DNA from: a candidate division WOR-3 bacterium | GTDB lineage: Bacteria > Hydrothermota > Tepidihabitantia > Tepidihabitantales > Tepidihabitantaceae | Direction of reading: 5' to 3' | DNA length: 64,000 nt | Assembly (NCBI GenBank): GCA_965648905.1 | Contig: CBFGIT010000001.1 | Span: 8,704 to 72,703, forward strand | Shown here: piece by piece, positions 1 to 64,000 of the stretch | Layout: each line of letters opens with the position of its first letter | How positions within the stretch are numbered: the first letter of the stretch is position 1 | The notes under the pieces: model-generated | Database searches by the model: none | What the model saw: only the letters and a program-made list of their open reading frames with translations | Told to the model about the DNA's origin: nothing | Position numbers and translations under genes: made by a program

Positions 1-1
1 T

Positions 2-511
2 GCCCTTGTCAGTCGCCGCATCACACCCGAGACGGTCTTGGAAAAGGCCACGCTGCTTGACCAGTTCCTGCGCCAATCTGCAATCTGCAATCTGCAATCT
101 GCAATGCCGAAACGTCCCCGCCTCTGCGTCCTCGCCTTCAACCCACACAGCTTTGAGTTCAGCCGCGGAGAAGAAGAGCGGATTGCCGCCGGGGTCAAAC
201 TCTGCCGCGATTCCGGCATCGATGCCTCTGGCCCGGTCCCGGCCGACGCTGCCTTTGCCGGCCTGCTTTCGCCCGGTGGTTCGGCGATGCGGTTCGACGG
301 CTACGTCTCCATGTATCATGACCAGGCGATGATTCCGGCCAAACTGCTTGCGCGTGGCCGGGGTGTGAACGTGACCCTGGGCCTTGGCCACGTCCGCACC
401 TCGCCCCTGCACGGCACCGCGTTCGACATCTCGGGCAAAGGCATCGCCTCGCCCGACTCGATGACCGCGGCGATCCGCCTTGCGGCAAAGCTGGCCGGAG
501 TCGGCAGTTGA
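2..511 (+). CDS. pdxA: 4-hydroxythreonine-4-phosphate dehydrogenase PdxA, C-terminal part (5' end outside window)
   Basis: Frame-2 translation has the PdxA C-terminal motifs (LAFNPH..GEEE..GPVPADAAF; HVRTSPLHGTAFDISGKGIA). The ORF runs from the window edge and contains heptad repeat 72-106. Confidence 0.75.
   Translation, partial: ALVSRRITPETVLEKATLLDQFLRQSAICNLQSAMPKRPRLCVLAFNPHSFEFSRGEEERIAAGVKLCRDSGIDASGPVPADAAFAGLLSPGGSAMRFDGYVSMYHDQAMIPAKLLARGRGVNVTLGLGHVRTSPLHGTAFDISGKGIASPDSMTAAIRLAAKLAGVGS
72..106 (+). repeat. heptanucleotide tandem repeat (TGCAATC)x~5 inside pdxA coding sequence
   Basis: gccaatc tgcaatc tgcaatc tgcaatc tgcaatg; translated in-frame as QSAICNLQSAM. Confidence 0.9.
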
Positions 512-592
512 GCTCGGTACCGTCGCCCGGGTTGCGAATCGGCTTGTGTTCGATATAGTCTCTGCCGTGAAGTACCTGTCGGCCGGTCGCGG

Positions 593-2002
593 GTGAGCGG
601 CAGTATGCGCCACCACCGTTCGACCCCTAATCCGCTGTTGATTCCCGAACTGCGCGAGGCGATCGCGAACGGGGATTCGGCCGAGCTGCGTGAGTTCCTG
701 ACCCACACCCACCCGCAGGCCGTGGCCGACTTTCTCGCCGCGCTGGAACCGGCCGAACTGGTGGCCGTGCTCAAGCCGGCGCCGTCCGCGACCCGGGCCG
801 AGGTATTCACTCATCTTGACTCGGAACTCCAGTTGGCCCTGGTCGAGTTGATGCCGCGCGACGAGCTGGGCCGGCTGCTCTCCGACATGCCGCCGGACGA
901 CCGCGTTGACCTGCTCCGTCAGCTTCCCGAGGACCGGCGCGAGACCCTGCTGCCGGCCATGGCTCAGGCCGAGCGCGAGGATGTCCGGCGTCTGATGTCC
1001 TACCCGGAGGGGACAGCCGGGGCGATCATGACCTCGGAGTACGCAACCCTTTCCCCGGACGAAACCGTGGCCGACGCACTGGCCCGGCTCCGCCGCGAAG
1101 CTCCGGACAAGGAGACTATCTACTACAGCTACGTGATCGACGGCCAGCGTCACCTGCTCGGCAGCGTCTCGCTCAAAGACCTGATTCTTGCCCGGCCCGA
1201 GGCCCGGGTGCGCGACATCATGGGGCCGGACCCAATTGCGGCCCGGGTTACTGACGACCAGGAGACCGCAGCCCGAACCATCCAGAAGTACGACCTGATT
1301 GCGCTGCCCGTGGTTGACGAAGGAAACGCGCTGGTCGGGATTATCACGCACGACGACGCTGCCGACGTGTTGACTCAGGAGCAGACCGAGGACGTCGAGA
1401 AGTTGATGGGTATCAGCGGCCAGCACGAGTCATACGTCTACATGAAGACGACGCCGCTCGAGCATTTCCGCAATCGGGTCGGCTGGATTCTTGGGCTGGC
1501 CGTGCTCGGTCTGGTCTCCGGGTTCATCGTTCAGCGGTTCGAGGCGCTCCTGGCTCAGGTCGCTCTGCTCGCGACCTTCATGCCGATGCTCGCCGACACC
1601 GGCGGCAACACCGGCAGTCAGTCGGCCACGCTCGTGATTCGGGCCCTGGCCCTGGGCGAGATTGTGCCGCGCGACTCGGTGCGCGTGCTCGTGCGGGAGT
1701 TTCTGACCGCACTGCTGCTGGCGGTCGTACTTGGGTTGTTCGCATTCGGCCGGGTGATGCTGTTTCACGGCGGTCGGACCCTGCCGCCGGGCGTGACGCC
1801 GATTGGCGTCGGCGTGGCCATCGCCTGCGCACTTGGCATTCAGGTCGTGACCTCGACGCTGATTGGTGCAGTCCTGCCGCTGGCTGCAGCCCGGTTGCGG
1901 GTTGACCCGGCGGTCGTGGCCAGTCCGGCTCTGACGACGATTGTCGACATCACGGGCCTGCTCATCTTCTTCACAACGGCGAAGCTGATGCTCGGTTTGT
2001 AG
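593..2002 (+). CDS. mgtE: magnesium transporter MgtE (MgtE_N + CBS pair + MgtE TM domain)
   Basis: 469-aa ORF with MgtE N-domain, CBS region and C-terminal TM helices. The start may be GTG 593 or ATG 605. Confidence 0.9.
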   Translation: MSGSMRHHRSTPNPLLIPELREAIANGDSAELREFLTHTHPQAVADFLAALEPAELVAVLKPAPSATRAEVFTHLDSELQLALVELMPRDELGRLLSDMPPDDRVDLLRQLPEDRRETLLPAMAQAEREDVRRLMSYPEGTAGAIMTSEYATLSPDETVADALARLRREAPDKETIYYSYVIDGQRHLLGSVSLKDLILARPEARVRDIMGPDPIAARVTDDQETAARTIQKYDLIALPVVDEGNALVGIITHDDAADVLTQEQTEDVEKLMGISGQHESYVYMKTTPLEHFRNRVGWILGLAVLGLVSGFIVQRFEALLAQVALLATFMPMLADTGGNTGSQSATLVIRALALGEIVPRDSVRVLVREFLTALLLAVVLGLFAFGRVMLFHGGRTLPPGVTPIGVGVAIACALGIQVVTSTLIGAVLPLAAARLRVDPAVVASPALTTIVDITGLLIFFTTAKLMLGL

Positions 2003-3707
2003 ACGGCCGCCGCCCGACGAGCACGGTCTCAAAGACCATCCAGAGTTCGAGCAGCAGACAGGCAGCGCTGACTCCGAACAAGAGCCAGTTGCCGACCGAC
2101 ACGAACTGCCGTATCTTCAAGACAAGGGCCCAACTTGTCATCACCAGCATGAACAGCGCCGGCCCGAGCGCCAGCCAGTAGAACTTCGTTCTGGGCCGGA
2201 GCCAGACCGCCACGACCAGCAGGGCCAGTCCGGCCAGAAGCTGGTTGACGGCACCGAACACCGGCCAGAGCTTCAGTGCACCGGCGCCGTTCGCGCCGGT
2301 GGCGAATGCCAGCGCACCGGCGCTCACCACCGCCAGGGTTGTCGCAATCCAGGGCTTGCCCAGGACCGGTACCCGGGCCGCAGTTGCCAGCTCGCTGATG
2401 ACGTAGCGCTGAAGCCTGGTTGCGGTATCCAGGGTCGTACCGGCAAAGCTGGCAACCAGCACGCCCATCACCGCAATTGCTGCGCCGGTCGGAATCCCGA
2501 GACTGCCCAGGAGGTTGGCCGCGCCGGTGACAAAGGCGTCAAGGTTGGCGTTCATCCCTTCGGCCGCGCCCCAGCTCGCATAGTGCCGGGTCCAGGCTGC
2601 AACCCCGGTAAGCACGCTGCCGTCCGCGGTCCGATAGGCCAGGCCGATGCCGGCGCAGCAGGCGATGATGACGAGCACGGCCAGGGCCGACTCGACCAGC
2701 ATCGCGCCGTAACCGACAAAGAACGCATCCGGCTCGCGCGCGACCTGTTTCGACGAAGTGCCGGACGACACCAGCGAGTGGAAGCCGGAGATGGCGCCGC
2801 AGGCAATGGTAATGAACAGCACGGGCCAGAGCGACGGCGCACCGGGCACGGCCGGGCGGAACGCCGGCGCGACCAGATTCATGTTGCGGAAAAGCCCGGC
2901 GGCAAACACCCCAAGTGTCATGAGCCCGAGCGCGACAACCAGCTCCCAGGCATTGATGTAGTCGCGCGGCTGGAGCAGAGTCGTGACCGGCAGCACCGAC
3001 GCGACAAAGGCATAGACGAGCAGGATGATGGTCCAGACTCCGGTGGCCGGAATGCCGAACAACGGAGGCATGACCAGCGGGAACCGCCAGCCGAGCGCGA
3101 TCGTGCCGTACATCAGGAGGATTGCCGCGATGTCGAAAAAGAGCAGTCGGCTGGCCAGGTGCCGACGATACACCAGCCAGCCGAGCGCAACCGCAATCGG
3201 AATCTCGGCCCAGACCGGAATCACCGAAGCAGGAAACCGGTTGAAGATGAGCGCGATGACCAGACCGAAGATGGCAATCACGACCCAGAGAATCAGCAGT
3301 ACCACCAGGAAGAAGATTGTCCGTACCCGCGGACCGATGAGCTCGCGGGTGATATCGGCAATCGAGCGGCCCTGATTGCGCAGGGAGACAACCAGCGAGC
3401 CGAAATCGTGGACTCCACCCATGACAATCGAGCCGACAAAGACCCAGATGAAAGCCGGGACCCAGCCCCAGATGACGCCGATTGCCGGTCCGACAATCGG
3501 GCCGGTTCCGGCAATCGAGGTGAAGTGGTGACCGAAGACGATGATGCGGCGGGTCGGGACAAAGTCAACGTCGTCGCGCCGAGTTACCGCCGGAACCGCG
3601 GCATTCGGGTCAATCCGGAAGATGCGCCGGGCCAGAAACCGGCCGTAGGTACGGTAGGCCACAATGTAGCCGACAAACGCACCGACCATCAGCAGAATCG
3701 TGTTCAT
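1971..3707 (-). CDS. cstA: carbon starvation protein CstA (peptide/pyruvate transporter family)
   Basis: Translation MNTILLMVGAF..FGHHFTSIAGTGPIVGP matches the CstA N-terminus, and the protein is polytopic. The internal ATG was chosen over the ORF-track start 3818. Its 3' end converges on and overlaps mgtE by 32 nt. Confidence 0.85.
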   Translation of the reverse strand: MNTILLMVGAFVGYIVAYRTYGRFLARRIFRIDPNAAVPAVTRRDDVDFVPTRRIIVFGHHFTSIAGTGPIVGPAIGVIWGWVPAFIWVFVGSIVMGGVHDFGSLVVSLRNQGRSIADITRELIGPRVRTIFFLVVLLILWVVIAIFGLVIALIFNRFPASVIPVWAEIPIAVALGWLVYRRHLASRLLFFDIAAILLMYGTIALGWRFPLVMPPLFGIPATGVWTIILLVYAFVASVLPVTTLLQPRDYINAWELVVALGLMTLGVFAAGLFRNMNLVAPAFRPAVPGAPSLWPVLFITIACGAISGFHSLVSSGTSSKQVAREPDAFFVGYGAMLVESALAVLVIIACCAGIGLAYRTADGSVLTGVAAWTRHYASWGAAEGMNANLDAFVTGAANLLGSLGIPTGAAIAVMGVLVASFAGTTLDTATRLQRYVISELATAARVPVLGKPWIATTLAVVSAGALAFATGANGAGALKLWPVFGAVNQLLAGLALLVVAVWLRPRTKFYWLALGPALFMLVMTSWALVLKIRQFVSVGNWLLFGVSAACLLLELWMVFETVLVGRRPSTNRASASPL

Positions 3708-3913
3708 CGCGCTCCTGCCCGATGCCGGTAGAGAGACGGCTCTGGTCCTTCGATGGTCAAAGGCAATCGGCGGCCGGAAAACACGGCGTGATGATAGTCG
3801 GAAGCAGCCGGAAGTCAACCTGTTGGCAGTCGCCCCTTTCGCCTCTCGCTTCCTGCCCTTTGACTTACCTCGGCTTCAAGGTCGGTTTGACTTCGGAGCC
3901 GCGCCGGATATAG

Positions 3914-5437
3914 TTGACACCAATGACCACTAATCGGCCCGAACCAGCACCAGCCAGCGGCCATGACCGGGAAGTGCGGCTCGGCAAGCTCGGACGGCTG
4001 CGCGAGCAGGGTGTCAACCCCTATGCCTACCGGTATGACCGCACGCATTCATGCCAGGCGGTCATCGAACGATTTGCCGAGCTGGAGAACAGCGAAGTGC
4101 GGGTCGCGGGACGGCTGATGTCGCGCCGTGAGCATGGCAAGACCCAGTTCGGCCACATTCAGGATGCTTCAGGCCGGCTTCAGCTCTACCTGCGCCAGGA
4201 TACGCTCGGCGACGAAGCATTCTCCCGCCTCAACCTGCTCGACCTCGGCGACTTCGTCGGCGCCCAAGGCCAAGTATTCCGCACGCGGACCGGCGAGGTG
4301 ACGGTCAACGTCAAGGAACTGGTCTTGCTCGGCAAGTCTCTGCGGCCTTTGCCTGAGAAGTTCCACGGCCTGCGTGACATCGAAACCAGATACCGGCAGC
4401 GCCATGTTGACCTGCTGGTCAACGAAGAGTCGCGGCGCGTGCTGCTGGCGCGCAGCCGCATCGTCGGGCTGGTGCGGGAGTTTCTTACCGAGCGCGGTTT
4501 CATTGAGGTCGAAACACCGGTGCTTCAGCCCATCTACGGCGGTGCCGCGGCCCGGCCGTTCACCACTTACTACGACGTGCTTGAGCAGCAGATGTTTCTG
4601 CGCATCTCGGACGAGCTGTATCTGAAGCGGCTGATTGTCGGCGGACTGGAGAAGGTGTTTGAGATTGGTCGTGACTTCCGCAACGAGGGCCTGGACCGAA
4701 CCCACAACCCTGAGTTCACTCAGATGGAGCTGTACTGGGCCTTTGTTGACTACCACGACGTGATGAAGCTGACCGAAGAGCTGTTTGCCTTCCTGGCCGT
4801 GAAGCTGCACGGCCGGACCGAGGTCCGGTTCGGCAACCACATCGTTGACCTCGGTCGGTGGCGGCGCCTGAAGTTCGTTGACGCGCTGGCCGAGCGCATT
4901 GCGGCCGACCCGCTTGAGCTTTCCCTGCCGATGCTCAAGCAGGTTGCCGACCGGGCCGGCGTTGCAGCAGGCGAGGGCATCTCCCGGGCCAAGCTTCTGG
5001 ACAAGCTGTTCACCGAGCTGGTTCAGGACCGGATCGTCGAACCGACGTTCGTCATCGACCATCCCAAGGTCACGACGCCGTTGGCTAAGACCCACCGCGA
5101 CAATCCGAACCTAGTCGAGCGGTTCGAACCGGTGGTCTGCGGCATGGAGCTCGGCAACGCCTTCTCCGAACTCGCCGACCCGCTTGAGCAGCGGCAGCGG
5201 TTTGAAGAAGGCGTGGCGCAGAACGAGGAGTTTGCTACGGTCGACGAGGACTACTGCGAAGCACTCGAATTCGGCATGCCGCCGACCGGCGGGCTGGGCA
5301 TCGGCATCGACCGGCTGACCATGCTTCTGACCAACTCGCCCAACATCCGGGATGTGATTCTGTTTCCGCAGCTCCGGCCCAACCGGGATTCAAAGAATCA
5401 AGGAGACGAGGAGTTCTGCCCGGCTCCCGAACCCTAG
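3914..5437 (+). CDS. lysS: lysine--tRNA ligase (class II)
   Basis: 507-aa ORF with an N-terminal OB anticodon-binding domain and class II aaRS core motifs (FRNEG.., GGLGIGIDRL). Confidence 0.95.
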   Translation: MTPMTTNRPEPAPASGHDREVRLGKLGRLREQGVNPYAYRYDRTHSCQAVIERFAELENSEVRVAGRLMSRREHGKTQFGHIQDASGRLQLYLRQDTLGDEAFSRLNLLDLGDFVGAQGQVFRTRTGEVTVNVKELVLLGKSLRPLPEKFHGLRDIETRYRQRHVDLLVNEESRRVLLARSRIVGLVREFLTERGFIEVETPVLQPIYGGAAARPFTTYYDVLEQQMFLRISDELYLKRLIVGGLEKVFEIGRDFRNEGLDRTHNPEFTQMELYWAFVDYHDVMKLTEELFAFLAVKLHGRTEVRFGNHIVDLGRWRRLKFVDALAERIAADPLELSLPMLKQVADRAGVAAGEGISRAKLLDKLFTELVQDRIVEPTFVIDHPKVTTPLAKTHRDNPNLVERFEPVVCGMELGNAFSELADPLEQRQRFEEGVAQNEEFATVDEDYCEALEFGMPPTGGLGIGIDRLTMLLTNSPNIRDVILFPQLRPNRDSKNQGDEEFCPAPEP

Positions 5438-5459
5438 GCCCCTGGGCCTTGCCCGCGGC

Positions 5460-6680
5460 ATGAGATTCGAGCTCTTCATGGCCGGACGGTACCTGCGCGG
5501 CCGCGGACGCCGAATGCTCTCCGGGATTACCGCGATTGCCATCGGCGGAGTGTTTGTCGGCGTCGCGGCAATCATCATCGTCCTCTCGGTCGAAAACGGC
5601 TTCCACAAAGAACTCAAAGACCGGATTCTCGGCGCCACGCCCCACATCGTTGTCACCCAGTTTAACTACGCGCCCCTGCCGTACGCCGGGCCGCTTGATA
5701 CCCTGCAGGCGCGCATCGGCCGGATTCCCGGGGTCCTAGAGGTAGCTCCATTTGTCTATGCCAAGACCCTGGTTCGCTCTGAGAACGGTGTCGAAGGCGT
5801 CGTGATTCGCGGCATCGACCCGAACAAGGAGAGCGAGATTACCGACGTCGGCGGCACTGTGGTTCAGGGCGGGTTCAGGTTCGATTCGGCCGGGGTCGTG
5901 CTCGGAGTCGAACTCGCCCGGGTACTGGGGCTTGCGGTTGGCGACCGGGTTAACCTCGCCTCGCCGTTCGGCGGAACGAGCACGCCGCTCGGATTCGTGC
6001 CGCGCACGCGCCATTTCCGGGTCAACGGTATCTTCGACTGCGGCATGTACGAGTACAATTCGAGCTTCATCTACTTGGCGCTGGCCGATATCCAGGAGTT
6101 CCTGGACATGAAAGGCTCAATCACCGGTTACGAGGTCCGGGTCCGGGACGTGTACGCTTCGGGCGCTATTGCCAAGCGAATTATGATGACCCTGGGCTAC
6201 CCGTTTCGGACGACCGACTGGATTGCTCAGAATCGCAACCTCTTCACCGCGCTGCGGCTGGAGAAGGTCGTGACGTTCATCGTGCTCGTCCTGATTGTTC
6301 TGGTGGCCGCGTTCAACATCATCGGCATGCTGATGATGATGGTCATGCGTAAGACCCGCGAAATCGGCATTCTCAAGGCGATTGGAGCCCGCCCCGAAAC
6401 CGTGACGCGCATCTTTGTTGCCGCGGGCGGGCTGATCGGTGTCATCGGCACAACGCTGGGCGCGGCGTTCGGGTTTGTCATCTCCTGGGCCCTGAATCAC
6501 TACCGGATTGTCTCTCTGCCCGGCGACGTCTACTTCATCAAGAACCTGCCGGTCCAGATGCAGTGGCAGGACTTTGTTATCGTCTGTCTGGCCGCGCTCG
6601 TCATCACGTTCGCGGCAACCATTTACCCGGCGCTCCGTGCGGCCCGGCTCATACCGCTGGAAGCAATCAGATATGAATAG
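5460..6680 (+). CDS. lipoprotein-releasing system permease, LolC/LolE family (FtsX-like, MacB_PCD)
   Basis: 406 aa with an N-terminal TM helix, a periplasmic domain and a C-terminal FtsX-like 3-TM domain. It is immediately followed by lolD. Confidence 0.85.
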   Translation: MRFELFMAGRYLRGRGRRMLSGITAIAIGGVFVGVAAIIIVLSVENGFHKELKDRILGATPHIVVTQFNYAPLPYAGPLDTLQARIGRIPGVLEVAPFVYAKTLVRSENGVEGVVIRGIDPNKESEITDVGGTVVQGGFRFDSAGVVLGVELARVLGLAVGDRVNLASPFGGTSTPLGFVPRTRHFRVNGIFDCGMYEYNSSFIYLALADIQEFLDMKGSITGYEVRVRDVYASGAIAKRIMMTLGYPFRTTDWIAQNRNLFTALRLEKVVTFIVLVLIVLVAAFNIIGMLMMMVMRKTREIGILKAIGARPETVTRIFVAAGGLIGVIGTTLGAAFGFVISWALNHYRIVSLPGDVYFIKNLPVQMQWQDFVIVCLAALVITFAATIYPALRAARLIPLEAIRYE

Positions 6681-7392
6681 CAGTCCGGCAGTCGAGGAAC
6701 CAGCCGGGCCCGCGCCGGTGCTTGTCGCCGAGGACGTCTGGCGCGTGTTCGACTCCGGGCCCGAACAACTGACGGTTCTGCGCGGCGTCAACCTGTCGGT
6801 CCGTCCTGGCGAACTGGTGGCCATCCTCGGCCCCTCAGGAACCGGGAAATCGACCTTGCTGCACATTCTGGGTGCACTCGACCGGCCCACGCGCGGTCGT
6901 GTCTTCCTTGATTCCGAAGACGTTTTCCGGTACTCTGAATATCAACTGCCGGACCTGCGGAACCAGAAGGTCGGATTCGTCTTCCAGTTCCACCACCTGC
7001 TGGTCGAGTTCACGGTCCTAGAAAACGCGGCCATGCCTCTGCTCGTGGCCGGCCGGAGCCGGCGGGAAGCACTTCGCCGGGCCGAGGAGGTTCTGACTGA
7101 GGTCGGATTCGCCTCGCGGCTGAACCATCGGCCCGGCGAACTTTCGGGCGGCGAGCGGGCCAAGGTCGCCCTGGCCCGTGCGCTCGTGAACCGGCCGGCA
7201 GTCGTCCTGGCTGATGAGCCGACCGGAAACCTGGACTCAGCCTCGGCCGCGGCACTGATGGACCTGTTCGCTCGACTGCGCGAAGAAAGGAAGATGACCG
7301 CACTGGTAGTAACTCACAACCGGGCAGTGGCCGAACGTGCCACCCGACGTCTGCTTCTTTCTGACGGAGTACTCCAAGATGAAGAAATGTGA
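6673..7392 (+). CDS. lolD: lipoprotein-releasing ABC transporter ATP-binding protein LolD
   Basis: Has Walker A GPSGTGKST, signature LSGGERAKVALARAL and Walker B VVLADEPTGNLD. Internal ATG at 6673 overlaps the permease stop by 8 nt. Confidence 0.85.
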   Translation: MNSSPAVEEPAGPAPVLVAEDVWRVFDSGPEQLTVLRGVNLSVRPGELVAILGPSGTGKSTLLHILGALDRPTRGRVFLDSEDVFRYSEYQLPDLRNQKVGFVFQFHHLLVEFTVLENAAMPLLVAGRSRREALRRAEEVLTEVGFASRLNHRPGELSGGERAKVALARALVNRPAVVLADEPTGNLDSASAAALMDLFARLREERKMTALVVTHNRAVAERATRRLLLSDGVLQDEEM

Positions 7393-7876
7393 TCTCTGCC
7401 GCGAGAACGAAGCCAGCATCAAGGTCCATCAGATGGACTCGGGCGGTAAGGTGACCGAACTTGCCGTCTGCACCGAGTGCGCCCGGCAACGGGGCCTGGC
7501 CGAGGTCAAGCCGGCCAAGACCGCGTCGGTCGAGGTAATGGCCGAACTCAAGGCCGGACTCAAGGAAAAAGACGCCGCGCTGGTCTGCTCGCACTGCGGC
7601 ACGACACTGGCCGACTTCAAGCGCCAGGGCCGGCTTGGCTGTGACTACTGCTACATCGCCTTCCGCGAAGAACTCCTGCCCCTGATTCGGCGCCTGCACG
7701 GCGCAACCCAGCACCTGGGCCGGACAACCAGAACCGGCCGCAAAGACGCTCATGTCCGGCTGACCACAGACCGGATCCGGGATGCCCTCTCTGCCGCGAT
7801 CAAGAACGAGGACTACGAGAAAGCTGCGGCACTGCGCGATGAACTGCGCAAGGTGGAAGATGAAGCTGGGAAGTAA
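7379..7876 (+). CDS. mcsA: McsA-like protein (zinc-finger CxxC pairs + C-terminal UVR motif), activator of protein-arginine kinase
   Basis: Two CxxC..CxxC zinc-ribbon motifs and a UVR motif (DYEKAAALRDELRKVE). It lies directly upstream of and overlaps mcsB. Confidence 0.6.
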   Translation: MKKCDLCRENEASIKVHQMDSGGKVTELAVCTECARQRGLAEVKPAKTASVEVMAELKAGLKEKDAALVCSHCGTTLADFKRQGRLGCDYCYIAFREELLPLIRRLHGATQHLGRTTRTGRKDAHVRLTTDRIRDALSAAIKNEDYEKAAALRDELRKVEDEAGK

Positions 7877-8903
7877 CGGCGTTGGCCGCTGGCTCACAGC
7901 CTCAGGCCCGGACTCGGACGTCGTCATCTCCTCGCGCATCCGACTGGCCCGCAACCTCGCCGGCGTGCCGTTTGTCCCGCGCGCCAAGAAAACCGAGCAG
8001 GAACAGGTCATCGACGCAGTCCGCTGGGCACTCAACGCCGCCGGACTTGACAACTCAGGCCGGTTCATCGACGACCCGCTCCTCTCAGAAAACCAGGGCC
8101 AGTATCTCCTCGAACGGCACATTATTTCCCCGGACTTCCTCTCCTCCAAAGCGCGACGCGGCCTGTACGTCAACACCGACGAGACCCTCAGTCTCATGGT
8201 CAACGAAGAAGACCATCTCCGGCTCCAGGTCCTGGCCTCAGGCCTGGCGCTCCTTGACGCGCTCCAAACCGCGCTCAGCCTCGACGACAAACTCGAAGCC
8301 CAGGTTCAGTACGCCTTCTCGCCCGAATTCGGGTTCCTCACCGCGTGCCCGACCAACGTCGGCACCGGCCTGCGGGCCTCGGTCCTGGTCCACCTGCCCG
8401 GCCTGGTCCTGACCCGGGAAATCGACAAAGTCCTGCGCGGCGCACTCCACATCGGACTCGCCGTACGTGGACTCTACGGCGAAGGCAGCGAAACCAGAGG
8501 CAACTTCATCCAGATCTCCAACCAGAAAACGCTGGGCCAGTCCGAACAGGAAATCGTCGACTCGGTCGCCGACATCAGCCGTCAGGTCGTGGATTACGAG
8601 CGCAAGGCCCGCGAGTACCTGATGAAGAACCTGCGCATCGAGCTTGAAGACAAAGTCTTCCGATCCTTCGCCATTCTCAAGGGCGCGCGCATCCTCTCAT
8701 CCGACGAAGCGATCAACCTGATTGCGACCCTGCGGCTCGGAGTCGCGCTGGGAATCGTCAATGAGATTGACCTGGCAGGGGTGAGCCGGTTGCTGATTCT
8801 GGTGCGGCCGGCCAATCTGCAGGCAATGCTCGGTGAGACTCTTGAGGCTGCCCAGCGTGATGAACGGCGGGCGGCGTTTGTCCGCGAGACCCTGGTGCGG
8901 TGA
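7860..8903 (+). CDS. mcsB: protein-arginine kinase McsB (ATP:guanido phosphotransferase family)
   Basis: N-terminus MKLGSNGVGRWLTASGPDSDVVISSRIRLARNLAGVPF and a phosphagen-kinase catalytic domain are typical of McsB. Confidence 0.8.
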   Translation: MKLGSNGVGRWLTASGPDSDVVISSRIRLARNLAGVPFVPRAKKTEQEQVIDAVRWALNAAGLDNSGRFIDDPLLSENQGQYLLERHIISPDFLSSKARRGLYVNTDETLSLMVNEEDHLRLQVLASGLALLDALQTALSLDDKLEAQVQYAFSPEFGFLTACPTNVGTGLRASVLVHLPGLVLTREIDKVLRGALHIGLAVRGLYGEGSETRGNFIQISNQKTLGQSEQEIVDSVADISRQVVDYERKAREYLMKNLRIELEDKVFRSFAILKGARILSSDEAINLIATLRLGVALGIVNEIDLAGVSRLLILVRPANLQAMLGETLEAAQRDERRAAFVRETLVR

Positions 8904-10285
8904 TGAATGATAAGGGCGTGATGTTTCGTTCCCTGCCTTCGGTCGACAGGTTGCTTGCCGATGCCCGGCTCGGCCCGGTCCTTGGCCGGGTGCACCGACG
9001 GATGGCGGTGCGGGCGGTAAGGGAGTATCTGGAGGAGGTGCGGGCCGACATCACTGCGGGACGAACTCGGGAGTTCTGTATCGAGGAACTGCGGGAGCGG
9101 CTTGAAGGCGAGATTCGGCCGACTCTGGTCCGTGCAATCAACGGCCTCGGTGTCATCCTGCACACCGGTCTCGGTCGGGTTCCTTTGTCGCGCGCAGCGC
9201 ATGAAGCGCTGGCCGATGCGGCCGAGCACTTCTGCTGTCTCGAGATTGACCGCACCACCGGTCGCCGCGGCAGCCGGTACCGGCACATCGAGCCTCTTCT
9301 CTGCGAGCTGACCGGCGCGGAAGCGGCCATGGTCGTGAACAACAACTGCGCGGCAACGCTCCTAATTCTCACCGGCCTGGCGCGCGGCCGGGAGGTTGTG
9401 GTCTCGCGCGGCCAGCTTATCGAAATCGGCGGTGCGTTCCGGATTCCGGAGGTGATGCTTCAGAGTGGTTGTCGAATGGTCGAGGTTGGCACGACCAACC
9501 GTACCCATCTGCGTGACTACCGCAGCGCCATTAGCGCCGATACGGCACTGCTGTTGCGCGTCCACACTTCGAACTACCGGATCACCGGTTTCACCAAAGA
9601 AGTCGGGCTTGACGAGTTGGTCGCGCTCGGGAAAGAGCACTCGATCCCGGTTGTCGACGACCTGGGCTCGGGCGCACTCATCGACCTTTCGAAGTACGGT
9701 CTGCCCAAGGAGCCGCTGGTACAGGAGTCGGTTGCGGCGGGCGCAGACCTGGTCTGCTTCTCCGGCGACAAACTCATCGGCGCATCCCAGGCCGGGATCA
9801 TTGTCGGCCGGAAGAAGTACGTTGACCTGCTCAAGAAACACCCATTGACCCGGGCCCTGCGCTGCGGCAAGCTCACCTATGCGGTACTTGAACGTACTCT
9901 CCTGCTTTTTCTCGACGAGGAGCAGGCCGTGAAGGAGCACGCTTTGTTCCAGTTGCTTCTGAAGCCGGTGGCGCAGTTGCAGACTGAGGCGACCGCACTG
10001 AAACGCCGGGTCGGCCCGGCCCTGGCTGGTAAGGCTGAACTGCGGGTCCGGCCGTGCCGGGCTGAAGTCGGCGGCGGTTCGCTTGCGACCGAGAGCCTTG
10101 AATCCCGTTGCCTGGCCCTGAAGCCAAGAGCCATTTCTGTGGACGAGCTTGCCCGCCGGATGCGGCGCAACCGCCCGCCGGTGTTCGGTCGGGTCGAGCA
10201 CGACGAATACCTGCTCGACTTTCGCACGATTCGCCGGGATGAAATCCCCTTGATCGCTCAAGCCCTGCTTGCCGCGCTGAGCTAG
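8900..10285 (+). CDS. selA: L-seryl-tRNA(Sec) selenium transferase SelA
   Basis: 461 aa with N-terminal LPSVDRLL and a PLP fold-type I core typical of SelA. ATGA overlap with mcsB. Confidence 0.9.
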   Translation: MMNDKGVMFRSLPSVDRLLADARLGPVLGRVHRRMAVRAVREYLEEVRADITAGRTREFCIEELRERLEGEIRPTLVRAINGLGVILHTGLGRVPLSRAAHEALADAAEHFCCLEIDRTTGRRGSRYRHIEPLLCELTGAEAAMVVNNNCAATLLILTGLARGREVVVSRGQLIEIGGAFRIPEVMLQSGCRMVEVGTTNRTHLRDYRSAISADTALLLRVHTSNYRITGFTKEVGLDELVALGKEHSIPVVDDLGSGALIDLSKYGLPKEPLVQESVAAGADLVCFSGDKLIGASQAGIIVGRKKYVDLLKKHPLTRALRCGKLTYAVLERTLLLFLDEEQAVKEHALFQLLLKPVAQLQTEATALKRRVGPALAGKAELRVRPCRAEVGGGSLATESLESRCLALKPRAISVDELARRMRRNRPPVFGRVEHDEYLLDFRTIRRDEIPLIAQALLAALS

Positions 10286-10304
10286 GGACCGACCGGCAGT
10301 CCGA

Positions 10305-11204
10305 ATGCTCCACCTTTCGGTTGACGTCGCTTCCCGGTCAGGCCGGGGCCTGCGCACTGCAGGCCCGCTGGTTGCTTTGGCCCTTGCAACCGCGGCCGCG
10401 GTCGCAAGTGTTTTCGGACTAGACGAGGTACAGAAGGTTGCTGGTTCCTGGTGGTTCGTTGCCGCCGCGTGTCTGTGCGGGCTGAGTGGTCTTGTCGGTG
10501 CGGTCAGACTGATTGGGCAGCGAAGACGGACGGCTGCGCTGTCACACTTCGGACTCGCACTCGGAATCGTCGGCATCCTTCTGAACCAGACCTTGAGTCG
10601 CGGCGGCTACCTGTTCCTGCCGGTTGGAGCCGGAGCACGGAACTACTGCCTAGCACAGAACCTGAAGGGGGTTGTTGAGCTGCCGTTCTCGGTTCGGCTC
10701 GACTCGCTCGGGGTGCGGACCAGCCGTGGCTTCAGACCTGCGCCCGCGGCACTTATCCGCGCCACGGCCGGCACGAAAGCTTTCGCCGCATCACTGACTT
10801 GGAACCATACCGTCACGGTCGATGGTTACCGGCTGGTGCTGTCCCGTGTCGTTGAGCAAGGGTTCCTTGAAGAGTACGAACTGGCGGTGGGCGAAGACGA
10901 ATACTCGCTCCTGCACAACCAGCGTGTCCGTCTCCGGCCCGGACTGGAAGTCACAAGCTTCGGCTTCGACGTCGAACACAAACAGGTCGGTCTGGTCGTG
11001 AACAATACCCGGCAGTGGCTTGCAGTCGGCGATTCGGCAGCGGTCGAAGGCGCACGTCTGCGACTGACTGCGGCATCTTTCGCACCAGCAGTTGGGGCGG
11101 TATTCGTCGCTAACGACGTCCGGCTGCGGCCGGTGCTGTTCATCGGCTTTGGTCTTGTGCTTCTGGGACTGCTGGGCGAGGCTCTTAGGAGAGCCGAACC
11201 GTGA
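10305..11204 (+). CDS. short ResB/CcsB-like cytochrome c biogenesis membrane protein (putative)
   Basis: 299-aa membrane protein whose stop overlaps the ccsA start (ATGA). It is called by position and topology only and is much shorter than canonical ResB. Confidence 0.4.
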   Translation: MLHLSVDVASRSGRGLRTAGPLVALALATAAAVASVFGLDEVQKVAGSWWFVAAACLCGLSGLVGAVRLIGQRRRTAALSHFGLALGIVGILLNQTLSRGGYLFLPVGAGARNYCLAQNLKGVVELPFSVRLDSLGVRTSRGFRPAPAALIRATAGTKAFAASLTWNHTVTVDGYRLVLSRVVEQGFLEEYELAVGEDEYSLLHNQRVRLRPGLEVTSFGFDVEHKQVGLVVNNTRQWLAVGDSAAVEGARLRLTAASFAPAVGAVFVANDVRLRPVLFIGFGLVLLGLLGEALRRAEP

Positions 11205-11950
11205 CCGAGCCAGTCCTGCTCTGGCTTGCCCTTGGTGCCTATGTTGTGTCAGGCCTTGTGACCGTGCTCGGCCGCAGGCCGGCCTTCTGGCCGGGCGTCG
11301 TACTTTCAGGATTGGGCCTAGTCCTGCAGGTCGTGTTTGTCGTGCTCCGCGCTATCGCAACCGGGTTTTTGCCTTTTGCCTCGCGATTTGAGGCGCTGGC
11401 GCTCTTCGCCCTGGCCGCGCAGGGAGCAGGGCTTCTGGTCTACCTTGGCACGCGCCAAGGCTCGGCCAAGGCCGGCACTGACCTGGCCAGTGTGCTGCTG
11501 CTCGCGGGTGCGCTTGCTCCGGTCGGATTCCATCGTGGCGGTGACCTGAACCCGCTGCTTGACAGCCCGTGGTTCGCCGGACACATTCTCGCCGCGTTCG
11601 CCGGCTACGGCTGTCTGGCTGCCGGCCTGGTCTGGAGCGTTGTCCGACTGTTCGACCGTGCTCTGGACCGAAACCCGTCGGTCCCGCTGCGCCTGGCCCG
11701 GGCCGGGCTTCTCCTGCTCGGAACCGGCATCCTGACCGGTGCGGCCTGGGCCGACACTTCATGGGGCAGCTACTGGAACTGGGACCCGAAAGAGTCATGG
11801 GCCCTGTTTGCCTGGACCGTGATGCTCGTCTACCTGCACTTCCGGTCCGGCCGTGTGCGCGACGTCGTCTTCTATGGTCTAGGCTGCGCCGCGATGATGT
11901 TTACGTTCTTCGGCATCAATCTGCTCAGGTGGGGACTGCACCGATACTGA
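11201..11950 (+). CDS. ccsA: cytochrome c-type biogenesis protein CcsA/ResC (heme exporter)
   Basis: WWD motif WGSYWNWDPKESWALFAW and multi-TM topology. Confidence 0.8.
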   Translation: MTEPVLLWLALGAYVVSGLVTVLGRRPAFWPGVVLSGLGLVLQVVFVVLRAIATGFLPFASRFEALALFALAAQGAGLLVYLGTRQGSAKAGTDLASVLLLAGALAPVGFHRGGDLNPLLDSPWFAGHILAAFAGYGCLAAGLVWSVVRLFDRALDRNPSVPLRLARAGLLLLGTGILTGAAWADTSWGSYWNWDPKESWALFAWTVMLVYLHFRSGRVRDVVFYGLGCAAMMFTFFGINLLRWGLHRY

Positions 11951-11994
11951 TTGACGCTGGCGGTTGCCGCCGGTATCCTCAAGTAGACACCCCC

Positions 11995-13455
11995 ATGACT
12001 ATCGCACAAGCCCTTGCGAACCTGGGCCGGCTCTATGACCGGCTGCTCGAACTCCGGGCTGACCGGAGTCTGTACCTTGTCGGCGGAACCATCCGCGACG
12101 TGCTCATGGGCCGGGAGCCGACCGACTTTGACTTTGCCGTGTCCGGGTCTGGGCTTGGGTTCGCTCGAGCCTTTGCCCGCAAGGCCCGTGGCCGACTGGT
12201 TGTCCTGTCTGAGCCGGATGACGAGGCACGCGTGGTCTGCCGCGAGGACCTGGTCTTTGACTTCACCGGGTTCGGCAATCTATCAATCGAGCACGATATC
12301 CGGCGCCGTGATTTTACGGTCAATGCCCTAGCCGCGGAGATTGACCACGGTCAGCCAGGCCCGATTATCGACCTCGTGCAGGGCCAGGATGATATCCGGG
12401 CACGTGTCATCCGGCCAGTGTCCGAAGACTCATTACGCCTGGACCCGCTGCGTCTCTTGAGAGCAATGCGCTTTGCCCTGGAGCTGGGCTTCGAGGTTGC
12501 CCCGGACGTATACGAGCAGGCACGCTCAGTTACCCTGCGCGAGACCGCGGCTGAGCGGATCGGGGCTGAGCTGCTGCGCATCATGGACCAGCCCGGTTCA
12601 TACCCGTTCATCCTGCGGCTTTTCGAGCTGGGCCGGCTGCAGGAGATTTTGCCCGAGCTTGGGCCGGTGTTCGACGACCCTGAGCTGCGCCACCATACGT
12701 TTCAGACCTGCTACAAGGTCGAGGAGCTCATCGCCCAGCCCGGATTCTTCGCCCGGTATGAGCCGGAGTGGGATGCATACTTTGGGCAGAAGGCAGAATG
12801 CAGAGTGCAGAATGCAGAGTGCAGAACGGCGGACGGCGCGGAGCGAGCAGCGAACAGTGAGCCTGTGCCTTATCGTCGCGCTCTGCTGAAGCTTGCCGGG
12901 CTGGTGCATGACATCGCCAAGCCTGAGACCCGGTTCACAAACACCGAAGGCGAGGTCCATTTCTATGGCCATGACAGCCTGGGCGCGAGGGTCGTCGGCC
13001 GCGTGGCACGCGAGCGCCTGCGCTTGTCCCGGGCCCAGACCACGATGCTCAAGACGCTCACTGCCGAGCACATGCGCCTGCACCTGCTTGCCACGACGCC
13101 TGACCTGACCGATCGTGCTGTTCGGCGTTACTTCCGTGATTTGGGCCCGGAAGCACTCGGCCTGATGATTCTCTGCGTGGCCGACGGCTGGGCGACCGCG
13201 GGTCGAACCTCGCATCTTGAGGATACCATCGCGCGGATGTTTGACCAGAAGCGGGCTGAGGACTCGGCCCGTCGCGTCCGGCGGCTGGTTACAGGCGACG
13301 ACCTGATTGAGCTTGGACTCAAGCCCGGCCCGGCGTTCAAGGTGATTCTGCAGGAGCTTGAGGACCTGCAGGTTGAAGGCCGGATTACGTCGAAAGAGCA
13401 GGGAATCGAGTATCTGAAAACCCACCTGACCGGCCTGGCCCGGACTGACTCATAG
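11995..13455 (+). CDS. cca: CCA-adding tRNA nucleotidyltransferase / poly(A) polymerase family protein with HD domain
   Basis: PolyA_pol head (GGTIRDVLMGREPTDFDFAV) and HD motif (HDIAKPET). Internal ATG at 11995 chosen; the upstream ORF part would overlap ccsA. Contains heptad repeat 12793-12862 in-frame. Confidence 0.8.
   Translation: MTIAQALANLGRLYDRLLELRADRSLYLVGGTIRDVLMGREPTDFDFAVSGSGLGFARAFARKARGRLVVLSEPDDEARVVCREDLVFDFTGFGNLSIEHDIRRRDFTVNALAAEIDHGQPGPIIDLVQGQDDIRARVIRPVSEDSLRLDPLRLLRAMRFALELGFEVAPDVYEQARSVTLRETAAERIGAELLRIMDQPGSYPFILRLFELGRLQEILPELGPVFDDPELRHHTFQTCYKVEELIAQPGFFARYEPEWDAYFGQKAECRVQNAECRTADGAERAANSEPVPYRRALLKLAGLVHDIAKPETRFTNTEGEVHFYGHDSLGARVVGRVARERLRLSRAQTTMLKTLTAEHMRLHLLATTPDLTDRAVRRYFRDLGPEALGLMILCVADGWATAGRTSHLEDTIARMFDQKRAEDSARRVRRLVTGDDLIELGLKPGPAFKVILQELEDLQVEGRITSKEQGIEYLKTHLTGLARTDS
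12793..12862 (+). repeat. heptad repeat tract (GCAGAAT/GCAGAGT)x5 degenerating into AGCGAAC-type heptads, inside cca
   Basis: 10 consecutive 7-nt units, translated in-frame as AECRVQNAECRTADGAERAANSE. Confidence 0.9.
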
Positions 13456-13463
13456 CGCAGGAC

Positions 13464-14423
13464 ATGACTCCGTCTTTCGTCTACGGCCCGGTTCCCAGCC
13501 GCCGTCTCGGTCTTTCCCTAGGCATCAATATCATCCCCCACAAGACCTGCACTCTCGACTGCGTCTACTGCCAGTGCGGCCGCACCACGGACAAGGCCGT
13601 GCAGAGAAGGTCTTTCTTTCCGGTTGATGAAGTTGTCGCCCAGGTGCGCGCCGCGGTCAAGCGTTCGCGGCCGTCATACCTTACTTTCTCCGGTGAAGGC
13701 GAGCCGACGCTCAACAAGGACATCGGTCGAATCATCCGCCGGCTCAAGGCCGAGACGAGCATTCCGGTCGCGGTGATAACCAACTCGACCCTCCTGACCG
13801 ATCCGGTGGTCCGGCGCGACCTGTCCGCGGCTGACCTGGTCGTGCCGTCGCTCGACGCTGCCGACCAGCGCGTATTCTCTTGGATTGACCGGGGCCGCCG
13901 GGAACTCGCGGTGAGTGATATCATCGACGGTCTGGTTCGGTTCCGACGGCACTTTCGTGGTCAGATGTGGCTTGAGATTATGCTTGTCAAGGACGTGAAC
14001 GATTCGGTCGAGCATCTGATGAAGCTCCGGCTTGCTGCGGAGCGGATCCGGCCTGACCGGGTGCACCTGAACACGGTTGTCCGGCCGCCGGCCGAAAAGT
14101 GGGCCCGGCCGCTTACCCGGGACGACCTTGAACAGGTTCAGATGCTTTTCGGACCGGGTGCAGAGGTCGTTGCGTCCTCGGTCCCGGTCAGGTCCAGGAC
14201 ACTCTCTGGCGACCCGGCACCGGCGCTGGTCGCGCTTGTCTCATCACGGCCGGTGACCGAGGAGGATGTTGTGCGCGCCCTGAGGCTTGAGCCGGGCCGG
14301 GCGCGTCAGGCCCTTGCCCGCCTGGTCGCCCAAGGTCGAATCCGGCGCGTTCGGTTCCAGGGCAAGGTCTACTTCGAGAAGCCGCAGGCGAAAGGCGAGA
14401 GGCGAACGGCGAATGGCGAATAG
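13464..14423 (+). CDS. radical SAM protein (CxxxCxxC) with C-terminal winged-helix-like tail
   Basis: CTLDCVYC cluster motif and GEGEPTL glycine-rich SAM motif. Its C-terminus is encoded by heptad repeat 14387-14442. Confidence 0.7.
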   Translation: MTPSFVYGPVPSRRLGLSLGINIIPHKTCTLDCVYCQCGRTTDKAVQRRSFFPVDEVVAQVRAAVKRSRPSYLTFSGEGEPTLNKDIGRIIRRLKAETSIPVAVITNSTLLTDPVVRRDLSAADLVVPSLDAADQRVFSWIDRGRRELAVSDIIDGLVRFRRHFRGQMWLEIMLVKDVNDSVEHLMKLRLAAERIRPDRVHLNTVVRPPAEKWARPLTRDDLEQVQMLFGPGAEVVASSVPVRSRTLSGDPAPALVALVSSRPVTEEDVVRALRLEPGRARQALARLVAQGRIRRVRFQGKVYFEKPQAKGERRTANGE

Positions 14424-14442
14424 CGAACGGCGAACGGCGAGC
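14387..14442 (+). repeat. heptad repeat (GGCGAAN)x8 spanning the radical-SAM stop codon and the start codon of the downstream lipoprotein gene
   Basis: ggcgaaa ggcgaga ggcgaac ggcgaat ggcgaat agcgaac ggcgaac ggcgagc; ATG 14413 and TAG 14421-14423 both lie within it. Confidence 0.9.
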
Positions 14443-16293
14443 TTGGTTGGAGTCCTGGCCTTTGCGGTCGGGCTCGTCTGCTGTGCTCGAAATGACCGGT
14501 TGGAAAGCAGGAGCGGAGAGAAGGAAAGGCCGCTCGTCTATCCTCGAGTGTTGTTTCTGACCACCGGCTCTGATGGTGCTGGCACACTGCCGTCAGGAGC
14601 CAATATCTGTCTTGAGACATTCAGCAGCCTGGGCGCGATTGTTGAAATCGCCGACAAGACGGTACTGCTCGACTCGGCCCGGCTCGCGTCAGCCCGCATC
14701 ATTGTCGCGCCGACCATTGCCGGGTATCACGATGCGGACCGGACCTTCTCGCTTTCGTTCCTGGACGACGCATCGATGAGGAATCTTGCCGCCTGGGTTG
14801 AGGCCGGCGGCATCCTCATCGCCGGCGAGAATGTCGGCCGGAACACAATCGAGGGCGAGGACCGGGTGACGTCCGGGGGAATCCTTGATGGCGAGGAGTG
14901 GCCGCTGGCCCGGGTCTTCGGCTATTCACTGGCAGAGACTAACCTCAAGGGGTTCTGGATGGTCAAGGACTCTGCTGCCCTGCTGCTTGCCGGCTTCCGT
15001 ACCGAGCTGGCGCCGGTCCTGCCCGAAGCGTGGCTGCTCGTGCCGGTCGACTCGACCGTGGCCAGCGGCGTCCAGGTGCTTTCTTACTGGGTGCGCGACC
15101 GCACGCGTCATCCGGCCATCACTCTGAATCGCTGCGGCCGCGGCTGGGGCATCCTGGTGCCGCTCTTTCTTCTGCTTCAGCCCGCCTTTGACGGCGGGGC
15201 CGGCGACGTGCCGGCCATCGCCGAGTTCTACGCCCGCGTCTTTGCGCTGGCGTTCGACGGACCAGCGGTCTACGTCAACCCATGGCCGGGCGCGCATCGA
15301 AGTGCTCTGGCCGTAACCCTGAATGAAGCCGAGGTCGCCGATTCGATTGCCGAACTGAAGCTGCGGACAACGCTTTCCCGCTTGCTCGCCGCGCCGGGCG
15401 TGGCTCGGCTTGATGTTTTCGTCACCGGGCTGCTGCCCGATTCGGTTGTCGCCCGGCTGAAGAAGGAACCGAAGGTGAAGCTGGCGAGTCTCAGTTACAG
15501 CCATCGATTTTTCACCGAACTCGACTTCTGCCGCACGATGTGGGAAATCGTCCGACTCGAAGACCGCCTGCGCCTGCCCTTGACCGGGTTTCGTTTCCCG
15601 TTCAGCCGCCGCACCCCGGCCGGGCTGTTCAGCCTGGCCCGGCGGGGTTACCGGTACGAGTCGTCGGTGTATATCAATCATGTTTCGGGACTTGCCGGTG
15701 CGCTGTTTCCCTACAATCTGCCGGTCTGGGTCAAGGGCCAGTACTGCCTGGTTACCGACATGCTCGAGCTTTCGCCGACGATTGAGGACTGGGACTTCTA
15801 CGGCGCAGGGGTTGCTTCGACGGTCTACGGCGATTCGGCCCAGGCCCGTGATGCGCGCCGGTTCGCGGCCCGGCTTGAATCCCACTGGCAGAGCCTCGTG
15901 CGTGCCCGGCGCGGAATGATGATCCTGACCCTGCACTCGGCGTACAGCGGGCACTCGGGAATAACCCTCGCACCGGTGACAGATTTCCTGGCCGCTGCGG
16001 CCCGGGCCGGAGACGTCTGGCTTGCCGGCATGGACGACATCGCCAACTGGTGGAACGCCCGGCGTAACGTCGAGATCAGAGTGACCAGCTCAAACCAGAA
16101 GACCGTACTCAGGTTCGCCAACAATAATCCTGAGCCGGTGCGCAATCTCGCGGTTCGACTGACCGAGCCCGGTCTGAACATCCAGACCCGGGGTACGGTG
16201 GTCAGCCGCGTTGAGCGCACCGAAGAAGATGGGACCTTCACCTATCTTGTCTTCGACCTGGACAAGACCGCTGAACTGGAGGTTACAAGATGA
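14413..16293 (+). CDS. hypothetical lipoprotein/secreted protein (possible polysaccharide-modifying, CE4-like?) of EPS locus
   Basis: ATG at 14413 lies inside the heptad repeat and is followed by the signal/lipobox-like LAFAVGLVCCA. 626 aa with no confident domain call from sequence alone. Confidence 0.55.
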   Translation: MANSERRTASLVGVLAFAVGLVCCARNDRLESRSGEKERPLVYPRVLFLTTGSDGAGTLPSGANICLETFSSLGAIVEIADKTVLLDSARLASARIIVAPTIAGYHDADRTFSLSFLDDASMRNLAAWVEAGGILIAGENVGRNTIEGEDRVTSGGILDGEEWPLARVFGYSLAETNLKGFWMVKDSAALLLAGFRTELAPVLPEAWLLVPVDSTVASGVQVLSYWVRDRTRHPAITLNRCGRGWGILVPLFLLLQPAFDGGAGDVPAIAEFYARVFALAFDGPAVYVNPWPGAHRSALAVTLNEAEVADSIAELKLRTTLSRLLAAPGVARLDVFVTGLLPDSVVARLKKEPKVKLASLSYSHRFFTELDFCRTMWEIVRLEDRLRLPLTGFRFPFSRRTPAGLFSLARRGYRYESSVYINHVSGLAGALFPYNLPVWVKGQYCLVTDMLELSPTIEDWDFYGAGVASTVYGDSAQARDARRFAARLESHWQSLVRARRGMMILTLHSAYSGHSGITLAPVTDFLAAAARAGDVWLAGMDDIANWWNARRNVEIRVTSSNQKTVLRFANNNPEPVRNLAVRLTEPGLNIQTRGTVVSRVERTEEDGTFTYLVFDLDKTAELEVTR

Positions 16294-16937
16294 AAGCGAT
16301 GCCACTTGTCTGTGCCGGCCTGGCTGCGCTGCTGGCTGGTTGTGCCGACCTGACCTACGACGCGACCGCGCCGACCGTCACGATTGTCTACCCGGTATCG
16401 TGGTCGACATTTGCCCGCGAGACTATCGAAATCCGGGCCGACGCTTACGACAACGTTGAACTTGACCGGGTTGTGTTCCATGTCGACGGTGAGTCGGCAG
16501 GCTCGGTCCAGACCAAGCCTTACCACCTGCGCTGGTACCCGGACACAACCGGGGGGCATTCGATTCACTGCGTGGCATACGACGCCGCGGGCAACGAAGC
16601 TCACTCCAGCCCGGTCGTAGTGACGATTACCTCCAGCGAGCCGCCGCCTGACCTGGAGCCGCCGTACGTCGCCCTGGTACGGCCCGCATCCTGGTCCGTG
16701 GTGCAGGAGACGGTGAGGATTGAGGCGATTGCCGGGGACAACCGGGGAGTACGCCGGGTCGTTTTCTTCCTCGACGGCGATACGCTGGCCGTGCCGGGTG
16801 GCCCGCCGTGGGTTCATTATTGGGACAGCCGCTCGGTCGGGAATGGCTACCATACCATCTACGCCGCGGCCGCAGACAGCTCGGGCAATCTCGGCTACTC
16901 GGCCGTGCTCACGGTCGACGTGCGCAACGCGCCGTGA
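16290..16937 (+). CDS. lipoprotein with two tandem Ig-like (Big-type) domains
   Basis: Signal + lipobox LLAGCAD followed by two ~100-aa internal repeats (VTIVYPVSWSTF.. / YVALVRPASWSVV..). Confidence 0.6.
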   Translation: MKAMPLVCAGLAALLAGCADLTYDATAPTVTIVYPVSWSTFARETIEIRADAYDNVELDRVVFHVDGESAGSVQTKPYHLRWYPDTTGGHSIHCVAYDAAGNEAHSSPVVVTITSSEPPPDLEPPYVALVRPASWSVVQETVRIEAIAGDNRGVRRVVFFLDGDTLAVPGGPPWVHYWDSRSVGNGYHTIYAAAADSSGNLGYSAVLTVDVRNAP

Positions 16938-16965
16938 GCCGTAATGGCTTGAAGGACCGCGGCAG

Positions 16966-18420
16966 TTGACACTGCTCTGGCTGGCAGTTGACATCCTTGC
17001 CGTCTACTTCGGCTTGGACGTGGTCATCAACCTGATATTCCTTGCCGTATTTCTGGTCGTCTTCCGCCGCGGTCGGATCAGCCGGCAGCAGTCCGGCCAG
17101 ACGCCCGGCGTGGCGATTCTCGTGCCGGCGTACAACGAAAGTGCGACCGTGGCCGAGAGTGTCCGTTCGCTCCTGGCGCTCGACTACCCTGAGTTCGAGG
17201 TGATTGTCATCAACGACGGCTCGGTCGACGCGACGCTCGAGGCGGTCAAAGACGCGTTCCGGCTGCAGCCCGACAATCGGGAATATCTGGACCTGCTCGG
17301 CACCGTGCCGGTGCGGGGTATCTACCGGTCACGCGTCGACCCGCGGCTGCTAGTCGTGGATAAACCCAACTCGGGCAAGGCCGACTCGCTCAACGTCGGG
17401 CTTGCTCTTACCGACATGCCGCTGGTCGTCACAATCGACTCCGATTCGCTGCTCGCGCCATCGGCCCTCGGTCGGCTGGCCGGGCTGTTTCTTGAGCGCA
17501 ATGCCGCTGCTGCGGGCGGGCTCATTACCGCGGCCAACGAGGTCCGGGTCGAGCAGGGCCGGGTTGTTGCCAGTTGCCTGCCGCGCCGTGGGCTGGTGAT
17601 GTTCCAGCTCGTCGAGTATCTTGTTTCCTACACGGTCGGCCGCATCGCGTTTTCCTCGGTCAACGCCTTGATGGTTCTGTCCGGTGCGTTCACGATGTTT
17701 GACCGAAGGCTGCTGCTTGAGTGCGGCGGTTTTCTGACCCGGCACAACCGGCATCCCTATGTCGCGGGGGTCACCGGCGGCCGGTCGGTCGGCACGGTCT
17801 GCGAGGACATGGAGGTAATCGTACGCCTGCACCGGTACGTCCGCGAGCAGAAGCTCCGGCGCCCGATCGTCTTTGACCCATGGCCGGTGGCCTGGACCGA
17901 GGTTCCTTCGACCGTACGTCAGCTTGCTCGGCAGCGCAATCGCTGGCAGCGCGGCCTGCTTGAGTCACTCGCTCTCCATCGGCAGATGTGGTTTGAGCCT
18001 GGTTATGGCACAGCCGGACTGATCGGCATCCCCTACCAGCTCGTCTTCGTTGCCCTTTCTCCTGTCCTGCAGGTGCTCGGCACCGGACTTCTGGTCTGGC
18101 TGCTTGCCGTGCGGCAGGCCAGTGCTCTGTGGCTGGCCGGTGCGCTGGGCGCGACCGCGCTCGCAGGCGGAGCCATCACCGCCATGGTCACGACTGCGGT
18201 GGAGCGACGGTTTGCCCGCGACTCGGCGGTGAATGTCCAGGCGATGCGTTATCACACGTTCGGCGACTGGCTCCGGCTTGTCGGATTTGCCGTTATCAGC
18301 GGCCCGGTGTACGGGCCGCTCAGAACTGCTTTTCAGCTCTGGGGCACATGGGACTGGATTGTTGGCCAGAAGTCGTGGTACAAGTTCGAACGCACCGGTT
18401 TTAGCCAGGCCAAGCCATGA
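16966..18420 (+). CDS. processive family-2 glycosyltransferase (PgaC/cellulose-synthase-like exopolysaccharide synthase)
   Basis: GT2 motifs ILVPAYNE, VINDGS, D..D and Q(R)xRW (RQRNRWQRG), plus N- and C-terminal TM helices. The start codon (TTG 16966) is uncertain. Confidence 0.85.
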   Translation: MTLLWLAVDILAVYFGLDVVINLIFLAVFLVVFRRGRISRQQSGQTPGVAILVPAYNESATVAESVRSLLALDYPEFEVIVINDGSVDATLEAVKDAFRLQPDNREYLDLLGTVPVRGIYRSRVDPRLLVVDKPNSGKADSLNVGLALTDMPLVVTIDSDSLLAPSALGRLAGLFLERNAAAAGGLITAANEVRVEQGRVVASCLPRRGLVMFQLVEYLVSYTVGRIAFSSVNALMVLSGAFTMFDRRLLLECGGFLTRHNRHPYVAGVTGGRSVGTVCEDMEVIVRLHRYVREQKLRRPIVFDPWPVAWTEVPSTVRQLARQRNRWQRGLLESLALHRQMWFEPGYGTAGLIGIPYQLVFVALSPVLQVLGTGLLVWLLAVRQASALWLAGALGATALAGGAITAMVTTAVERRFARDSAVNVQAMRYHTFGDWLRLVGFAVISGPVYGPLRTAFQLWGTWDWIVGQKSWYKFERTGFSQAKP

Positions 18421-19919
18421 CCGCACTGCTGCTTGCTCTCATCGCCGCGCCCATCACCGTGGCCGAGGTCCACGAACTGGTGGAGGCGGGTCGCGCCGCC
18501 GAGGCCTTGCCCCGGGCCGAGTCGGCCGCACAGGCCGCGCCCGACGACCGACCAATTCAGAAGGCTTTCGCGCTCATCCTCCGTAACATCGGCGAGCTCG
18601 ACTCCGCGGTTCGAGTGTACGACCGGCTGCTGGCATCTGACTCGTCCGACGACGATACGCGCCTCGGCAAGGCGCTGGCCGTCTCATGGCAGGGCCGGCT
18701 GGCCGAGGCGCTCGCAATTTACGAAGAAATCCGGCCCGGCACCGAGCACTACTTTGATGCCGTAGTCGGCAAAGGCCGCGTCACCGGCTGGATGGGACGA
18801 TACCGCGAGGCCCTGCGCTGGTTCAAGGTGGCCGACTCGATTCTTCCCGGCAACCGCGAGGTACTCGAACGCCGGGCCCAAGTGACCGGTTGGTCCGGCG
18901 ACCACGGTCGCGCCATCCAGCTATACCAGCAATTGCACAGCCTCGACCCGGACAACGCCGACTACGTCCTCGCCTTGGGGCAGAACCATGAGTGGTCAGG
19001 CCTGGCCGTGACTGCGCAGAGTTATTACCGGCAGGCGGCGAGACTCGCGCCCGGCCGCAAGGATGTGCACGAGGCGCTCGGCCGGGTTGAGGAGGCGGCA
19101 GCCTGGCGGGCATCGCTCACCTGCGTTGACGCCGCGGACTTTGACGGCGACGTGCAGGGGCGATACCGTGAGTACCGGCTCCGGTTGGAGCCGCGGTTCG
19201 GCGACCGGTTCCGACCAAGCGGCAGCGCGTCGTGGTCAGGCAACCGGCGCGGAACGCTGGGCCGCAACTATCTTTTCTGCCGGGCCGGGCTCTCGTTTCA
19301 GCCACTCTCTTGGCTCGAACTCGCCGGGCAGGTGCAGGGCGACGCGTTCACGTTCGCCTTCAAAACCGCGACGGTGCGCTGGGAAGCCGAGCGCGGGCGG
19401 CTGACGTGGTCGGGCGACCTTGGGCGCGTGCTGTACGAACCGGCCCAGAACATCGGCGCACTCACCGGCTCTACCCAACTAGCACTCCGGCCAGGTGCGG
19501 GCTTCAGGCTCTCCGGCCGTGCCGTTCGGACCCACATCATCGACGACGGCAACGGGAAGAACGCGCTCTTCGCATGCGCCGGGTACGATGTTCTGTCCAG
19601 ACCGCGGGTGGGAGTACAGTACACCCTGAGCTACGATGACTTCCGCGTCCGGTCCCCGCGCTACTACTCCCCTCAGAACCTCGTCACTCACCAGGTCGGT
19701 GTTGTCTTCTCCGCACGCCGGGGCGGCACAGGCCTATCGGCGGATGCGGCCGGCGGCGTGAATACGGTCGGCGAATGGGTGGCCCGCGCCAACGCCGCCC
19801 TGGACCAGCGCATCCTGCCCAGGACCAGTCTGTCGCTTGAGATTGACTATGCCCAGACCATGGTACGCGGTCGGTACCTGTACGCAAGCGTCGCGGTCGG
19901 GCTCTCCCGTTCACTCTAA
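18417..19919 (+). CDS. TPR-repeat + predicted beta-barrel outer-membrane protein (PgaA-like exporter/scaffold)
   Basis: The N-terminal half has TPR-like helical repeats. The C-terminal half has alternating hydrophobic beta-strand patterning. ATGA overlap with the GT2 gene. Confidence 0.55.
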   Translation: MTALLLALIAAPITVAEVHELVEAGRAAEALPRAESAAQAAPDDRPIQKAFALILRNIGELDSAVRVYDRLLASDSSDDDTRLGKALAVSWQGRLAEALAIYEEIRPGTEHYFDAVVGKGRVTGWMGRYREALRWFKVADSILPGNREVLERRAQVTGWSGDHGRAIQLYQQLHSLDPDNADYVLALGQNHEWSGLAVTAQSYYRQAARLAPGRKDVHEALGRVEEAAAWRASLTCVDAADFDGDVQGRYREYRLRLEPRFGDRFRPSGSASWSGNRRGTLGRNYLFCRAGLSFQPLSWLELAGQVQGDAFTFAFKTATVRWEAERGRLTWSGDLGRVLYEPAQNIGALTGSTQLALRPGAGFRLSGRAVRTHIIDDGNGKNALFACAGYDVLSRPRVGVQYTLSYDDFRVRSPRYYSPQNLVTHQVGVVFSARRGGTGLSADAAGGVNTVGEWVARANAALDQRILPRTSLSLEIDYAQTMVRGRYLYASVAVGLSRSL

Positions 19920-19920
19920 G

Positions 19921-22900
19921 ATGCACGGCAAGTACCTGGTCATCGCACTGCTTCTGGCCGTGCTGGCCGTGCTGGTCGTCGGCCTGACCCGGCTCGAACA
20001 GCGCCGGTCTCGGCCCGTGGTCGTGATAGCAGCCCAGCCACCACCGCCCCCCTTCGAAATCACCGCGACCCGCGAGGAACTTGCGGCCCGGGCCGCTCAG
20101 GCAAAGGTCTTGTTCCGGTGCGCGGGCGACGAATTTGAGCACCTGACGACTGCGAGCAGCCTGCGCGGCGAGAAGCGTGAGGCCTGGCAGAAGTTCTTCG
20201 CGGCCGGCGTCAACCTTGGCGTTGCCCTGCCCGGCCACTATCCGACCGAGTTCGGCGCCACGTTTGAAGACTACTCCCGCTGGCTGTGCCAGATGGGCGA
20301 CGTGAGGCTGAACGTCCTCCGCACCTACACCATTCTGCCGCCTGAGTTCTACCAAGCGCTGGCACAATACAATTTCAACCATTCGGACCGGCCGGTATAC
20401 CTTATCCAGGGTGTCTGGGCTGAGCCCCCGGCGTCGGGTAATCTCTTCGAGCCGGGATACACCGATTCACTCAAACGGGAGATATGCAACGCTGTGGATG
20501 TCGTCTTCGGCCGTGCGGTTCTGCCCGAGCGGGCAGGCCATGCCCACGGCGCGTATTCGGCCGATGTGTCGGCGTTCACCCTCGGTTTTCTCTTCGGTCG
20601 CGAGTGGGAGAGTGAAGTGGTCCGGCATACTGATACCGTCAATGCGACGGTTCGCCGCTACGAAGGGCGCTTCATCGGCATGCCGGTCGGCAGTCCGACC
20701 GAGGTCTGGCTTGCCGGCATGATGGACTACCTGACAAGCTACGAGGTGCTCACCTGCTCGACCATGCATCCGGTTGCGTTCGTCACCTGGTTGCCGCTCG
20801 ACCCGCTCCACCATTCGACCGAGTACACGAGTCGCGGGCGCCCCGGTGACCACGACAACGACCTGGTCGTCCTCGACCCGATGCACATCCAGACCACACC
20901 GGCGATGCGGGCCGGGGTCTACGCCGCCTACCATGTCTACCCCTACTACCCGGACTACATCTTTCTCGAACCGGCCTATCGCAACTACCGCAACCGCCAC
21001 GGCGAGCCCGACAACTATGCCGGGTACCTGCATTACCTGAAGCAGCACCATGCCGGCATGCCGCTGGTCGTCGCCGAGTACGGCGTACCCTCGGCGCGCG
21101 GCAACTCACACCACAGCGGCCTAGGCATGGATCACGGCGGCCACAACGAGGAAGAACAGGGACAACTCAATCTGAGGATGCTTACCGCCATCTATGACGA
21201 AGGCCTGGCCGGCGGCATCGCGTTTTCCTGGCTCGACGAATGGTTCAAGCGCAACTGGCTGGTCGACGATTTCGCGGTTCCGGCCGACCGGGTCCGGCTC
21301 TGGCACAACGTCCAGAACCCGGAGCAGTGCTTCGGTATGGTGAAGTTCGGTCGTGAGCTCGTTGCCCTCGACGGCCGGACCGACGACTGGCACGGCCGAC
21401 CGTACGCCCGGAGTGACGCGACCCTGCTGCGCGCCCTGTGGCTTCAGGCCGACGAAGAATATCTCTATCTCCGGCTCGACCTGAAACGGTCCCCGGACTG
21501 GTCGCACCAGCGGGTCGGCATCGCCATCGACACCTACGACCCGCGCCTCGGCAACACCCGGCTCGGACCGGTCGGCCTCGAGTGCACCAACGGCACTGAG
21601 TTCCTCGTGCTGCTCGACGACACGAACCGGGCCCAGGTGCTGGTCGACAGCGCCTACTCCCTTTTCTCTGACCCGACCTCGCCGGTCGAGCCGCGCTACC
21701 GCACGCTGGCCGGCAACGACGGCAGCTTCATCACCCAGCAACTGATGAACAACCATCCCCGGTTCACCGCCACCGGTGAGACAGTCCCGGCACAGGTGAC
21801 CGAGTATGGCCGGCTGGTCTTTGGCCGCTCGGCCGACAACTCCCTTGCTGACTGGTACGAGCGGTATGGAATCATCGAACTGCGCCTGCCCTGGGGAGTG
21901 CTGTCCGTTTCCGACCCCTCGTCGTTTCAGGTCATCCAGAATGATACCCTGACCCCGGGCATTGAGAGTGCGACCACCAATGGTTTCGCCTTCTCGGCGT
22001 TCATCATGCACGATACGACCACCGGCGCTACTGGGCTCGTTTCATCTCTGCCGGCCGCGACCGGAGCCCGACTCGGCTTTACCCGTCGCTGGCGCTGGTC
22101 CGGCTGGGAGATGCCGCGGTGTGTCGAAAGATTGAAGCAGGGCTATCATGTGTTTGCCGCCGGGCTGGCAGGGATTACGGCCGACTCTGCTCTGCGGCGG
22201 ACAAGCCTCGACCGCCTTGCCGGCATCAGCACCAAAGGCATCGTGGCGCGCATCGCCCGGTTTCGCGACGATGCGCCGCTCGCGGTTTCCCTTACTTTTG
22301 ACGACGGCTCCTATGACCTCTTCACCAACGCGCTTCCGTTCCTTTCGGTCTACGGATTCAAGGCGAACTTCGGGCTCGTGTCCGACTGGACCGGGCCTGA
22401 CGCCGACTGGCACACGGAAAAGAATGGCACCTCGTTCAAGCGCTTGGGAATACCTGAGGTCAAAGCGCTCCTGGCTGATGGCCACCGCGTGTCGGCCCAC
22501 GGCGTGTCGCACGAGCCCGACGAGATGAGCGGCAACGCGGCCGAAGTACTCGATGTCGTGCGCTCATCCAAGGCCGCGCTGGAGCAGGCACTCGGCACGC
22601 CGGTGAGAAGCTTTCACTACCCCTACAGCGTGGTTCGGCCCGAGAACCTGGCCGCAGTGCGCCGCAGCGGGTTCTGGTTCGGCCGCACCGCCGGCGACCG
22701 GCATAACATTCCGGCCAGCTTCGACCGATTCCTGCTCACGAGCTTTGCGTTCTACAACGACACCCTGCCCGACCTGGCCGGGCTCGTCCGTATCCTCGAA
22801 CAGGGCCGCGGTCAATGGACGGTCATGCTCCACCATCATGTCCTCGACTCGACTGCGCCCGAGCTTGCGACCATGGCCCGGCACGGCGTGATTCATACTT

Positions 22901-23232
22901 ACTCGGTCACGCCGCTGACCTTCGGCCGGCAGATGCGACTTGTCCGCAACAGCGGCGCCTGGGTTGGTCCGCTTGAGGAAGTGGGCCGCTACCTGCTCCA
23001 GTACCGAAAGGCACGGCTCGACCTGCGCCAGTCACCGCAGTCGGCCACGCTGCGCATCGACGCTGCGGCCCGAGACCTGCCGCCGGTACCAATGACGGTC
23101 GTACTCGAGATTCCGTGGCACTGGGTCCGGGTCACGGGTTCGTTGGCTGACGGCACCTATTCGCCCTATGCGGGCCGGTTGTCGCTCGATGTCCTGCCCG
23201 GCAAGGATGTGAATCTGAGCCGCGCCGACTAG
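19921..23232 (+). CDS. membrane-anchored bifunctional glycoside hydrolase-like / NodB-type polysaccharide deacetylase (CE4) protein (PgaB/PelA-like)
   Basis: N-terminal TM anchor (MHGKYLVIALLLAVLAVLVV), a central glycosidase-like region and a C-terminal CE4 motif region (SLTFDDG.., HGVSHEP). The internal ATG chosen lies 1 nt after the upstream stop. Confidence 0.7.
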   Translation: MHGKYLVIALLLAVLAVLVVGLTRLEQRRSRPVVVIAAQPPPPPFEITATREELAARAAQAKVLFRCAGDEFEHLTTASSLRGEKREAWQKFFAAGVNLGVALPGHYPTEFGATFEDYSRWLCQMGDVRLNVLRTYTILPPEFYQALAQYNFNHSDRPVYLIQGVWAEPPASGNLFEPGYTDSLKREICNAVDVVFGRAVLPERAGHAHGAYSADVSAFTLGFLFGREWESEVVRHTDTVNATVRRYEGRFIGMPVGSPTEVWLAGMMDYLTSYEVLTCSTMHPVAFVTWLPLDPLHHSTEYTSRGRPGDHDNDLVVLDPMHIQTTPAMRAGVYAAYHVYPYYPDYIFLEPAYRNYRNRHGEPDNYAGYLHYLKQHHAGMPLVVAEYGVPSARGNSHHSGLGMDHGGHNEEEQGQLNLRMLTAIYDEGLAGGIAFSWLDEWFKRNWLVDDFAVPADRVRLWHNVQNPEQCFGMVKFGRELVALDGRTDDWHGRPYARSDATLLRALWLQADEEYLYLRLDLKRSPDWSHQRVGIAIDTYDPRLGNTRLGPVGLECTNGTEFLVLLDDTNRAQVLVDSAYSLFSDPTSPVEPRYRTLAGNDGSFITQQLMNNHPRFTATGETVPAQVTEYGRLVFGRSADNSLADWYERYGIIELRLPWGVLSVSDPSSFQVIQNDTLTPGIESATTNGFAFSAFIMHDTTTGATGLVSSLPAATGARLGFTRRWRWSGWEMPRCVERLKQGYHVFAAGLAGITADSALRRTSLDRLAGISTKGIVARIARFRDDAPLAVSLTFDDGSYDLFTNALPFLSVYGFKANFGLVSDWTGPDADWHTEKNGTSFKRLGIPEVKALLADGHRVSAHGVSHEPDEMSGNAAEVLDVVRSSKAALEQALGTPVRSFHYPYSVVRPENLAAVRRSGFWFGRTAGDRHNIPASFDRFLLTSFAFYNDTLPDLAGLVRILEQGRGQWTVMLHHHVLDSTAPELATMARHGVIHTYSVTPLTFGRQMRLVRNSGAWVGPLEEVGRYLLQYRKARLDLRQSPQSATLRIDAAARDLPPVPMTVVLEIPWHWVRVTGSLADGTYSPYAGRLSLDVLPGKDVNLSRAD

Positions 23233-23795
23233 CCGGTTCTCTGCCAGACTCGGGAACATGGCTGACGGGCCAGACGGGCGCAACCTGGGTCTGGGCAGGA
23301 CCAACTCTCGTCCTCAGTTCATTAGGCCTCGGTTCTACCCAATTTATAACGAGTCTTATACAGGCCATCAGCCCGAATGCCTCGTCTAACTGACGAGTTG
23401 ATAAGAAGATACGATGAACGGCGCATCCCGTCCTCCTGCCTTCCCGGTACTATCTGACACAGCATCGGTCATGTCATCGTCCAACCCATGCTGCACGCGA
23501 ATTCCAGTGCGACCCCAACGGGCGAGGCGCAACGCATGCTGTCCAGTATCATGCTGACCATGCCACCTGCGGTTCCAAAGAGCACAGCGCCCCGCACCCG
23601 GCATTGCGCCGGCACCTGCACCCGAAACGCTACGGCCGCCTCCGCTCGTAGCCGCATCAGCAGCAGCACGGCTGACGACGCGCTGAAATCCAAAGGCCGA
23701 CTCGTGCCGAGCCCAGATTGTGTGTCGCCGGCTTCGTCATTGTGCAGACGTGAATTGCGGCATAGCCTTTTCTGCACCTGCAGTCTGGCGGTACC

Positions 23796-25178
23796 GTGGC
23801 CGGTGCGGCAGCAACGGCCGCAGTCTATCTCTTGACCTTTTGTTGGCCGCGGCTACGATGGCCGGTGGTCAAGCACTTCGCCCCGGTGCTCAAGATCCGC
23901 AACTTCGCACTGCTCGTTTCAAGCGCCAGCGTTTCCCAGTTCGGAGACCGGTTGACCCACATGTTGCTGATTACGGTCATCGGCGCCACCCGGCCGGGCA
24001 GCCTGCTGGCGTTTTCTGCCGGGTCGCTTGTCTTCATCGTTCCGACCATGGTTCTTGCACCGCTGGCCGGGGTGCTGGCCGACCGCTGGGACAAACGCCG
24101 GGTCGTGTTTCTGGCTCACTTCGCCCAGTCTGCTCTGCTTGTGGTTGCCGCCCTGCTGATTGCCTGGTCGGGAAGCTTCGCACCTTTCTGGGTCGCCCTG
24201 TTTCTGTTCTTCGGACTGGACGTGTTCAACAACACCGCTCTGCCTGCGCTTGTACCCGGGATTGTTGCCCGGCGCAAGCTGCTCTTGGCCAACTCGGTGA
24301 ATCTGACGTTTGGCCGGGTCGCAACTATTCTCGGCATGGTTGCGGGCGGGTTTCTGCTCCGCTGGACCGGCTGGAAGTACGGGATGTTCATCAATGCGTC
24401 TACCCATCTCTGCGCCGGGCTGCTGGCATTCTCCATGTCCGGCGGTACGCGAAAGCGGGGACAGTCCCAAGGAGCGCGAGAACGCGCGGGACCGGCCCGC
24501 CTGCGCGCGACGCGCGGGCAGGCCCCGCTTTCGACCGGCTTGGCCGGACTGGTGCGCGATTCGGTCCGACGACTGGTCTTTGACCTGGCCGAGCTGGTTC
24601 GGGTCGTGGCCGTGAATCGGGTGGTCGCGTTCGTCATGGCTTCGGTCGTTGTCGCCACGTTTGTCTCTTCGGTTTCGTACACCGTGCTCGTGTTCGTGGT
24701 CCAGCAGGTACTCGGACTGGGCACTGCGGGCGTGGGCCTGGCCGCCGGGGTCATGGCGGTCGGGATGGTGGCTGGTGCCGCGGGCATGGGTCTGCTCCGG
24801 GCAAGGGTGAACCGGCCGATGGTTGTGGTTGTAGTCATTGCCGGGTATGGGCTGTTGTTCCTTGCCGGCCCGCTGCTGCTCTCGATTCCTTTTGTCGTGG
24901 TTGTCGCCCTGGCTGCCGGAGTGATGTTCTCTTTGCTGGGCATTGTGCAGAACACGATGCTGCACGAGACGGTCGAGCCCGAGGTTCAGGGCCGGGTCTT
25001 CTCAACCCGGGAGTTCGTGGTCAATCTGACGTTTCTTCTGAGCACGCTTCTGGTCGGCGCACTCGGCGACCTGACTTCCTATCGGGTGGTCTTTGTTGTT
25101 ATCGGGCTGGTCTTGACCGGGCTTGGTGTGCTCGGCTGGTTTGCAGCCCGGAAACTGGGACGGGCCGGGTACGGATGA
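23796..25178 (+). CDS. MFS transporter (EntS/macrolide-efflux-like, 12 TM)
   Basis: Polytopic, with MFS motif-A-like VLADRWDKRRV. The start is ambiguous (GTG 23796, TTG 23829 or GTG 23865). Confidence 0.75.
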   Translation: MAGAAATAAVYLLTFCWPRLRWPVVKHFAPVLKIRNFALLVSSASVSQFGDRLTHMLLITVIGATRPGSLLAFSAGSLVFIVPTMVLAPLAGVLADRWDKRRVVFLAHFAQSALLVVAALLIAWSGSFAPFWVALFLFFGLDVFNNTALPALVPGIVARRKLLLANSVNLTFGRVATILGMVAGGFLLRWTGWKYGMFINASTHLCAGLLAFSMSGGTRKRGQSQGARERAGPARLRATRGQAPLSTGLAGLVRDSVRRLVFDLAELVRVVAVNRVVAFVMASVVVATFVSSVSYTVLVFVVQQVLGLGTAGVGLAAGVMAVGMVAGAAGMGLLRARVNRPMVVVVVIAGYGLLFLAGPLLLSIPFVVVVALAAGVMFSLLGIVQNTMLHETVEPEVQGRVFSTREFVVNLTFLLSTLLVGALGDLTSYRVVFVVIGLVLTGLGVLGWFAARKLGRAGYG

Positions 25179-26007
25179 TGGTGTTGTCAATCAGACGGGT
25201 GCTGCCGAAGCGGACTGCCAGGGCGATGAGGACCCTGCCTTTGATTCGGGCTACGGGCCTCAGTTCGTCAGTGTCCACCAGCTCGATATAGTCAATCCGG
25301 CCGCTGGACCGGCGCTCGATAAGCCGCCGCATTGCCGCCTTGATTGTCCCGGGTCGCTCGACCCCGCGCCGAACCATCTTGCGGGCAAGGACAAGGGAGT
25401 GATACAGGACCGGTGCTTCGGCCCGCTGAACCGGAGTGAGATAGGTGTTACGCGAGCTCATGGCCAGACCGTCCGGCTCGCGCACGGTCGGCACGATAAC
25501 GAGCTTCAGGTTGTAACCCAGGTCGCGAACCATACGCCGAATGACAAATGCCTGCTGCGCGTCTTTCTGGCCGAACACGGCAACATCGGGTTGCACGATG
25601 TTGAGCAGCTTGGCAACGATGGTTGTCACCCCGCGGAAGTGGCCGGGCCGGGACCGTCCGCAAAGGCCTTGGGTGAGTCGTTCGACTTCGACAAAGGTAG
25701 CATATCCGGCCGGATAGACGTCGCGGACAGTCGGACAGAAAAGGATGTCGGCGCCGGCCTGCTTAAGGAGCGTGCGGTCACGGGCAACGTCGCGGGGATA
25801 GCGCTCGTAGTCCTCGTTCGGGCCGAACTGAGTTGGGTTGACGAACAGCGAGACGACGACAAGGTCGGCGTGGCGACGGCATACCCGGACCAGTTCGAGA
25901 TGGCCTTGGTGCAGGTAGCCCATGGTCGGGACCAGGCCGATGCGGCCGCGGCAGCGTAATGCGCGGGAGCGGCGCTGCATCCCGGCAACCGTTCGAACAA
26001 CAATCAA
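25099..26007 (-). CDS. panC: pantoate--beta-alanine ligase
   Basis: LVPTMGYLHQGH (HIGH-like) motif with strong PanC similarity throughout. The N-terminus aligns best with a TTG start at 26007; the alternative ATG is at 25980. Confidence 0.85.
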   Translation of the reverse strand: MIVVRTVAGMQRRSRALRCRGRIGLVPTMGYLHQGHLELVRVCRRHADLVVVSLFVNPTQFGPNEDYERYPRDVARDRTLLKQAGADILFCPTVRDVYPAGYATFVEVERLTQGLCGRSRPGHFRGVTTIVAKLLNIVQPDVAVFGQKDAQQAFVIRRMVRDLGYNLKLVIVPTVREPDGLAMSSRNTYLTPVQRAEAPVLYHSLVLARKMVRRGVERPGTIKAAMRRLIERRSSGRIDYIELVDTDELRPVARIKGRVLIALAVRFGSTRLIDNTIIRTRPVPVSGLQTSRAHQARSRPAR

Positions 26008-26011
26008 GGCT

Positions 26012-26851
26012 TCAGGGCTGTCTGGAGGGCGGGGTGTGGAAAGTATGTTCTTCGTCGGGAAAACGTCCACAGCGGACGTCGTCGCAGTAGCGTGCGACCG
26101 CAGACTCGATTTCCGGCCCGAGCCGGGCGTACTGGCGCACAAACTTGAGCGGCGGGGAGTCAGACAGGCCGAGCATGTCCTGGAGTACGAGTATCTGGCC
26201 ATCGCACTCAGGTCCGGCGCCGATGCCGATTACCGGAATCGCCAGCTCCTTGGTCACCCGGGCCGCGGCCTCGGCCGGCACCTTTTCGACTACGATTGAG
26301 AAGCAGCCGGCGGCCTGCAGCTCTTTAGCGTCGGCAACAAGCCGGTCCTGCTCCTCGAGGCGGCGGGCCTGGAGCCGGTAGCCGCCCAGTTGATGGACCG
26401 ACTGCGGCGTCAGGCCCAGATGTCCCATGACCGGGATGCCGAGCGTGACCAGGCGCTGGACCGCAGGGAGAACCGGGCCCGCGCCTTCGAGCTTAACCGC
26501 CTGCGCACCGACCTTGAGCAGCCGGCCGGCATTGTCGACCGCAGACTCAAGAGACACCTGATAGGAAAGAAAAGGCATGTCGGCCACAACCAGGGCCCGA
26601 GCCACGGCCGAAGCCACGGCCCGCGTGTGGAAAAGCATCTCTTCCATGCCGATGGGTAGAGTCGTTTCCATGCCGTGCCAGACATTGGCCGCCGAGTCAC
26701 CGACAAGAATGAGGTCAACCCCGGCCTGGTCGAGAATCCTCGCGGTCGGATAGTCGTAGGCGGTGAGACAGGCGAGTTTCTCGCCCCGTCGCTTCTTACG
26801 GACCAGCTCGACCGTGGTCAGTCGTTCTGGTTTCTGCTCGTGAGTTGACAT
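26012..26851 (-). CDS. panB: 3-methyl-2-oxobutanoate hydroxymethyltransferase
   Basis: PanB motifs (LTAYDY, LVGDS, VKLEGG-like) identified. Internal ATG at 26851 chosen over the ORF-track start. Confidence 0.9.
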   Translation of the reverse strand: MSTHEQKPERLTTVELVRKKRRGEKLACLTAYDYPTARILDQAGVDLILVGDSAANVWHGMETTLPIGMEEMLFHTRAVASAVARALVVADMPFLSYQVSLESAVDNAGRLLKVGAQAVKLEGAGPVLPAVQRLVTLGIPVMGHLGLTPQSVHQLGGYRLQARRLEEQDRLVADAKELQAAGCFSIVVEKVPAEAAARVTKELAIPVIGIGAGPECDGQILVLQDMLGLSDSPPLKFVRQYARLGPEIESAVARYCDDVRCGRFPDEEHTFHTPPSRQP

Positions 26852-26873
26852 CGTGCCGTGCCCTGGTGCAGTC

Positions 26874-27506
26874 TCATCCCCGGCTGCGCGGTGAGTAGAA
26901 CCGGCGTCCGGTCTTGGTCGTCTCGATCGCCCGGAACAGCTCTTCGAAGTCGTCACGGTTGGTGACAATGTCAAGCCGCTCGGTATTGACGATGAGCAGC
27001 GGGGTTGAGTCGTAACGCAGAAAGAAATGGTTGTAGGCATCGGCCAGCCCGGCCAGGTAGTCATAGTCGATTGCGACCTCAAACCGTTGCCCACGCTCGC
27101 GGATTCGAGCCATGAGCACGTCAACGTGCGCCTGGAGGTAGATGACCAGGTCCGGCCGCGTCACCTCGGCAATCAGTGCCTGGTAGAGCCGTTCGTACAG
27201 AGCGAGCTCATGGTCGGTAAGGTTGTAGGCCGCGTAGATGCGGTCTTTCTCGAAGAAGTAGTCGGTGACAACGTTCTGGTCGAACAGCTCGGGCTGTCTG
27301 AGCTCCTGCTGCTGCTTGTGGCGCGCAAGCAGGAAGAACACCTGGGCCTGAAACGCATAGCCGCGCATGTCGGCATAGAACCGCTCAAGGAACGGGTTCT
27401 CTTCAGTTGCTTCCAGAATCAGGCGGGCATCAAGACGCTTGGCCAGCAGTTGAGCCAGGGCGGTCTTGCCTGCGCCGATCGGCCCCTCAACCGCGATGTA
27501 CTTCAT
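26874..27506 (-). CDS. deoxynucleoside kinase (dAK/dGK/dCK family)
   Basis: P-loop AVEGPIGAGKT and the family motifs ERS/DR-like, 210 aa. Confidence 0.85.
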   Translation of the reverse strand: MKYIAVEGPIGAGKTALAQLLAKRLDARLILEATEENPFLERFYADMRGYAFQAQVFFLLARHKQQQELRQPELFDQNVVTDYFFEKDRIYAAYNLTDHELALYERLYQALIAEVTRPDLVIYLQAHVDVLMARIRERGQRFEVAIDYDYLAGLADAYNHFFLRYDSTPLLIVNTERLDIVTNRDDFEELFRAIETTKTGRRFYSPRSRG

Positions 27507-27976
27507 CAGGTGACCACCCGCCGCACACCGCTGGTCCCGGTCTGTGCCAGGAGGGCCTGCACCGAGAGACCGAGCCGGGGATGGCAGAGCTCTGGTGCCA
27601 GCTCGGCCAGGGGCACGAGTACGAAGGGCCTGGTGTGCATGCGCGGGTGAGGCAGAACCAGACCGGGCAGGGCAAGGACCGAAGATTCGTAGAGCAGCAG
27701 GTCGATGTCTATCACCCTTGGACCCGGGCCCGGCACACGACCAAGACGCTGTTCAATCGCTTTGGTACTTTGGAACAGGCCCTCAGGCGCAAGCCCGGTT
27801 GTCAGTTGGACCACGCCGTTCAGGAACAGTGGGGCACCCGGCATGTCGACCGGCTCGGTCTCGTACCAGGACGAACGCCGGGTCTGGCCCAGGCTGCCGA
27901 GCTCGAGCACGGCTCTTTCAAGGGTGGCCTGACGGTCGCCAAGGTTGGCGCCCAGGCCCAGATACGCTTCGGCCAT
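27506..27976 (-). CDS. folK: 2-amino-4-hydroxy-6-hydroxymethyldihydropteridine pyrophosphokinase
   Basis: YLGLGANLGD..PRVIDIDLLLY is the classic HPPK signature. ATGA overlap with the dNK gene. Confidence 0.9.
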   Translation of the reverse strand: MAEAYLGLGANLGDRQATLERAVLELGSLGQTRRSSWYETEPVDMPGAPLFLNGVVQLTTGLAPEGLFQSTKAIEQRLGRVPGPGPRVIDIDLLLYESSVLALPGLVLPHPRMHTRPFVLVPLAELAPELCHPRLGLSVQALLAQTGTSGVRRVVT

Positions 27977-28016
27977 GAACTAAGAGTAGACAGCCGGAAG
28001 CAACTGTCAAACCCGG

Positions 28017-28226
28017 CTAGGACTGCTCAATCGGCCGGACCTTGAGGGCCCTCGGGCCACGCGGCGTGTCGGTCGTCTCGAACTGAACCCGCTGCTTGGG
28101 TTCAAGCGGCCTGTACTCCTGGCTGACCAGGTCGCCGAAGTGGACAAACACTTCGCGGCTGCCGTCATCCGGGGCGATGAAGCCGTAACCTTTCTGGGCA
28201 TCGAACCACTTCACTGTTCCAGTCAT
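28017..28226 (-). CDS. cspA: cold-shock protein (CspA family, S1-like OB fold)
   Basis: GTVKWFDAQKGYGFI (RNP1) and VFVHF (RNP2), 69 aa. Confidence 0.9.
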   Translation of the reverse strand: MTGTVKWFDAQKGYGFIAPDDGSREVFVHFGDLVSQEYRPLEPKQRVQFETTDTPRGPRALKVRPIEQS

Positions 28227-28303
28227 TCGGAGGTGTGCCTTTCGGTACAGCGCCTACTCTAGACGACCGGCCCGCGAAGTCAAGAACTGCCTTCGGCGAA
28301 CGG

Positions 28304-28331
28304 TTGACCGCTCACGGCCCGCCCCTATAAT
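28304..28331 (+). promoter_or_regulatory. candidate sigma70-type promoter (TTGACC-16 nt-TATAAT) for nnr; would give a near-leaderless transcript
   Basis: TTGACC 28304-28309, TATAAT 28326-28331, ATG at 28341 only ~10 nt downstream of the -10. Confidence 0.35.
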
Positions 28332-28340
28332 CTGACCTGT

Positions 28341-29906
28341 ATGATGCAGCGTATCGTTACCACCGAAGAAATGAAGGGAATTGACCGTCGGGCCACGACC
28401 AGTTGGCACATTCCGGGCATGGTCCTGATGGAGAATGCGGGCCGCTCAGTCGCCGATGCAGTTGAGCGCACATTCGAGAACCTTGCCGGCCACGCGGTTC
28501 TTGTAGTCTGCGGCAAGGGGAACAACGGCGGCGACGGCTTTGTCGCGGCCCGTCATCTGGCCAATCGTGGGATTCTGGCTCACTGCATCCTGCTCGGCCG
28601 GGCCAGCGAGCTGCGTGGTGACGCCCGTGCCAACTACGATATCCTCGTTGCCGGCGGGGCTGAGGTTACCGAGCTCGACTCGGCCGATGACCTTGTGCCG
28701 GCTCTTGTTCTCCACACGGTTGTGGTCGACGCCATCCTCGGCACCGGCCTGGACAAACCGCCCCGCGGACTTGTTGCCCAGGCGATTGAGATGATTGACG
28801 GTGCCGGCCTGTTCACGGTCGCGGTCGACGTTCCGTCCGGTCTCGATTCGACCACTGGCGCAGTTCCGGGCGTTGCCGTCCATGCCGACCTGACCGTGAC
28901 CATGGGCCTAGCCAAGACCGGGCTCTGGCTCTACCCGGGCCGCGAATACGTCGGTCAACTCGAACTGGCTGACATCGGCATTCCGGCGCCCCTGCTTGAT
29001 GGCGGCGACACGTTCCTGCCTGATGACGAGGCGGTTGCCGAACTGCTGCCGCAGCGCACCCGCCACGGTCACAAGGGTACATTCGGTACCTGTCTTGTGG
29101 TTGCCGGTTCCCAGGGATTCTCCGGTGCGGCGTCTCTTGCCGGAGCAGCCGCGGTCCGCTCCGGCTGCGGTCTGGTTCGACTGGCGATTCCGTCCGGCAT
29201 CGCGCCAATCGTCGAGGCGCGAGTGTTCGAGCCGGTGAAGCATCCGCTGCCCGAGACCAGCCTCCATACCATCTCGTCGGATGCAGTTCCGCTCGTGCTC
29301 GAACTTGCCCGGTCGTGCGACGCGATCGCGGTCGGCCCGGGCATCGGCACGAGTGATGAAACCCGCGACTTCCTGCTTCAGCTCCTTCCTGAACTGGATA
29401 AGCCGGTTGTGCTCGACGCTGATGCCCTCAATATCGTCGCCCGTAACCGGGACGTGCTGCGCAGAGTCCGGGCACCGGTTGTCCTCACGCCCCATCCCGG
29501 AGAGTTCAGCCGGCTTACCGACCTTGCGCCGGATTCAATCAATGCCGACCGCATCGGCATCAGCCGCCGGTTCGCCACTGAAAACGGCGTCGTGCTGGTG
29601 CTGAAGGGTGCTTCGACCGTGGTCGCCGGCCGCGACGGCCAGGTCATCATCAACCCGACCGGTAACTCCGGGCTGGCTTCCGGCGGCACCGGTGACGTGC
29701 TCACCGGGCTGTTGGCCGGTCTGCTTGCCCAGGGCATGAAACCGCTCGATGCCGCGACTGCTGCGGTCTATCTCCACGGCCTTGCGGCCGACATCGCGGC
29801 CAAAGATACCACCGAGTACTGCCTCGCTGCCGGCGACCTGCTCGCATTCCTGCCCGACGCCTTCCAGGCGGTCCTCCGTCGTCCCTCTGAACCGCTCGAC
29901 TCCTGA
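28341..29906 (+). CDS. nnr: bifunctional NAD(P)H-hydrate epimerase/dehydratase (YjeF_N + YjeF_C)
   Basis: 521 aa with the LMENAG N-domain motif and a C-terminal ribokinase-like carbohydrate kinase domain (GTGDVLTG). Confidence 0.9.
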   Translation: MMQRIVTTEEMKGIDRRATTSWHIPGMVLMENAGRSVADAVERTFENLAGHAVLVVCGKGNNGGDGFVAARHLANRGILAHCILLGRASELRGDARANYDILVAGGAEVTELDSADDLVPALVLHTVVVDAILGTGLDKPPRGLVAQAIEMIDGAGLFTVAVDVPSGLDSTTGAVPGVAVHADLTVTMGLAKTGLWLYPGREYVGQLELADIGIPAPLLDGGDTFLPDDEAVAELLPQRTRHGHKGTFGTCLVVAGSQGFSGAASLAGAAAVRSGCGLVRLAIPSGIAPIVEARVFEPVKHPLPETSLHTISSDAVPLVLELARSCDAIAVGPGIGTSDETRDFLLQLLPELDKPVVLDADALNIVARNRDVLRRVRAPVVLTPHPGEFSRLTDLAPDSINADRIGISRRFATENGVVLVLKGASTVVAGRDGQVIINPTGNSGLASGGTGDVLTGLLAGLLAQGMKPLDAATAAVYLHGLAADIAAKDTTEYCLAAGDLLAFLPDAFQAVLRRPSEPLDS

Positions 29907-29971
29907 CCATCCTCCTTCTCGTCGCCATCCTCGGCCTGTATCAGCCCGAGCTGTGGCAGGTCTATCCTTCG

Positions 29972-31336
29972 ATGGACGAGATTCGCTGCATCTCAACCAG
30001 CCCCAGCCGCCTGTTTGTCGCCGTGCCTCAGGGTGTCTACATCCTCAACCGGTTTGACTACTCCTATGTCCGCTGCCTGAACCGCGCCGACGGCATCGAC
30101 GGCGATGTGGAGCTCTGTGCCTGGAACCCGGGCCGCGGGAACCTGCTCGTCACCACGGCCGACCGCGTCTACGAGTACTCCGACGTTTCCGACCGGGTCA
30201 GTCAGCTCTTCCCGCCCTTTTCCGAAGTCCGTTCCATCGGCATTGCCGACGCGGCGTACTTTGATACCGACAAAGGGCTGTTCAGGAAACACCGCACTCT
30301 ACCCGAGTTCACCCCGGTCCAGAACTTGCCGCGTGAAGTCGCCTGGTACGGTGAGCGCGACACCTCCCGACCTCAGGACTATGTGTTTCTCAACCCCTAC
30401 TTCGTCGCCGACGAGCACCTCAACCAATACACAATCTCCCAGGTCAGGCCTGACCCGGTGCGCCGCAAGCTCTTTGTCGTGGCACCGGGCTACGGGCTCC
30501 TGGTGTACAGCCTGTCTTCCGGAACTCGTGAAACACTCATTCGGCTTGGACCGGCTGACCGGGCGCGCAACTTCATCCGCTTTGACGGGCAGCTCTGGTT
30601 CCTGACCCCGAACCGCAGCACGGCGCTCGACCCGCTCGGGCATTGGCGCTACTTCCTCACCCGGCCCGGGGACCCACCCCAGACTGCATCCCGCCTCCTG
30701 CAGCGCGGCGTCACCGACCTCATCCGTAACGAACGCCTGTTCTGTGTTCTTTCTGAGTCCGGTCTGCCAGCTCTTGATTCCTCGAGTCATCCTCCTCTGC
30801 TCGTCGGTACCAGTGATGGCATCTATCGCCTTGACGGAAAAGGCAGACTCAGCTCCGTACTCAAGCTCAATCGACCGGTCTACGCGCTCGCCCGGCTTAG
30901 AGACTCGGTGCTTGTCGGCACTGATGTCGGTCTCTTTCTTCTTACCGGCGACTCTCTGCTCAGTATCACCGACCCGTTCGGCCGCTCTGACTGGGGCGTG
31001 TACGACATCGTGCAGAGCCGAGCCGGCCTCTTACTTGCCAACCTCGGCGGCGTCACGATGCGCGCGCCGGACGGAACGTGGCTGCGCCTTGTCCCACCCG
31101 GTTTCGACCTGTCCCAGCCGGTTCGGGCCCTTGCCCAAGGCGGCCACTACCTGTTCGCGGGCACGCCTGCCGGCCTGCTCGCCTGCAACACCAAAGACCA
31201 GTCCTGGACCGTGATTGACTCGAGTCTGGGTCTGCCCGCGCCGGACATCATCGGCCTCTCTGCCGACGACCACTATCTCTGGATTGCCTCGCCCGGCCTG
31301 CTCGCCCGCTTCGACTATACGAAAGCTCTCAAGTAG
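29972..31336 (+). CDS. hypothetical beta-propeller-like protein
   Basis: 454-aa ORF with high coding GC3 bias and no recognisable catalytic motif. An upstream in-frame hydrophobic segment lacks a canonical start codon. Confidence 0.5.
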   Translation: MDEIRCISTSPSRLFVAVPQGVYILNRFDYSYVRCLNRADGIDGDVELCAWNPGRGNLLVTTADRVYEYSDVSDRVSQLFPPFSEVRSIGIADAAYFDTDKGLFRKHRTLPEFTPVQNLPREVAWYGERDTSRPQDYVFLNPYFVADEHLNQYTISQVRPDPVRRKLFVVAPGYGLLVYSLSSGTRETLIRLGPADRARNFIRFDGQLWFLTPNRSTALDPLGHWRYFLTRPGDPPQTASRLLQRGVTDLIRNERLFCVLSESGLPALDSSSHPPLLVGTSDGIYRLDGKGRLSSVLKLNRPVYALARLRDSVLVGTDVGLFLLTGDSLLSITDPFGRSDWGVYDIVQSRAGLLLANLGGVTMRAPDGTWLRLVPPGFDLSQPVRALAQGGHYLFAGTPAGLLACNTKDQSWTVIDSSLGLPAPDIIGLSADDHYLWIASPGLLARFDYTKALK

Positions 31337-31429
31337 GTCCGGCTCCTGCTCGCCCTTCTACACCCTGACCTTTGGCTTGCGCGTCGGGCGCACCGTGTCC
31401 TCTGGTTCAATTTCGGATTCCGTGTGCGA

Positions 31430-31458
31430 CTTGAGCGCCACTCCCAACCCGAGTATAA
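31430..31458 (+). promoter_or_regulatory. candidate promoter TTGAGC-17 nt-TATAAT upstream of the C25 peptidase gene
   Basis: Perfect TATAAT at 31453-31458 with TTGAGC 17 nt upstream, ~120 nt before ATG 31575. Confidence 0.35.
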
Positions 31459-31574
31459 TTATCTGCCAGTCCGCGGGGTGACACTGCGGCTGGCACGGCG
31501 CGTGCGCGAGCAGCAGCGCGGGGCTGCCGTAAGTCGCAGGCGCTCTGGGTCTGCATCCGCATCTGGAGTCTGTC

Positions 31575-34500
31575 ATGCCGAGAACCTTCTCCGCTTGGCT
31601 TGTCTGCACTGTCTGTTTTTCCTCGGCGCTCGCCTTGCCGGGCGCACGTTACCTGATAATCACCGCTGACGCTCTGGCCGGTGCGGTTCAGCCGCTGGCC
31701 GAGTGGAAGACGACAAAGGGAATGGCGGCAAGAGTCGTGCCGCTTTCCGAGGCCGGAACCACGCCCGCCGCAATCAAGGCATACATCCTCAACGCGTATC
31801 AGAACTGGCCGGTTCGACCCGAGTTCGTGCTGCTGGTCGGCAGTCCGACCCTGGTACCAAGCTATCAGAGCTGGGATGACGGCTACTATGGGAACATGGT
31901 CGGTAATCGGCTGGTCGAGTTGCCGGTCGGCCGTCTGCCTGCGGCGACCGCGCGCGAGTGCAGCACCATGGCCGCCAAAATCCTGGCCTATGAGAACCCC
32001 GCACCCGGTGCTGATTCAACGTGGTATCTTAAGGGCACGACCGTGGTGCGCGAAGACGTGCCGCCTGATGCTTACTACATGGCCGACGCCCGGCTCGTGC
32101 ACAACTGGTGGCTCGGTGCCGGTTACACCATGGTCGAGAGTCTGAGCAACGTCTACGGTGATTCCAGCACTGACGTCAATGCGGCCGGAAGTGAAGGTCG
32201 GGCCTTTGTGCTCTATCGCGGTCAGGCAACGGCAACCTGGTACACACCATTTCACCAGGTCACTTTTGGTAGCTGGACCAATGGCACCAAACTGCCAGTC
32301 ATTGTCAGCGCGACCTGCTATACCGTGACCTTAGCACCGGGCGAGTCGTTCTACGGCGACCAGGCAGTGCGGGCCGGGACTCCGGCTGTGCCCGCGGGCG
32401 CAGTCGCATTCTTCGGCCCAAGCCGTGGTGCGAGCAGCGTGTCGCGCTACCGCAGCGCGGCCGCGCGCGGGTTCTTCCGCGCCCTGTTCGAGGAGAACAG
32501 GTTCCGACTGGGCGACGCCTGTCTGCGCGGCAAGTTCGCGGTTGATTCGCTCTACGGCGACTCGGTCCGCTACATCGAGTGGAACCTGCTCGGCGACCCG
32601 GAGCTGAACGTCTGGACCGGTGTACCGCGGCGACCGACTGTTGTTCACGACACGGCCGTGTCTAGAGACAGCACTGTTTTTCAGGTTGAAGTTCGGGCCT
32701 CGGGCGCACCGGTGGCCAATGCCCTGGTCTGCGTCGCCATGGACTCAACGGTCTACGAGTACGGTGAAACCGACGACGCCGGTCGGGTTCAGCTTGTCAT
32801 CTGTCCGCTCCATTCCGGCAACCTGACTGTCACTGTGACCGGCCGGAACCTGAGGCCTTATCAAGGCACCTGCCGCGTGACCGGTCAGGACATTGCGTGC
32901 ACCAGGGTTGTGGCGCCGGTCGGCGTGATTGACTCGGGCACGGTTGTTACTCCCGAATGTGAGCTGTTCAACGCCGGCAGCACAACAGAAACCTACCCGG
33001 TGCGGATGCGCTTTGGCGGCACGTATGACCAGACCGTGGTCGTGGTCGGACACCCGGCCGGAACGACGCGTCGGGTCCAGTTCGCGAGCTGGACCGCCCT
33101 GCGCCGGGGCACGTTTGCGGTCCGTTGCTCGTGTTCTTTGACCGGTGACCGGGACAGCACCAACAATCTCGCGGTTGACTCGGTCTCGGTCCGAGTCAGA
33201 GATGTTGGTGTCGCCGTGCTTGTTGCCCCGCGCGGCGGAGTTCTTGTCGGATTGCCAGTGGTACCGGCCTGTACGGTGCGTAACTACGGGACCAGTACTG
33301 AAGACTACCAGGTGCGGATGACAATCGGTGCCGATTACTGCGAGTCGGTTGCAGTTGCCGGACACCCGGCCGGCACAAGCCAACTAGTCCAGTTTCCGAC
33401 CTGGCTGGCCGGCCCGCCCGGCGCGCTGGCCGTGCGTTGCTCTACCGAGCTCGGGCCGGACCAGGTCAAGGCGAATGACTGGGCCACCGCCCTGATTGCG
33501 GTCGACTTCGTGGATGTGATGGTGAAGGCGGTACTGCGGCCCTTTCTCGTCGGCCGCGTCGGCCAGGTGGTCATTCCGCGTTTGCGCATCGGCAACTCCG
33601 GCGGTGCTGCCAGCGTCTGCGGCCTCAGAGTCGAGATCTATGACCCGGCCAACGTTCTGGTCTATGCTGCGGCCGACACCGGACTTGTGGTTGAACCGGC
33701 TGCGGTGCTGGAGCACGATTTTGCCCGGCCCTGGGTGCCGGCCGCAACCGGTGCCTATCGGATCGTCGCTTTCGTCAGCGCAATGGGCGATACCTGCCAG
33801 GCCAACGATACCCTGCGCTCAACCTGCACGGTTCGCACCGGCACAATCGGCTGGCAGTCCGGCCCGGCCCTTGTGTCGGGTGCCGGCCCGGTTGGTGCCG
33901 GTGGCTGGCTGGCCGGCGCCGAGGGCGACCTGCGCTTCTACGCAGCCAAGGGTAACCGCACCGCCGAGTTCTACTCCTTTGACCCAGTCAGCATTGCTTG
34001 GACCACTCGGCAGTCACTACCGGCCTTGCCGGACGGACAGCTTCCGGGAAAGGGAGCCGCCGGCTGTTCCGACGGTCAGGGCTGGGTCTATGCTGTCAAA
34101 GGCAACAATACCCTGAGCTTCTACCGATACCGGACCAGCGCCGACTCCTGGCAGACACGAGCCGACGTGCCGCTGGGTACCTACCGGAAAAAAGTCAAGG
34201 CCGGAACCGACCTGGTGTTTGCTCCTGGGCCGGACTCGTCCGGGCCCGGCTCTGTCTACCTGCTCAAAGGGCCGAAGGATGAGTTCTATCGCTACGACCC
34301 GGGCCGCGACGCCTGGCAGACACTCGCCTCACCCCCGGCTGGCCGGGCTCCGAAGTGGAACCTCGGGTCCTGGCTGGTCTCTGACGGCGACAGCCTGATC
34401 TACGCGCACAAGGCCAAGTACCACGACTTCTGTGTCTACAACCTGAAGAACAATACGTGGAGCAGCAAACCCTCGGGCATGCCGCTGGTCAGCCGGATTA

Positions 34501-35096
34501 CGGGCAAGAGCAAGGAATCCAAGGACGGCGGCTGCGCAACGTGGTTCGAGTCGAGCATCTATGCGCTCAAAGGCGGCAGCACCCAGGAGTTCTGGCAGTA
34601 CACGCCGCGTTCCGACTCCTGGCATGAGCTTGACACCATGCCTCAGGTCGGCACAGGCGGCAAGAAGAAGAAAGTCAAGGCCGGGGCTGACATCGTCGGA
34701 TTGGGTGGAGTCCTCTACGCCCTCAAGGGCAACAAGACTCTCGAGTTCTGGCAGTACGTGCCGCAGACGCTGGACGCGGTACGCTTGACGCCCGACGCCG
34801 GCGGGGTGGTAACAAACGTGATGCGTGACGCGTCTGATTTCGTGCGTCTGTCACCCAACCCGCTGCGCACCGGCTGCACGACACTGAGGCTGAGTCAACG
34901 GCTGACCCAGTATTCCGATGGTCCGCTAGAGGTCAGTATCATTGACGTCTCCGGTCGTCTCGTTTTCCGTTCGTCATTCGCCACTCGGACTTCGTCATTG
35001 CCTCTTGACCTGCGTGGTTTGAGCGCCGGCGTCTACGCCGTGCGTCTGTCCAGCGGCAGCAACTCGGTGACAAGGAAGCTCGTGGTCCAGCACTGA
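31575..35096 (+). CDS. gingipain-like cysteine peptidase (C25 family) with CARDB/Ig-like repeats, kelch-like beta-propeller and T9SS C-terminal sorting domain
   Basis: Signal peptide, C25 catalytic-domain N-terminus (YLIITADALAGAVQPLAEWKTTKG), several ~100-aa CARDB-like repeats, propeller repeats and a CTD ending VYAVRLSSGSNSVTRKLVVQH. Confidence 0.85.
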   Translation: MPRTFSAWLVCTVCFSSALALPGARYLIITADALAGAVQPLAEWKTTKGMAARVVPLSEAGTTPAAIKAYILNAYQNWPVRPEFVLLVGSPTLVPSYQSWDDGYYGNMVGNRLVELPVGRLPAATARECSTMAAKILAYENPAPGADSTWYLKGTTVVREDVPPDAYYMADARLVHNWWLGAGYTMVESLSNVYGDSSTDVNAAGSEGRAFVLYRGQATATWYTPFHQVTFGSWTNGTKLPVIVSATCYTVTLAPGESFYGDQAVRAGTPAVPAGAVAFFGPSRGASSVSRYRSAAARGFFRALFEENRFRLGDACLRGKFAVDSLYGDSVRYIEWNLLGDPELNVWTGVPRRPTVVHDTAVSRDSTVFQVEVRASGAPVANALVCVAMDSTVYEYGETDDAGRVQLVICPLHSGNLTVTVTGRNLRPYQGTCRVTGQDIACTRVVAPVGVIDSGTVVTPECELFNAGSTTETYPVRMRFGGTYDQTVVVVGHPAGTTRRVQFASWTALRRGTFAVRCSCSLTGDRDSTNNLAVDSVSVRVRDVGVAVLVAPRGGVLVGLPVVPACTVRNYGTSTEDYQVRMTIGADYCESVAVAGHPAGTSQLVQFPTWLAGPPGALAVRCSTELGPDQVKANDWATALIAVDFVDVMVKAVLRPFLVGRVGQVVIPRLRIGNSGGAASVCGLRVEIYDPANVLVYAAADTGLVVEPAAVLEHDFARPWVPAATGAYRIVAFVSAMGDTCQANDTLRSTCTVRTGTIGWQSGPALVSGAGPVGAGGWLAGAEGDLRFYAAKGNRTAEFYSFDPVSIAWTTRQSLPALPDGQLPGKGAAGCSDGQGWVYAVKGNNTLSFYRYRTSADSWQTRADVPLGTYRKKVKAGTDLVFAPGPDSSGPGSVYLLKGPKDEFYRYDPGRDAWQTLASPPAGRAPKWNLGSWLVSDGDSLIYAHKAKYHDFCVYNLKNNTWSSKPSGMPLVSRITGKSKESKDGGCATWFESSIYALKGGSTQEFWQYTPRSDSWHELDTMPQVGTGGKKKKVKAGADIVGLGGVLYALKGNKTLEFWQYVPQTLDAVRLTPDAGGVVTNVMRDASDFVRLSPNPLRTGCTTLRLSQRLTQYSDGPLEVSIIDVSGRLVFRSSFATRTSSLPLDLRGLSAGVYAVRLSSGSNSVTRKLVVQH

Positions 35097-35147
35097 CCCC
35101 GGACTGCCGGTTGCTCACGCCGGACCGAGGTCAGGGCGGCGCTTCGC

Positions 35148-36866
35148 TCAGCGGGTCAGTCGGCCGAATGTGGCAGGGTCGTGTTCGAACGGCACCTGCC
35201 AGACCGCGATGTCGTTGAGCCGGGACTGGAATCGAACCGCGTTCGCCGCCCAGTCTTTGCCGACCGGACCGAACTCAGCGAGCGGACAGGAGAGCTCGGC
35301 AGTCCAGAAGTCCTTGTCCCGGTGCGTAACGACGCACCAGTTGCCGTCCCACCCGTAGTCCTTCCTGCTTTGACTTCCTTGCATGACGCAGCGGCGGTCC
35401 GCGATTGCGCCCGCGGCATTGACGAACAACTGGTAGTACTCACGGTCTGACCCGAAGCTGAGTACGAGGTTGACGTGGTCATCATCGCTCACCCGGCTGT
35501 CGCGCTCGGTGGCGGTGGTTCTGATACGGGCGGTATCTGATTCCTGACACCGGATTGCCATAAAGAGCAGACTGTCATCCGCGCCGAGCCAGACTTCGAC
35601 CGGCTCGATGGCCCGGCGTGCCCCAGTTCTTGCGCCGAAGCCGCGCAGGGACGCAGGAGTCTGCCAGCAGGGGTCGTCGAGCCTGCCGTCAAGCAAAGGG
35701 CGTGCACATACCTGAATCAGCCGGGCCTCGCGCCGGACCGGCAGGCAGGCGCTCAGTTCGGTTCGCCTCCCCGGCAGGTACTCAAACGGCATGGTGTACC
35801 AAGGGAGCGGGTAGGTAATGTCCGACCCGGGCAGGCTGAGCAGAAATGATTGGCTGAGACTGGCGTGGGGTGCCAGAGCAAAGCCCATCCGGCCAGGAAG
35901 GACCTTCCAGGCGCTCGCTGAGTCGTGCCAGACAAACTCGCCCGATGCATGCGCTGCCGTCAAGTTGCGAAGCGTTACCTGCGCGGATGTCGACAGGCGG
36001 TCAGCCTCGGGCACACTCAGACGCTCGATCGTCACAACCTCGCGCCGGGCCTGGTCTAGTGCCTGAACTGCTTCCCATGTCACGACGCTTGCTGGGAGTG
36101 GTGCGTAGCGGCCCGGCTCGCGCACCGTGATGGTCACGGTGTCACCGTTGATGCGGCACCAGAGGTAGTTCTGGAACCCACCCTGTTCCCGATTGTCGAA
36201 TCGCTTGGTGCGGCTGCCGGACGGCCCGACCTGGATGTATCGGATGCTGTCCTGAGTGTGGGTGCAGTAGAAATGGTCGTGGCCGGTGAAGACGTAGTCA
36301 ACACCGTAGCGCAAGAACAAGTCATGCATCGCGTCAGGTTGTCCGGTCTCAAGCGCATGTCGCCACCAGGGCCGGTGCATCAGGACGAACGTGTGCCGGC
36401 TGCGGCGGGCCCGGGCAAGCTCGGATTCAAGCCCGCGCAGCTCAGAACCGGGCATGGATTCAAATGCGGGCCAGCGGCTGTTGTCAACAACGACGAAGCT
36501 GGCGTTACCGAGGCGAATGGTTCGCCGCCGCGGCCCGACCCGTCGAGCAAAGACCGTCTCGCTCGCCGCATCAAAGATGTCGTGGTTGCCCGGGCAGGCG
36601 TAGAACGGCACCCCGACCGAGCGGACCAGACCAAGCACCGAATCCCACTCCTGATTGAGCGCAACCCCATCCTTGGTGTAGCCTTCAATCAGGTCTCCAA
36701 CGCTGAGAACGAAGTCCGGGCCAAGCAGTTTGACCTCGTCGAGTATCTGAGCAAAAACCCTGGGCCGGGCACTGCCGGTTCGGTCGCCGAGCACGGCAAA
36801 GGTGAGTGGAGCTGCAGCGAGGGACCAGCCGCAGGTCAATAGGAGCAGTGCGCTGCGTTTGGGCAC
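35148..36866 (-). CDS. secreted calcineurin-like metallophosphoesterase
   Basis: GTG start, signal peptide, and metallophosphatase motifs GD..D, GNHD, GHDH. Confidence 0.75.
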   Translation of the reverse strand: MPKRSALLLLTCGWSLAAAPLTFAVLGDRTGSARPRVFAQILDEVKLLGPDFVLSVGDLIEGYTKDGVALNQEWDSVLGLVRSVGVPFYACPGNHDIFDAASETVFARRVGPRRRTIRLGNASFVVVDNSRWPAFESMPGSELRGLESELARARRSRHTFVLMHRPWWRHALETGQPDAMHDLFLRYGVDYVFTGHDHFYCTHTQDSIRYIQVGPSGSRTKRFDNREQGGFQNYLWCRINGDTVTITVREPGRYAPLPASVVTWEAVQALDQARREVVTIERLSVPEADRLSTSAQVTLRNLTAAHASGEFVWHDSASAWKVLPGRMGFALAPHASLSQSFLLSLPGSDITYPLPWYTMPFEYLPGRRTELSACLPVRREARLIQVCARPLLDGRLDDPCWQTPASLRGFGARTGARRAIEPVEVWLGADDSLLFMAIRCQESDTARIRTTATERDSRVSDDDHVNLVLSFGSDREYYQLFVNAAGAIADRRCVMQGSQSRKDYGWDGNWCVVTHRDKDFWTAELSCPLAEFGPVGKDWAANAVRFQSRLNDIAVWQVPFEHDPATFGRLTR

Positions 36867-36872
36867 AGGCGG

Positions 36873-37517
36873 TCAGGGGACGATGACATGCACGGTGCGG
36901 GACACAGACCAGTCGCCGAAACCGTGCGCCTCGTCTCGTACCCGCACCCGGACCTGATATGCACCCGGTTCGCGCCAGACATGGACTGCCCGACAAATTG
37001 CGCCCGAGGCATAGCCGGCCGCAACATAGGTCTCGCCATCACCCCAGTCGAACTCATAGGTGACAAGGTCGGATTCAGGGTCAGTGACCGTGGCTGAGTA
37101 CTCGGTGATTGTGTCAAGAAACGTCGTGTCCGGGCCGAGCACACGCCCGGGCGTGCCCGGAGCGGAATTGATGACCGTGACGGTCAGTGCTTCAGACCAG
37201 TCTGAGAGCCGGCCCGTGTTGTCGAGCGCCCGGGCACGCACTGGAAAGCAGCCCGTGTCAGCCCAGGCGTGGTCGAACCAGACCGTGTCGCCCGAGCGTA
37301 CTGCCGGGCCGGTATCCACCGTGCCGTCACCCCAATGGCAGAGATACTGCACCCGCTCCGGTCTCTCGCTTTGCCCCGTGATTCGAAACCGGCCCAGTGC
37401 CCGCTGACCCAGGGTGTCGGGCCCGACCGGCCGGTAAGGCATGCTCGGCAGCCTGGTCTGGCAAGAGGGCAGGAGCGCTGCCCAGATGAGCAGCGCTCCT
37501 GCAACTAGCTGACGCAA
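36873..37517 (-). CDS. secreted protein with two PKD-like domains
   Basis: Signal peptide plus repeated WGDG/FDWGDGE PKD signature. Confidence 0.6.
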   Translation of the reverse strand: MRQLVAGALLIWAALLPSCQTRLPSMPYRPVGPDTLGQRALGRFRITGQSERPERVQYLCHWGDGTVDTGPAVRSGDTVWFDHAWADTGCFPVRARALDNTGRLSDWSEALTVTVINSAPGTPGRVLGPDTTFLDTITEYSATVTDPESDLVTYEFDWGDGETYVAAGYASGAICRAVHVWREPGAYQVRVRVRDEAHGFGDWSVSRTVHVIVP

Positions 37518-37529
37518 GCGAACCCGCGC

Positions 37530-39677
37530 CTAGCGCCGGCCTCCGTACTTGCCGGTATGGCGGACGTCGTGCCGGAACATCGGCCACGGGGTCGTTGCCA
37601 GACCTTGGTTGAGTCGGCCGGCAATCGCAAAGATGCCGGATGAGGCCGAGATGTAGATGATACCGTACTGGTCAACCATTGCCGACGGTTGGCCGTCAAA
37701 ACCCAGCCGCCGCGGTTGCGGGGTCTTACCGTTCCGGCGCATCATCGCAGGAACAACCAGGTCGAGCGCCCAGCGCTGGGTACCATCGGAGTTGATGGCC
37801 CGCAGGGTGTCGGCGTCGTCGGCCACGTAGAAGACGCCGTCGAGGCAAAGGCACGGCGTCGAGCTGATTGACCAACTGCTGATTGTCGCCGGCCAGCCGG
37901 GCACGGTGTCGTGCGTTGCCGGGTCAATCCGGTACAGCCTGCCGTCGTCCGCGGCAAAGTAGACGTGACCATCGGTGCCGAAGATGGGTGAAGATGAAAT
38001 CGGGGTGCGCGGGCTGGGTGGATTCCACGGAATCTCAAAGCTCCAGAGAACCTGGCCATCCTTGATGGCGTGCAACCGTCCGGCCTCGGTTCCGACATAG
38101 ATGGTGCCGTCGGTCCAGACCGCGGGCGAGGAAACGACCCCGGCCGAATCGCCGGTCCAGACAGTCCAGTTCTCATCGCCGTTCGCCGTGAACGAATAGA
38201 CATAGCCCGAGTCGTCACAGACGACGATGTTGCCCGAGGGGTCCATGACCGGCGAGGAGATAAGCTCGCTGCGCAGGGTCTTGCTCCACGGCTCGGTCCA
38301 GCTCGAACCGTTGTCAATCACCTTGTGGAGCTTCTTGTCTTCACCGCCGAAGTAGACCGCATTGCCGTCAACCAAGGGCGAGGTCGCAACGTCGTCGCCG
38401 GTCAGGGCCGTGGCCGGCCAGTGCCAGATGGTGTCTCCGGCCGGGCCAAAGGCATAAAGCGCGCCGTCGCCGCAGCCGGCGTAGAACCGACCGTTGGCAC
38501 CGACCGCGGGCGAGGAGCTGAACGCATCCGGGTCGGCCGTGGTCCACTCGTTGAGCAGCTCGGACTGGTAGGCATCGAAGAAGTACATCTTGCCTTCGTC
38601 GCTGCCGCAGACTATGCCCGGCCAGGTGCCGCCGTGGGCGTTGAGGGTAGTCAATGCCGGCGAGGCGAAGAACGCATCGTCCAGGGCCCAGATAATCTGG
38701 CCTTCATCAACGATGATGAGCGTATCGACCGCCGGGTTCTGAACCGCGGCGCCGAGTTGGTCGACCGCCCGCACCCGGTACTCATACGCGCCCGGCGCGC
38801 CGGTCGGCAGCCACTGCGCAACCGCGTAGGCACCCGATGCGGTAAGCGGCGAGACGACCGAGTCGCCGGTCGGGAAGTAGAACGTGTAGCGGATGCTGTC
38901 ACCCTGCAGGTCGGTTGCCTGGGCGTAGAACCGGTAGGTCGGGCCGTTGGCGATGCCGCGGCGCGGATTGGCGCTGCGGACGAACCCGAGGTTAATCGGC
39001 GGAGTGTTCACCGCGTCGATGTAGATGCTCTCCGGTTCAGACCAGGCCGACGTATCGCCGGCCGGGTCGATCGCCATACAATAGACCTTCTTGCTGCCCC
39101 GTATGCTGTAGCGTATGGAATCGCGGGCTTCGGCGCCGCTGCGCACCAGCCGGGTGGTAGTAACCATCCCATCACCCCAGTAGAACTTGATGCGCACCGA
39201 GTCGCCATCCGGGTCGGTCGCCGAGGCCCGGGCATAGACCAGCGAGTCGATCCAGAACTTGCCGCTCAGCGCCGGCTTGGTCGGCCGGTTCGGCGGTTCG
39301 TTCACGCCCGGCGTGGTATCGCCGACCACGCGCACCGTGCACGGGTCAGACCAGTCCGCCGACCAGTTGCCCTTGGCGTCCTTGGCTTTGACGCGAATGG
39401 CGTAGTAGCCGGCTTCAGTCCAGGCGTGGGTCTTGCTCATTGTGTCGCCGGACTTGATGAGGTCGCTCGTATCAAACGAGCCGTCTTTCCAGTCGAACAC
39501 GTAGAGAATGTCATCCTTGTTCGGGTCGGTCGTCACCGACTTGTAGGTGGCGCTGTCGTCAACCTGAACAAGCACCGGCCCAATTGGCTTGGCCGGAATG
39601 CGAGGCGGCTTGTTCTTGCAACCGGTGAGTGCAACCAGGGCCACAAGGACAAGCACGACGGCAAGGCTTCTGCGCAT
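37530..39677 (-). CDS. lipoprotein with PKD-like domains and PQQ-type beta-propeller repeats
   Basis: Lipobox LTGC; FDWKDG and FYWGDG PKD motifs; multiple PQQ-like propeller blades. Internal ATG 39677 chosen. Confidence 0.65.
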   Translation of the reverse strand: MRRSLAVVLVLVALVALTGCKNKPPRIPAKPIGPVLVQVDDSATYKSVTTDPNKDDILYVFDWKDGSFDTSDLIKSGDTMSKTHAWTEAGYYAIRVKAKDAKGNWSADWSDPCTVRVVGDTTPGVNEPPNRPTKPALSGKFWIDSLVYARASATDPDGDSVRIKFYWGDGMVTTTRLVRSGAEARDSIRYSIRGSKKVYCMAIDPAGDTSAWSEPESIYIDAVNTPPINLGFVRSANPRRGIANGPTYRFYAQATDLQGDSIRYTFYFPTGDSVVSPLTASGAYAVAQWLPTGAPGAYEYRVRAVDQLGAAVQNPAVDTLIIVDEGQIIWALDDAFFASPALTTLNAHGGTWPGIVCGSDEGKMYFFDAYQSELLNEWTTADPDAFSSSPAVGANGRFYAGCGDGALYAFGPAGDTIWHWPATALTGDDVATSPLVDGNAVYFGGEDKKLHKVIDNGSSWTEPWSKTLRSELISSPVMDPSGNIVVCDDSGYVYSFTANGDENWTVWTGDSAGVVSSPAVWTDGTIYVGTEAGRLHAIKDGQVLWSFEIPWNPPSPRTPISSSPIFGTDGHVYFAADDGRLYRIDPATHDTVPGWPATISSWSISSTPCLCLDGVFYVADDADTLRAINSDGTQRWALDLVVPAMMRRNGKTPQPRRLGFDGQPSAMVDQYGIIYISASSGIFAIAGRLNQGLATTPWPMFRHDVRHTGKYGGRR

Positions 39678-39766
39678 ACGTCCTCCAGATTTGATGCTTA
39701 CAGGTGCCAATTTGATATAGAACATACCCAATCGTCCACCGGAGTCAATAGCGACCGAGGCCCGGA

Positions 39767-40390
39767 TTACGGGGCTACCAGCTCAACGCTCTCAATCCGC
39801 TCCCACACCCGGCCGTCACGGGTGCGCGTGCGTCGGTGTTCCCACCTGACCGGACCGCGCTCAGGCGCGAACCAGATAGAACCGGGCCAGGCTTCTTCCG
39901 CGGTGTGAACTAGGACTCTGAGGCAGTCGGCGAACCTGCCGGCCGGGACCAAAACGGTCTGGCGGCCCACGACCTCGAAAAGCTGCTCGCGCCGGGCGTT
40001 GCCGAACCATGCCCGACCCGACCGGGGCCGCGCCGCCAAGAGCAGAATCCAGTCCGCATCGGCCGAGCCGAAGTCGGTGACAAGCCAGGGCAGGAGCAGG
40101 AAGACACCGGCCGGACGTCGCTGGAAGAAAAGAGTGTAGAGCTGGGTCGGGCCGCGACTGATTTCCATGACAAAGTAGTGGCCGAGCTGCTGCTCGTTTC
40201 GTTCCGCGACAATCTGTGCTGCACCAGGCAAACGTGAGACCTCGACCGTCTCACCATCGGCGACCTCGCAGGCCCGGAACAGCAGCTCCCAGTGCGAGTT
40301 GCGGGTGAGCGGGAAGTAGTCAGGCTGCCGGCAACCAGGGCCCGTGAGCACGACCGAAAACAGGACGGCCAGACGAGCACCGCAACTCAC
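39767..40390 (-). CDS. hypothetical lipoprotein
   Basis: Signal + LTGPGC lipobox-like sequence, 207 aa, no domain recognised. Confidence 0.45.
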   Translation of the reverse strand: MSCGARLAVLFSVVLTGPGCRQPDYFPLTRNSHWELLFRACEVADGETVEVSRLPGAAQIVAERNEQQLGHYFVMEISRGPTQLYTLFFQRRPAGVFLLLPWLVTDFGSADADWILLLAARPRSGRAWFGNARREQLFEVVGRQTVLVPAGRFADCLRVLVHTAEEAWPGSIWFAPERGPVRWEHRRTRTRDGRVWERIESVELVAP

Positions 40391-40485
40391 AGACAGAGCC
40401 TAAGCCGCCGCGGTACAGGAGTCAACACCGCCGGAAGCAACGCAAGTGTTCCTTGACTTGGCCCGGGCCGCGGGTTGAATTAGAC

Positions 40486-41865
40486 ATGCGTGTGCTCGGC
40501 TGCCTGGCTCTGGTGGTGTCAGTCGCGTTGAGCGACTTCGAACCCGATTGCCAGATCGATAGCGGCCTGGTCAGTGCCTTCAGTGCCGCGGCTGACCCAG
40601 CCGGCAAGGTCTGGGTCGCGGTTGCCCGTGATAACGGCGAGGTGCGTTTGCTGCGGTCCGCGGACTACTGCCGGACCTGGGATAATGTCTTCCAAGTTCA
40701 GTTCGATTCAGGAGTGGGTCAGCTCCAGGTCCTCCCGGTATTTGGCGAGTCGAGTTTCATCCATGTGTTTGTGCTCAGCCGACAGGGTTCGGGCGACCTC
40801 TGGCTCTGGCGCGTCCGGCCTGACGATTCGGACTGGGAATTGCTGCCGCTGGCGGTTGGTCCGGACACGGTCGATGACTTCTCGACAACTGCGGACAAGG
40901 ACAGCTTCTACTACTTGTACTGTCTCTACGCCAACGAACATCGCACTGGTCAGACCGGCCGATTCGTCCGTTCCACTGATTTCGGCCGGACCTGGGGCAT
41001 GGCGACCGACTGGTGGAACTGCTGGGACCCATACATCAGCCATACCCGAGGTTCGACCATCCACTGCGTCTGGCGCTACGCCTTGACCGGAACCGAGATT
41101 CACTATCAGTCGAACCGGCACTACGGTGCTGCCCGTTACTGGTCGCCCAGGCGCGTGCTGTCGAGCGGTCACGACCGATGCTGGGACCCGGTTGTGGTTC
41201 AGGCCGATACTACCGACGAGTGGGATGCAACCGTCTGGGCGTTCTACACGGTAGGGCGGCGCGACACAAGTCACACCGACATCGGCTACGCAAGAAGCTG
41301 GAACTGCGGCTGGGACTGGACCCCCGGCCGTTCTTTCAGTGACCCCTACCGGGACGAGAGCCCGGCCGATGCAGCGATGGGGCTCGCCGGTGCTCGTGGT
41401 TTCGCGAGCCTGCTCTACGCCTTCGGCGGCGACCGCTACGGTGACACGGTCGTCCTCTGCCGCCGCGTATCCTGCGCTCTCCATCCGACCGTGTGGTCGG
41501 CACCGGTTCAGGTAAGTCAGATACCGGTGGCTCGAGGCCCGGCGTCAGTCAAAGCGCAACTGGTCCACTGCCCAGGAGCACCCGACCCGCTTCCGGTTGT
41601 GTTCTACTGCGGACAGAGTCAGGATGGCCCGCGCGGCGTCTACTGCTCGGCCCCGTGGCTCGAGCGCATGCCGGACCAGTCCGGACGCAGCCCGACTGCC
41701 CTCGGGCGTCGGTCGCCGGTGCTGTCCGGCCGAGTATACGATGTCAACGGCAGACTGGTCGGCCGCGTCCTGCCCGGCGCGCGGCAGTGCGCTCCGGTGC
41801 TGCGGCCGGGTGTCTACATTGTGCAGGACAACACCAGCCGTTCCCGGCTGACAATCGTGCACTGA
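40486..41865 (+). CDS. secreted BNR/sialidase-like repeat protein, possible T9SS cargo
   Basis: Signal peptide from the internal ATG, SxDxGxTW BNR motifs (STDFGRTWG) and a C-terminal CTD-like tail. The start is 40453 or 40486. Confidence 0.5.
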   Translation: MRVLGCLALVVSVALSDFEPDCQIDSGLVSAFSAAADPAGKVWVAVARDNGEVRLLRSADYCRTWDNVFQVQFDSGVGQLQVLPVFGESSFIHVFVLSRQGSGDLWLWRVRPDDSDWELLPLAVGPDTVDDFSTTADKDSFYYLYCLYANEHRTGQTGRFVRSTDFGRTWGMATDWWNCWDPYISHTRGSTIHCVWRYALTGTEIHYQSNRHYGAARYWSPRRVLSSGHDRCWDPVVVQADTTDEWDATVWAFYTVGRRDTSHTDIGYARSWNCGWDWTPGRSFSDPYRDESPADAAMGLAGARGFASLLYAFGGDRYGDTVVLCRRVSCALHPTVWSAPVQVSQIPVARGPASVKAQLVHCPGAPDPLPVVFYCGQSQDGPRGVYCSAPWLERMPDQSGRSPTALGRRSPVLSGRVYDVNGRLVGRVLPGARQCAPVLRPGVYIVQDNTSRSRLTIVH

Positions 41866-41909
41866 ACCAGACGGTGCGCCCGACCGCGAACCGCCTGATT
41901 ATCCCGCCC

Positions 41910-43685
41910 ATGTCGGCCGAGGAGATGGCGGCGCTCGGCTGGAACCGATGTGATGTAATAATCGTCACCGGTGATGCCTTTGTTGACCACCCGGCATTCG
42001 GCAGCGCGGTCATTGCCCGTGTGCTTCTCGCCGCCGGATACCGGGTCGGCATCATTGCCCAGCCTGACTGGCGCAAGCCTGATTCGGTCACGCAACTCGG
42101 TCGGCCCCGGCTCTGCTTCGGCGTGACTGCGGGCAACGTCGACTCAATGCTCGCCAATCGCGGCCCATCGTCCGTACCCCGGCGCAAGGACGACTACTCG
42201 CCTGCTGGCCAGCCTCTCAGACGGCCGGACCGGGCAACCCTGGTCTACTGCAATCTGCTCCGCCAGGCCTACAGAGACGTCCCCCTGGTCATCGGCGGTA
42301 TCGAAGCCAGCCTGCGCCGGCTCGCCCATTATGACTACTGGGAAGATGCCGTGCGCCGGTCGATACTGCTCGATGCGCGCGCCGGTATCCTGCTCTACGG
42401 TATGGCCGAGCGGTCAATGGTCGAGGTCTGCCGGCGCCTGGCCGTTGCCCGGGAAGCCGACCTCACCGGCATCCCTGGTTCGGTCGTTGCTCTGAAGAAC
42501 CTGCCGACGAACCTGCGGCACGTGCTGATTCCCTCATATGATGAATGCAGCGCGAACAAGGACCGGTTCAATCAAGCGTTTCAACGCTGGCACCGCGAGG
42601 CCGACAATCCGGCCGGCAGCGCGGTTGTCCAGCCGCACGGTGACCGGCTGGTTGTTCAGCACCCTCCGCCTGCGCCGATGACCGAACGCGAACTGGACGC
42701 GGTCTACGACCTGCCTTTTACCCGGCAGCCACACCCGAGCTATCATGACCGGATTCCGGCGCTCGAGACGGTCAGGTTCTCAATCACCTCGCACCGGGGC
42801 TGTGTCGGCTCCTGCACATTCTGCTCACTTGCTGCTCATCAGGGCCGCATCATTCAACGCCGCAGTCCTGGCTCGATTGTCCGTGAGGCCGCGGCGATTG
42901 TGCAGATGCCTGAGTTCAAGGGTCACGTCACCGATGTCGGCGGTCCGACCGCGAACATGTACGCGGCAACCTGCCGACCGATGGCAGCCGGCCGGGTCTG
43001 CCCGGAACGAAGCTGCACCTGGCCCAGACCCTGTCCGAACTTGAGACTCAACCTCAAACAGGAGCTCGCGGTACTTGAGGCGGTGCGGCGCGTGCCCGGA
43101 GTGAAGAAAGTCTCGGTTGGAACTGGTGTCCGTTACGACCTGCTTGCCGACCAGGCCGGAGAAAGCTACCTTGAACAACTGTGCCGCCGGTTCGTGTCTG
43201 GTCAGCTTCGCGTCGCGCCCGAGCACGTCTCGAACCGCGTGCTCGCGGCAATGCGCAAGGCAGACCACGCAAGCTACCAGCGGTTCCGGTCGCAGTTCAG
43301 CCGGCTGAACCAGAAGCTCGGCCAGAAGCAGTACCTGATACCGTACTTCATCTCCGGCCATCCGGGTGCGACCCTCGACGATGCGGTTGAGCTGGCCGAG
43401 TTTCTGGTTCGCATCGAACGGTTCCGTATTCGCCAGGTCCAGCAGTTCACACCCCTGCCGATGACCGCAGCCGCGGCGATGTACCATACCGGCAAAGACC
43501 CGTTCACTGGTCAGGCGCTGCACGTTGCCGGTGAACGGGAACAACGCCTGCAGCGTCTTCTGCTCCAGTTGCACTCGACCGACGACATCGAACGAGCAAC
43601 GCGGGCGCTGCGTGCCTTTGGCCGGCCCGACCTCGCGGCAAGAATCGGTCGGCTGTGGTCAGCCCGCACCCGGCCCCGACATTGA
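41910..43685 (+). CDS. ygiQ: YgiQ-family radical SAM protein (UPF0313)
   Basis: N-terminal VIIVTGDAFVDHPAFG and radical-SAM CxxxCxxC (CVGSCTFC). ATG 41910 chosen; the ORF-track 5' extension overlaps the previous gene. Confidence 0.8.
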   Translation: MSAEEMAALGWNRCDVIIVTGDAFVDHPAFGSAVIARVLLAAGYRVGIIAQPDWRKPDSVTQLGRPRLCFGVTAGNVDSMLANRGPSSVPRRKDDYSPAGQPLRRPDRATLVYCNLLRQAYRDVPLVIGGIEASLRRLAHYDYWEDAVRRSILLDARAGILLYGMAERSMVEVCRRLAVAREADLTGIPGSVVALKNLPTNLRHVLIPSYDECSANKDRFNQAFQRWHREADNPAGSAVVQPHGDRLVVQHPPPAPMTERELDAVYDLPFTRQPHPSYHDRIPALETVRFSITSHRGCVGSCTFCSLAAHQGRIIQRRSPGSIVREAAAIVQMPEFKGHVTDVGGPTANMYAATCRPMAAGRVCPERSCTWPRPCPNLRLNLKQELAVLEAVRRVPGVKKVSVGTGVRYDLLADQAGESYLEQLCRRFVSGQLRVAPEHVSNRVLAAMRKADHASYQRFRSQFSRLNQKLGQKQYLIPYFISGHPGATLDDAVELAEFLVRIERFRIRQVQQFTPLPMTAAAAMYHTGKDPFTGQALHVAGEREQRLQRLLLQLHSTDDIERATRALRAFGRPDLAARIGRLWSARTRPRH

Positions 43686-43717
43686 CAGGCGACCGGTTTC
43701 CAAGGATATTACTGATT

Positions 43718-44347
43718 ATGAAGTCGCGTCAACTCGTATTCCTTGTTCCGGTCCTGTTGGCCTTTGTCGCCTGCGACGAAATGGTGCCGGACGACGGCCT
43801 CACCGACCTGACCGGCGATCCGTTCAACCTGAACAGCAACATCAACGTCGTAGCGATTACCGGCAATGCCGGCTTGAGCCCCAAGGGTCCGTTCACGCTC
43901 GGCATGACCATCTCATCGAAGAGCTCCAATGTCGAGACCGATGTGCTGCCCGCCGGTCTGCTGCTCAAACGGCGCAAGAGAGATACGCAGCACATGCTGC
44001 TCCTCAAGGCACATACCGTGACAACCGGCACCGGCACCAAGACCGAACTGCTCGGAACGTTCTGCTGCAACAAGAACCGGCCCTCGCCCGACGCCGGCGA
44101 TACCTTTGACCTCGGGCCGGTCACCAACAACGCCGGACTGAAACAGATCGTCAATCTCGTGCAGGACAAAGACATCTCCGGGGGCACGGCGATGTGGCTG
44201 GTGCAGCGCGCCGTGTACCTGGTGACCGATTCGACCGGCCTGACTCAGGCCTACATCGATTCACTCGAGGCATTACCTGACGAAAACAGGCAGGCGCGCC
44301 GGTACGACGCGGTCGTCAATTCACCCGGGCGTGCATGTTTTCGTTGA
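43718..44347 (+). CDS. hypothetical lipoprotein
   Basis: MKSRQLVFLVPVLLAFVAC signal/lipobox, 209 aa. Confidence 0.5.
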   Translation: MKSRQLVFLVPVLLAFVACDEMVPDDGLTDLTGDPFNLNSNINVVAITGNAGLSPKGPFTLGMTISSKSSNVETDVLPAGLLLKRRKRDTQHMLLLKAHTVTTGTGTKTELLGTFCCNKNRPSPDAGDTFDLGPVTNNAGLKQIVNLVQDKDISGGTAMWLVQRAVYLVTDSTGLTQAYIDSLEALPDENRQARRYDAVVNSPGRACFR

Positions 44348-44515
44348 CAAGCGCGCCAGGATTCGTAATCTTACCGCGATGGATTCTACGACCCCGAGCC
44401 TGCGGGTCGCATCTGGACCGCTCCTTAGCTCTGACATCACGCACGACAATTGTCCGTTCCGTACGACCGCAGCCGCGAGTGCGGCGCGGTCAAGCTCTAA
44501 ACCAAAGGAGGTCTG

Positions 44516-44560
44516 ATGCCTGTAAAGAAGAAGAAGGCCGCGAAGAAAAAGAAGAAGTAG
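44516..44560 (+). CDS. candidate 14-aa poly-lysine micro-ORF (MPVKKKKAAKKKKK)
   Basis: AAAGGAGG SD 4 nt upstream of ATG; followed by a GC-rich hairpin 44578-44617. Very short, so speculative. Confidence 0.2.
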   Translation: MPVKKKKAAKKKKK

Positions 44561-44577
44561 GCTGCTCGAAAGCAGAC

Positions 44578-44617
44578 GCCGCTCGCCGGTGTGGCCGAGG
44601 CCACCAAGGCGAGCGGC
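44578..44617 (+). terminator. GC-rich nested hairpin (GCCGCTCGCC...GGCGAGCGGC) downstream of the micro-ORF and upstream of ruvX
   Basis: 10-bp outer stem enclosing a second inner stem (GGTGTGGCC/GGCCACC), with a weak U tract. Confidence 0.3.
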
Positions 44618-44666
44618 CGTTTCTACCATGTCCTGCGCTGCGGGCCTTCTGTCCTGATTCGGTTCC

Positions 44667-45110
44667 GTGAGCCGCATCCTCTGTCTCGACTACGGTGAAC
44701 GCCGCACCGGTGTGGCCGTGTCCGACGAAACCGGAACGATTGCCCGGGGTCTGTCGACCATAGCCTGCCGGTCCGATACCGAGCTGCTCAATGCAGTTCA
44801 GCAACTCGTCGCCGACTACGCCATTGCCGAGATTGTCCTCGGACTGCCGCTGAGCCTTTCGGGAAAGCCGAGCGCCCGCTCGGAAAAGGTCAAGGCCTTT
44901 GCCGCACGACTCACTCAGTCAACCGGAATCCGAGTGACGCTGGTCGACGAGCGGCTTACGACCGCGATGGCGAATCGGGCACTTTCAGAAACGCAGCAGC
45001 CGGAGCAGAGTCGCGAGAAGCGTCGTGTACGGTCCAGGCCGCGCGGCGATGCCGACCGGGTCGCTGCCACGATCATTCTCGAAGATTATCTGGCCCGGAT
45101 GAGAAGCTAG
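44667..45110 (+). CDS. ruvX: Holliday junction resolvase-like protein YqgF/RuvX
   Basis: GTG start; ILCLDYGERRTGVAVSD N-terminal motif. Confidence 0.85.
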   Translation: MSRILCLDYGERRTGVAVSDETGTIARGLSTIACRSDTELLNAVQQLVADYAIAEIVLGLPLSLSGKPSARSEKVKAFAARLTQSTGIRVTLVDERLTTAMANRALSETQQPEQSREKRRVRSRPRGDADRVAATIILEDYLARMRS

Positions 45111-46055
45111 ATGAGATTCGTTCGCCTGGTTCAGTTGGCTGCGTTCCTGCTTGCCTGCCGGACAACCAGTCCGCAACCCGGACCCCGGGTCGAAGTTCGG
45201 GTCCGGGCCGGGATGTCCGCAACTGAACTGGCTGACACCCTGCTCGCCCGCGGGGTCATCAGGAACCGGTTTCGGTTCATGACCCTGGCACGCTTCCATT
45301 CCTATGAATCGCGCATCGTCTCCGGCCGGTACCACCTGCGCCTGGGAACAGATGAAGCGCGGGTCCTGCGACTGTTGAGCCGGGAAGTGCCGGCACTGGT
45401 GATGGTCACTGTTCCTGAGGGACTCACCTGCCGGCAGGTGGCCGAGCTTCTGTCAGAATGCGGCATCTGTCGTGCCGAGCAGTTCCTGGCCGCCTGCTTC
45501 GACACCGTGCTGCTGCGCGAACTCGGCATTCCGGCAACTTCGGCCGAAGGTTTTCTCTTCCCGGAAACCTACCAGTTAAGCACAACTGAGCCGCCGGCCG
45601 ACATCATCCGACGGATGGTGCAGCAGTTCTTTGCCGTACTCAAAGACTCATCCGGCCCAGACCTGCTCGCCGCGGTCACGCTCGCCTCGATTGTCGAGAA
45701 GGAAGCGCGGTTGCCCGAAGAGTTCCCGCGGATTGCCGGCGTGTTTGTCAACCGGCTGAGACGCCACCTGCCTCTGCAATCCTGCGCCACGGTTCAGTAT
45801 GTGCTGCCTGAGCGCAAGAACGTGCTCGCAGTTGAGGACACCAGGTACCCCTCACCCTACAACACCTATCTCCACGTCGGACTGCCGCCCGGCCCAATCT
45901 GCAATCCGGGGCGGCGTGCGCTGGCCGCAGCCAAGAATCCCGAGCGTCACGACTACGTCTTCTTTGTTGCCCGCGGAGACGGCAGTCACGTCTTCTCCCG
46001 CACTGCGGCCGAGCACGACGCCGCCTGTGCCCGTGTGCGCCGCGGTCGCTCTTAG
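45111..46055 (+). CDS. mltG: endolytic murein transglycosylase MltG (YceG-like)
   Basis: YceG domain with conserved C-terminal region (RYPSPYNTY..GLPPGPI). Conserved ruvX-mltG adjacency. Confidence 0.85.
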   Translation: MRFVRLVQLAAFLLACRTTSPQPGPRVEVRVRAGMSATELADTLLARGVIRNRFRFMTLARFHSYESRIVSGRYHLRLGTDEARVLRLLSREVPALVMVTVPEGLTCRQVAELLSECGICRAEQFLAACFDTVLLRELGIPATSAEGFLFPETYQLSTTEPPADIIRRMVQQFFAVLKDSSGPDLLAAVTLASIVEKEARLPEEFPRIAGVFVNRLRRHLPLQSCATVQYVLPERKNVLAVEDTRYPSPYNTYLHVGLPPGPICNPGRRALAAAKNPERHDYVFFVARGDGSHVFSRTAAEHDAACARVRRGRS

Positions 46056-46109
46056 GTCGTTGTCGACTTCTGGGCTTGACCAACTGCGAGTTGGGCCTAA
46101 TATGGAGCA

Positions 46110-47450
46110 GTGAAGACCATCCGCGACGCGGTCCACGGTGACCTTGATTTCACTGACGACGAGCTTCAGGTCATCAACACCGCCTGCTTCCAGCGCCTGC
46201 GCGGCATCAAACAGCTCGGCGCCGCGTATCTTGTCTACCCGAGCGCAACCCATACCCGGTTCGAGCACAGCCTGGGTACGTGCGGTGTCGCCCGACAGAC
46301 AATCGCCCATATCCGGCGCAACTGCGGGGCACGGTCGGTGAGCGCGGACGACGAACGGCTCATCGCCATCTACGCCCTGGTCCACGACCTGACCCACATC
46401 CCGTTCGGGCATACCATCGAAGACGAACGTCGGGTGTTTCCCCGTCACGACCAGAACACGGCGCGGATTGACTACTTCCTTACCCGGACCGATACCGGCC
46501 GCGCTCTAGCAAAACTCGGCTTGGCACGACCGGTCGAAGAGCTGATGAAACGCAAGCGGCTGGAGAGGGGTGGGCCGACGTTCCACTACGACATTGTGTC
46601 GGGCACAATCTGTGCAGACCTGCTCGACTACCTCGAGCGCGACTCCTACTTCACCGGGCTCTCTCAGAGGTACGATGAGCGGCTCTACAAGTACTTCGTC
46701 ATTGAACAGGGCGGTCTGGCAATCAACCTGATTCGTTCCGGATTGTTTCGCACGGACGGACTTTCCGAGACCCTGAACGTACTCCGCATGCGCTACGTCC
46801 TCTCTGAGCGCTGCTACTACCACCCGGCCAAGAACGCCGCCTCGGCCATGGTCTCAAAGGCGCTCGAGCTGTGCGTTGACTCGGGCAAGATGCGGCTTTC
46901 CGAACGCTCGTTCTACGATGTCGGCGACGAAGGGTTCCTGCGCATCCTCCAGGCCGGGCCTGGCCCGGCAAAGTATCTGGTTGATGCCTTTCTTGCCCGG
47001 CGGCTGTACAAGAAAGTCTATCTTGTGTCGCGCCGGAGCATCCCTTCAACCGAGCGGTTCGCTGCTTATCATCTCGACCCGGGCAAGCGGGCCGAAGCCG
47101 AGGCCTGGCTGGCGCGTAAGCTCAAGGTGCCGTTCCGCTCTGTGGTCGTCTACTGCCCCTCCTCCACGATGCAATTGCGCGAGGCGAATGCGCAATTCAA
47201 GCTCGCTCCGGGCGAACCGCCGCGCCGACTTGAAGGCAATCAGGAAATCGAGAACCTCAAGCGCCAGCAGGAGAATCTCTGGAAGTTCTTTGTTTTCCTC
47301 GACCCGGCGCACGCGGACAGATCCGCAACTGCTGGTCAACTGTGTGAAGAGTATTTCGGGCAGGCCAACGAACTGCCTGAGCTGGGCCTGGCTCAACCCT
47401 GTGGCCCAACCGATCCGTTACGCAAGAACAGAACCGAAACGGAGGTCTAG
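46110..47450 (+). CDS. HD-domain dNTP triphosphohydrolase-like protein (dGTPase/SAMHD1 family)
   Basis: HD motif region (RFEHSLGT..HDLTHIPFGH), 446 aa. Confidence 0.75.
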   Translation: MKTIRDAVHGDLDFTDDELQVINTACFQRLRGIKQLGAAYLVYPSATHTRFEHSLGTCGVARQTIAHIRRNCGARSVSADDERLIAIYALVHDLTHIPFGHTIEDERRVFPRHDQNTARIDYFLTRTDTGRALAKLGLARPVEELMKRKRLERGGPTFHYDIVSGTICADLLDYLERDSYFTGLSQRYDERLYKYFVIEQGGLAINLIRSGLFRTDGLSETLNVLRMRYVLSERCYYHPAKNAASAMVSKALELCVDSGKMRLSERSFYDVGDEGFLRILQAGPGPAKYLVDAFLARRLYKKVYLVSRRSIPSTERFAAYHLDPGKRAEAEAWLARKLKVPFRSVVVYCPSSTMQLREANAQFKLAPGEPPRRLEGNQEIENLKRQQENLWKFFVFLDPAHADRSATAGQLCEEYFGQANELPELGLAQPCGPTDPLRKNRTETEV

Positions 47451-47836
47451 TGCACTGTCGAAGTTGTGGTAAAGAGGTCGTTGACACGGCCGAGGTCTGC
47501 GTCGGCTGCGGTAGCAAGCCCAATGCCGGCACCAAGTACTGCCAGAACTGCGGGGTCGAAACCGATCCCAGGGCCGAAGTCTGCGTCAAGTGCGGGGTCA
47601 GACTCGCGACCGCGGCGGCAGTTCAGAAAGAAGGCAAAGACTGGCTCGTGGCCCTGCTGCTTTCCATCTTCCTGGGTAAGCTGGGTGTGGACCGGTTCTA
47701 TCTCGGCTACATTGGTCTTGGAATCCTCAAGCTCGTCACCGTGGGCGGCTGCGGCATCTGGTGGCTTGTTGACCTGATTCTCATCGCCTCCCATAAGCTG
47801 AAGGATTCAGACGGGCGAGAACTGGTCAGGAAGTAG
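47450..47836 (+). CDS. zinc-ribbon + TM2-domain membrane protein
   Basis: Two CxxC..CxxC ribbons at the N-terminus and the TM2-domain signature (LLSIFLGKLGVDRFYLGYIGLGILKL). Confidence 0.65.
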   Translation: MHCRSCGKEVVDTAEVCVGCGSKPNAGTKYCQNCGVETDPRAEVCVKCGVRLATAAAVQKEGKDWLVALLLSIFLGKLGVDRFYLGYIGLGILKLVTVGGCGIWWLVDLILIASHKLKDSDGRELVRK

Positions 47837-47849
47837 CAACCGCCGGAGA

Positions 47850-48182
47850 GTGTCAAGAACGACAAACGGTTCCAGGCCCGGAAGACTTGTTCTCGGCCTG
47901 GTCCTGCTTGCCGTTCTTGCCGCCCTGGCTCTGGTTCCGGTTGAGCTGGTCGAGCGCCTGCCTTCTCTCTGCCTGAACCGCCGCCTGTTCGGATTCTGCC
48001 CAGGCTGCGGTACAGTGCGTGCGCTCTCGCACCTGCTCCACGGCGACGTAGCCGGAGCACTCAGATACAACCTCAACTGCCTGATTGTCGCGCCGCTCCT
48101 GGTCGGACTCGCGGCTTGGCATGTCGTGACTGCCATGAAGCCGCGCGACCCGAGAAGAAAGGCTCAAATACCCGCAGCTTGA
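47850..48182 (+). CDS. DUF2752-like small membrane protein (CPGCG motif)
   Basis: GTG start, CPGCGTVRA motif and two TM helices. Frequent partner of TM2-domain proteins. Confidence 0.5.
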   Translation: MSRTTNGSRPGRLVLGLVLLAVLAALALVPVELVERLPSLCLNRRLFGFCPGCGTVRALSHLLHGDVAGALRYNLNCLIVAPLLVGLAAWHVVTAMKPRDPRRKAQIPAA

Positions 48183-48261
48183 GTTCGGCCAGTGCGCCTT
48201 GGTCGCTCGCGCCCGGACATGACCATTGACCGACCGCCATCCGGCTTTGTTTCTGCTCGCG

Positions 48262-48537
48262 TCATCTGGTCCAAGGTGCAGCGATAGCCCGCGTCAGCAC
48301 TGAAACCGAAGCCGCGACGCACGCCAAGACAGCGACCGGTCCAAACAGGCAAGAACCGGCACGCACAACTGCCTGAGCAACTGCTTGGGCAGCGGGCTCG
48401 GCGTTTGCTTCTGCCACCGCGCGCGATGCCGCTGGCGACAACGCCCGAAGTAGCTGTCCGACTTGCACTTGCGGCATCACGCCGCGCACGACCCAGAAGA
48501 GCGCCTGCCCAACTTCACTTCTTTTCATGCTAGCAGT
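48262..48537 (-). CDS. possible small hypothetical protein (Ala-rich, ~91 aa)
   Basis: ORF on the minus strand in an otherwise unassigned 560-bp region. Low-complexity, so weak. Confidence 0.2.
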   Translation of the reverse strand, partial: TASMKRSEVGQALFWVVRGVMPQVQVGQLLRALSPAASRAVAEANAEPAAQAVAQAVVRAGSCLFGPVAVLACVAASVSVLTRAIAAPWTR

Positions 48538-48745
48538 CATGGCGTGGGGGACGGCCTCCCCCCTGTCCACCTCCACGGTAGTATGAAGAAACAGCGGCAA
48601 ATCCGGCCCACAGAACCGTATAACACAGTGAAGACACCGGGACACGACCGGAAATGCGCGGGACTGTGCCTTGGTCTGGTGCGTCCAACGCACTGGCTGT
48701 CCCGCAAGTTCCGCACTGACCTGACCCGACTGGAGAAGTAACATC

Positions 48746-49126
48746 GTGAACAACAAAGACAGGCCGTTTCCCTCACCCGCAGCCGAACGCGCGGTGAACC
48801 GCTATGCCGCAAAGCTTGAACGCGGACTCGCCGACACACGCAGCGACCGGGACCTGGCCGCTCAGACCGGGCGCTATCGCGCCGCCGCCGAACACGCCGA
48901 CCTGCGCACCGTGCAACTGCGCCGGGTCCTGTGGGACATGGGCGTGCATTCCACGCTCTACTGCGTCTACCGTGCCTTCACTCTGCACGTCGACAGACAG
49001 GTCCGCAACTACGAACACGAGACCCTGCGAATCCTGGTCAACCACGCCATCGAGCGCTGGACCCGCCGCGGCTGCGACCCGGTTGTACTGAAGGCAATCT
49101 GCGTCCGCGTCTTCGCGTTGGGATGA
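48746..49126 (+). CDS. hypothetical protein
   Basis: 126-aa ORF with GTG start and reasonable codon bias; no motif recognised. Confidence 0.4.
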   Translation: MNNKDRPFPSPAAERAVNRYAAKLERGLADTRSDRDLAAQTGRYRAAAEHADLRTVQLRRVLWDMGVHSTLYCVYRAFTLHVDRQVRNYEHETLRILVNHAIERWTRRGCDPVVLKAICVRVFALG

Positions 49127-49620
49127 GTCGAGGCTTCAGTACCGCCGAGCTCGGGTCTGAGACTTGACTGGCCACTGGCGCTTGTTCCTTGGTCATTCCC
49201 CGCATTCTGCCCGTTGACCTGCCTCCTCGCCTCTCGCTCTCTGCCATCTTGACCTTTGATACTTACCCTTTGCCCTTTGACTTATCTCCTCGCCCTTCCA
49301 CGCCGGGTTCTCTGCCCAGAGCGGATTCAGGAGCCCCGGCCCAGACCGCAGCCGCAGTGACTGGCGCAGTGCCGGGCGCAGCGACAAGCGAAGCTCAAGC
49401 GGAACCAGCGGCCCCAACTTCTTCTCCGGCCAGCGCACCGATTAGGGCAACCCTGACCGTCTGGGTAGCCATGCAGGGAATGGTCACGCCGGCCCGCGTG
49501 AAGTCGGCGCGCTCGGTTAGAACGTCTGGTGGCGTTCAAACGCAGACGGAAGAGAGGACTCACGTAGCTGAAACTGCCGCCGCGCCCCAGCTTCCTTCAC
49601 TCAGTCCGGGCGCTGACGGG

Positions 49621-49648
49621 TCGGGGCGGCCCGAAGGCCGCCCCGAAT
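49621..49648 (-). terminator. perfect GC hairpin (GGGGCGGCC-cgaa-GGCCGCCCC) 25 nt downstream of the S8 protease stop
   Basis: 9-bp stem with a 4-nt loop. No U tract, which is common in high-GC genomes. Confidence 0.35.
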
Positions 49649-49673
49649 GAATCGGCGTCCGTGTCGGTTCGAG

Positions 49674-52600
49674 CTAGCGCTGGAGCACGAGTTTCTGACT
49701 GACTGAGTAAACGCCTGCGTTCAGACGCACCGTGTATACGCCGGCACTCAAGCCACGCAGGTCGAGCGGCAATGACGAAGTCCGAATGCCGAATGACGAG
49801 CGGAGGACGCGGCGGCCTGAGGCGTCGTAGATGCTGATGCTCGGGACACGATCCGAAATGCCGGGCACTTGGGTCATGTCCCAGCACAGCGTGGCGAAGC
49901 CGGAGCGGAGCGGGTTGGGCGTGATGGTGAACCCGGCCGGTCGCCTATCGAACGCCGAGGCCAGTACGCCAGACCGGGCTGCCCGGCCCGTGGCCAGGGG
50001 CAGTACGGTTGAGCCCGGTGTGTACATCCAGAACTCCTGGGTCTTGTTGCCCTTGAGCGCAAAGCACATGCCGGATCGGCCTGATACGTAGGGCGTGATG
50101 TCGCCGCCGAGCTTGACCTTCTTCTTCTTGCCGGTCGAGCCAAGCTCGGGCATCGCTTCCTGTTCCTGCCAGGAGTCGGCGGCAGCCAGGTATTTCCACA
50201 GCTCGGTTGTGTTACCGCCTTTGAGCGCGTAGACGCCGTCGTGCAACCACGCACCGGCCGCGCCGTCTTTCGACTTCTTGGACTTGCCCAGTCGGCCGAT
50301 GAGCGGCATGCCCGGCCGATTCGGACCCCAGGCATCGTCGATGATGTCATAGGCGAAGAGGACGTGATACTTGGCCTGGTGCACAAACACGGTCCGGTCG
50401 TCGTCATAGACCGCAAACGAGCCCGGGCCGAGCTTAAGTACGGGCGCGGGAATTGAGGCAAGTGGAGTCCAAGAGTCACTCACCGGGTCATAGCGGTAGA
50501 ACTCGTTCTTGTCGCCCTTGACAAGGTAGACCTTGCCCTGGGCATACGCGACATCAGCGCCGCCTTTGACCCGCCGGTTTGAGGTGCCGAGCGGGACCGG
50601 CTCAAGGGCTGACCAGGAGTCGTGTGCCGCATCGTACCGGTAGAAGCCCTGGGTGTTGTTGCCTTTGACCATGTAGACCAGGCCGTTACCGTCAGCGCAG
50701 GCATTGGCGCCTTTGCCGACCAACTTGTTCTCAACTCCGGCCGGAATCGGGCGGCGTGCGCTCCAGGAGTCGCCGACCGGGTCATAGGCGTAGAAGTCCG
50801 CGGTCTTGCCCCCGGCCGCAGCGTAGACCTTCATCGTTGCCGGCTCACCGACAACAAACGCACCAGCCTTGGCCGCAAGGGGCAGGCGGGCACGTTCAAG
50901 CCAGGGCGGCGGCGGCGGCCCGGTGATGAAGCTGAACTGACCGGTGAGCGTATCGTTGGCCGGGTTACCGTCGTAGGCAACACTGGTCGAGCAACGAGTC
51001 GTGTAGCTGCCTGGATCGTGTGGTTTGGGCAGAGTATCAAAGCCTACCATCACCGAACTGCCCGGAGCCAGACTGGTGACCGTGCGGCTGCTTGAGTAGA
51101 TGACCGAGTTGGCCTGGTCCAGAATCCGGAAGAACACGGTCGGCGCAGCGGCAAAGTTGCCCTGGTTGCGCACGGTTGCTGCCGGCACAACGACTGCGCC
51201 GGTATCGACACTGCCGACCGGAGAGTTGATTGCGCTCACGCCCACGTCCACCCGGCCGACGGTGAATGCCTGAGCTAGCGAATCGTTCGCCGGCACTTGA
51301 TCACCGCTCATCCTTGAGCGGCAGACCGCAGTGTACGATCCGGTCCAGGCATCCCAGTTCGGGAAGGTCGCGGTTGTATCGACACCCGAGGGCAGACCCA
51401 GAGGCAGGTCCAGGCTCTCAAGATACGCGGGCGATGAGTTGATGGCGAAGAACAGGCGGACCGGGTCGCGCTGCGTGCCGTAGTTGTGCACGACCGCGGC
51501 TGGCATGGTCGGCCCGGGCGGCACCATGCCTGAGGGCGACACAATCTGCGTTACACCGACATCACGCACCGCAACATAGACCGTGCCAAGCACCGTGTCG
51601 TTCGCGGCTACCATGTCTGCGGCGAGCATGGTCGTGCATCTTGTTGCTAGGGCACCGCGCTGGAGCGCGGTCCAGGACGCAAAGTTCACCGCCTGCGATG
51701 CACCGGCAGCCAGATTGGTCACGGTCTGGGTGTTCGAGTAGCCAGAGCCGATGTTGAGCCGGACATTGAACGTCGCCGCCTGAGTCCCGTTGTTCCGGAC
51801 TGTGGCCTGGGGCGCAATCACTGCGCCCGAATCGACCGTGCCGGTCGGAGCATTGATCGATACTGCCTCGGCGTCGAGCACGCGGACAAACACGTTCCCG
51901 GTCGCGATGTTGTTAGCCGGAACCATGTCACCAGTCAGCATCGTGGTGCATCTTGTCGCCAGAGTGCCGCGCTGGAGCGCGGTCCAGGACGCAAAGTTCA
52001 CCGCCTGTGACGCACCGGCGGCCAGATTGGTCACGGTCTGGGTGTTCGAGTAGCCGGAGCCGATGTCGAACCGGACATTGAATGTCGCCGCCTGAGTCCC
52101 GTTGTTCCGGACTGTGGCCTGGGGCGCAATCACTGCGCCCGAATCGACCGTGCCGGTCGGCACATTGATTGATACTGCTTCAGCATCGAGCACGCGCACA
52201 AGAACTGACCCGGTGTCACGGTCATTAGCCGGGGCAATGTCACCCGGGAGTTCGGTCGAGCATCGCACCACCTGGATACCGCGCGGCCAGTTCGAGCCGG
52301 CCAAGAAGGTCACATAGCGTGCCGTGCCCGGCGCATGAGCGGTGATGGCTGCGATCTGGTTGTAGCTCGACCCGATTCTCATCCGCACCTGGTAATCAAC
52401 CGTGCTCGAGCCGTAGTTGTACACTGTGCAGGCCGGAACCACCGACTGGGTCGAGTCGATCGTGCCGGTTGGTACTATGATGCGGCGCACGCCGACGTCG
52501 CCGACCTGGCGGCTGACGTCACCGGTAATGGTCCAGGCAAAGGGCTGGCGCGCGCTCGTTGCCACTTGGAAACCGTAAACCCGGATCGTCCAGACCCCGG

Positions 52601-54605
52601 TCGCCGGTGAGTTGACGCGGACGCACTCCTCAACGTTCAGCGTATCCCAGACAGTCGGGTTCGGCGTTGACTGGCCCCCAGAATACTGGTTGCCGCGATA
52701 GACTGTTCCGCCCGGAGCAATCACTTCGAGGTTCAGGTTGTTGACCAGGGTGCGCGACGCGCTGGGCGCGGCTGCAGTGTCGGTCCAGGCCAGGGCAACT
52801 CGCAGCGGAATCGAGGAGTTCACCACGAACTGCTCTTCCTTGTACTGGCCGGTGCTCACGCCCGAGGTGTCGTCTTTGATAATCAGCTTGCGCGTATCAC
52901 CAGCAAAATAGAGCACCGAGTCAGCATCAATCCGGCCCCAGCCGATATCGAAGCTAGGCACGACGTACGACCCGATGTTCGGGTCAGCCGAAGCAACGGC
53001 CATCGAACGCAGCAGGGCCGCGCTGATATACGAGATGCTGTCAGCCGGGTTCGCAGTTCCGGTCGGATAGTAGCCCTCACGCAGATAGCAGCGCATCAAA
53101 CCGACCGTGCCGTTGACTGCTGGCGTTGCCATTGAAGTTCCGGACATCTGCTGGTAGGTATTGGTCCCGGACGACGTCGCCGAGTACAGATTCACCCCTG
53201 GCGCGCAGACCGTCGGCTTCAGCCGATTGTCCGCGGTCGGCCCGCGGCTGGAAAAACTGGCAATGGCGTTCGACGAAGTGCCGTTCTGGGTCGCACCGAC
53301 CGTAATCACGTTCTTGGCAATACCGGGATTGCGGATCCGCCGCGTGCTCGTCTCGTTGCCGGCAGCCATGATATTGAGGAAATCCTTGTATACCCAGGAG
53401 TAGTTGTCGGTCGAGGCGTCCATCAGCAGATAGGTTCCGCTCGAGTTGGACCAGCCCCAACTTCCCGAGTGCTGACGAATCGGCCGCAGCGAGTCAGGCA
53501 GACCCCGGCCAAGATAGACCGAGTCCCAGAGCGGAGTCAGGTCATCGCTGATGACGAAGGTCCCGGAGCTGTTGGTCAGGTCAACAAAGTAGAGGCGTCC
53601 CTTGATTGACATGCCATCGTAGTAGCTGGTCCCGCCCGTGACCGAGTCGTCGCCCGCCACCGTGCCGTTGACGTGGCTGCCGTGGTAGGGCGTTTCACCC
53701 TGTTGTGCGCCCTGATACAGCTTGAACGCAACGACTTTGCGGTGCGTCGGCCATATCCCGGGCGCAGTCACCGACAGGTTCGGGTCACGGAAAAGGTTAT
53801 GGCCAAGGTTCAGTCCGGTGTCGGTCGTTGATAGAATCACCCGCTGGCCGCGCACACCTTTCGCCCAGACCTTGCGCGCCGTCATGCTCGTGTCCGGCGG
53901 CGCAGTTGACTGCCAGCCGGTCTGCACGACCCACTGGCAGTTGTTGTTACACAGCTCAGGCTCGGTCCAGAGCTGAACCCAGATAACCTCCTGCAGCCGG
54001 GCAATCGCCGGTATTGCCGAGGCCGGAACCGTCACCGTTATCGACGTGCAGAACTCAGACTCGACCACATCGGCATACGCCGCACCCTGGTCAGCCAGCA
54101 CCTGAAGAATGGGTCGGTGCTCCTCGCCCGGGGTCACGACGATGACCAGTTTGACGCTGCCCGAAGCACTAAGCAGTACGTCCTGTAACTTGTACGCCGG
54201 CTGAAACAGACCGACCCAGTGCACCATCGGCAATGCCTGGACTGCGGCCTTCTGGGCCGGTTCGAGCTTGGCCAGAACCGCGTAGCTCGGCAGGTAGCCG
54301 AAAGGCCGGACATCAATTCGCCTGAGCTCCTGATACCACTCCGGCCTTATCGGGCCGTTGAACTGGATGATGTGGTAGGCAGGGCCGGGCTGGTGTTCGG
54401 AAAGCGCCAGCTCCGGCGGGATTGCAGACACGCCGGTTCGGGTATCGACCACGAACCCGTTGGAAAAACTGACTTCGTTCAGCTCATTTCCTGCCACCGG
54501 GTCAAAGTGCCGCGCCGGGCCCATGCTGTAGTGCGATGACGGTCGGGCAGAACCGTTGCTGGCCAGCGCGCAAAGAACGGACAGGCAAACGACGAGCGCT
54601 TTCAT
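49674..54605 (-). CDS. subtilisin-like serine protease (S8) with I9-like propeptide, tandem CARDB domains, kelch-like beta-propeller and T9SS C-terminal sorting domain
   Basis: Catalytic triad motifs TDTGLNLGHNLF (Asp), HGSHVNGTVAG (His) and MSGTSMATP (Ser). Signal peptide from ATG 54605 with an AGGAGG SD. CTD ends VYTVRLNAGVYSVSQKLVLQR. Contains a tandem 312-bp duplication. Confidence 0.9.
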   Translation of the reverse strand: MKALVVCLSVLCALASNGSARPSSHYSMGPARHFDPVAGNELNEVSFSNGFVVDTRTGVSAIPPELALSEHQPGPAYHIIQFNGPIRPEWYQELRRIDVRPFGYLPSYAVLAKLEPAQKAAVQALPMVHWVGLFQPAYKLQDVLLSASGSVKLVIVVTPGEEHRPILQVLADQGAAYADVVESEFCTSITVTVPASAIPAIARLQEVIWVQLWTEPELCNNNCQWVVQTGWQSTAPPDTSMTARKVWAKGVRGQRVILSTTDTGLNLGHNLFRDPNLSVTAPGIWPTHRKVVAFKLYQGAQQGETPYHGSHVNGTVAGDDSVTGGTSYYDGMSIKGRLYFVDLTNSSGTFVISDDLTPLWDSVYLGRGLPDSLRPIRQHSGSWGWSNSSGTYLLMDASTDNYSWVYKDFLNIMAAGNETSTRRIRNPGIAKNVITVGATQNGTSSNAIASFSSRGPTADNRLKPTVCAPGVNLYSATSSGTNTYQQMSGTSMATPAVNGTVGLMRCYLREGYYPTGTANPADSISYISAALLRSMAVASADPNIGSYVVPSFDIGWGRIDADSVLYFAGDTRKLIIKDDTSGVSTGQYKEEQFVVNSSIPLRVALAWTDTAAAPSASRTLVNNLNLEVIAPGGTVYRGNQYSGGQSTPNPTVWDTLNVEECVRVNSPATGVWTIRVYGFQVATSARQPFAWTITGDVSRQVGDVGVRRIIVPTGTIDSTQSVVPACTVYNYGSSTVDYQVRMRIGSSYNQIAAITAHAPGTARYVTFLAGSNWPRGIQVVRCSTELPGDIAPANDRDTGSVLVRVLDAEAVSINVPTGTVDSGAVIAPQATVRNNGTQAATFNVRFDIGSGYSNTQTVTNLAAGASQAVNFASWTALQRGTLATRCTTMLTGDMVPANNIATGNVFVRVLDAEAVSINAPTGTVDSGAVIAPQATVRNNGTQAATFNVRLNIGSGYSNTQTVTNLAAGASQAVNFASWTALQRGALATRCTTMLAADMVAANDTVLGTVYVAVRDVGVTQIVSPSGMVPPGPTMPAAVVHNYGTQRDPVRLFFAINSSPAYLESLDLPLGLPSGVDTTATFPNWDAWTGSYTAVCRSRMSGDQVPANDSLAQAFTVGRVDVGVSAINSPVGSVDTGAVVVPAATVRNQGNFAAAPTVFFRILDQANSVIYSSSRTVTSLAPGSSVMVGFDTLPKPHDPGSYTTRCSTSVAYDGNPANDTLTGQFSFITGPPPPPWLERARLPLAAKAGAFVVGEPATMKVYAAAGGKTADFYAYDPVGDSWSARRPIPAGVENKLVGKGANACADGNGLVYMVKGNNTQGFYRYDAAHDSWSALEPVPLGTSNRRVKGGADVAYAQGKVYLVKGDKNEFYRYDPVSDSWTPLASIPAPVLKLGPGSFAVYDDDRTVFVHQAKYHVLFAYDIIDDAWGPNRPGMPLIGRLGKSKKSKDGAAGAWLHDGVYALKGGNTTELWKYLAAADSWQEQEAMPELGSTGKKKKVKLGGDITPYVSGRSGMCFALKGNKTQEFWMYTPGSTVLPLATGRAARSGVLASAFDRRPAGFTITPNPLRSGFATLCWDMTQVPGISDRVPSISIYDASGRRVLRSSFGIRTSSLPLDLRGLSAGVYTVRLNAGVYSVSQKLVLQR
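51597..52220 (-). repeat. near-perfect tandem duplication (2 x ~312 bp) encoding two almost identical CARDB domains inside the S8 protease gene
   Basis: Landmark gctggagcgcggtccaggacgcaaagttcaccgcctg recurs 312 bp apart. The translated repeats are >95% identical. Confidence 0.8.
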
Positions 54606-54689
54606 GGTGCCTCCTGGATTATTGCTCTGGACCGGGTGAAGTAATCCTACCGGGCATACCATGAAGTGTCAAAATCGGCCGGGCCGATG

Positions 54690-54717
54690 TTGAACCTCTG
54701 CCGGACTTGGCTAGAAT
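54690..54717 (+). promoter_or_regulatory. candidate promoter TTGAAC-16 nt-TAGAAT for the mttB-like operon
   Basis: Located in the 150-bp divergent intergenic region, ~35 nt upstream of ATG 54756. Confidence 0.35.
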
Positions 54718-54755
54718 CGCTTTCTATCCGCCGAACCTGCCCGAAAGGACCACTC

Positions 54756-56210
54756 ATGCGACCCGTACTGCGCCTGTTATCCGACAGCCTGGTTGAACAG
54801 GTCCTGGCCGAAGCCCGGACTCTCCTCTGCGGTCTGGGAATGATCGTGCACAACGACGCGGTGTTGCGACTGCTTGGTGAGCACGGTGCCGAAGTTGACC
54901 TTGCCCGCCACCATGTTCGGTTCAACAACGACATTATCGACTATGGCCTCAAATCCGCTCCCCGCTCATTCAAGCTGTTCGACCTGCTCGGCAACCAGAC
55001 CCATGAGTTTGCTGGCGACAACGTCTATTTCACCCCTGGCTCGGCCGCCTTGAATATCCTTGACTCCAGCACCGGCCAGATGCGGCGACCGAAGACTCCG
55101 GACTATGTCGAGTACGTTAAGCTCGTAAGCGGGCTTGACCACCTTGCGGCTCAGAGTACGGCGCTGATTCCTGATGACGTGCCGGAGCGCATCTCGGACA
55201 GCTATCGGCTGTATCTGAGCCTGCTCTTTGGCGAGAAGCCGGTTGTCACCGGCTGCTTCACTATCGAGTCGTTCGCGGTGATGCGTGACATGCAGGTCAC
55301 GGTCCGGGGTTCAATTGAGGCGCTTGCAGCCAAGCCGCTCACCATTTTCTCCTGCTGCCCGACTGCCCCGCTCAAGTGGAGCGATGTTACTTCTCAGAAC
55401 CTGGTCGACTGCGCAACCTGCGGCATTCCGGTCGAGTTCATCTCGATGCCTTTGTCCGGGTTCATGGCTCCGGTCACGCTCGTGGGAACACTGGTACAGC
55501 ACACGGCTGAGACCCTGAGCGGAGTAGTCATCAGTCAACTTGCCCGGCCGGGTACGCCGGTCCTCTATGGCGGCTCGCCGGCAATCTTCGACGTGCGGCG
55601 CGAAACCACGCCGATGGGTGCAATCGAGACGATGATGACCGACTGCGCTTACTCGGAAATCGGCAAGCATCTTGGCCTGCCGACCCAGGCCTATATTTCC
55701 TTGAGTGATGCCAAACTGCTCGATGCGCAGGCCGGACTTGAGACCGGGGTCGGCGCAATTCTCGCTGCCCTTTCTGGGATCAACAGCGTCTCCGGCCCGG
55801 GTATGCTCGACTTCGAAAGCTGCCAGAGCCTTGAGAAGCTCGTGCTCGACAACGAAGTCTGCGGCATGGCTGTGCGTCTTGTGCAGGGCATCGAGCCGAA
55901 GGACGACTTTCCAGCGCTGCCGCTCTTTGAGGAGCTGCTCAAAGAAGGTCATCTGCTCATCAGCCGCCATACCCGGCGCTGGCTCAAGACCGAGCACTTT
56001 TTCCCGGGTCCGGTTATTGATCGCGCCAACCACGGCCGCTGGCTTTCCGAGGGTGCTCTGACTCTGGCTGAGCGTGCCCGGCAGGAGAAAGAGCGTATCA
56101 TCAGTCGCTGGCAGCCGACAAGACTGCCTGAGGATGTGAAGAGAGAGCTGACCCGTCTGATGAGTGCTGAAGCCCGTCGCTGCGGGATGGAGCGCCTGCC
56201 CGCACTGTGA
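54756..56210 (+). CDS. MttB-superfamily (trimethylamine methyltransferase-like, non-pyrrolysine) substrate:corrinoid methyltransferase
   Basis: 484 aa with full-length similarity to the MttB/MtgB family (COG5598) and no in-frame UAG. Internal ATG with an aaagga SD. Confidence 0.85.
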   Translation: MRPVLRLLSDSLVEQVLAEARTLLCGLGMIVHNDAVLRLLGEHGAEVDLARHHVRFNNDIIDYGLKSAPRSFKLFDLLGNQTHEFAGDNVYFTPGSAALNILDSSTGQMRRPKTPDYVEYVKLVSGLDHLAAQSTALIPDDVPERISDSYRLYLSLLFGEKPVVTGCFTIESFAVMRDMQVTVRGSIEALAAKPLTIFSCCPTAPLKWSDVTSQNLVDCATCGIPVEFISMPLSGFMAPVTLVGTLVQHTAETLSGVVISQLARPGTPVLYGGSPAIFDVRRETTPMGAIETMMTDCAYSEIGKHLGLPTQAYISLSDAKLLDAQAGLETGVGAILAALSGINSVSGPGMLDFESCQSLEKLVLDNEVCGMAVRLVQGIEPKDDFPALPLFEELLKEGHLLISRHTRRWLKTEHFFPGPVIDRANHGRWLSEGALTLAERARQEKERIISRWQPTRLPEDVKRELTRLMSAEARRCGMERLPAL

Positions 56211-56929
56211 GAGCTATCTGCCGATTCGCTGCCACCGACTGCATTCCAGACCGGAGAGACGTGCTTTCAGCCGAAGGCATGGCTGGTTCGAGCCCGGCTT
56301 CAGCCGTGACCGAAGAGCTTCTTACCCGCGCCTTGGCCATGTTCAGCGCGAAGGCAACTCCGGTCGGTGTCTACGCCGACATCAGTATTCCAGAGTTCAG
56401 CGCGGTCTTTGCCGGCGAAGGTCAGAACGACCCTGAGGCGCCGCTTCGTAATATCTTCCCGAGAGCAGACAAGCTCGCCTTGTTTGCCTGTACGGTCGGC
56501 CCAGAGCTGAACCGGCAAATAGCTGACCTGTTCGAGCAGCACGAGTACGCGCTCGGGTATGTGCTTGACGCGGTTTCATCCTGCGGTACCGAGCGTCTTG
56601 CCGACCTGGTTCAGGCTGGCTGGGCGCGGGACATGAACGAATTGTCCGACAATTCGTATCGTGTCCCAAGCCCGCTGGTCGCCCTCGCCTACAGCCCGGG
56701 CTACTGCGGCTGGCACGTTTCTGCTCAGCGGCAGCTGTTCCGGTTTCTGAGGCCGGAGGAGATCGGCATCACCCTCAGGGAAAGCTGCCTGATGGAGCCG
56801 CTCAAGTCGGTTTCGGGCGTGTTCGTTCTTGGCCCGAGAGAGATTCACCAGTTCGACAACACTCTTGGTTTCTGCACCGAGTGTCGGTCTGCCACCTGTC
56901 GCGGCCGGCAGCAATCAGCAAAGGAGTAA
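56207..56929 (+). CDS. MetH-type AdoMet-binding reactivation domain protein (Met_synt_B12-like)
   Basis: C-terminal region AYSPGYCGW..ITLRESCLMEPLKSVSGVFVLGP matches the MetH activation domain signature (RYSxGY..LTESxAMxPxxSVSG). The start is GTG 56207 (overlapping the MttB stop) or ATG 56279. Confidence 0.6.
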   Translation: MRAICRFAATDCIPDRRDVLSAEGMAGSSPASAVTEELLTRALAMFSAKATPVGVYADISIPEFSAVFAGEGQNDPEAPLRNIFPRADKLALFACTVGPELNRQIADLFEQHEYALGYVLDAVSSCGTERLADLVQAGWARDMNELSDNSYRVPSPLVALAYSPGYCGWHVSAQRQLFRFLRPEEIGITLRESCLMEPLKSVSGVFVLGPREIHQFDNTLGFCTECRSATCRGRQQSAKE

Positions 56930-56930
56930 G

Positions 56931-57566
56931 ATGGAACTACTAGCTCAACTTGGTCAGGCACTGGAGCAGGGCGATGAAGAACGCACTGCCGAACTTGCCC
57001 GGCAGGCGGTCGCAGCCGGCATCCCGGCCAAAGCAATACTCAACCAGGGGCTGATTGCGGGCATGAACAGCGTCGGCGTTCTGTTCCGCGACGGCGAGAT
57101 ATTCCTGCCTGACGTGCTGCTTGCGGCCCGGGCAATGTATGCCGGACTGGACGTAGTCAAACCTCTGCTCGTCGAACAGAAGGTCGAGCCGCTCGGCCGG
57201 GTTGTCATCGGCACGGTTCAGGGCGACCTGCACGACATCGGCAAGAACCTGGTCGGCATCATGCTGCGGGGCGCCGGGTTCGAAGTCATCGACCTGGGCA
57301 ACGACGTTGCACCCGAGCGGTTTGTCGACACGGCGGAAAAAGAAGGCGCACGGGTCATCGGCCTCTCGGCTTTGCTGACGACCACGATGCCGGTGATGAA
57401 AAAGGTATGCGACCTGGTGACGCAGCGCAACCTGCACGACCGCATCAAGGTCATCATCGGCGGCGCACCGGTGACCGAGGAGTATGCCCGACAGATACAG
57501 GCTGATGCCTACGGCTTTGACGCCGCAGCCGCAGTCGATCGGGTCAAACAGCTCATGGGGACATGA
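56931..57566 (+). CDS. cobalamin-binding corrinoid protein (B12-binding_2 + B12-binding, DxHxxG)
   Basis: GDLHDIGKN motif and a Rossmann B12-binding domain, 211 aa. SD aaggag; starts 1 nt after the upstream stop. Confidence 0.85.
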   Translation: MELLAQLGQALEQGDEERTAELARQAVAAGIPAKAILNQGLIAGMNSVGVLFRDGEIFLPDVLLAARAMYAGLDVVKPLLVEQKVEPLGRVVIGTVQGDLHDIGKNLVGIMLRGAGFEVIDLGNDVAPERFVDTAEKEGARVIGLSALLTTTMPVMKKVCDLVTQRNLHDRIKVIIGGAPVTEEYARQIQADAYGFDAAAAVDRVKQLMGT

Positions 57567-57604
57567 CCAAATCTCGCCTGGGAGATTCGGATCGTGTCCC
57601 CGGA
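57559..57604 (+). repeat. mini-repeat copy 1 (ACATG..AATCTCGCCyGGGAGATTCGGATCGTGTCCCCGGA) with internal 9-bp inverted repeat
   Basis: Spans the start codon of the Hcy-methyltransferase gene and encodes MTKSRLGDSDRVPG. Confidence 0.7.
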
Positions 57605-58519
57605 CCGCTGCTTGCTGACGGCGCGCTCGGTTCGTTGCTGATGGAGCGCGGACTTGCGCCTGGTGAGCCGCCTGAGACGTTTTGCCTTTTTCGACCGGAC
57701 GTGCTGACCGAAATCGTGCGCCAGTACGCTGCCGCTGGTGCTAAGGTGTTCCAGGCCAACACGTTTGGTGCTTCGCCCTTGAAGCTCGCCCGTCACGGAC
57801 TCGAATCCCGCTGCGAAGAAATCAACCAGACAGCGGTTCGTATCGTGCGCGAAGCAGTAGCCGGCAAAGGTCTTGTCTGGGCCTCAGTGGGCCCGAGCGG
57901 TTGCCTGCTTAAGCCATACGGTGACACCGACCCGGAGCGTGTCTGCAGGAGCTTTCTTGCACAGGCGCAGGCACTGGCTCGGGCCCGGCCTGATATCGTC
58001 GCGGTCGAGACCATGACCGACCTTGCCGAAGCAGTACTGGCAGTCAGGGCAGTGCGCACAGCCATGCCGGCGGTGCAACTGGCAGCAACCATGGTCTTTG
58101 ACAAGCGCAGGCGAGGCTTCTTCACGGTCATGGGCAACACGATTGCGGACTGTGTGCAGGCACTGGCTGACGCTGGTGCGAACATGGTCGGCTCCAACTG
58201 CGGCAACGGTATCGAGACCATGGTACAAATCGCCCGCGAGTTCAGGCAGGTGACCAGCCTGCCGCTTGTAATTCGCCCGAACGCCGGCCTGCCCCAGGTC
58301 ACTGCTGGCAGGGACACGGGAGACATGCCCGAATCTCGCCCGGGAGATTCGGATCGTGTCCCCGGAACGCACAAGGTGACGTATCCTGAGACACCGGAAT
58401 TCATGGCTGCGCACCTGCCGGAGCTGCTCGAACAGGGCCTGGCGATTGTCGGCGGCTGCTGCGGCACAACACCAGACCACATCCGTGCGTTCCGCGCCGT
58501 GCTCACGGGAATGTCCTGA
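57563..58519 (+). CDS. homocysteine S-methyltransferase domain protein (MetH N-terminal Hcy-binding module)
   Basis: Zinc-ligand motifs NCG and GGCCGTTPDHI plus ADGALGSLL (DGAMGT-like). ATGA overlap with the corrinoid gene. Carries two copies of a ~46-bp mini-repeat in-frame. Confidence 0.8.
   Translation: MTKSRLGDSDRVPGPLLADGALGSLLMERGLAPGEPPETFCLFRPDVLTEIVRQYAAAGAKVFQANTFGASPLKLARHGLESRCEEINQTAVRIVREAVAGKGLVWASVGPSGCLLKPYGDTDPERVCRSFLAQAQALARARPDIVAVETMTDLAEAVLAVRAVRTAMPAVQLAATMVFDKRRRGFFTVMGNTIADCVQALADAGANMVGSNCGNGIETMVQIAREFRQVTSLPLVIRPNAGLPQVTAGRDTGDMPESRPGDSDRVPGTHKVTYPETPEFMAAHLPELLEQGLAIVGGCCGTTPDHIRAFRAVLTGMS
58320..58366 (+). repeat. mini-repeat copy 2 (same ~46-bp element, ~90% identical) inserted in-frame in a loop of the Hcy-methyltransferase
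   Basis: Encodes DMPESRPGDSDRVPG, a ~20-aa insertion relative to MetH between the NAGLP and GGCCGT regions. Stem CCGAATCTC/GAGATTCGG. Confidence 0.7.
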
Positions 58520-58553
58520 CTGCGGCTGCGGTATATCGCCGCGGAGGTAGTCA

Positions 58554-60902
58554 ATGCTCATACTGAAAAAACTCGTGCCCGTGCTCGGCCTGTTCCTGGG
58601 CAATCTGGCCCTGGCCCAGTTGACCGAACTGTCAGAAGAAGACAAGACCCTGTCGCCCTATTTCTTTGTCCAGAGCGACGACCCGTCAGTTGACCGACTG
58701 CCGCTGCTCAAGACCGAAGCGACAGTTGACATCGCCGGCGTCATCGCCGATGTGAAAGTCACCCAGGTTTACAAGAACGACGGCAAGCGGCCGATTGAGG
58801 CAGTTTACACGTTCCCGGCCTCGACCCGCGCCGCAGTCTACGCCATGAAGATGACCATCGGTGACCGGACCATTGTTGCCCGGATCAAGGAACGTGATGA
58901 GGCCCGCCTCGACTACGAAGCGGCCAGACAGCAGGGCAAGAGCGCCTCGCTCTTAGAGCAGCAGCGGCCCAACGTGTTCCAGATGAACGTGGCGAATATC
59001 ATGCCCGGCGACTACATCAAAGTCGAGATGAGTTATACTGAGCTGCTCGTGCCTGTCTCCGGCGTGTATGAGTTTGTCTACCCGACCGTGGTTGGCCCGC
59101 GCTACAACGGCAAGGCCGGGTCCGAGTCGCACAAGCCAGAGCAGTGGGTCAAGAGTCCCTACACCCGCGAGGGCGACGCACCGAGCTACGAGTTCGGCCT
59201 GACGGTCAATATCGTGGCCGGGATGCCACTACAGGACGTCTCCTGCCCGACCCATAAGACAATGATTGCTTTCAACGGCTTGAATGAGGCGAGCGTGCGG
59301 CTCGACCCGTCAGAGAAAGCCGGCGGCAACCGCGACTTCATCCTGCGCTACCGACTCGCCAGCAGCGGAATCCAGACCGGCCTCTTGCTCTACCCGGGCA
59401 AGGACGAGCAGTTCTTCCTCCTTATGCTGCAGCCGCCCAAAAGGGTTGAGGTCAGCCAGATTCCAGCGCGCGAGTACATCTTCATACTCGACGTGTCCGG
59501 CTCGATGCACGGGTTCCCTTTAGACATCTCCAAGAAGCTGATGCGGAACCTGCTCTCCAACCTGCGGCCCAAAGACTGCTTCAACATCCTGTTCTTCTCC
59601 GGCGGCAACTTCGCACTTTCGGAAAAGTCGCTGCCTGCGACCGAGAAGAACGTTGCGGATGCGCTTGCGACAATCGAAAAGCAGCGGGGCAGCGGCGGAA
59701 CTGAACTCTTGCCCGCGCTCAGGCACGCGCTGGCGCTGCCGCGTACTGAAGGCGCGTCGCGCACCGTGGTCATTGCCACCGACGGCTACGTGACGGTCGA
59801 AACCGAGGCGTTCGACCTGATTCGGGACAATCTGGACAAGGCCAACCTGTTTGCTTTCGGCATCGGCTCCAGCGTCAACCGGTACATCATCGAAGGCATG
59901 GCCCATGTCGGAATGGGCGAGCCATTCATCATCGACAAGCCGGAACGAGCCGAGGCCCAGGCCGAGAAGTTCCGAGCGTACATCGAAACTCCGGTGCTCA
60001 CCGGTATCGACATCGACTTCCCCGGATTCGACGCCTATGACGTCGAGCCGAAGACTGTTCCGGACGTGACTGCGGACCGGCCCATCATCGTCTTCGGCAA
60101 GTACCGCGGCAGAGCCTCGGGTGCAATTACGGTACGCGGCTGGGCTGGCAAGGGCGGATACTCTGAGGCCGTCAAAGTCACTGACTTCCCGCCGGACAAG
60201 AGGAACGCGGCCTTGCGCTACCTCTGGGCGCGACACCGGATTCAGCTTCTTGCTGACTACAACAACCTCGACGAGGACAAAGAGCGGGCCAAGGAAGTCA
60301 CCAGGCTTGGCCTTGAGTACAACCTGCTGACCCGATACACCTCGTTTGTTGCCATTGACCAGCAGGTGCGTAATGTCGGCGGTAGACCAGAAGTTGTGGA
60401 GCAGCCGCTGCCCATGCCCGAAGGCGTATCCGACTATGCAGTCAGTGGCCGTGGGGTTGCCGGGTACTCTGGTTTGTACAAAGTCGGACGTCCATTTCTC
60501 GGTTCCACCAGTGCGCCGACCAGTGGTGGAGCGCTCATGCCCGAACCTGAAGCCGCATCCCAGTCCCCGGTGCTGCGTGGTACAGTCCGGCTTGTCAAGC
60601 TCGAGGCAATTGGCGGTCGGTCCGAGCAGTCGGTCAAAGGCGTCATCGAGAAGAAGCTTGCGGACATCCGGGCCGCATACGTACAGGAGCTTGCGACCGA
60701 CCCAACGCTCGCGGGCAGGCTCGCGCTTGAGTTCACCATCGGGCCTGACGGCACGGTACGCGAAGCCAGGGCGGTGCGCAACGAACTGAGCCCCGGACTT
60801 GAGCGCAAGGTGCTCGAACTCGTGAGAAGCCTTCGCTTCCAGAAGTTTCAGGGCCGCACTACAACCGTATCGCTGGCCCTTGATCTAAGGCCATGGCCAT
60901 GA
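58554..60902 (+). CDS. secreted VIT + von Willebrand factor type A domain protein
   Basis: Signal peptide, VIT-like N-domain, vWA MIDAS motif DVSGSM, and a C-terminal domain of unknown type. Confidence 0.8.
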   Translation: MLILKKLVPVLGLFLGNLALAQLTELSEEDKTLSPYFFVQSDDPSVDRLPLLKTEATVDIAGVIADVKVTQVYKNDGKRPIEAVYTFPASTRAAVYAMKMTIGDRTIVARIKERDEARLDYEAARQQGKSASLLEQQRPNVFQMNVANIMPGDYIKVEMSYTELLVPVSGVYEFVYPTVVGPRYNGKAGSESHKPEQWVKSPYTREGDAPSYEFGLTVNIVAGMPLQDVSCPTHKTMIAFNGLNEASVRLDPSEKAGGNRDFILRYRLASSGIQTGLLLYPGKDEQFFLLMLQPPKRVEVSQIPAREYIFILDVSGSMHGFPLDISKKLMRNLLSNLRPKDCFNILFFSGGNFALSEKSLPATEKNVADALATIEKQRGSGGTELLPALRHALALPRTEGASRTVVIATDGYVTVETEAFDLIRDNLDKANLFAFGIGSSVNRYIIEGMAHVGMGEPFIIDKPERAEAQAEKFRAYIETPVLTGIDIDFPGFDAYDVEPKTVPDVTADRPIIVFGKYRGRASGAITVRGWAGKGGYSEAVKVTDFPPDKRNAALRYLWARHRIQLLADYNNLDEDKERAKEVTRLGLEYNLLTRYTSFVAIDQQVRNVGGRPEVVEQPLPMPEGVSDYAVSGRGVAGYSGLYKVGRPFLGSTSAPTSGGALMPEPEAASQSPVLRGTVRLVKLEAIGGRSEQSVKGVIEKKLADIRAAYVQELATDPTLAGRLALEFTIGPDGTVREARAVRNELSPGLERKVLELVRSLRFQKFQGRTTTVSLALDLRPWP

Positions 60903-61441
60903 ACGGACCAGACACAAACGACCTGATTGTCGGGTTCTACTCAGGCGCGTGCCCTGATCATGCTGGCCGCACATTGGACCAGATTCTGGGCTGGGACGAT
61001 GAACGCCTGGAAGAAGTCCACGACTACATCCAGTGGCTCTTTCCCATGGAACAGCCCAGCCCGGTCAACCCATCTGCTCCAGTGGTTCGGGAGGGGACCC
61101 GGCGTGCGTTCAAAACAAGCCCGCTCCTGCGCGACAACCTGTGTCGCGCCTGTGCGCGGATGCTTGCCTTCTACGGTCTTGAGTGCGACCACGATGCTCT
61201 GAGTCCAGATGTCGTGCCCGGAGAAGACTTCGCCGACAAGTCGGGCCACTGGATGCATCCCGGTAACCACAATCTGCTCCGGCTTACAAGGATTCTGACC
61301 AGTCTGCGCCTGCTCGGCCGAAGTCAGTGCTCAAAGAGCATCCATGCATGCTTGTCCCGACTCGCTGCCGAACACCCCACGCGCATCCCGACTATGACCT
61401 TGCGCTTCTGGGATAGCACCCAGTCAGCGCCCGAGCCGTAA
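60893..61441 (+). CDS. hypothetical protein, possibly OGFr-N-like conserved domain
   Basis: HDYIQWLFP motif region; 182 aa; overlaps the upstream gene by 10 nt. Confidence 0.45.
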   Translation: MAMNGPDTNDLIVGFYSGACPDHAGRTLDQILGWDDERLEEVHDYIQWLFPMEQPSPVNPSAPVVREGTRRAFKTSPLLRDNLCRACARMLAFYGLECDHDALSPDVVPGEDFADKSGHWMHPGNHNLLRLTRILTSLRLLGRSQCSKSIHACLSRLAAEHPTRIPTMTLRFWDSTQSAPEP

Positions 61442-61474
61442 GCTCCGGGTGACCCGGCGCGGTCTAGACCAAGA

Positions 61475-63325
61475 CTACAGCTTGACCAGCGTTACCGGAC
61501 CTGGGCGAGCTGCTGAATCGACGCGGCGCACAACATAGGTGCCGGCAGGAAGTTCACTCAGGTCCAGCTCGATGCTGACGTCAGTTCCAGAACAGCCTAC
61601 TGCCATGAGGAGCTGGCCGGCTATGTCGTAGATACCGAATGTCTTGCGGCCTGGCCCGGTCACGCGCAACAGAGCGCGCGACCCAGTGACCGGGTTGGGC
61701 CAAAGCGATAGCCGCTCCGGCCGAGTCGGGGCAGCCGGTGCTTCCACGCCGGGCACCGGACCAGCAATAACCAGCTTGCCATAAGCCGATGACGCAAGCA
61801 GGGAGTCTCCAGACAGCTCGGTCCGCCACCAGCCCGGCCAGGTACTGTCGCCGAGCATGCCGAGGAAAGCAACTCCAACCGTATCGCCGGTCGGGTCAAT
61901 GTCCAGCTTGTACGGCAAAGTGCCGACGGGAACCGCGGCCTCGAACACAAGGCTTCCACCCGCCACGCTCACCGCAGCCTGTGAGCCCGCGACCGGCGAA
62001 GGCGGCCCCATGACACCGGCGCGGACATAGCGGTACAGGAGCTGGCTGACGCCCTGCTCGTTCACCAAGGCAAAGTAAGCGCCCTCGCTCATGTCAGCCG
62101 GCCACCGGCCGTCGTTGTTCTCATCGCAGAGCAGGACCACCTGGTCGAACGTGTCACGCCGATGCACTGCTGGCATCTCCGCGGCGATGTAGAGGTAAGC
62201 CGAATCGTGCACGGACCAGCCGCGGACACTGCCAGCCGGGAACGAAAGTCCGTAGACACCGCCGACATTGGAGGCGTCAAAGAAAGCTGCCTGGTCCCAT
62301 TCATCCGGCATGAGCACGCCGTCAATCAACGGCGCCGGGCCCGCCGAGAATGAGGAACCGATAGTATCGGTCGAGACCATCAAGTGGGTTCGCATCGTGT
62401 CGTTACCCGGAACCTGGTCGCCAGGCAAACTGGTGAAGCACTCGACCTTGTATCCGGACCAGAGCTCGGCATTGGGAGTCCATGTGCCGGTGCACGTGAC
62501 CACGGCCGAGTCAGAAGGCGCAATCGAGCCCAGGACCAGGTTCTCGCTGAATATCCGGTTGCCGGCTGAGTCGATGCGTACCGTTACCGGCACGTTGGTC
62601 TGGGCCGCAGTGCCGAGGTTCGCCACCAGGCAGCTCGGCGTAACCGGAATGCTGCTGTGGAGCCGACCGCCTGCAGGTGCGATGATGCGGCTGACGGCAA
62701 CGTCGTTGGCCGGACGGGACAGAATGATGTCGTCGGCGAAGACCTTCGCCCAGGGCGTCCCTCAGCCGCCGCTGGTCCAGGCGTACAGCGCGACCCCGAC
62801 CTTGCGCACCCGTGCACGGCTGACTCCGCGCAGATTCTGCGCCAGCTCGTCAGCCAGATTCATCTCGTACTGCTGCCAGCCCGGATTGGTCACTTCAATC
62901 AGATGGAAGGTATCGGACGGGGCCCACGTGCAGTACTGGTTGTGGTAGTAGAAGTAGGTTTCACCCAGGACCGCGCCGGAAGAGTCAAGAAAACTGACCA
63001 TGATGCTTGCGACCGGCCAGCACGTGGACGAACCGCCACCCAGTTCGAATGCTGCCCAGAACGACAGGTCCATGGACAAAGTCGTGACCGGCACGACCTG
63101 ACGCAGAGCCAACCAGCCTGGCCCGGCGTAAAGGTAGCCTTGAGCTTCGTAGTCCGGGTCAGGATGGTAGGTGACGTCGCGGCCGAACGTGACCGTGCCG
63201 CTGCCGCCCTGTTCCTGATTCCAGCCCACGGTCAACTCCTGCTCAAAGTCACCGTTGGTGAGCAGATTCTGGGCTGGGGTCAGGCCCAGAGCGAGCAACG
63301 AGCAGACGATTACTCGGGCAATCAT
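61475..63325 (-). pseudogene. T9SS cargo gene (signal peptide + CBM4/9-like domain ... CARDB-like ... T9SS CTD) interrupted by one in-frame TGA at 62762-62764; pseudogene or candidate selenoprotein
   Basis: ORFs 62762..63325 and 61475..62626 are in the same frame and separated only by a TGA. The N-terminal part has a signal peptide and the C-terminal part ends in CTD GTYVVRRVDSAARPGPVTLVKL. Confidence 0.6.
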
Positions 63326-63388
63326 AGAACCTCCAGTAGCATCTCTAGGACTCTATGCCGGTCCGGTCGGAAGTCAACTGCGGAAGGT

Positions 63389-63967
63389 CTACTTCTTCTG
63401 GCTTCCTCGACCCGGTGCTTCGAGCGGTACGCCGCTCCGGCACAAGGGACACCGAGCCGGCTCAAAGGTCGCGACCGGCTGCCGATACGCGGCAAAGAAC
63501 GGTACGCCGAAATCTACGCCCGTACTCCGGTCAATGTACACGCCGACGCCTGCGATATTGGTCGGGAACGACTGAAGCGCTTCCATGGTCTCCCTGATTG
63601 ACCCGCCTGTGGTCATGACATCATCAACCACGAGCACACGGTCGTGCGGCCCGACCTCGAACCCACGGCCAATCCTGCGGCCGGTCTCAGCCTTTTCCGC
63701 AATAATCGAGCGGCAGCCAAGCTGACGGGCGACTTCGTAGGCGATGATGATGCCGCCGGTGGTCGGCCCGCAGACCACGGTGATGCCTGAGGCGCGGAAG
63801 TGCTCGGCGACCGAGCGGGCAAACTGCTCGCACACCGGCGGGTGCTCGAGAATCCGGAACTTCTCGAAGTACTTGTCCGAATGCCGACCCGAGGTCAGAA
63901 GAAAGTGACCCTCGCGCAGCACGCCATACCGCTTCATCGCCTCAATGAGTGCGTCACTCACCTGCAC
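63389..63967 (-). CDS. pyrE: orotate phosphoribosyltransferase
   Basis: PRPP-binding motif VLVVDDVMTTGGSI, 192 aa. Confidence 0.9.
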   Translation of the reverse strand: MQVSDALIEAMKRYGVLREGHFLLTSGRHSDKYFEKFRILEHPPVCEQFARSVAEHFRASGITVVCGPTTGGIIIAYEVARQLGCRSIIAEKAETGRRIGRGFEVGPHDRVLVVDDVMTTGGSIRETMEALQSFPTNIAGVGVYIDRSTGVDFGVPFFAAYRQPVATFEPARCPLCRSGVPLEAPGRGSQKK

Positions 63968-64000
63968 CTCCGAGTTGTGCTCGAATCTCAGCCACTGCCT

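Follow-up and report, generated by a model that had tools for sequence, protein, structure and literature searches.

Very small hairpin-forming repeats, probably a dispersed REP/MITE-like family, in genes of a candidate division WOR-3 bacterium

The homocysteine (Hcy) S-methyltransferase gene of a candidate division WOR-3 bacterium contains two nearly identical short sequences that are read in the same frame, which raises the question of whether they are a peculiarity of this gene or copies of a wider element, and what such an element does inside an enzyme. The window, i.e., the whole 64-kb stretch of DNA that was analyzed, was searched for further copies, and the search was extended to other genomes. 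A direct repeat at 57559-57604 and 58320-58366, about 90% identical and in the same frame, had been described in an earlier note and was confirmed: positions 57557-57608 and 58319-58370 (52 nt) form the closest pair in the window, with 47 of 52 nt identical (90%), and their spacing of 762 nt equals 254 codons and is thus in frame. Both contain the 25-mer GGGAGATTCGGATCGTGTCCCCGGA, of which the window has exactly two occurrences versus 0.00 expected in shuffles. On the evidence presented below, the repeat is probably one of many dispersed, non-autonomous DNA hairpins of very small size that together form a REP/MITE-like family.

Anatomy of the repeat unit and its copies in the window

As judged from the window copies and the loci in other genomes, the unit is an imperfect palindrome of about 45 to 65 nt. 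Its fixed outer stem of 9 bp, GGGACAUGA/UCGUGUCCC, has one U.G (T.G) pair and is followed by one bulged A; it encloses an inner stem of 8 to 10 bp, whose sequence varies from copy to copy with complementarity being kept, and a loop of 4 to 20 nt. In many lineages, an additional variable outer stem is located outside the 9-bp stem. In the first two copies, c1 and c2, the inner stem measures 9 bp and corresponds to the 9-bp palindrome noticed earlier; this palindrome is present, but it is only the interior of a larger one, since the outer 9-bp stem encloses it. The predicted folds have energies of -35.2 kcal/mol for c1 (z -5.3) and -32.4 kcal/mol for c2 (z -3.0).

An alignment of 62 copies yielded the consensus GGGACATGA...ATCGTGTCCC, flanked either by gcgcG...Caagc or by variable outer stems. 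Specifically, pairing was found in 98% of cells versus 84% in shuffles, and 135 double-sided changes were counted versus 39.6 expected, with a concentration in the inner stem, i.e., the part left unconstrained by the search pattern. Terminal inverted repeats are present: when the right arm is reverse-complemented (GGGGACACGATCC), it differs from the left arm, GGGGACATGA-CC, at one base and in one indel. Stop codons are absent from five of the unit's six reading frames, and the common unit lengths, as deduced from one insertion, are 45 or 48 nt and hence multiples of three. Among coding-type copies, a core-to-core length of 38 or 41 nt predominates, which is a qualitative statement, the flank-based typing having mixed lineages and many copies being located near ORF ends.

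Four intact copies are present in the 64-kb window (Table 1), compared with 0.03 expected, and a covariance model (CM) of the unit recovered exactly the same four copies with scores of 52 to 59 bits. All of them lie within Pfam-supported ORFs and have one reading frame in common, with the peptide pattern (G/R/W)DM...S(D/Y)RVP(G/S). A single preferred reading frame, as suggested by these four copies, was refuted by the five stop-free frames and the use of both strands in the wider census. Copy c3, which resides two genes upstream, was absent from the earlier account. For the S8 protease gene, a 15-nt match had been assigned to positions 49848-49862 and regarded as a possible vestige; the match is actually located at 49843-49857 and is part of the complete copy c4.

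Table 1. Copies of the repeat, related short sequences, and host genes in the window. Pfam analysis of the S8 protease covered the last 408 aa.
Feature	Position	Strand	Context	Score or domain	Sequence and remarks
c1	57556..57602	+	Corrinoid-protein/Hcy-methyltransferase gene junction	CM 58.5 bits, E 1.3e-14	Peptide MTKSRLGDSDRVPG, frame of ORF 57563..58519
c2	58318..58364	+	Inside Hcy-methyltransferase gene	CM 51.8 bits	Peptide DMPESRPGDSDRVPG, frame of ORF 57563..58519
c3	56626..56669	+	Inside Met_synt_B12-like gene	CM 59.4 bits	A different inner stem, ACGAATTG/CAATTCGT; peptide RDMNELSDNSYRVPS in variable linker
c4	49841..49884	-	Por_Secre_tail C-terminal sorting domain, S8 protease	CM 54.1 bits	Peptide WDMTQVPGISDRVPS in loop between first two strands of sorting domain (Pfam PF18962 covers region)
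Extra partial core	58312..58320	+	Directly 5' of c2		GGGACACGG
Possible solo core	24456..24470	.		CM 13.1 bits, E 0.18	GCGGGGACAGTCCCAAGG
Hcy S-methyltransferase gene	57563..58519	+	Hosts c1 and c2	Pfam PF02574, E 2.4e-58	318 aa
Corrinoid (B12-binding) protein gene	56829..57566	+		Pfam PF02310, PF02607	
Met_synt_B12 (activation-domain-like) gene	56207..56929	+	Hosts c3	Pfam PF02965	
S8 protease gene	49674..54662	-	Hosts c4		1662 aa, C-terminal sorting domain

Sites occupied in the host genes

Together with the partial core preceding it, c2 encodes a 21-aa insertion (RDTGDMPESRPGDSDRVPGTH), which corresponds to an exact 21-residue gap in the alignment with the solved MetH structure 1Q7M (E 2.4e-42); the insertion of about 20 aa proposed previously is thus a true one. 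Three of 28 aligned orthologues carry c2, whereas it is absent from the remaining 25, and L121 and L122 exhibit an empty site at its position, so that the comparison of orthologues suggested as a check revealed no conservation of the peptide. An internal alternative start at 58326, which had also been considered, was not supported, as this ATG is a fixed triplet of the element core and lies mid-barrel. In L003, an additional copy in opposite orientation is located elsewhere in the Hcy-methyltransferase gene, along with a complete one where the two genes meet, and in L001 a second copy is nested within the loop of the first. The AlphaFold2 model of the Hcy methyltransferase displayed a mean pLDDT of 90.7, with low values confined to the c1-encoded residues 1 to 10 (46) and the c2 region at residues 250 to 270 (55 to 59). 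According to this model, c2 lengthens a hairpin loop on the surface of the TIM barrel and is predicted to be disordered.

The extra partial core GGGACACGG is a perfect complement of the 3' core CGTGTCCC; since it also resembles the left end of a copy in opposite orientation, it may be what is left of a second hit at this position. The same arrangement was seen again in L033, L013, L018, L021, and L087. When the window was compared with L003, 36 of 38 positions of the c2 element were identical, versus 74.4% identity in the gene body, and for third codon positions the values were 12 of 12 in c2 and 54.7% in the gene body. The equivalent of c2 in L001 matched at 31 of 38 positions, which is not above the conservation of the gene. 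Note that a conservation of c2 above that of neighboring synonymous sites, as in the pair of the window and L003, speaks against the main reading and could also mean function instead of selfish persistence.

For c1, the gene junction was compared with those of L001, L003, L121, and L122. Within its core GGGGACATGACC, the TGA stop codon of the upstream gene (57564-57566) and the ATG start codon of the downstream gene (57563-57565) overlap as ATGA, and the last two codons and the stop of the corrinoid-protein gene (GGG ACA TGA) fall within the element. The earlier note had described this copy as supplying both the start codon and an N-terminal extension; the former is correct, but the N terminus of the Hcy methyltransferase is equal in length to those of P0002 and 1Q7M. 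As seen from this sequence comparison, c1 has replaced about 13 native N-terminal residues without a net gain in length. The description of the repeat as inserted twice is therefore half right, applying to c2 and not to c1, which is a replacement at a gene junction. Since the interior of c1 belongs to the c2 subfamily, c1 most likely arose from c2, either by copying or by conversion. As a further observation, c1 places the start codon in a predicted -35 kcal/mol stem at the stop/start overlap.

The region containing c3 is a variable linker in the orthologue alignment, and L001, L121, and L122 do not carry the element there. For c4, the paralogous sorting domain at about 34.8 to 35.1 kb has a loop of equal length but no hairpin. 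As c1, c3, and c4 cause no net gain in length over their homologues, an extra step is needed for these copies, i.e., later deletion or overwriting by conversion. Overall, the occupied places are tolerant ones, namely loops, linkers, termini, and secretion-tag loops, and the five stop-free frames and unit lengths in multiples of three would allow copies in such places to persist as translated, disordered peptides.

Occurrence in other genomes

A scan of public genomes with the core pattern yielded at least 117 loci, compared with a chance expectation of about 27 in 596 Gb according to a hand estimate. The record titles of these loci name at least eight phyla, including WOR-3, Aminicenantes, Desulfobacterota, Armatimonadetes, and Planctomycetota, the assignments being those given by the depositors in the titles of metagenome-assembled genomes. 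The conservation of the core across these loci is partly built in, the core having been fixed in the scan pattern. Among the matches listed, several genomes had 5 to 8 separate contigs matched, and both orientations, several frames, and nested, half, and intergenic copies were present, the intergenic ones in Desulfobacterota-type genomes. With respect to the host ORF, taken as the longest ORF, about 40 of the listed matches were in sense and 55 in antisense orientation. In one sorting-domain loop, the element occurs in four different combinations of orientation and frame across paralogues, and peptides encoded by other frames or the other strand include GHDP..SCP, GTRSE..VMSR, and GDTIRI...

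L124 and L127 carry an identical 41-mer of the c1/c2 subfamily in a saccharopine-dehydrogenase-like gene, and L126 carries it in another context; in the saccharopine-dehydrogenase homologue, the copy is in frame and at a tolerated position. Between L124 and L127 the element is identical at 52 of 52 positions and the gene body at 83.5%, but the search pattern prescribed 34 of the 52 bases, which leaves the 18 flanking bases, all identical, as the only ones that count. The earlier suggestion of a REP/MITE-like element tolerated inside an enzyme is thus supported by the four window copies and at least 117 loci elsewhere.

Searches of reference collections returned no counterpart of the element. 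There was no match to Rfam 15 at the gathering score in six loci and, at E<=5, nothing on the elements in the window segment 56400-58600; plasmid and phage collections gave chance-level matches only, and a literature search for the core sequences retrieved only unrelated primers and oligonucleotides. Linked genes were sought at 120 loci by all-against-all BLAST of ORFs of >=150 aa and >=90 aa. This revealed no recurrent ORF family or transposase up to about 4 kb from the elements, and the families recovered were host families only (ABC ATPases, histidine kinases, and sorting-domain proteins). Orphan half-cores exist, none of which brackets a transposase-like ORF at these 120 loci. Filled and empty sites are too diverged for target-site duplications to be discerned, and beyond the outer stems, the flanks of the copies contain no consistent direct repeat. 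The lack of a transposase or other recurrent gene within about 4 kb at the 120 loci speaks against the main reading, as do the lack of a demonstrable target-site duplication and the extra step needed for c1, c3, and c4.

Proposed origin, related elements, and alternative explanations

For a dispersed family of mobile hairpins, which we consider the probable explanation, we infer a mode of mobilization in which copies would be added to new sites and also into existing copies, resulting in nesting. Interiors would probably be exchanged between copies by gene conversion via the shared cores, and unit lengths in multiples of three may have been selected. The asymmetric core suggests a trans-acting enzyme that would recognize either distinct left and right ends or the folded single strand.

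Compared with described elements, the family appears to be new, and its tolerance in frame resembles that of the Rickettsia palindromic elements (RPE). RPE are palindromic, hairpin-forming, and present both in intergenic regions and in frame inside conserved protein genes, with the peptides at positions tolerated by the fold and RPE-containing enzymes reported to be still active (Ogata et al. 2000, 2002, as cited in PMC10969869 and PMC2229807). They are 105 to 150 bp long and restricted to Rickettsia (PMC2229807). The repeat described here shares the in-frame fusion in conserved genes at tolerated positions, as exemplified by c2 with its low pLDDT and by the saccharopine-dehydrogenase homologue, but its unit comprises only about 45 to 65 nt, and it occurs in loci titled as belonging to at least eight phyla of mostly uncultured bacteria, WOR-3 among them. 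It further differs by its fixed core, the freely covarying inner stem, the use of several frames and both strands, and frequent nesting; the distinction in length and host range is drawn from published descriptions of RPE. REP sequences are extragenic by definition, carry a 5' GT(A/G)G, are species-specific, and are mobilized by RAYT (TnpA-REP), a Y1 transposase of the HUH type. Like REP and REPIN, the unit is a short, imperfect, multicopy palindrome that forms clusters, half copies, and head-to-head arrangements, conserved stem irregularities (here the T.G pair and the bulged A) make the strands non-equivalent, and an autonomous gene is single-copy or absent nearby. In contrast to REP, all four window copies are intragenic, with c2 interrupting a TIM barrel, GTAG is missing from the consensus and flanks of the 62 copies, the core is common to several phyla, and the search to about 4 kb at the 120 loci revealed no RAYT gene. 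The small dispersed repeats (SDR) of heterocyst-forming cyanobacteria, reported by Elhai et al. in 2008, are hairpins of tens of nucleotides that nest and also occur in coding sequences; they are alike in small size, hairpin, nesting, and coding insertion, but belong to another host lineage and are not known to be related in sequence. We mention them as a lead only. Bacterial MITEs, such as the 107-bp form of Correia/NEMIS, ERIC, and YPAL, have terminal inverted repeats and a long stem-loop and sometimes form in-frame ORF fusions (Delihas 2008, PMC2229807); they are 100 to 170 bp long, usually with TA or other target-site duplications and a recognizable parent IS (PMC2229807). Terminal inverted repeats, non-autonomy, and in-frame fusion to host ORFs are shared features, whereas the present unit is about three times smaller, no target duplication was discernible in its flanks, and no parent was found at the 120 loci or in the plasmid and phage collections.

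That the repeat is instead a host-beneficial cis element kept by selection, its presence in genes reflecting recruitment and not parasitism, is rather unlikely. Such an element might act as DNA, as a site for a nucleoid or topology protein (cf. E. coli REP/BIME), or as RNA, in mRNA stability, processing, or forced coupling of translation at the ATGA of c1. The elevated conservation of c2 between the window and L003, far above that of the surrounding gene and complete at 12 of 12 third positions, would fit this explanation, as would the 18 identical non-pattern bases flanking the core in L124 and L127 (gene body, 83.5%), the preservation of base pairing via compensatory changes, a core common to several phyla, and the start codon within the stable predicted stem of c1. 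However, the orientation data reveal no sense-strand bias, although on the opposite strand a C.A mismatch takes the place of the U.G pair; most orthologues (25 of 28) manage without a copy, no Rfam match was obtained for the elements in 56400-58600 even at E<=5, and the scatter over loops, tails, linkers, and intergenic DNA together with nesting and half copies looks like proliferation rather than placement. Very unlikely, in our view, is a role as an attC-like or Xer-like recombination site acting as a folded single strand in swaps of segments or cassettes, e.g., sorting-domain tails. In integron attC sites, which are likewise imperfect palindromes, a conserved core is combined with a central part that keeps its structure but not its sequence, and extrahelical bases distinguish the strands; by analogy, the core, the variable middle, and the extrahelical base of the unit could be understood in this way, as could the occupation of one sorting-domain loop in many paralogues and the 762 bp bracketed by c1 and c2 as direct repeats. 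Yet the attC R-box GTTRRRY/RYYYAAC is missing from the consensus, there are neither uniformly oriented cassette-like arrays nor uniform intercassette placement, no recurrent integrase or recombinase occurs near the elements (120 loci), and recombination between c1 and c2 would remove most of the essential TIM barrel.

The remaining explanations concern the protein, its decoding, or the gene itself. Selection for a short linear motif (DM..SDRVP) in the carrier proteins would explain why the four window copies share one frame and a common peptide pattern; it is highly improbable and effectively refuted by the occurrence in other frames, on the other strand, and in intergenic DNA, the 25 of 28 orthologues without the peptide, the predicted disorder of the regions, and the nucleotide covariation in an inner stem whose encoded peptide varies. 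Recoding, either by a SECIS-like hairpin downstream of the UGA contained in GGGACAUGA or as a gap bypassed by ribosomes or spliced out, is scarcely credible. It could draw on the UGA directly 5' of a stable predicted hairpin and on the fact that anaerobes, to which many host phyla belong, are often rich in selenoproteins. Unlike for bacterial SECIS elements, however, no window copy has an in-frame UGA 5' of the hairpin: in c3 and c4 the UGA is not in frame, in c1 it is the actual stop codon of the upstream gene, and c2 lacks it, reading GCC where GAC is expected. In addition, many copies carry UAA at this position, host ORFs continue in frame across the element, and the core-to-core bias toward 38 or 41 nt in coding-type copies would be needless if the segment were skipped. 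A simple duplication confined to the Hcy-methyltransferase gene and unconnected with any wider element would be in line with c1 and c2 being the most similar pair in the window (47 of 52) and lying 762 nt apart in one gene. Uniqueness to this gene had been named as the finding that would point to it; as c3 and c4 are located in other genes of the window, at least 117 loci exist elsewhere, and the 41-mer is found in an unrelated gene, this explanation is refuted and its probability negligible.

A more far-reaching version of the mobile-hairpin reading, possible but tentative, is that of cross-phylum "nano" mobile hairpins, in which the invariant, asymmetric 9-bp core with its T.G pair and bulged A would be the recognition site of a horizontally spreading enzyme acting on a single-stranded DNA fold, with preferential re-targeting of its own copies (nesting, replacement of interiors) and routine colonization of ORFs. 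If true, nano-hairpins would be an RPE-like phenomenon far beyond Rickettsia at one third of the size, and the class would be a widespread and ongoing source of protein-loop insertions in uncultured anaerobes. In-frame colonization of conserved enzymes by palindromes has so far mainly been documented in Rickettsia, and a much smaller element doing so in WOR-3, together with its relatives in many uncultured phyla, would mark this route of protein-loop evolution as a general one. The cross-phylum core is unusual among REP-like repeats, and the covariance model, R1, provides a handle for finding the enzyme by co-occurrence. In the annotation of metagenome-assembled genomes, insertions of 15 to 21 aa, rewritten junctions, and nested copies can cause errors in gene calling, orthology assignment, and domain boundaries.

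One additional site in the window, GCGGGGACAGTCCCAAGG, was noticed in the motif listing (GGGACAGTCCC) and features both ends of the element and typical flanks, with the interior missing; speculatively, it may be a weak candidate for a vestige of the element.

Four hairpin copies in the window

The earlier note had described a mini-repeat of about 46 bp lying twice, in frame, in the homocysteine methyltransferase (HcyMT) gene. A repeat search bore out the pair (57557-57608 and 58319-58370, 52 nt, 90% identity, starts 762 nt apart); a 25-mer common to both copies has two exact occurrences and none in 100 shuffles. Both copies lie inside ORF 57563..58519 and share its reading frame; Pfam PF02574 (E 2.4e-58) identifies the product as a homocysteine S-methyltransferase. 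The 9-bp palindrome described for them is present, but only as the inner part of one longer hairpin per copy, in which an outer stem, GGGACAUGA paired with UCGUGUCCC, encloses the 9-bp inner stem. The predicted fold energies are -35.2 kcal/mol (z -5.3) for the first copy and -32.4 kcal/mol (z -3.0) for the second.

A 15-mer in the S8 protease gene, previously taken for a partial match, is located at 49843-49857, five bases from where it had been placed, and a second site with one mismatch at 56653-56667. Both sites are complete hairpins, with the outer stem of the HcyMT copies and different inner stems. The pattern GACATG-N15-35-CGTGTCC occurs four times in the window versus 0.03 expected, and a covariance model built from 62 copies matches exactly c1 to c4 in the 64 kb, at 52-59 bits. 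On the reverse strand each scores only 22-33 bits; the element is therefore asymmetric. All four copies lie on the sense strand of their gene and in one common frame, giving (G/R/W)DM...S(D/Y)RVP(G/S).

Hairpin copies in the window and their sites
Copy	Position	Strand	Site	Host gene	Inner stem
c1	57556..57602	+	methyltransferase start	57563..58519 (+)	
c2	58318..58364	+	methyltransferase loop	57563..58519 (+)	
c3	56626..56669	+	Met_synt_B12-like gene (PF02965)	56207..56929 (+)	ACGAATTG/CAATTCGT
c4	49841..49884	-	Por_Secre_tail sorting domain, S8 protease	49674..54662 (-)	CCCAAGTG/CATTTCGG

Insertion, possible overwriting and the permissive sites

That c2 is an insertion was confirmed by an exact 21-residue gap versus the solved MetH Hcy domain 1Q7M. 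A protein search put HcyMT among relatives from candidate division WOR-3, and of 28 aligned orthologues only three have residues at the c2 position: that of the window and its two closest relatives, P0002 and P0003 (73% identity). DNA alignment of loci from other genomes showed the site empty in L121 and L122 and filled by 45 nt in L003; in L001 the loop of the first copy harbours a second one, nested in the opposite orientation. The same gene of L003 carries, at another position, an opposite-orientation copy as a 48-nt insertion, read as GHDPDSPGGIGSCP. The AlphaFold2 model of HcyMT (mean pLDDT 90.7) drops in confidence only at residues 1-10 (pLDDT 46) and over a loop that joins two short strands, at about 250-270 (55-59). 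Other, unrelated small insertions occur in the orthologues P0006 (PPFVIRNSSFVIPAPAG), P0013 (EENDREGSSGSSLGGRRS) and P0016 (GKSGTVPACGLSRFSQELWQ; alignment columns 41-58 and 131-148), and the L122 gene has tandem CTGCAATCTGAA units at 1090-1140, translated as SESLQSEVCNLKS; such insertions may represent additional families of coding mini-repeats. A peptide similar to the L122 product, QSALCNLES, occupies a sorting-domain loop at L021.

Copy 1 does supply the start codon, as had been proposed, but not an N-terminal extension, the N-terminus being as long as those of P0002 and 1Q7M; it is a rewrite of the gene junction. The steps can be followed in the relatives: the L122 junction consists of an 18-nt spacer and the native start, and that of L001 retains only GGGACATGACC. 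In L003 a full element carries a TAA stop in its core and an ATG within its inner stem, and the native N-terminal helix comes after it. In the window the full element stands directly before PLLADG, so that about 36 nt of native codons have been lost, and its core holds the upstream TGA and the downstream ATG, overlapping as ATGA. Because the c1 interior resembles c2 and the L003 copy at the c2 site, and differs from the L003 junction copy, c1 is probably a later copy of c2, or was converted from it with the shared cores as homology.

Neither c3, in a variable linker, nor c4, in a sorting-domain loop, brings a net length gain versus homologues. Subsequent deletion, or overwriting, would be needed to explain this, and the unchanged length is a weak point for a pure insertion model. 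In WOR-3-type secreted proteins the sorting-domain loop (RGVLxLP...LLDxxGR) holds the element in four orientation/frame combinations among paralogues and is empty in others. We interpret this to mean that the element has repeatedly survived in a tag that is very permissive and often duplicated; alternatively, the loop may be a preferred target. Another large secreted protein, encoded by ORF 31575..35096, has Kelch repeats and Por_Secre_tail as in the S8 protease, with 81% nucleotide identity over Por_Secre_tail (34810-35096 versus 49674-49960) and, at the c4 position, a loop of equal length without hairpin. The S8 protease gene also contains a 300-nt tandem duplication (51557-51856 and 51869-52168, 85% identity) encoding a repeated module of about 104 residues (VLDAEAVSINxPTGTVDSGAVIAPQATVRNNGTQAATFNVR...).

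The HcyMT gene closes a four-gene operon (54666-58519) with an MTTB-family methyltransferase (PF06253), the Met_synt_B12-like protein and a corrinoid protein; the set resembles a MetH-like corrinoid methyl-transfer system in split form, and L001, L121 and L122 have the same gene order.

A family of hairpin repeats

Searching 596 Gb of species-representative genomes with GGGACATRA-N12-36-GGATYGTGTCCC gave at least 117 loci versus about 27 expected by chance (a hand estimate). Record titles of the matches listed name WOR-3, Aminicenantes/Acidobacteriota, several Desulfobacterota groups, Armatimonadetes, Planctomycetota, Bipolaricaulota, Dehalococcoidales, Alphaproteobacteria and Polyangiaceae. 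Because the search pattern specified the core, its conservation among these matches is by construction; the inner stem was unconstrained. Across 62 copies 98% of cells are paired versus 84% in shuffles; double-sided changes number 135 versus 39.6 expected, and at core position 8 G/A covaries with C/U on the opposite arm. In many lineages there is in addition a variable outer stem, which shows compensatory changes of its own (e.g., GGAATTCG/CGAATTCC in one Armatimonadetes MAG). The copies among the matches listed lie on both strands and in all five stop-free frames (S0 19, S1 21, A0 15, A1 22, A2 18) by longest-ORF assignment, which is crude in GC-rich DNA; 45 lie outside any ORF of at least 150 aa, and the Desulfobacterota-type copies are clearly intergenic.

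The c1/c2 interior matched five metagenome contigs: two are HcyMT orthologues, one has a further context, and two carry the identical 41-mer within a variable part of the fold of a saccharopine-dehydrogenase homologue (E 2.7e-96 to 2AXQ). Copies of this subfamily in an unrelated gene rule out duplication within one gene, and the REP/MITE-like reading of the earlier note holds, with copies in several genes of the window and in other genomes. The repeat represents a new family of REP/MITE-like hairpin repeats, very small in size, whose copies persist in frame within genes. In this mode it is like the Rickettsia palindromic elements, but it is no member of that family. A SECIS element is ruled out: where a UGA is present it is either out of frame or a genuine stop, elsewhere it is missing, and UAA variants are frequent. 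The attC R-box and the REP GTAG are absent from the element; Rfam (six loci at gathering score, window 56400-58600 at E<=5) and plasmid and phage collections gave no match, a literature search with the core sequences gave only unrelated primers and oligos, and no recurrent transposase was found within about 4 kb around the elements at 120 loci.

The c2 element is identical at 36/38 positions between the window and L003, versus 74.4% for the gene body, and at 12/12 third codon positions versus 54.7%. The L001 element is conserved no more than its gene (31/38), its stem being different and still perfectly paired. In the L124/L127 pair the element is 52/52 identical versus 83.5%, with 34 of the 52 bases fixed by the search pattern. 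High element conservation could reflect selection on the hairpin, or else the homogenisation of copies. Sense-strand bias is lacking among the matches listed, which argues against a U.G-dependent role at the RNA level.

Layout at other loci

The short palindrome GGGAC(A/T)GTCCC, equal to the outermost arms without interior, recurs at 24456-24470 of the window with typical GCG...AAGG flanks, at L102 (2448-2480), and at L124 (about 1500-1580, plus-strand coordinates), twice in an insertion of about 24 residues in a saccharopine-dehydrogenase homologue (MGTVPS...RTVPG); it could be the footprint of a deletion or represent a related mini-family. In Desulfobacterota-type MAGs (L004, L009, L042, L052, L059, L062, L070, L082, L083 and L115) the hairpin forms the centre of a longer and strongly conserved intergenic repeat, ttgatggatt TCAGTGAATTCTGG...CCTGAATTCACGGG ttagctgaat, nearly unchanged between differently named MAGs. 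At L005 (6400-7950), a half element, a full element and a further short repeat (ATGTCCCCGAATTAAGTG) separate toxin-antitoxin pairs that, judged by eye from sequence, are HicA/HicB-like and Phd/PIN-like; the layout is like that of a cassette array, but the attC signature is absent. About one-tenth of the matches listed show extra half-cores, nesting or arrays. At L020 (6497-6680), arrays of 5' cores at a 30-nt period give way to 3' cores repeated at an 18-nt period, and L061 (about 2650-2850) has 58-nt tandem truncated elements within a 1093-aa ORF; in both, the element seems to have been amplified in tandem or in an onion-like manner.

Follow-up and report, generated by a model that had tools for sequence, protein, structure and literature searches.

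A single in-frame UGA on the minus strand of the 64-kb stretch of WOR-3 DNA analysed here (the window) very probably specifies selenocysteine (Sec), judging from comparison with its relatives, and the two open reading frames (ORFs) that flank it would then be a single gene for a protein of 616 residues. The initial annotation had placed a 187-codon ORF (62762..63325) and a 383-codon ORF (61475..62626) in a common frame on this strand, with the TGA at 62764..62762 as the sole in-frame stop between them, which an ORF and translation check confirms. It had also proposed Sec at this codon, and that reading is supported by conservation of the UGA, covariation within a downstream hairpin, absence of the hairpin from non-Sec homologs and linkage to sel genes. 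TGA occupies the aligned codon in 144 of 144 UGA-type places, of which 67 come from species-representative genomes and 77 from metagenomes, with 115 distinct sequence contexts among them, and TAA or TAG in none.

The complete gene (61475..63325, minus strand, like all of its parts given here) has 617 codons, i.e. 616 residues and a TAG stop at 61477..61475, with the proposed Sec as codon 188 (62762..62764) in the motif TSGG-U-GTPWAKVFADD. The predicted read-through peptide across the site is VGVALYAWTSGG-U-GTPWAK. The N-terminal signal peptide assigned earlier to the shorter ORF, MIARVIVCSLLALGLTPA (63272..63325), is borne out by a hydrophobic leader read by eye from the translation, with a putative cleavage site, and by a leader in all family members too. 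It is followed by the Sec-containing beta-sandwich domain of CBM4/11/22-like fold (residues ~19–202, 62720..63271), defined by homolog alignment, AlphaFold and Foldseek. Its last beta-strand (WAKVFADDIIL) is encoded 3′ of the UGA, and its conserved SSTCWP motif contains Cys102 (TGC, 63020..63022), the proposed selenenylsulfide partner of Sec188. Immediately 3′ of the UGA lie an 11-nt spacer, GGGACGCCCUG (62751..62761), and a bSECIS-like hairpin, GGCGAA-GGUC-UUCGCC (62735..62750), which encodes (W)AKVFA. The middle region (61706..62719) opens with a putatively CARDB-like start, ‘NDVAVSRIIAP’, so labelled by motif inspection alone, and continues into an uncharacterised domain; it is kept in the orthologs P0002–P0004, and a Pfam search of it gave no match. 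The protein ends in a type IX secretion system (T9SS) type A C-terminal sorting domain (TIGR04183, PF18962; residues 541–616, 61478..61705).

Designation of the gene as T9SS cargo stands on the signal peptide seen by eye together with a TIGR04183 match of 23.7 bits, marginal against a cutoff of 23, and PF18962 scores 23.5 bits on the same domain, below its gathering score of 27. Among the read-through tails of relatives 8 of 10 end in PF18962, six above the gathering score (27.2–44.3 bits) and two below it (23.4 and 25.1). Without decoding of the UGA this sorting domain would not be made. With a signal peptide at one end and a sorting domain at the other, the predicted selenoprotein is therefore exported, probably to the cell surface. 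The window also contains a second T9SS cargo gene, at 49674..54662.

The hairpin GGCGAAGGUCUUCGCC (62750..62735) begins 11 nt after the UGA, as originally described, and folds as a 6-bp stem with the loop GGUC. An earlier version of its geometry, 7 bp of GGCGAAG/CUUCGCC plus a GGUC loop, was right about the hairpin and the loop and counted two bases twice; the structure is either 6 bp with GGUC or 7 bp around a two-base GU loop. Automatic detection recovers the layout of UGA plus hairpin in 62 of 64 genome-derived UGA relatives and in 77 of 77 metagenome-derived ones, the latter scanned with two patterns of which one (A[EK]V[SF]AD..) is biased toward hairpin-bearing members. In the remaining two genome-derived members the hairpin is visible by eye, once with a mismatch. 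Spacer length is 11 nt in about 36 of the 64 members from genomes, most of the rest having 14 nt or, rarely, 17 nt. Of the metagenome members, 73 have the 11-nt and 4 the 14-nt spacer; these lengths differ by whole codons.

Across 53 distinct versions of the hairpin, taken as 7 pairs so as to count the one that closes the loop, pairing holds in 99.5% of cells, both sides change in 5 of the 7, and 47 cells are compensatory, values reached by 0 of 500 shuffles, with slid-control positions pairing in only 29–62% of cells and all of these statistics taken without phylogenetic correction. The first and last loop bases covary (G-C in 47, A-U in 5, G-U in 1), the two central bases, G and U (columns G11 and T12), show no variation, and the only loop sequences found are GGUC, AGUU and GGUU. 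Stem variants include GGCGAA/UUCGCC, GGCGGA/UCCGCC, GGCAGA/UCUGCC, GGCGAG/CUCGCC and GGCAAG/CUUGCC, in addition to GGCUAA/UUAGCC, GGCCGA/UCGGCC, GGCGUG/UACGCC, AGCGRA/UYCGCU and UGCGAG/CUCGCA. Several of these changes are paired synonymous third positions; the encoded peptide covaries as K/F, E/S, R/L and W/Y, because RNA pairing requires such pairs. The hairpin is absent from the Cys (TGC, L063), Val (L064) and Ala (L065) homologs, i.e. from all three non-Sec homologs examined, and L064 keeps the peptide ARVLA with codons, CGG and CTT, that break the pairing.

Taken in the window alone the hairpin is not beyond chance, and its significance comes entirely from the comparison with relatives. 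The window contains 4 cases of a TGA with a hairpin of this kind behind it, where ~0.7 would be expected, and the three others are out of frame or antisense. Single-sequence folding against shuffles gave z-scores of −0.46 and +0.32, which are uninformative in G+C-rich DNA, and Rfam searches (by gathering score and by E-value) returned no SECIS match at the UGA site. The sole gathering-score Rfam match, PYLIS_3, is an unrelated one within an intact gene of the MttB family.

The identification of GGUC with the loop of the E. coli fdhF SECIS is correct, the fdhF element being TGA, 11 nt and GGTTGCA-GGTC-TGCACC, a sequence that 5413 E. coli records contain in fdhF at ≥99% identity (100% among the matches listed). 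The determinants of the fdhF SECIS are loop G23 and U24 and the 11-nt distance from the UGA (PMC8659212). The present element shares with it the in-frame UGA, the 11 nt, a short stem-loop within the coding sequence and the GGUC loop with its conserved G/U. Unlike fdhF, the window and its relatives have a stem of 6 perfectly matched pairs (7 if the pair that closes the loop is counted) and lack the bulged U17 in the 5′ arm, no conserved lower helix was found in the family, and a second spacing class of 14 nt exists. The bulged U17 is required by E. coli SelB. The host genes differ as well, that of the window encoding an exported beta-sandwich protein and fdhF a cytoplasmic molybdoenzyme.

The selA gene reported earlier is clearly present at 8900..10285 on the plus strand (L-seryl-tRNA(Sec) selenium transferase; TIGR00474, 560.8 bits against a cutoff of 267.9, profile positions 1–453 of 455) and is a marker of the Sec-decoding trait for the genome; selB and tRNA-Sec were not found within the 64-kb window. 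As in the E. coli Sec system, selA and selB homologs and tRNA-Sec occur in family-bearing genomes. For example, the order of genes in locus L053 is a selA fragment, selB (TIGR00475, 333.6 bits), tRNA-SeC and then two copies of the family, and in locus L059 selA lies directly upstream of the family gene. By analogy with the E. coli model, SelB carrying Sec-tRNA(Sec) would bind the hairpin that starts 11 nt downstream during translation, with its 6-bp G+C-rich stem and its GGUC loop of invariant central G/U and pairable outer bases, and would then hand Sec to the ribosome at the UGA. The predicted product would comprise the signal peptide, the CBM-like beta-sandwich, in which Sec188 occupies the turn that precedes the last strand, two further regions and the T9SS domain.

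The AlphaFold model of a homolog, P0005, has pLDDT values of 87–98 over most of the domain (blocks 31–210) and places the Sec position between the last two strands. Foldseek matches it to CBM4 3k4z, CBM11 1v0a, CBM61 2xom, 4xup and the sugar-binding domain of Fbs1, with a probability of 1.0 for 3k4z, 1v0a, 2xom and 4xup at sequence identities of 10–14%. The N-terminal Sec domain had been called CBM4/9-like, a label that holds at the level of fold and not at that of family, as the domain matches no Pfam CBM model; at E ≤ 0.1 it has no Pfam match of any kind and no NCBIfam match. The predicted fold is that of the galactose-binding-like beta-sandwiches CBM4, CBM11, CBM22 and CBM61, and an N-terminal ‘NGDFE’ strand and a C-terminal ‘ADD..L’ strand are characteristic of CBM modules. 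Apart from the low identity, the present family is set apart from CBMs by its conserved Sec and partner Cys, a pair that is not known from any CBM.

Cys102 is invariant in alignment A1. Among 64 Sec members, 40 have a Cys at the Cys102 site, 18 have one directly before the Sec, 3 have both and 3 neither, so that the two patterns are nearly mutually exclusive (Fisher p = 4e-10, without phylogenetic correction). The 3 members with neither carry UxxC or CxxU instead, and a candidate partner Cys is thus present in 64 of 64; in the window protein it is 86 residues from the Sec in sequence. Sec188 most likely forms a selenenylsulfide with Cys102, and in other subfamilies the partner would be the Cys that adjoins the Sec or one three residues away. 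Such a Sec-Cys pair would give an extracellular redox-active or chalcogen/metal-binding site. Vicinal Cys-Sec (the CU motif) is known from other selenoproteins, e.g. MerB-like SaoL, HgcA and the KCU-star family (PMC13188914, Table 1). These are unrelated to the present family in sequence and fold; the likeness lies in the 18 of 64 members with C-U and no Cys102 equivalent, and in the three more that have both.

A Sec-independent programmed read-through, in which a near-cognate tRNA (Trp, Cys or Arg) would decode the UGA at low frequency with the hairpin as stimulator, predicts a short 187-residue product beside a full-length secreted isoform. A conserved UGA, an open frame and a conserved hairpin are equally expected under such a mechanism, and the absence of selB and tRNA-Sec from the window agrees with it, but we consider it improbable. 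The spacing and the invariant loop GU match SelB determinants, and in L053 selA, selB and tRNA-Sec adjoin family genes, as selA does in L059. Furthermore, no member lacks the partner Cys, whose arrangements (C-U, UxxC, CxxU or Cys102) are those commonly seen at Sec redox sites, a Cys form occurs in nature, and the 187-residue product would be without the last strand of its domain and without the sorting signal.

Decoding of the UGA as Sec also fits the way in which the locus is conserved. The orthologs L001, L002 and L003 (59–74% identity) are colinear with the window through the site and carry TGA at the same codon in 3 of 3. Of the N-terminal domain homologs, which form 157 clusters, nearly all among the 120 listed are ORFs of 179–198 aa, and 46 truncated members that were aligned all stop in one column. 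Beyond the TGA the frame stays open for 104–969 further codons where the contig is long enough, and divergence from the orthologs by codon position in this part is of the coding type (0.39–0.41 at position 3, 0.17–0.21 at position 1 and 0.13 at position 2), which points to purifying selection downstream of the TGA. The host bins are mostly of candidate division WOR-3, with others labelled TA06, Stahlbacteria, Cloacimonadota and Eiseniibacteriota. One complete WOR-3 genome holds at least 4 copies; CP070680.1, CP070686.1 and CP070664.1 are complete genomes that bear the family.

The question whether Cys or Sec occupies this position in orthologs is answered by Sec (TGA) in nearly all of them and Cys (TGC) in P0244. 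Four non-Sec homologs (Cys, Val, Ala and Asp forms) were recovered by an exhaustive profile search whose hits came mainly from an unrelated C-terminal domain, since P0005 had brought its long tail into the profile. Cys homologs are rare, with one seen beside the Val, Ala and Asp forms, a scarcity that is unusual for a selenoprotein family.

Annotation pipelines all call the locus as two genes, i.e. a 187-residue secreted protein with a normal TGA stop followed by an independently initiated gene. This arrangement is very unlikely, given that protein-level conservation covers the 46 codons from the TGA to the earliest available start (GTG at 62626), which include the last beta-strand of the domain, that the downstream part has a T9SS sorting domain yet no signal peptide of its own, and that neither TAA nor TAG ever replaces the TGA and no frameshift occurs.

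A recent nonsense mutation (pseudogene) or a base-calling mistake that split an ordinary T9SS cargo gene, both raised at the outset as alternatives, would be compatible with a single window, in which the hairpin is statistically unremarkable. Both are excluded, because the TGA recurs at the same codon in 144 places from independent assemblies and several candidate phyla, never as TAA or TAG, and divergence downstream is of the coding type with the marks of purifying selection; nor are the relatives copies of one contaminant, their identities ranging from 35 to 84%. There is hardly any likelihood, finally, that UGA stands for Trp or Gly in this lineage (code 4 or 25), as the W shown at the site in the database protein P0005 might suggest, since McsB, YgiQ, CstA, an MttB-like gene and others in the window end at TGA at their expected length. 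This ‘Trp homolog’ has TGA in its DNA, the W being an artefact of gene calling with genetic code 4. As ordinary stops TGA and TAG are used about equally in the window, and a scan of it for further genes with in-frame TGA was too noisy in high-GC sequence to reveal other selenoproteins.

The selenoprotein so predicted belongs to a family that is apparently undescribed and whose members gene callers routinely cut in two. A 2026 inventory lists 119 prokaryotic selenoprotein families (PMC13188914, Table 1). Nothing comparable is found in that table, a comparison that excludes the groundwater-MAG survey of Deng et al. cited there; Pfam and NCBIfam family models match only the T9SS tail of the window protein, and literature searches on selenoproteins or selenocysteine together with WOR-3, T9SS or type IX secretion returned nothing relevant. 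A parallel is offered by the Omp28-related selenoprotein (NCBIfam NF045500), which is the ‘hypothetical protein GOS_C’ of the same inventory (PMC13188914, Table 1). Like the present family it is predicted to be exported, and its copy in L053, with signal peptide and T9SS tail, has tRNA-Sec on one side and the first copy of the present family on the other. It differs in a UxxC motif near the N-terminus and in a downstream hairpin of another type, and the window protein gives no match to the NF045500 model.

For annotation, members of the family are either split, into a ‘hypothetical 187-aa protein’ plus a downstream ORF without its head, or given with UGA rendered as Trp under code 4; more than 100 predicted proteins in public databases are therefore wrong and the family has been hidden. 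Most bacterial selenoproteins known so far act in the cytoplasm as redox enzymes of thioredoxin-like fold. On balance, and with some reserve, we favour a wider view of the present one as a large, multi-copy exported family that is CBM-like rather than thioredoxin-like, undescribed so far, with an extracellular Sec-Cys site; it would then be a main cause for the retention of the Sec machinery in WOR-3 and neighbouring candidate phyla, and its tiny SECIS would dictate the residues of a beta-strand. The amino acids of that strand (the K/F, E/S and R/L pairs) would be dictated because the SECIS is so small; the hairpin is a clean natural case of RNA structure constraining protein sequence. A SECIS this compact and near the E. 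coli type may, for that reason, also serve recombinant Sec insertion, and the family offers a concrete target for metaproteomics. If the proposal is true, a T9SS-exported, multi-copy family of lectin-like beta-sandwich proteins would suggest that uncultured anaerobes put selenium to use on their cell surface.

The gene occupies a single minus-strand frame of 617 codons, from an ATG at 63325 to a TAG at 61477..61475, and its sole interruption is the TGA at 62764..62762 (codon 188). As the initial annotation had described, this one TGA separates the two ORFs into which mechanical calling splits the gene, of 187 and 383 aa, the latter beginning at a GTG 46 codons past the TGA. The same annotation had read the in-frame UGA as encoding selenocysteine (Sec); the finding is real and this interpretation is supported, the UGA being very probably a programmed Sec codon. 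Sec-independent read-through, which would likewise carry translation through the open frame, is highly improbable. Among ordinary stops in the window, TGA and TAG are about equally frequent, and TGA terminates conserved genes, e.g. McsB, YgiQ and CstA; the genetic code is therefore standard.

Searched against proteins, the read-through sequence recovered three orthologs from other assemblies (72, 74 and 59% identity), all likewise called as two ORFs. Their DNA carries TGA at exactly the same codon in 3/3 cases, within the motif YA(W/Y)TSGG-TGA-G(T/S)PWAKVFADD. Downstream of the TGA, divergence from the orthologs is about 0.4 at third positions, 0.17–0.21 at first and 0.13 at second, the same coding signature as in the upstream part. 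The shared TGA and the coding-type divergence beyond it therefore exclude both alternatives left by the initial annotation, namely a sequencing error and a recent nonsense mutation.

The N-terminal domain returned 157 clusters; nearly all of the 120 matches listed are 179–198 aa long and many carry the candidate division WOR-3 label. When 47 of these matches were aligned, all 46 truncated members (46/46) stopped at one column. Scanning one genome per species yielded 56 loci, mostly in WOR-3. The others come from bins assigned to TA06, Stahlbacteria, Cloacimonadota, Eiseniibacteriota and Desulfuromonas (Desulfuromonas possibly through mis-binning). At least four family copies sit in one complete genome, CP070680.1. 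A metagenome scan added 80 loci. Across species genomes and metagenomes, the codon is TGA in 67 + 77 evaluable places (115 distinct local contexts), with no TAA or TAG among them, and the frame stays open for 104–969 further codons where the contig allows. P0005, the one apparently full-length homolog, displayed with Trp at the site (L004 382-2352, a short contig of Logan SRR27730018), was rejected as a Trp form, as its DNA has TGA, which a gene call under genetic code 4 had turned into Trp. In large protein collections, such calls on short contigs can look like Trp-bearing homologs of selenoproteins.

Immediately 3' of the UGA, the mRNA reads GGGACGCCCUG (11 nt), followed at 62750..62735 by GGCGAA-GGUC-UUCGCC, which folds as a 6-bp hairpin. 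The hairpin and GGUC loop of the initial annotation thus stand, except that two bases are counted twice in its description of a 7-bp stem plus GGUC loop. By itself, the window hairpin is unremarkable in single-sequence folding (z-scores −0.46 and +0.32), and the window contains four TGA-plus-hairpin sites against about 0.7 expected, the other three being out of frame or antisense. The three orthologs share the 16-nt hairpin without a change, whereas nearby synonymous sites differ. Across 53 distinct hairpin versions, 316/318 cells of the six core pairs are paired, with two-sided changes in 4/6 pairs. The outer loop bases may be taken as a seventh pair (G-C 47, A-U 5, G-U 1), and this seven-pair model has 99.5% of cells paired and compensatory changes in five pairs (47 cells); the observed covariation values were matched by 0/500 shuffles, in statistics that ignore phylogeny. 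Sliding the 3' partner by 1–3 columns lowers pairing to 29–62% of cells. In several compensations, both changed bases are synonymous third positions: GCG (Ala) paired with TTC or TCC (Phe/Ser) becomes GCA with TCT, and elsewhere the Ala GCG and Phe/Ser pair becomes GCU with UUA or GCC with UCG, while position 3 of the second Ala codon changes in step with the base preceding the Ala codon. The encoded peptide tracks the RNA (AKVFA, AEVSA, ARVLA, AKVLA, AWVYA). Every version has G and U at the centre of its loop, and spacers of 11 or 14 nt, rarely 17 nt, differ only in steps of one codon.

The controls were L063 (TGC, Cys), L064 (GTT, Val) and L065 (GCT, Ala), homologs with a sense codon where the rest of the family has TGA; 0/3 have a hairpin there. 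L064 keeps the ARVLA peptide through CGG and CTT, which cannot pair; on these comparisons the hairpin is tied to the UGA rather than to the protein sequence. The question raised by the initial annotation, whether orthologs carry Cys or Sec here, is answered by TGA in the three orthologs and the 67 + 77 places, and by Cys in L063 (protein P0244). Together with P0150 (L064), P0139 (L065) and P0146, a further rare non-Sec member, P0244 belongs to a set whose residue here is Cys, Val, Ala or Asp. In P0244, the equivalent of window Cys102 has been lost (TSISWP) and a new Cys appears eight residues further on (AEVCVDN).

The initial annotation had likened the loop to that of the E. coli fdhF SECIS, and the comparison holds. 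The fdhF element, TGA + 11 nt + GGTTGCA-GGTC-TGCACC, was confirmed within fdhF at ≥99% identity in 5413 E. coli records (100% among the matches listed), and 11 nt separate the UGA from its upper stem-loop (PMC8659212). Its conserved bases are U17, G23 and U24, of which U17 and G23 contact SelB (PMC8659212). The family hairpin agrees with the fdhF element in spacing and in the loop, whose GU is invariant, but lacks the bulged U. No Rfam model matches at the site.

The selA that the initial annotation had reported in the window lies at 8900..10285, plus strand (TIGR00474, 560.8 bits); neither tRNA genes nor selB were found in the 64 kb. The gene for the protein arginine kinase McsB (7782..8903, plus strand) overlaps the selA start by 4 nt, which suggests that the two may be co-transcribed. 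Downstream of selA lie an ORF without family match (10305..11204), a CcsB-like ORF and a CCA-adding enzyme, none of them selB. Two related genomes link family genes directly to Sec machinery. A selenium "island" in WOR-3 bin SZTDM_202302_bins_70.1 (L053 1-7932, CBFGJZ010000037.1) contains a selA fragment, selB (TIGR00475, 333.6 bits; cutoff 242) and tRNA-SeC (anticodon TCA), followed by an Omp28-related selenoprotein ORF (TGA 3027; signal peptide, U-ASC motif, T9SS tail), two family copies, whose TGAs lie at 4550 and 6497, and one more ORF (TGA 6719, motif U-PFC). The second family copy stops 18 codons past Sec and so has no sorting domain. In candidate division TA06 bacterium DG_78 (L059 2329-4547, LJNI01000052.1), about 350 nt separate the end of selA from a divergent family member downstream, which has the motif C-S-G-U and whose hairpin reads GGCGUG-GGUU-UACGCC; the SelA of DG_78 is 48% identical to that of the window.

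The only curated-model match to the window protein is the type IX secretion system (T9SS) C-terminal sorting domain, at 23.7 bits for TIGR04183 (cutoff 23) and 23.5 bits for Pfam, under the gathering score of 27. Read-through tails end in this domain in 8/10 relatives tested, six above that Pfam score (27.2–44.3 bits) and two below. Because the sorting domain follows the UGA, the predicted export signal would be made only upon UGA decoding. Tails beyond the Sec domain vary widely, comprising the sorting domain only (about 105–114 codons), an additional stretch of about 350 residues together with the sorting domain, or longer forms of up to 969 codons. The window also holds a conventional T9SS cargo gene (49674..54662, minus strand, 1662 aa) with Peptidase_S8, CARDB, Kelch and Por_Secre_tail domains. 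In the AlphaFold model of P0005, the N-terminal domain has pLDDT 87–98 over most of its length, and the Sec position is placed in a turn between the last two beta-strands. Foldseek matched this model to CBM4, CBM11, CBM61, CBM22 and the Fbs1 sugar-binding domain; sequence searches detected no PDB relatives.

Among 64 distinct Sec members, the SSTCWP-motif Cys (window Cys102) is present without a Cys preceding Sec in 40, a C-U dipeptide without the SSTCWP Cys in 18, both in three, and U-x-x-C or C-x-x-U in the remaining three (Fisher test for SSTCWP Cys against C-U, p = 4e-10, ignoring phylogeny). A Sec working with a resolving Cys is expected to give this pattern, and it is mainly for this reason that Sec188 is proposed to form a selenenylsulfide with Cys102.

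Elsewhere in the window, the sole Rfam match reaching gathering score is PYLIS_3, the pyrrolysine insertion sequence of mttB (40.6 bits, 55701-55800). It falls inside an intact 514-aa MttB-family ORF (54666..56210, plus strand; Pfam MTTB, 246 bits) with no in-frame TAG, followed by Met_synt_B12-like (56207..56929) and homocysteine S-methyltransferase-like (57563..58519) ORFs. The region 54666..58519 looks like a non-Pyl MttB methyltransferase cluster, and the PYLIS_3 match seems to reflect coding homology. Adjoining the selenoprotein gene, a 182-aa ORF (60893..61441, plus strand) matches OGFr_N, the opioid growth factor receptor conserved region (65.8 bits), an odd family for a bacterium.

No Pfam or NCBIfam model matches the Sec domain (NCBIfam release of June 2026, curated selenoprotein families included), and nothing comparable appears among the 119 prokaryotic selenoprotein families in Table 1 of a 2026 review (PMC13188914). 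Full-text literature searches on selenoproteins in WOR-3 or in T9SS/type IX secretion returned nothing relevant; they lay outside a groundwater-MAG survey which, as cited in that review, reported "potentially novel candidates". The proposed recoding mechanism is the classical one, so the novelty lies in the selenoprotein family. This would be a new family, unusual in its predicted export, its multiple copies, its fold unlike that of thioredoxin and its near lack of Cys forms, whose Sec site may serve in extracellular redox chemistry or in chalcogen or metal binding.
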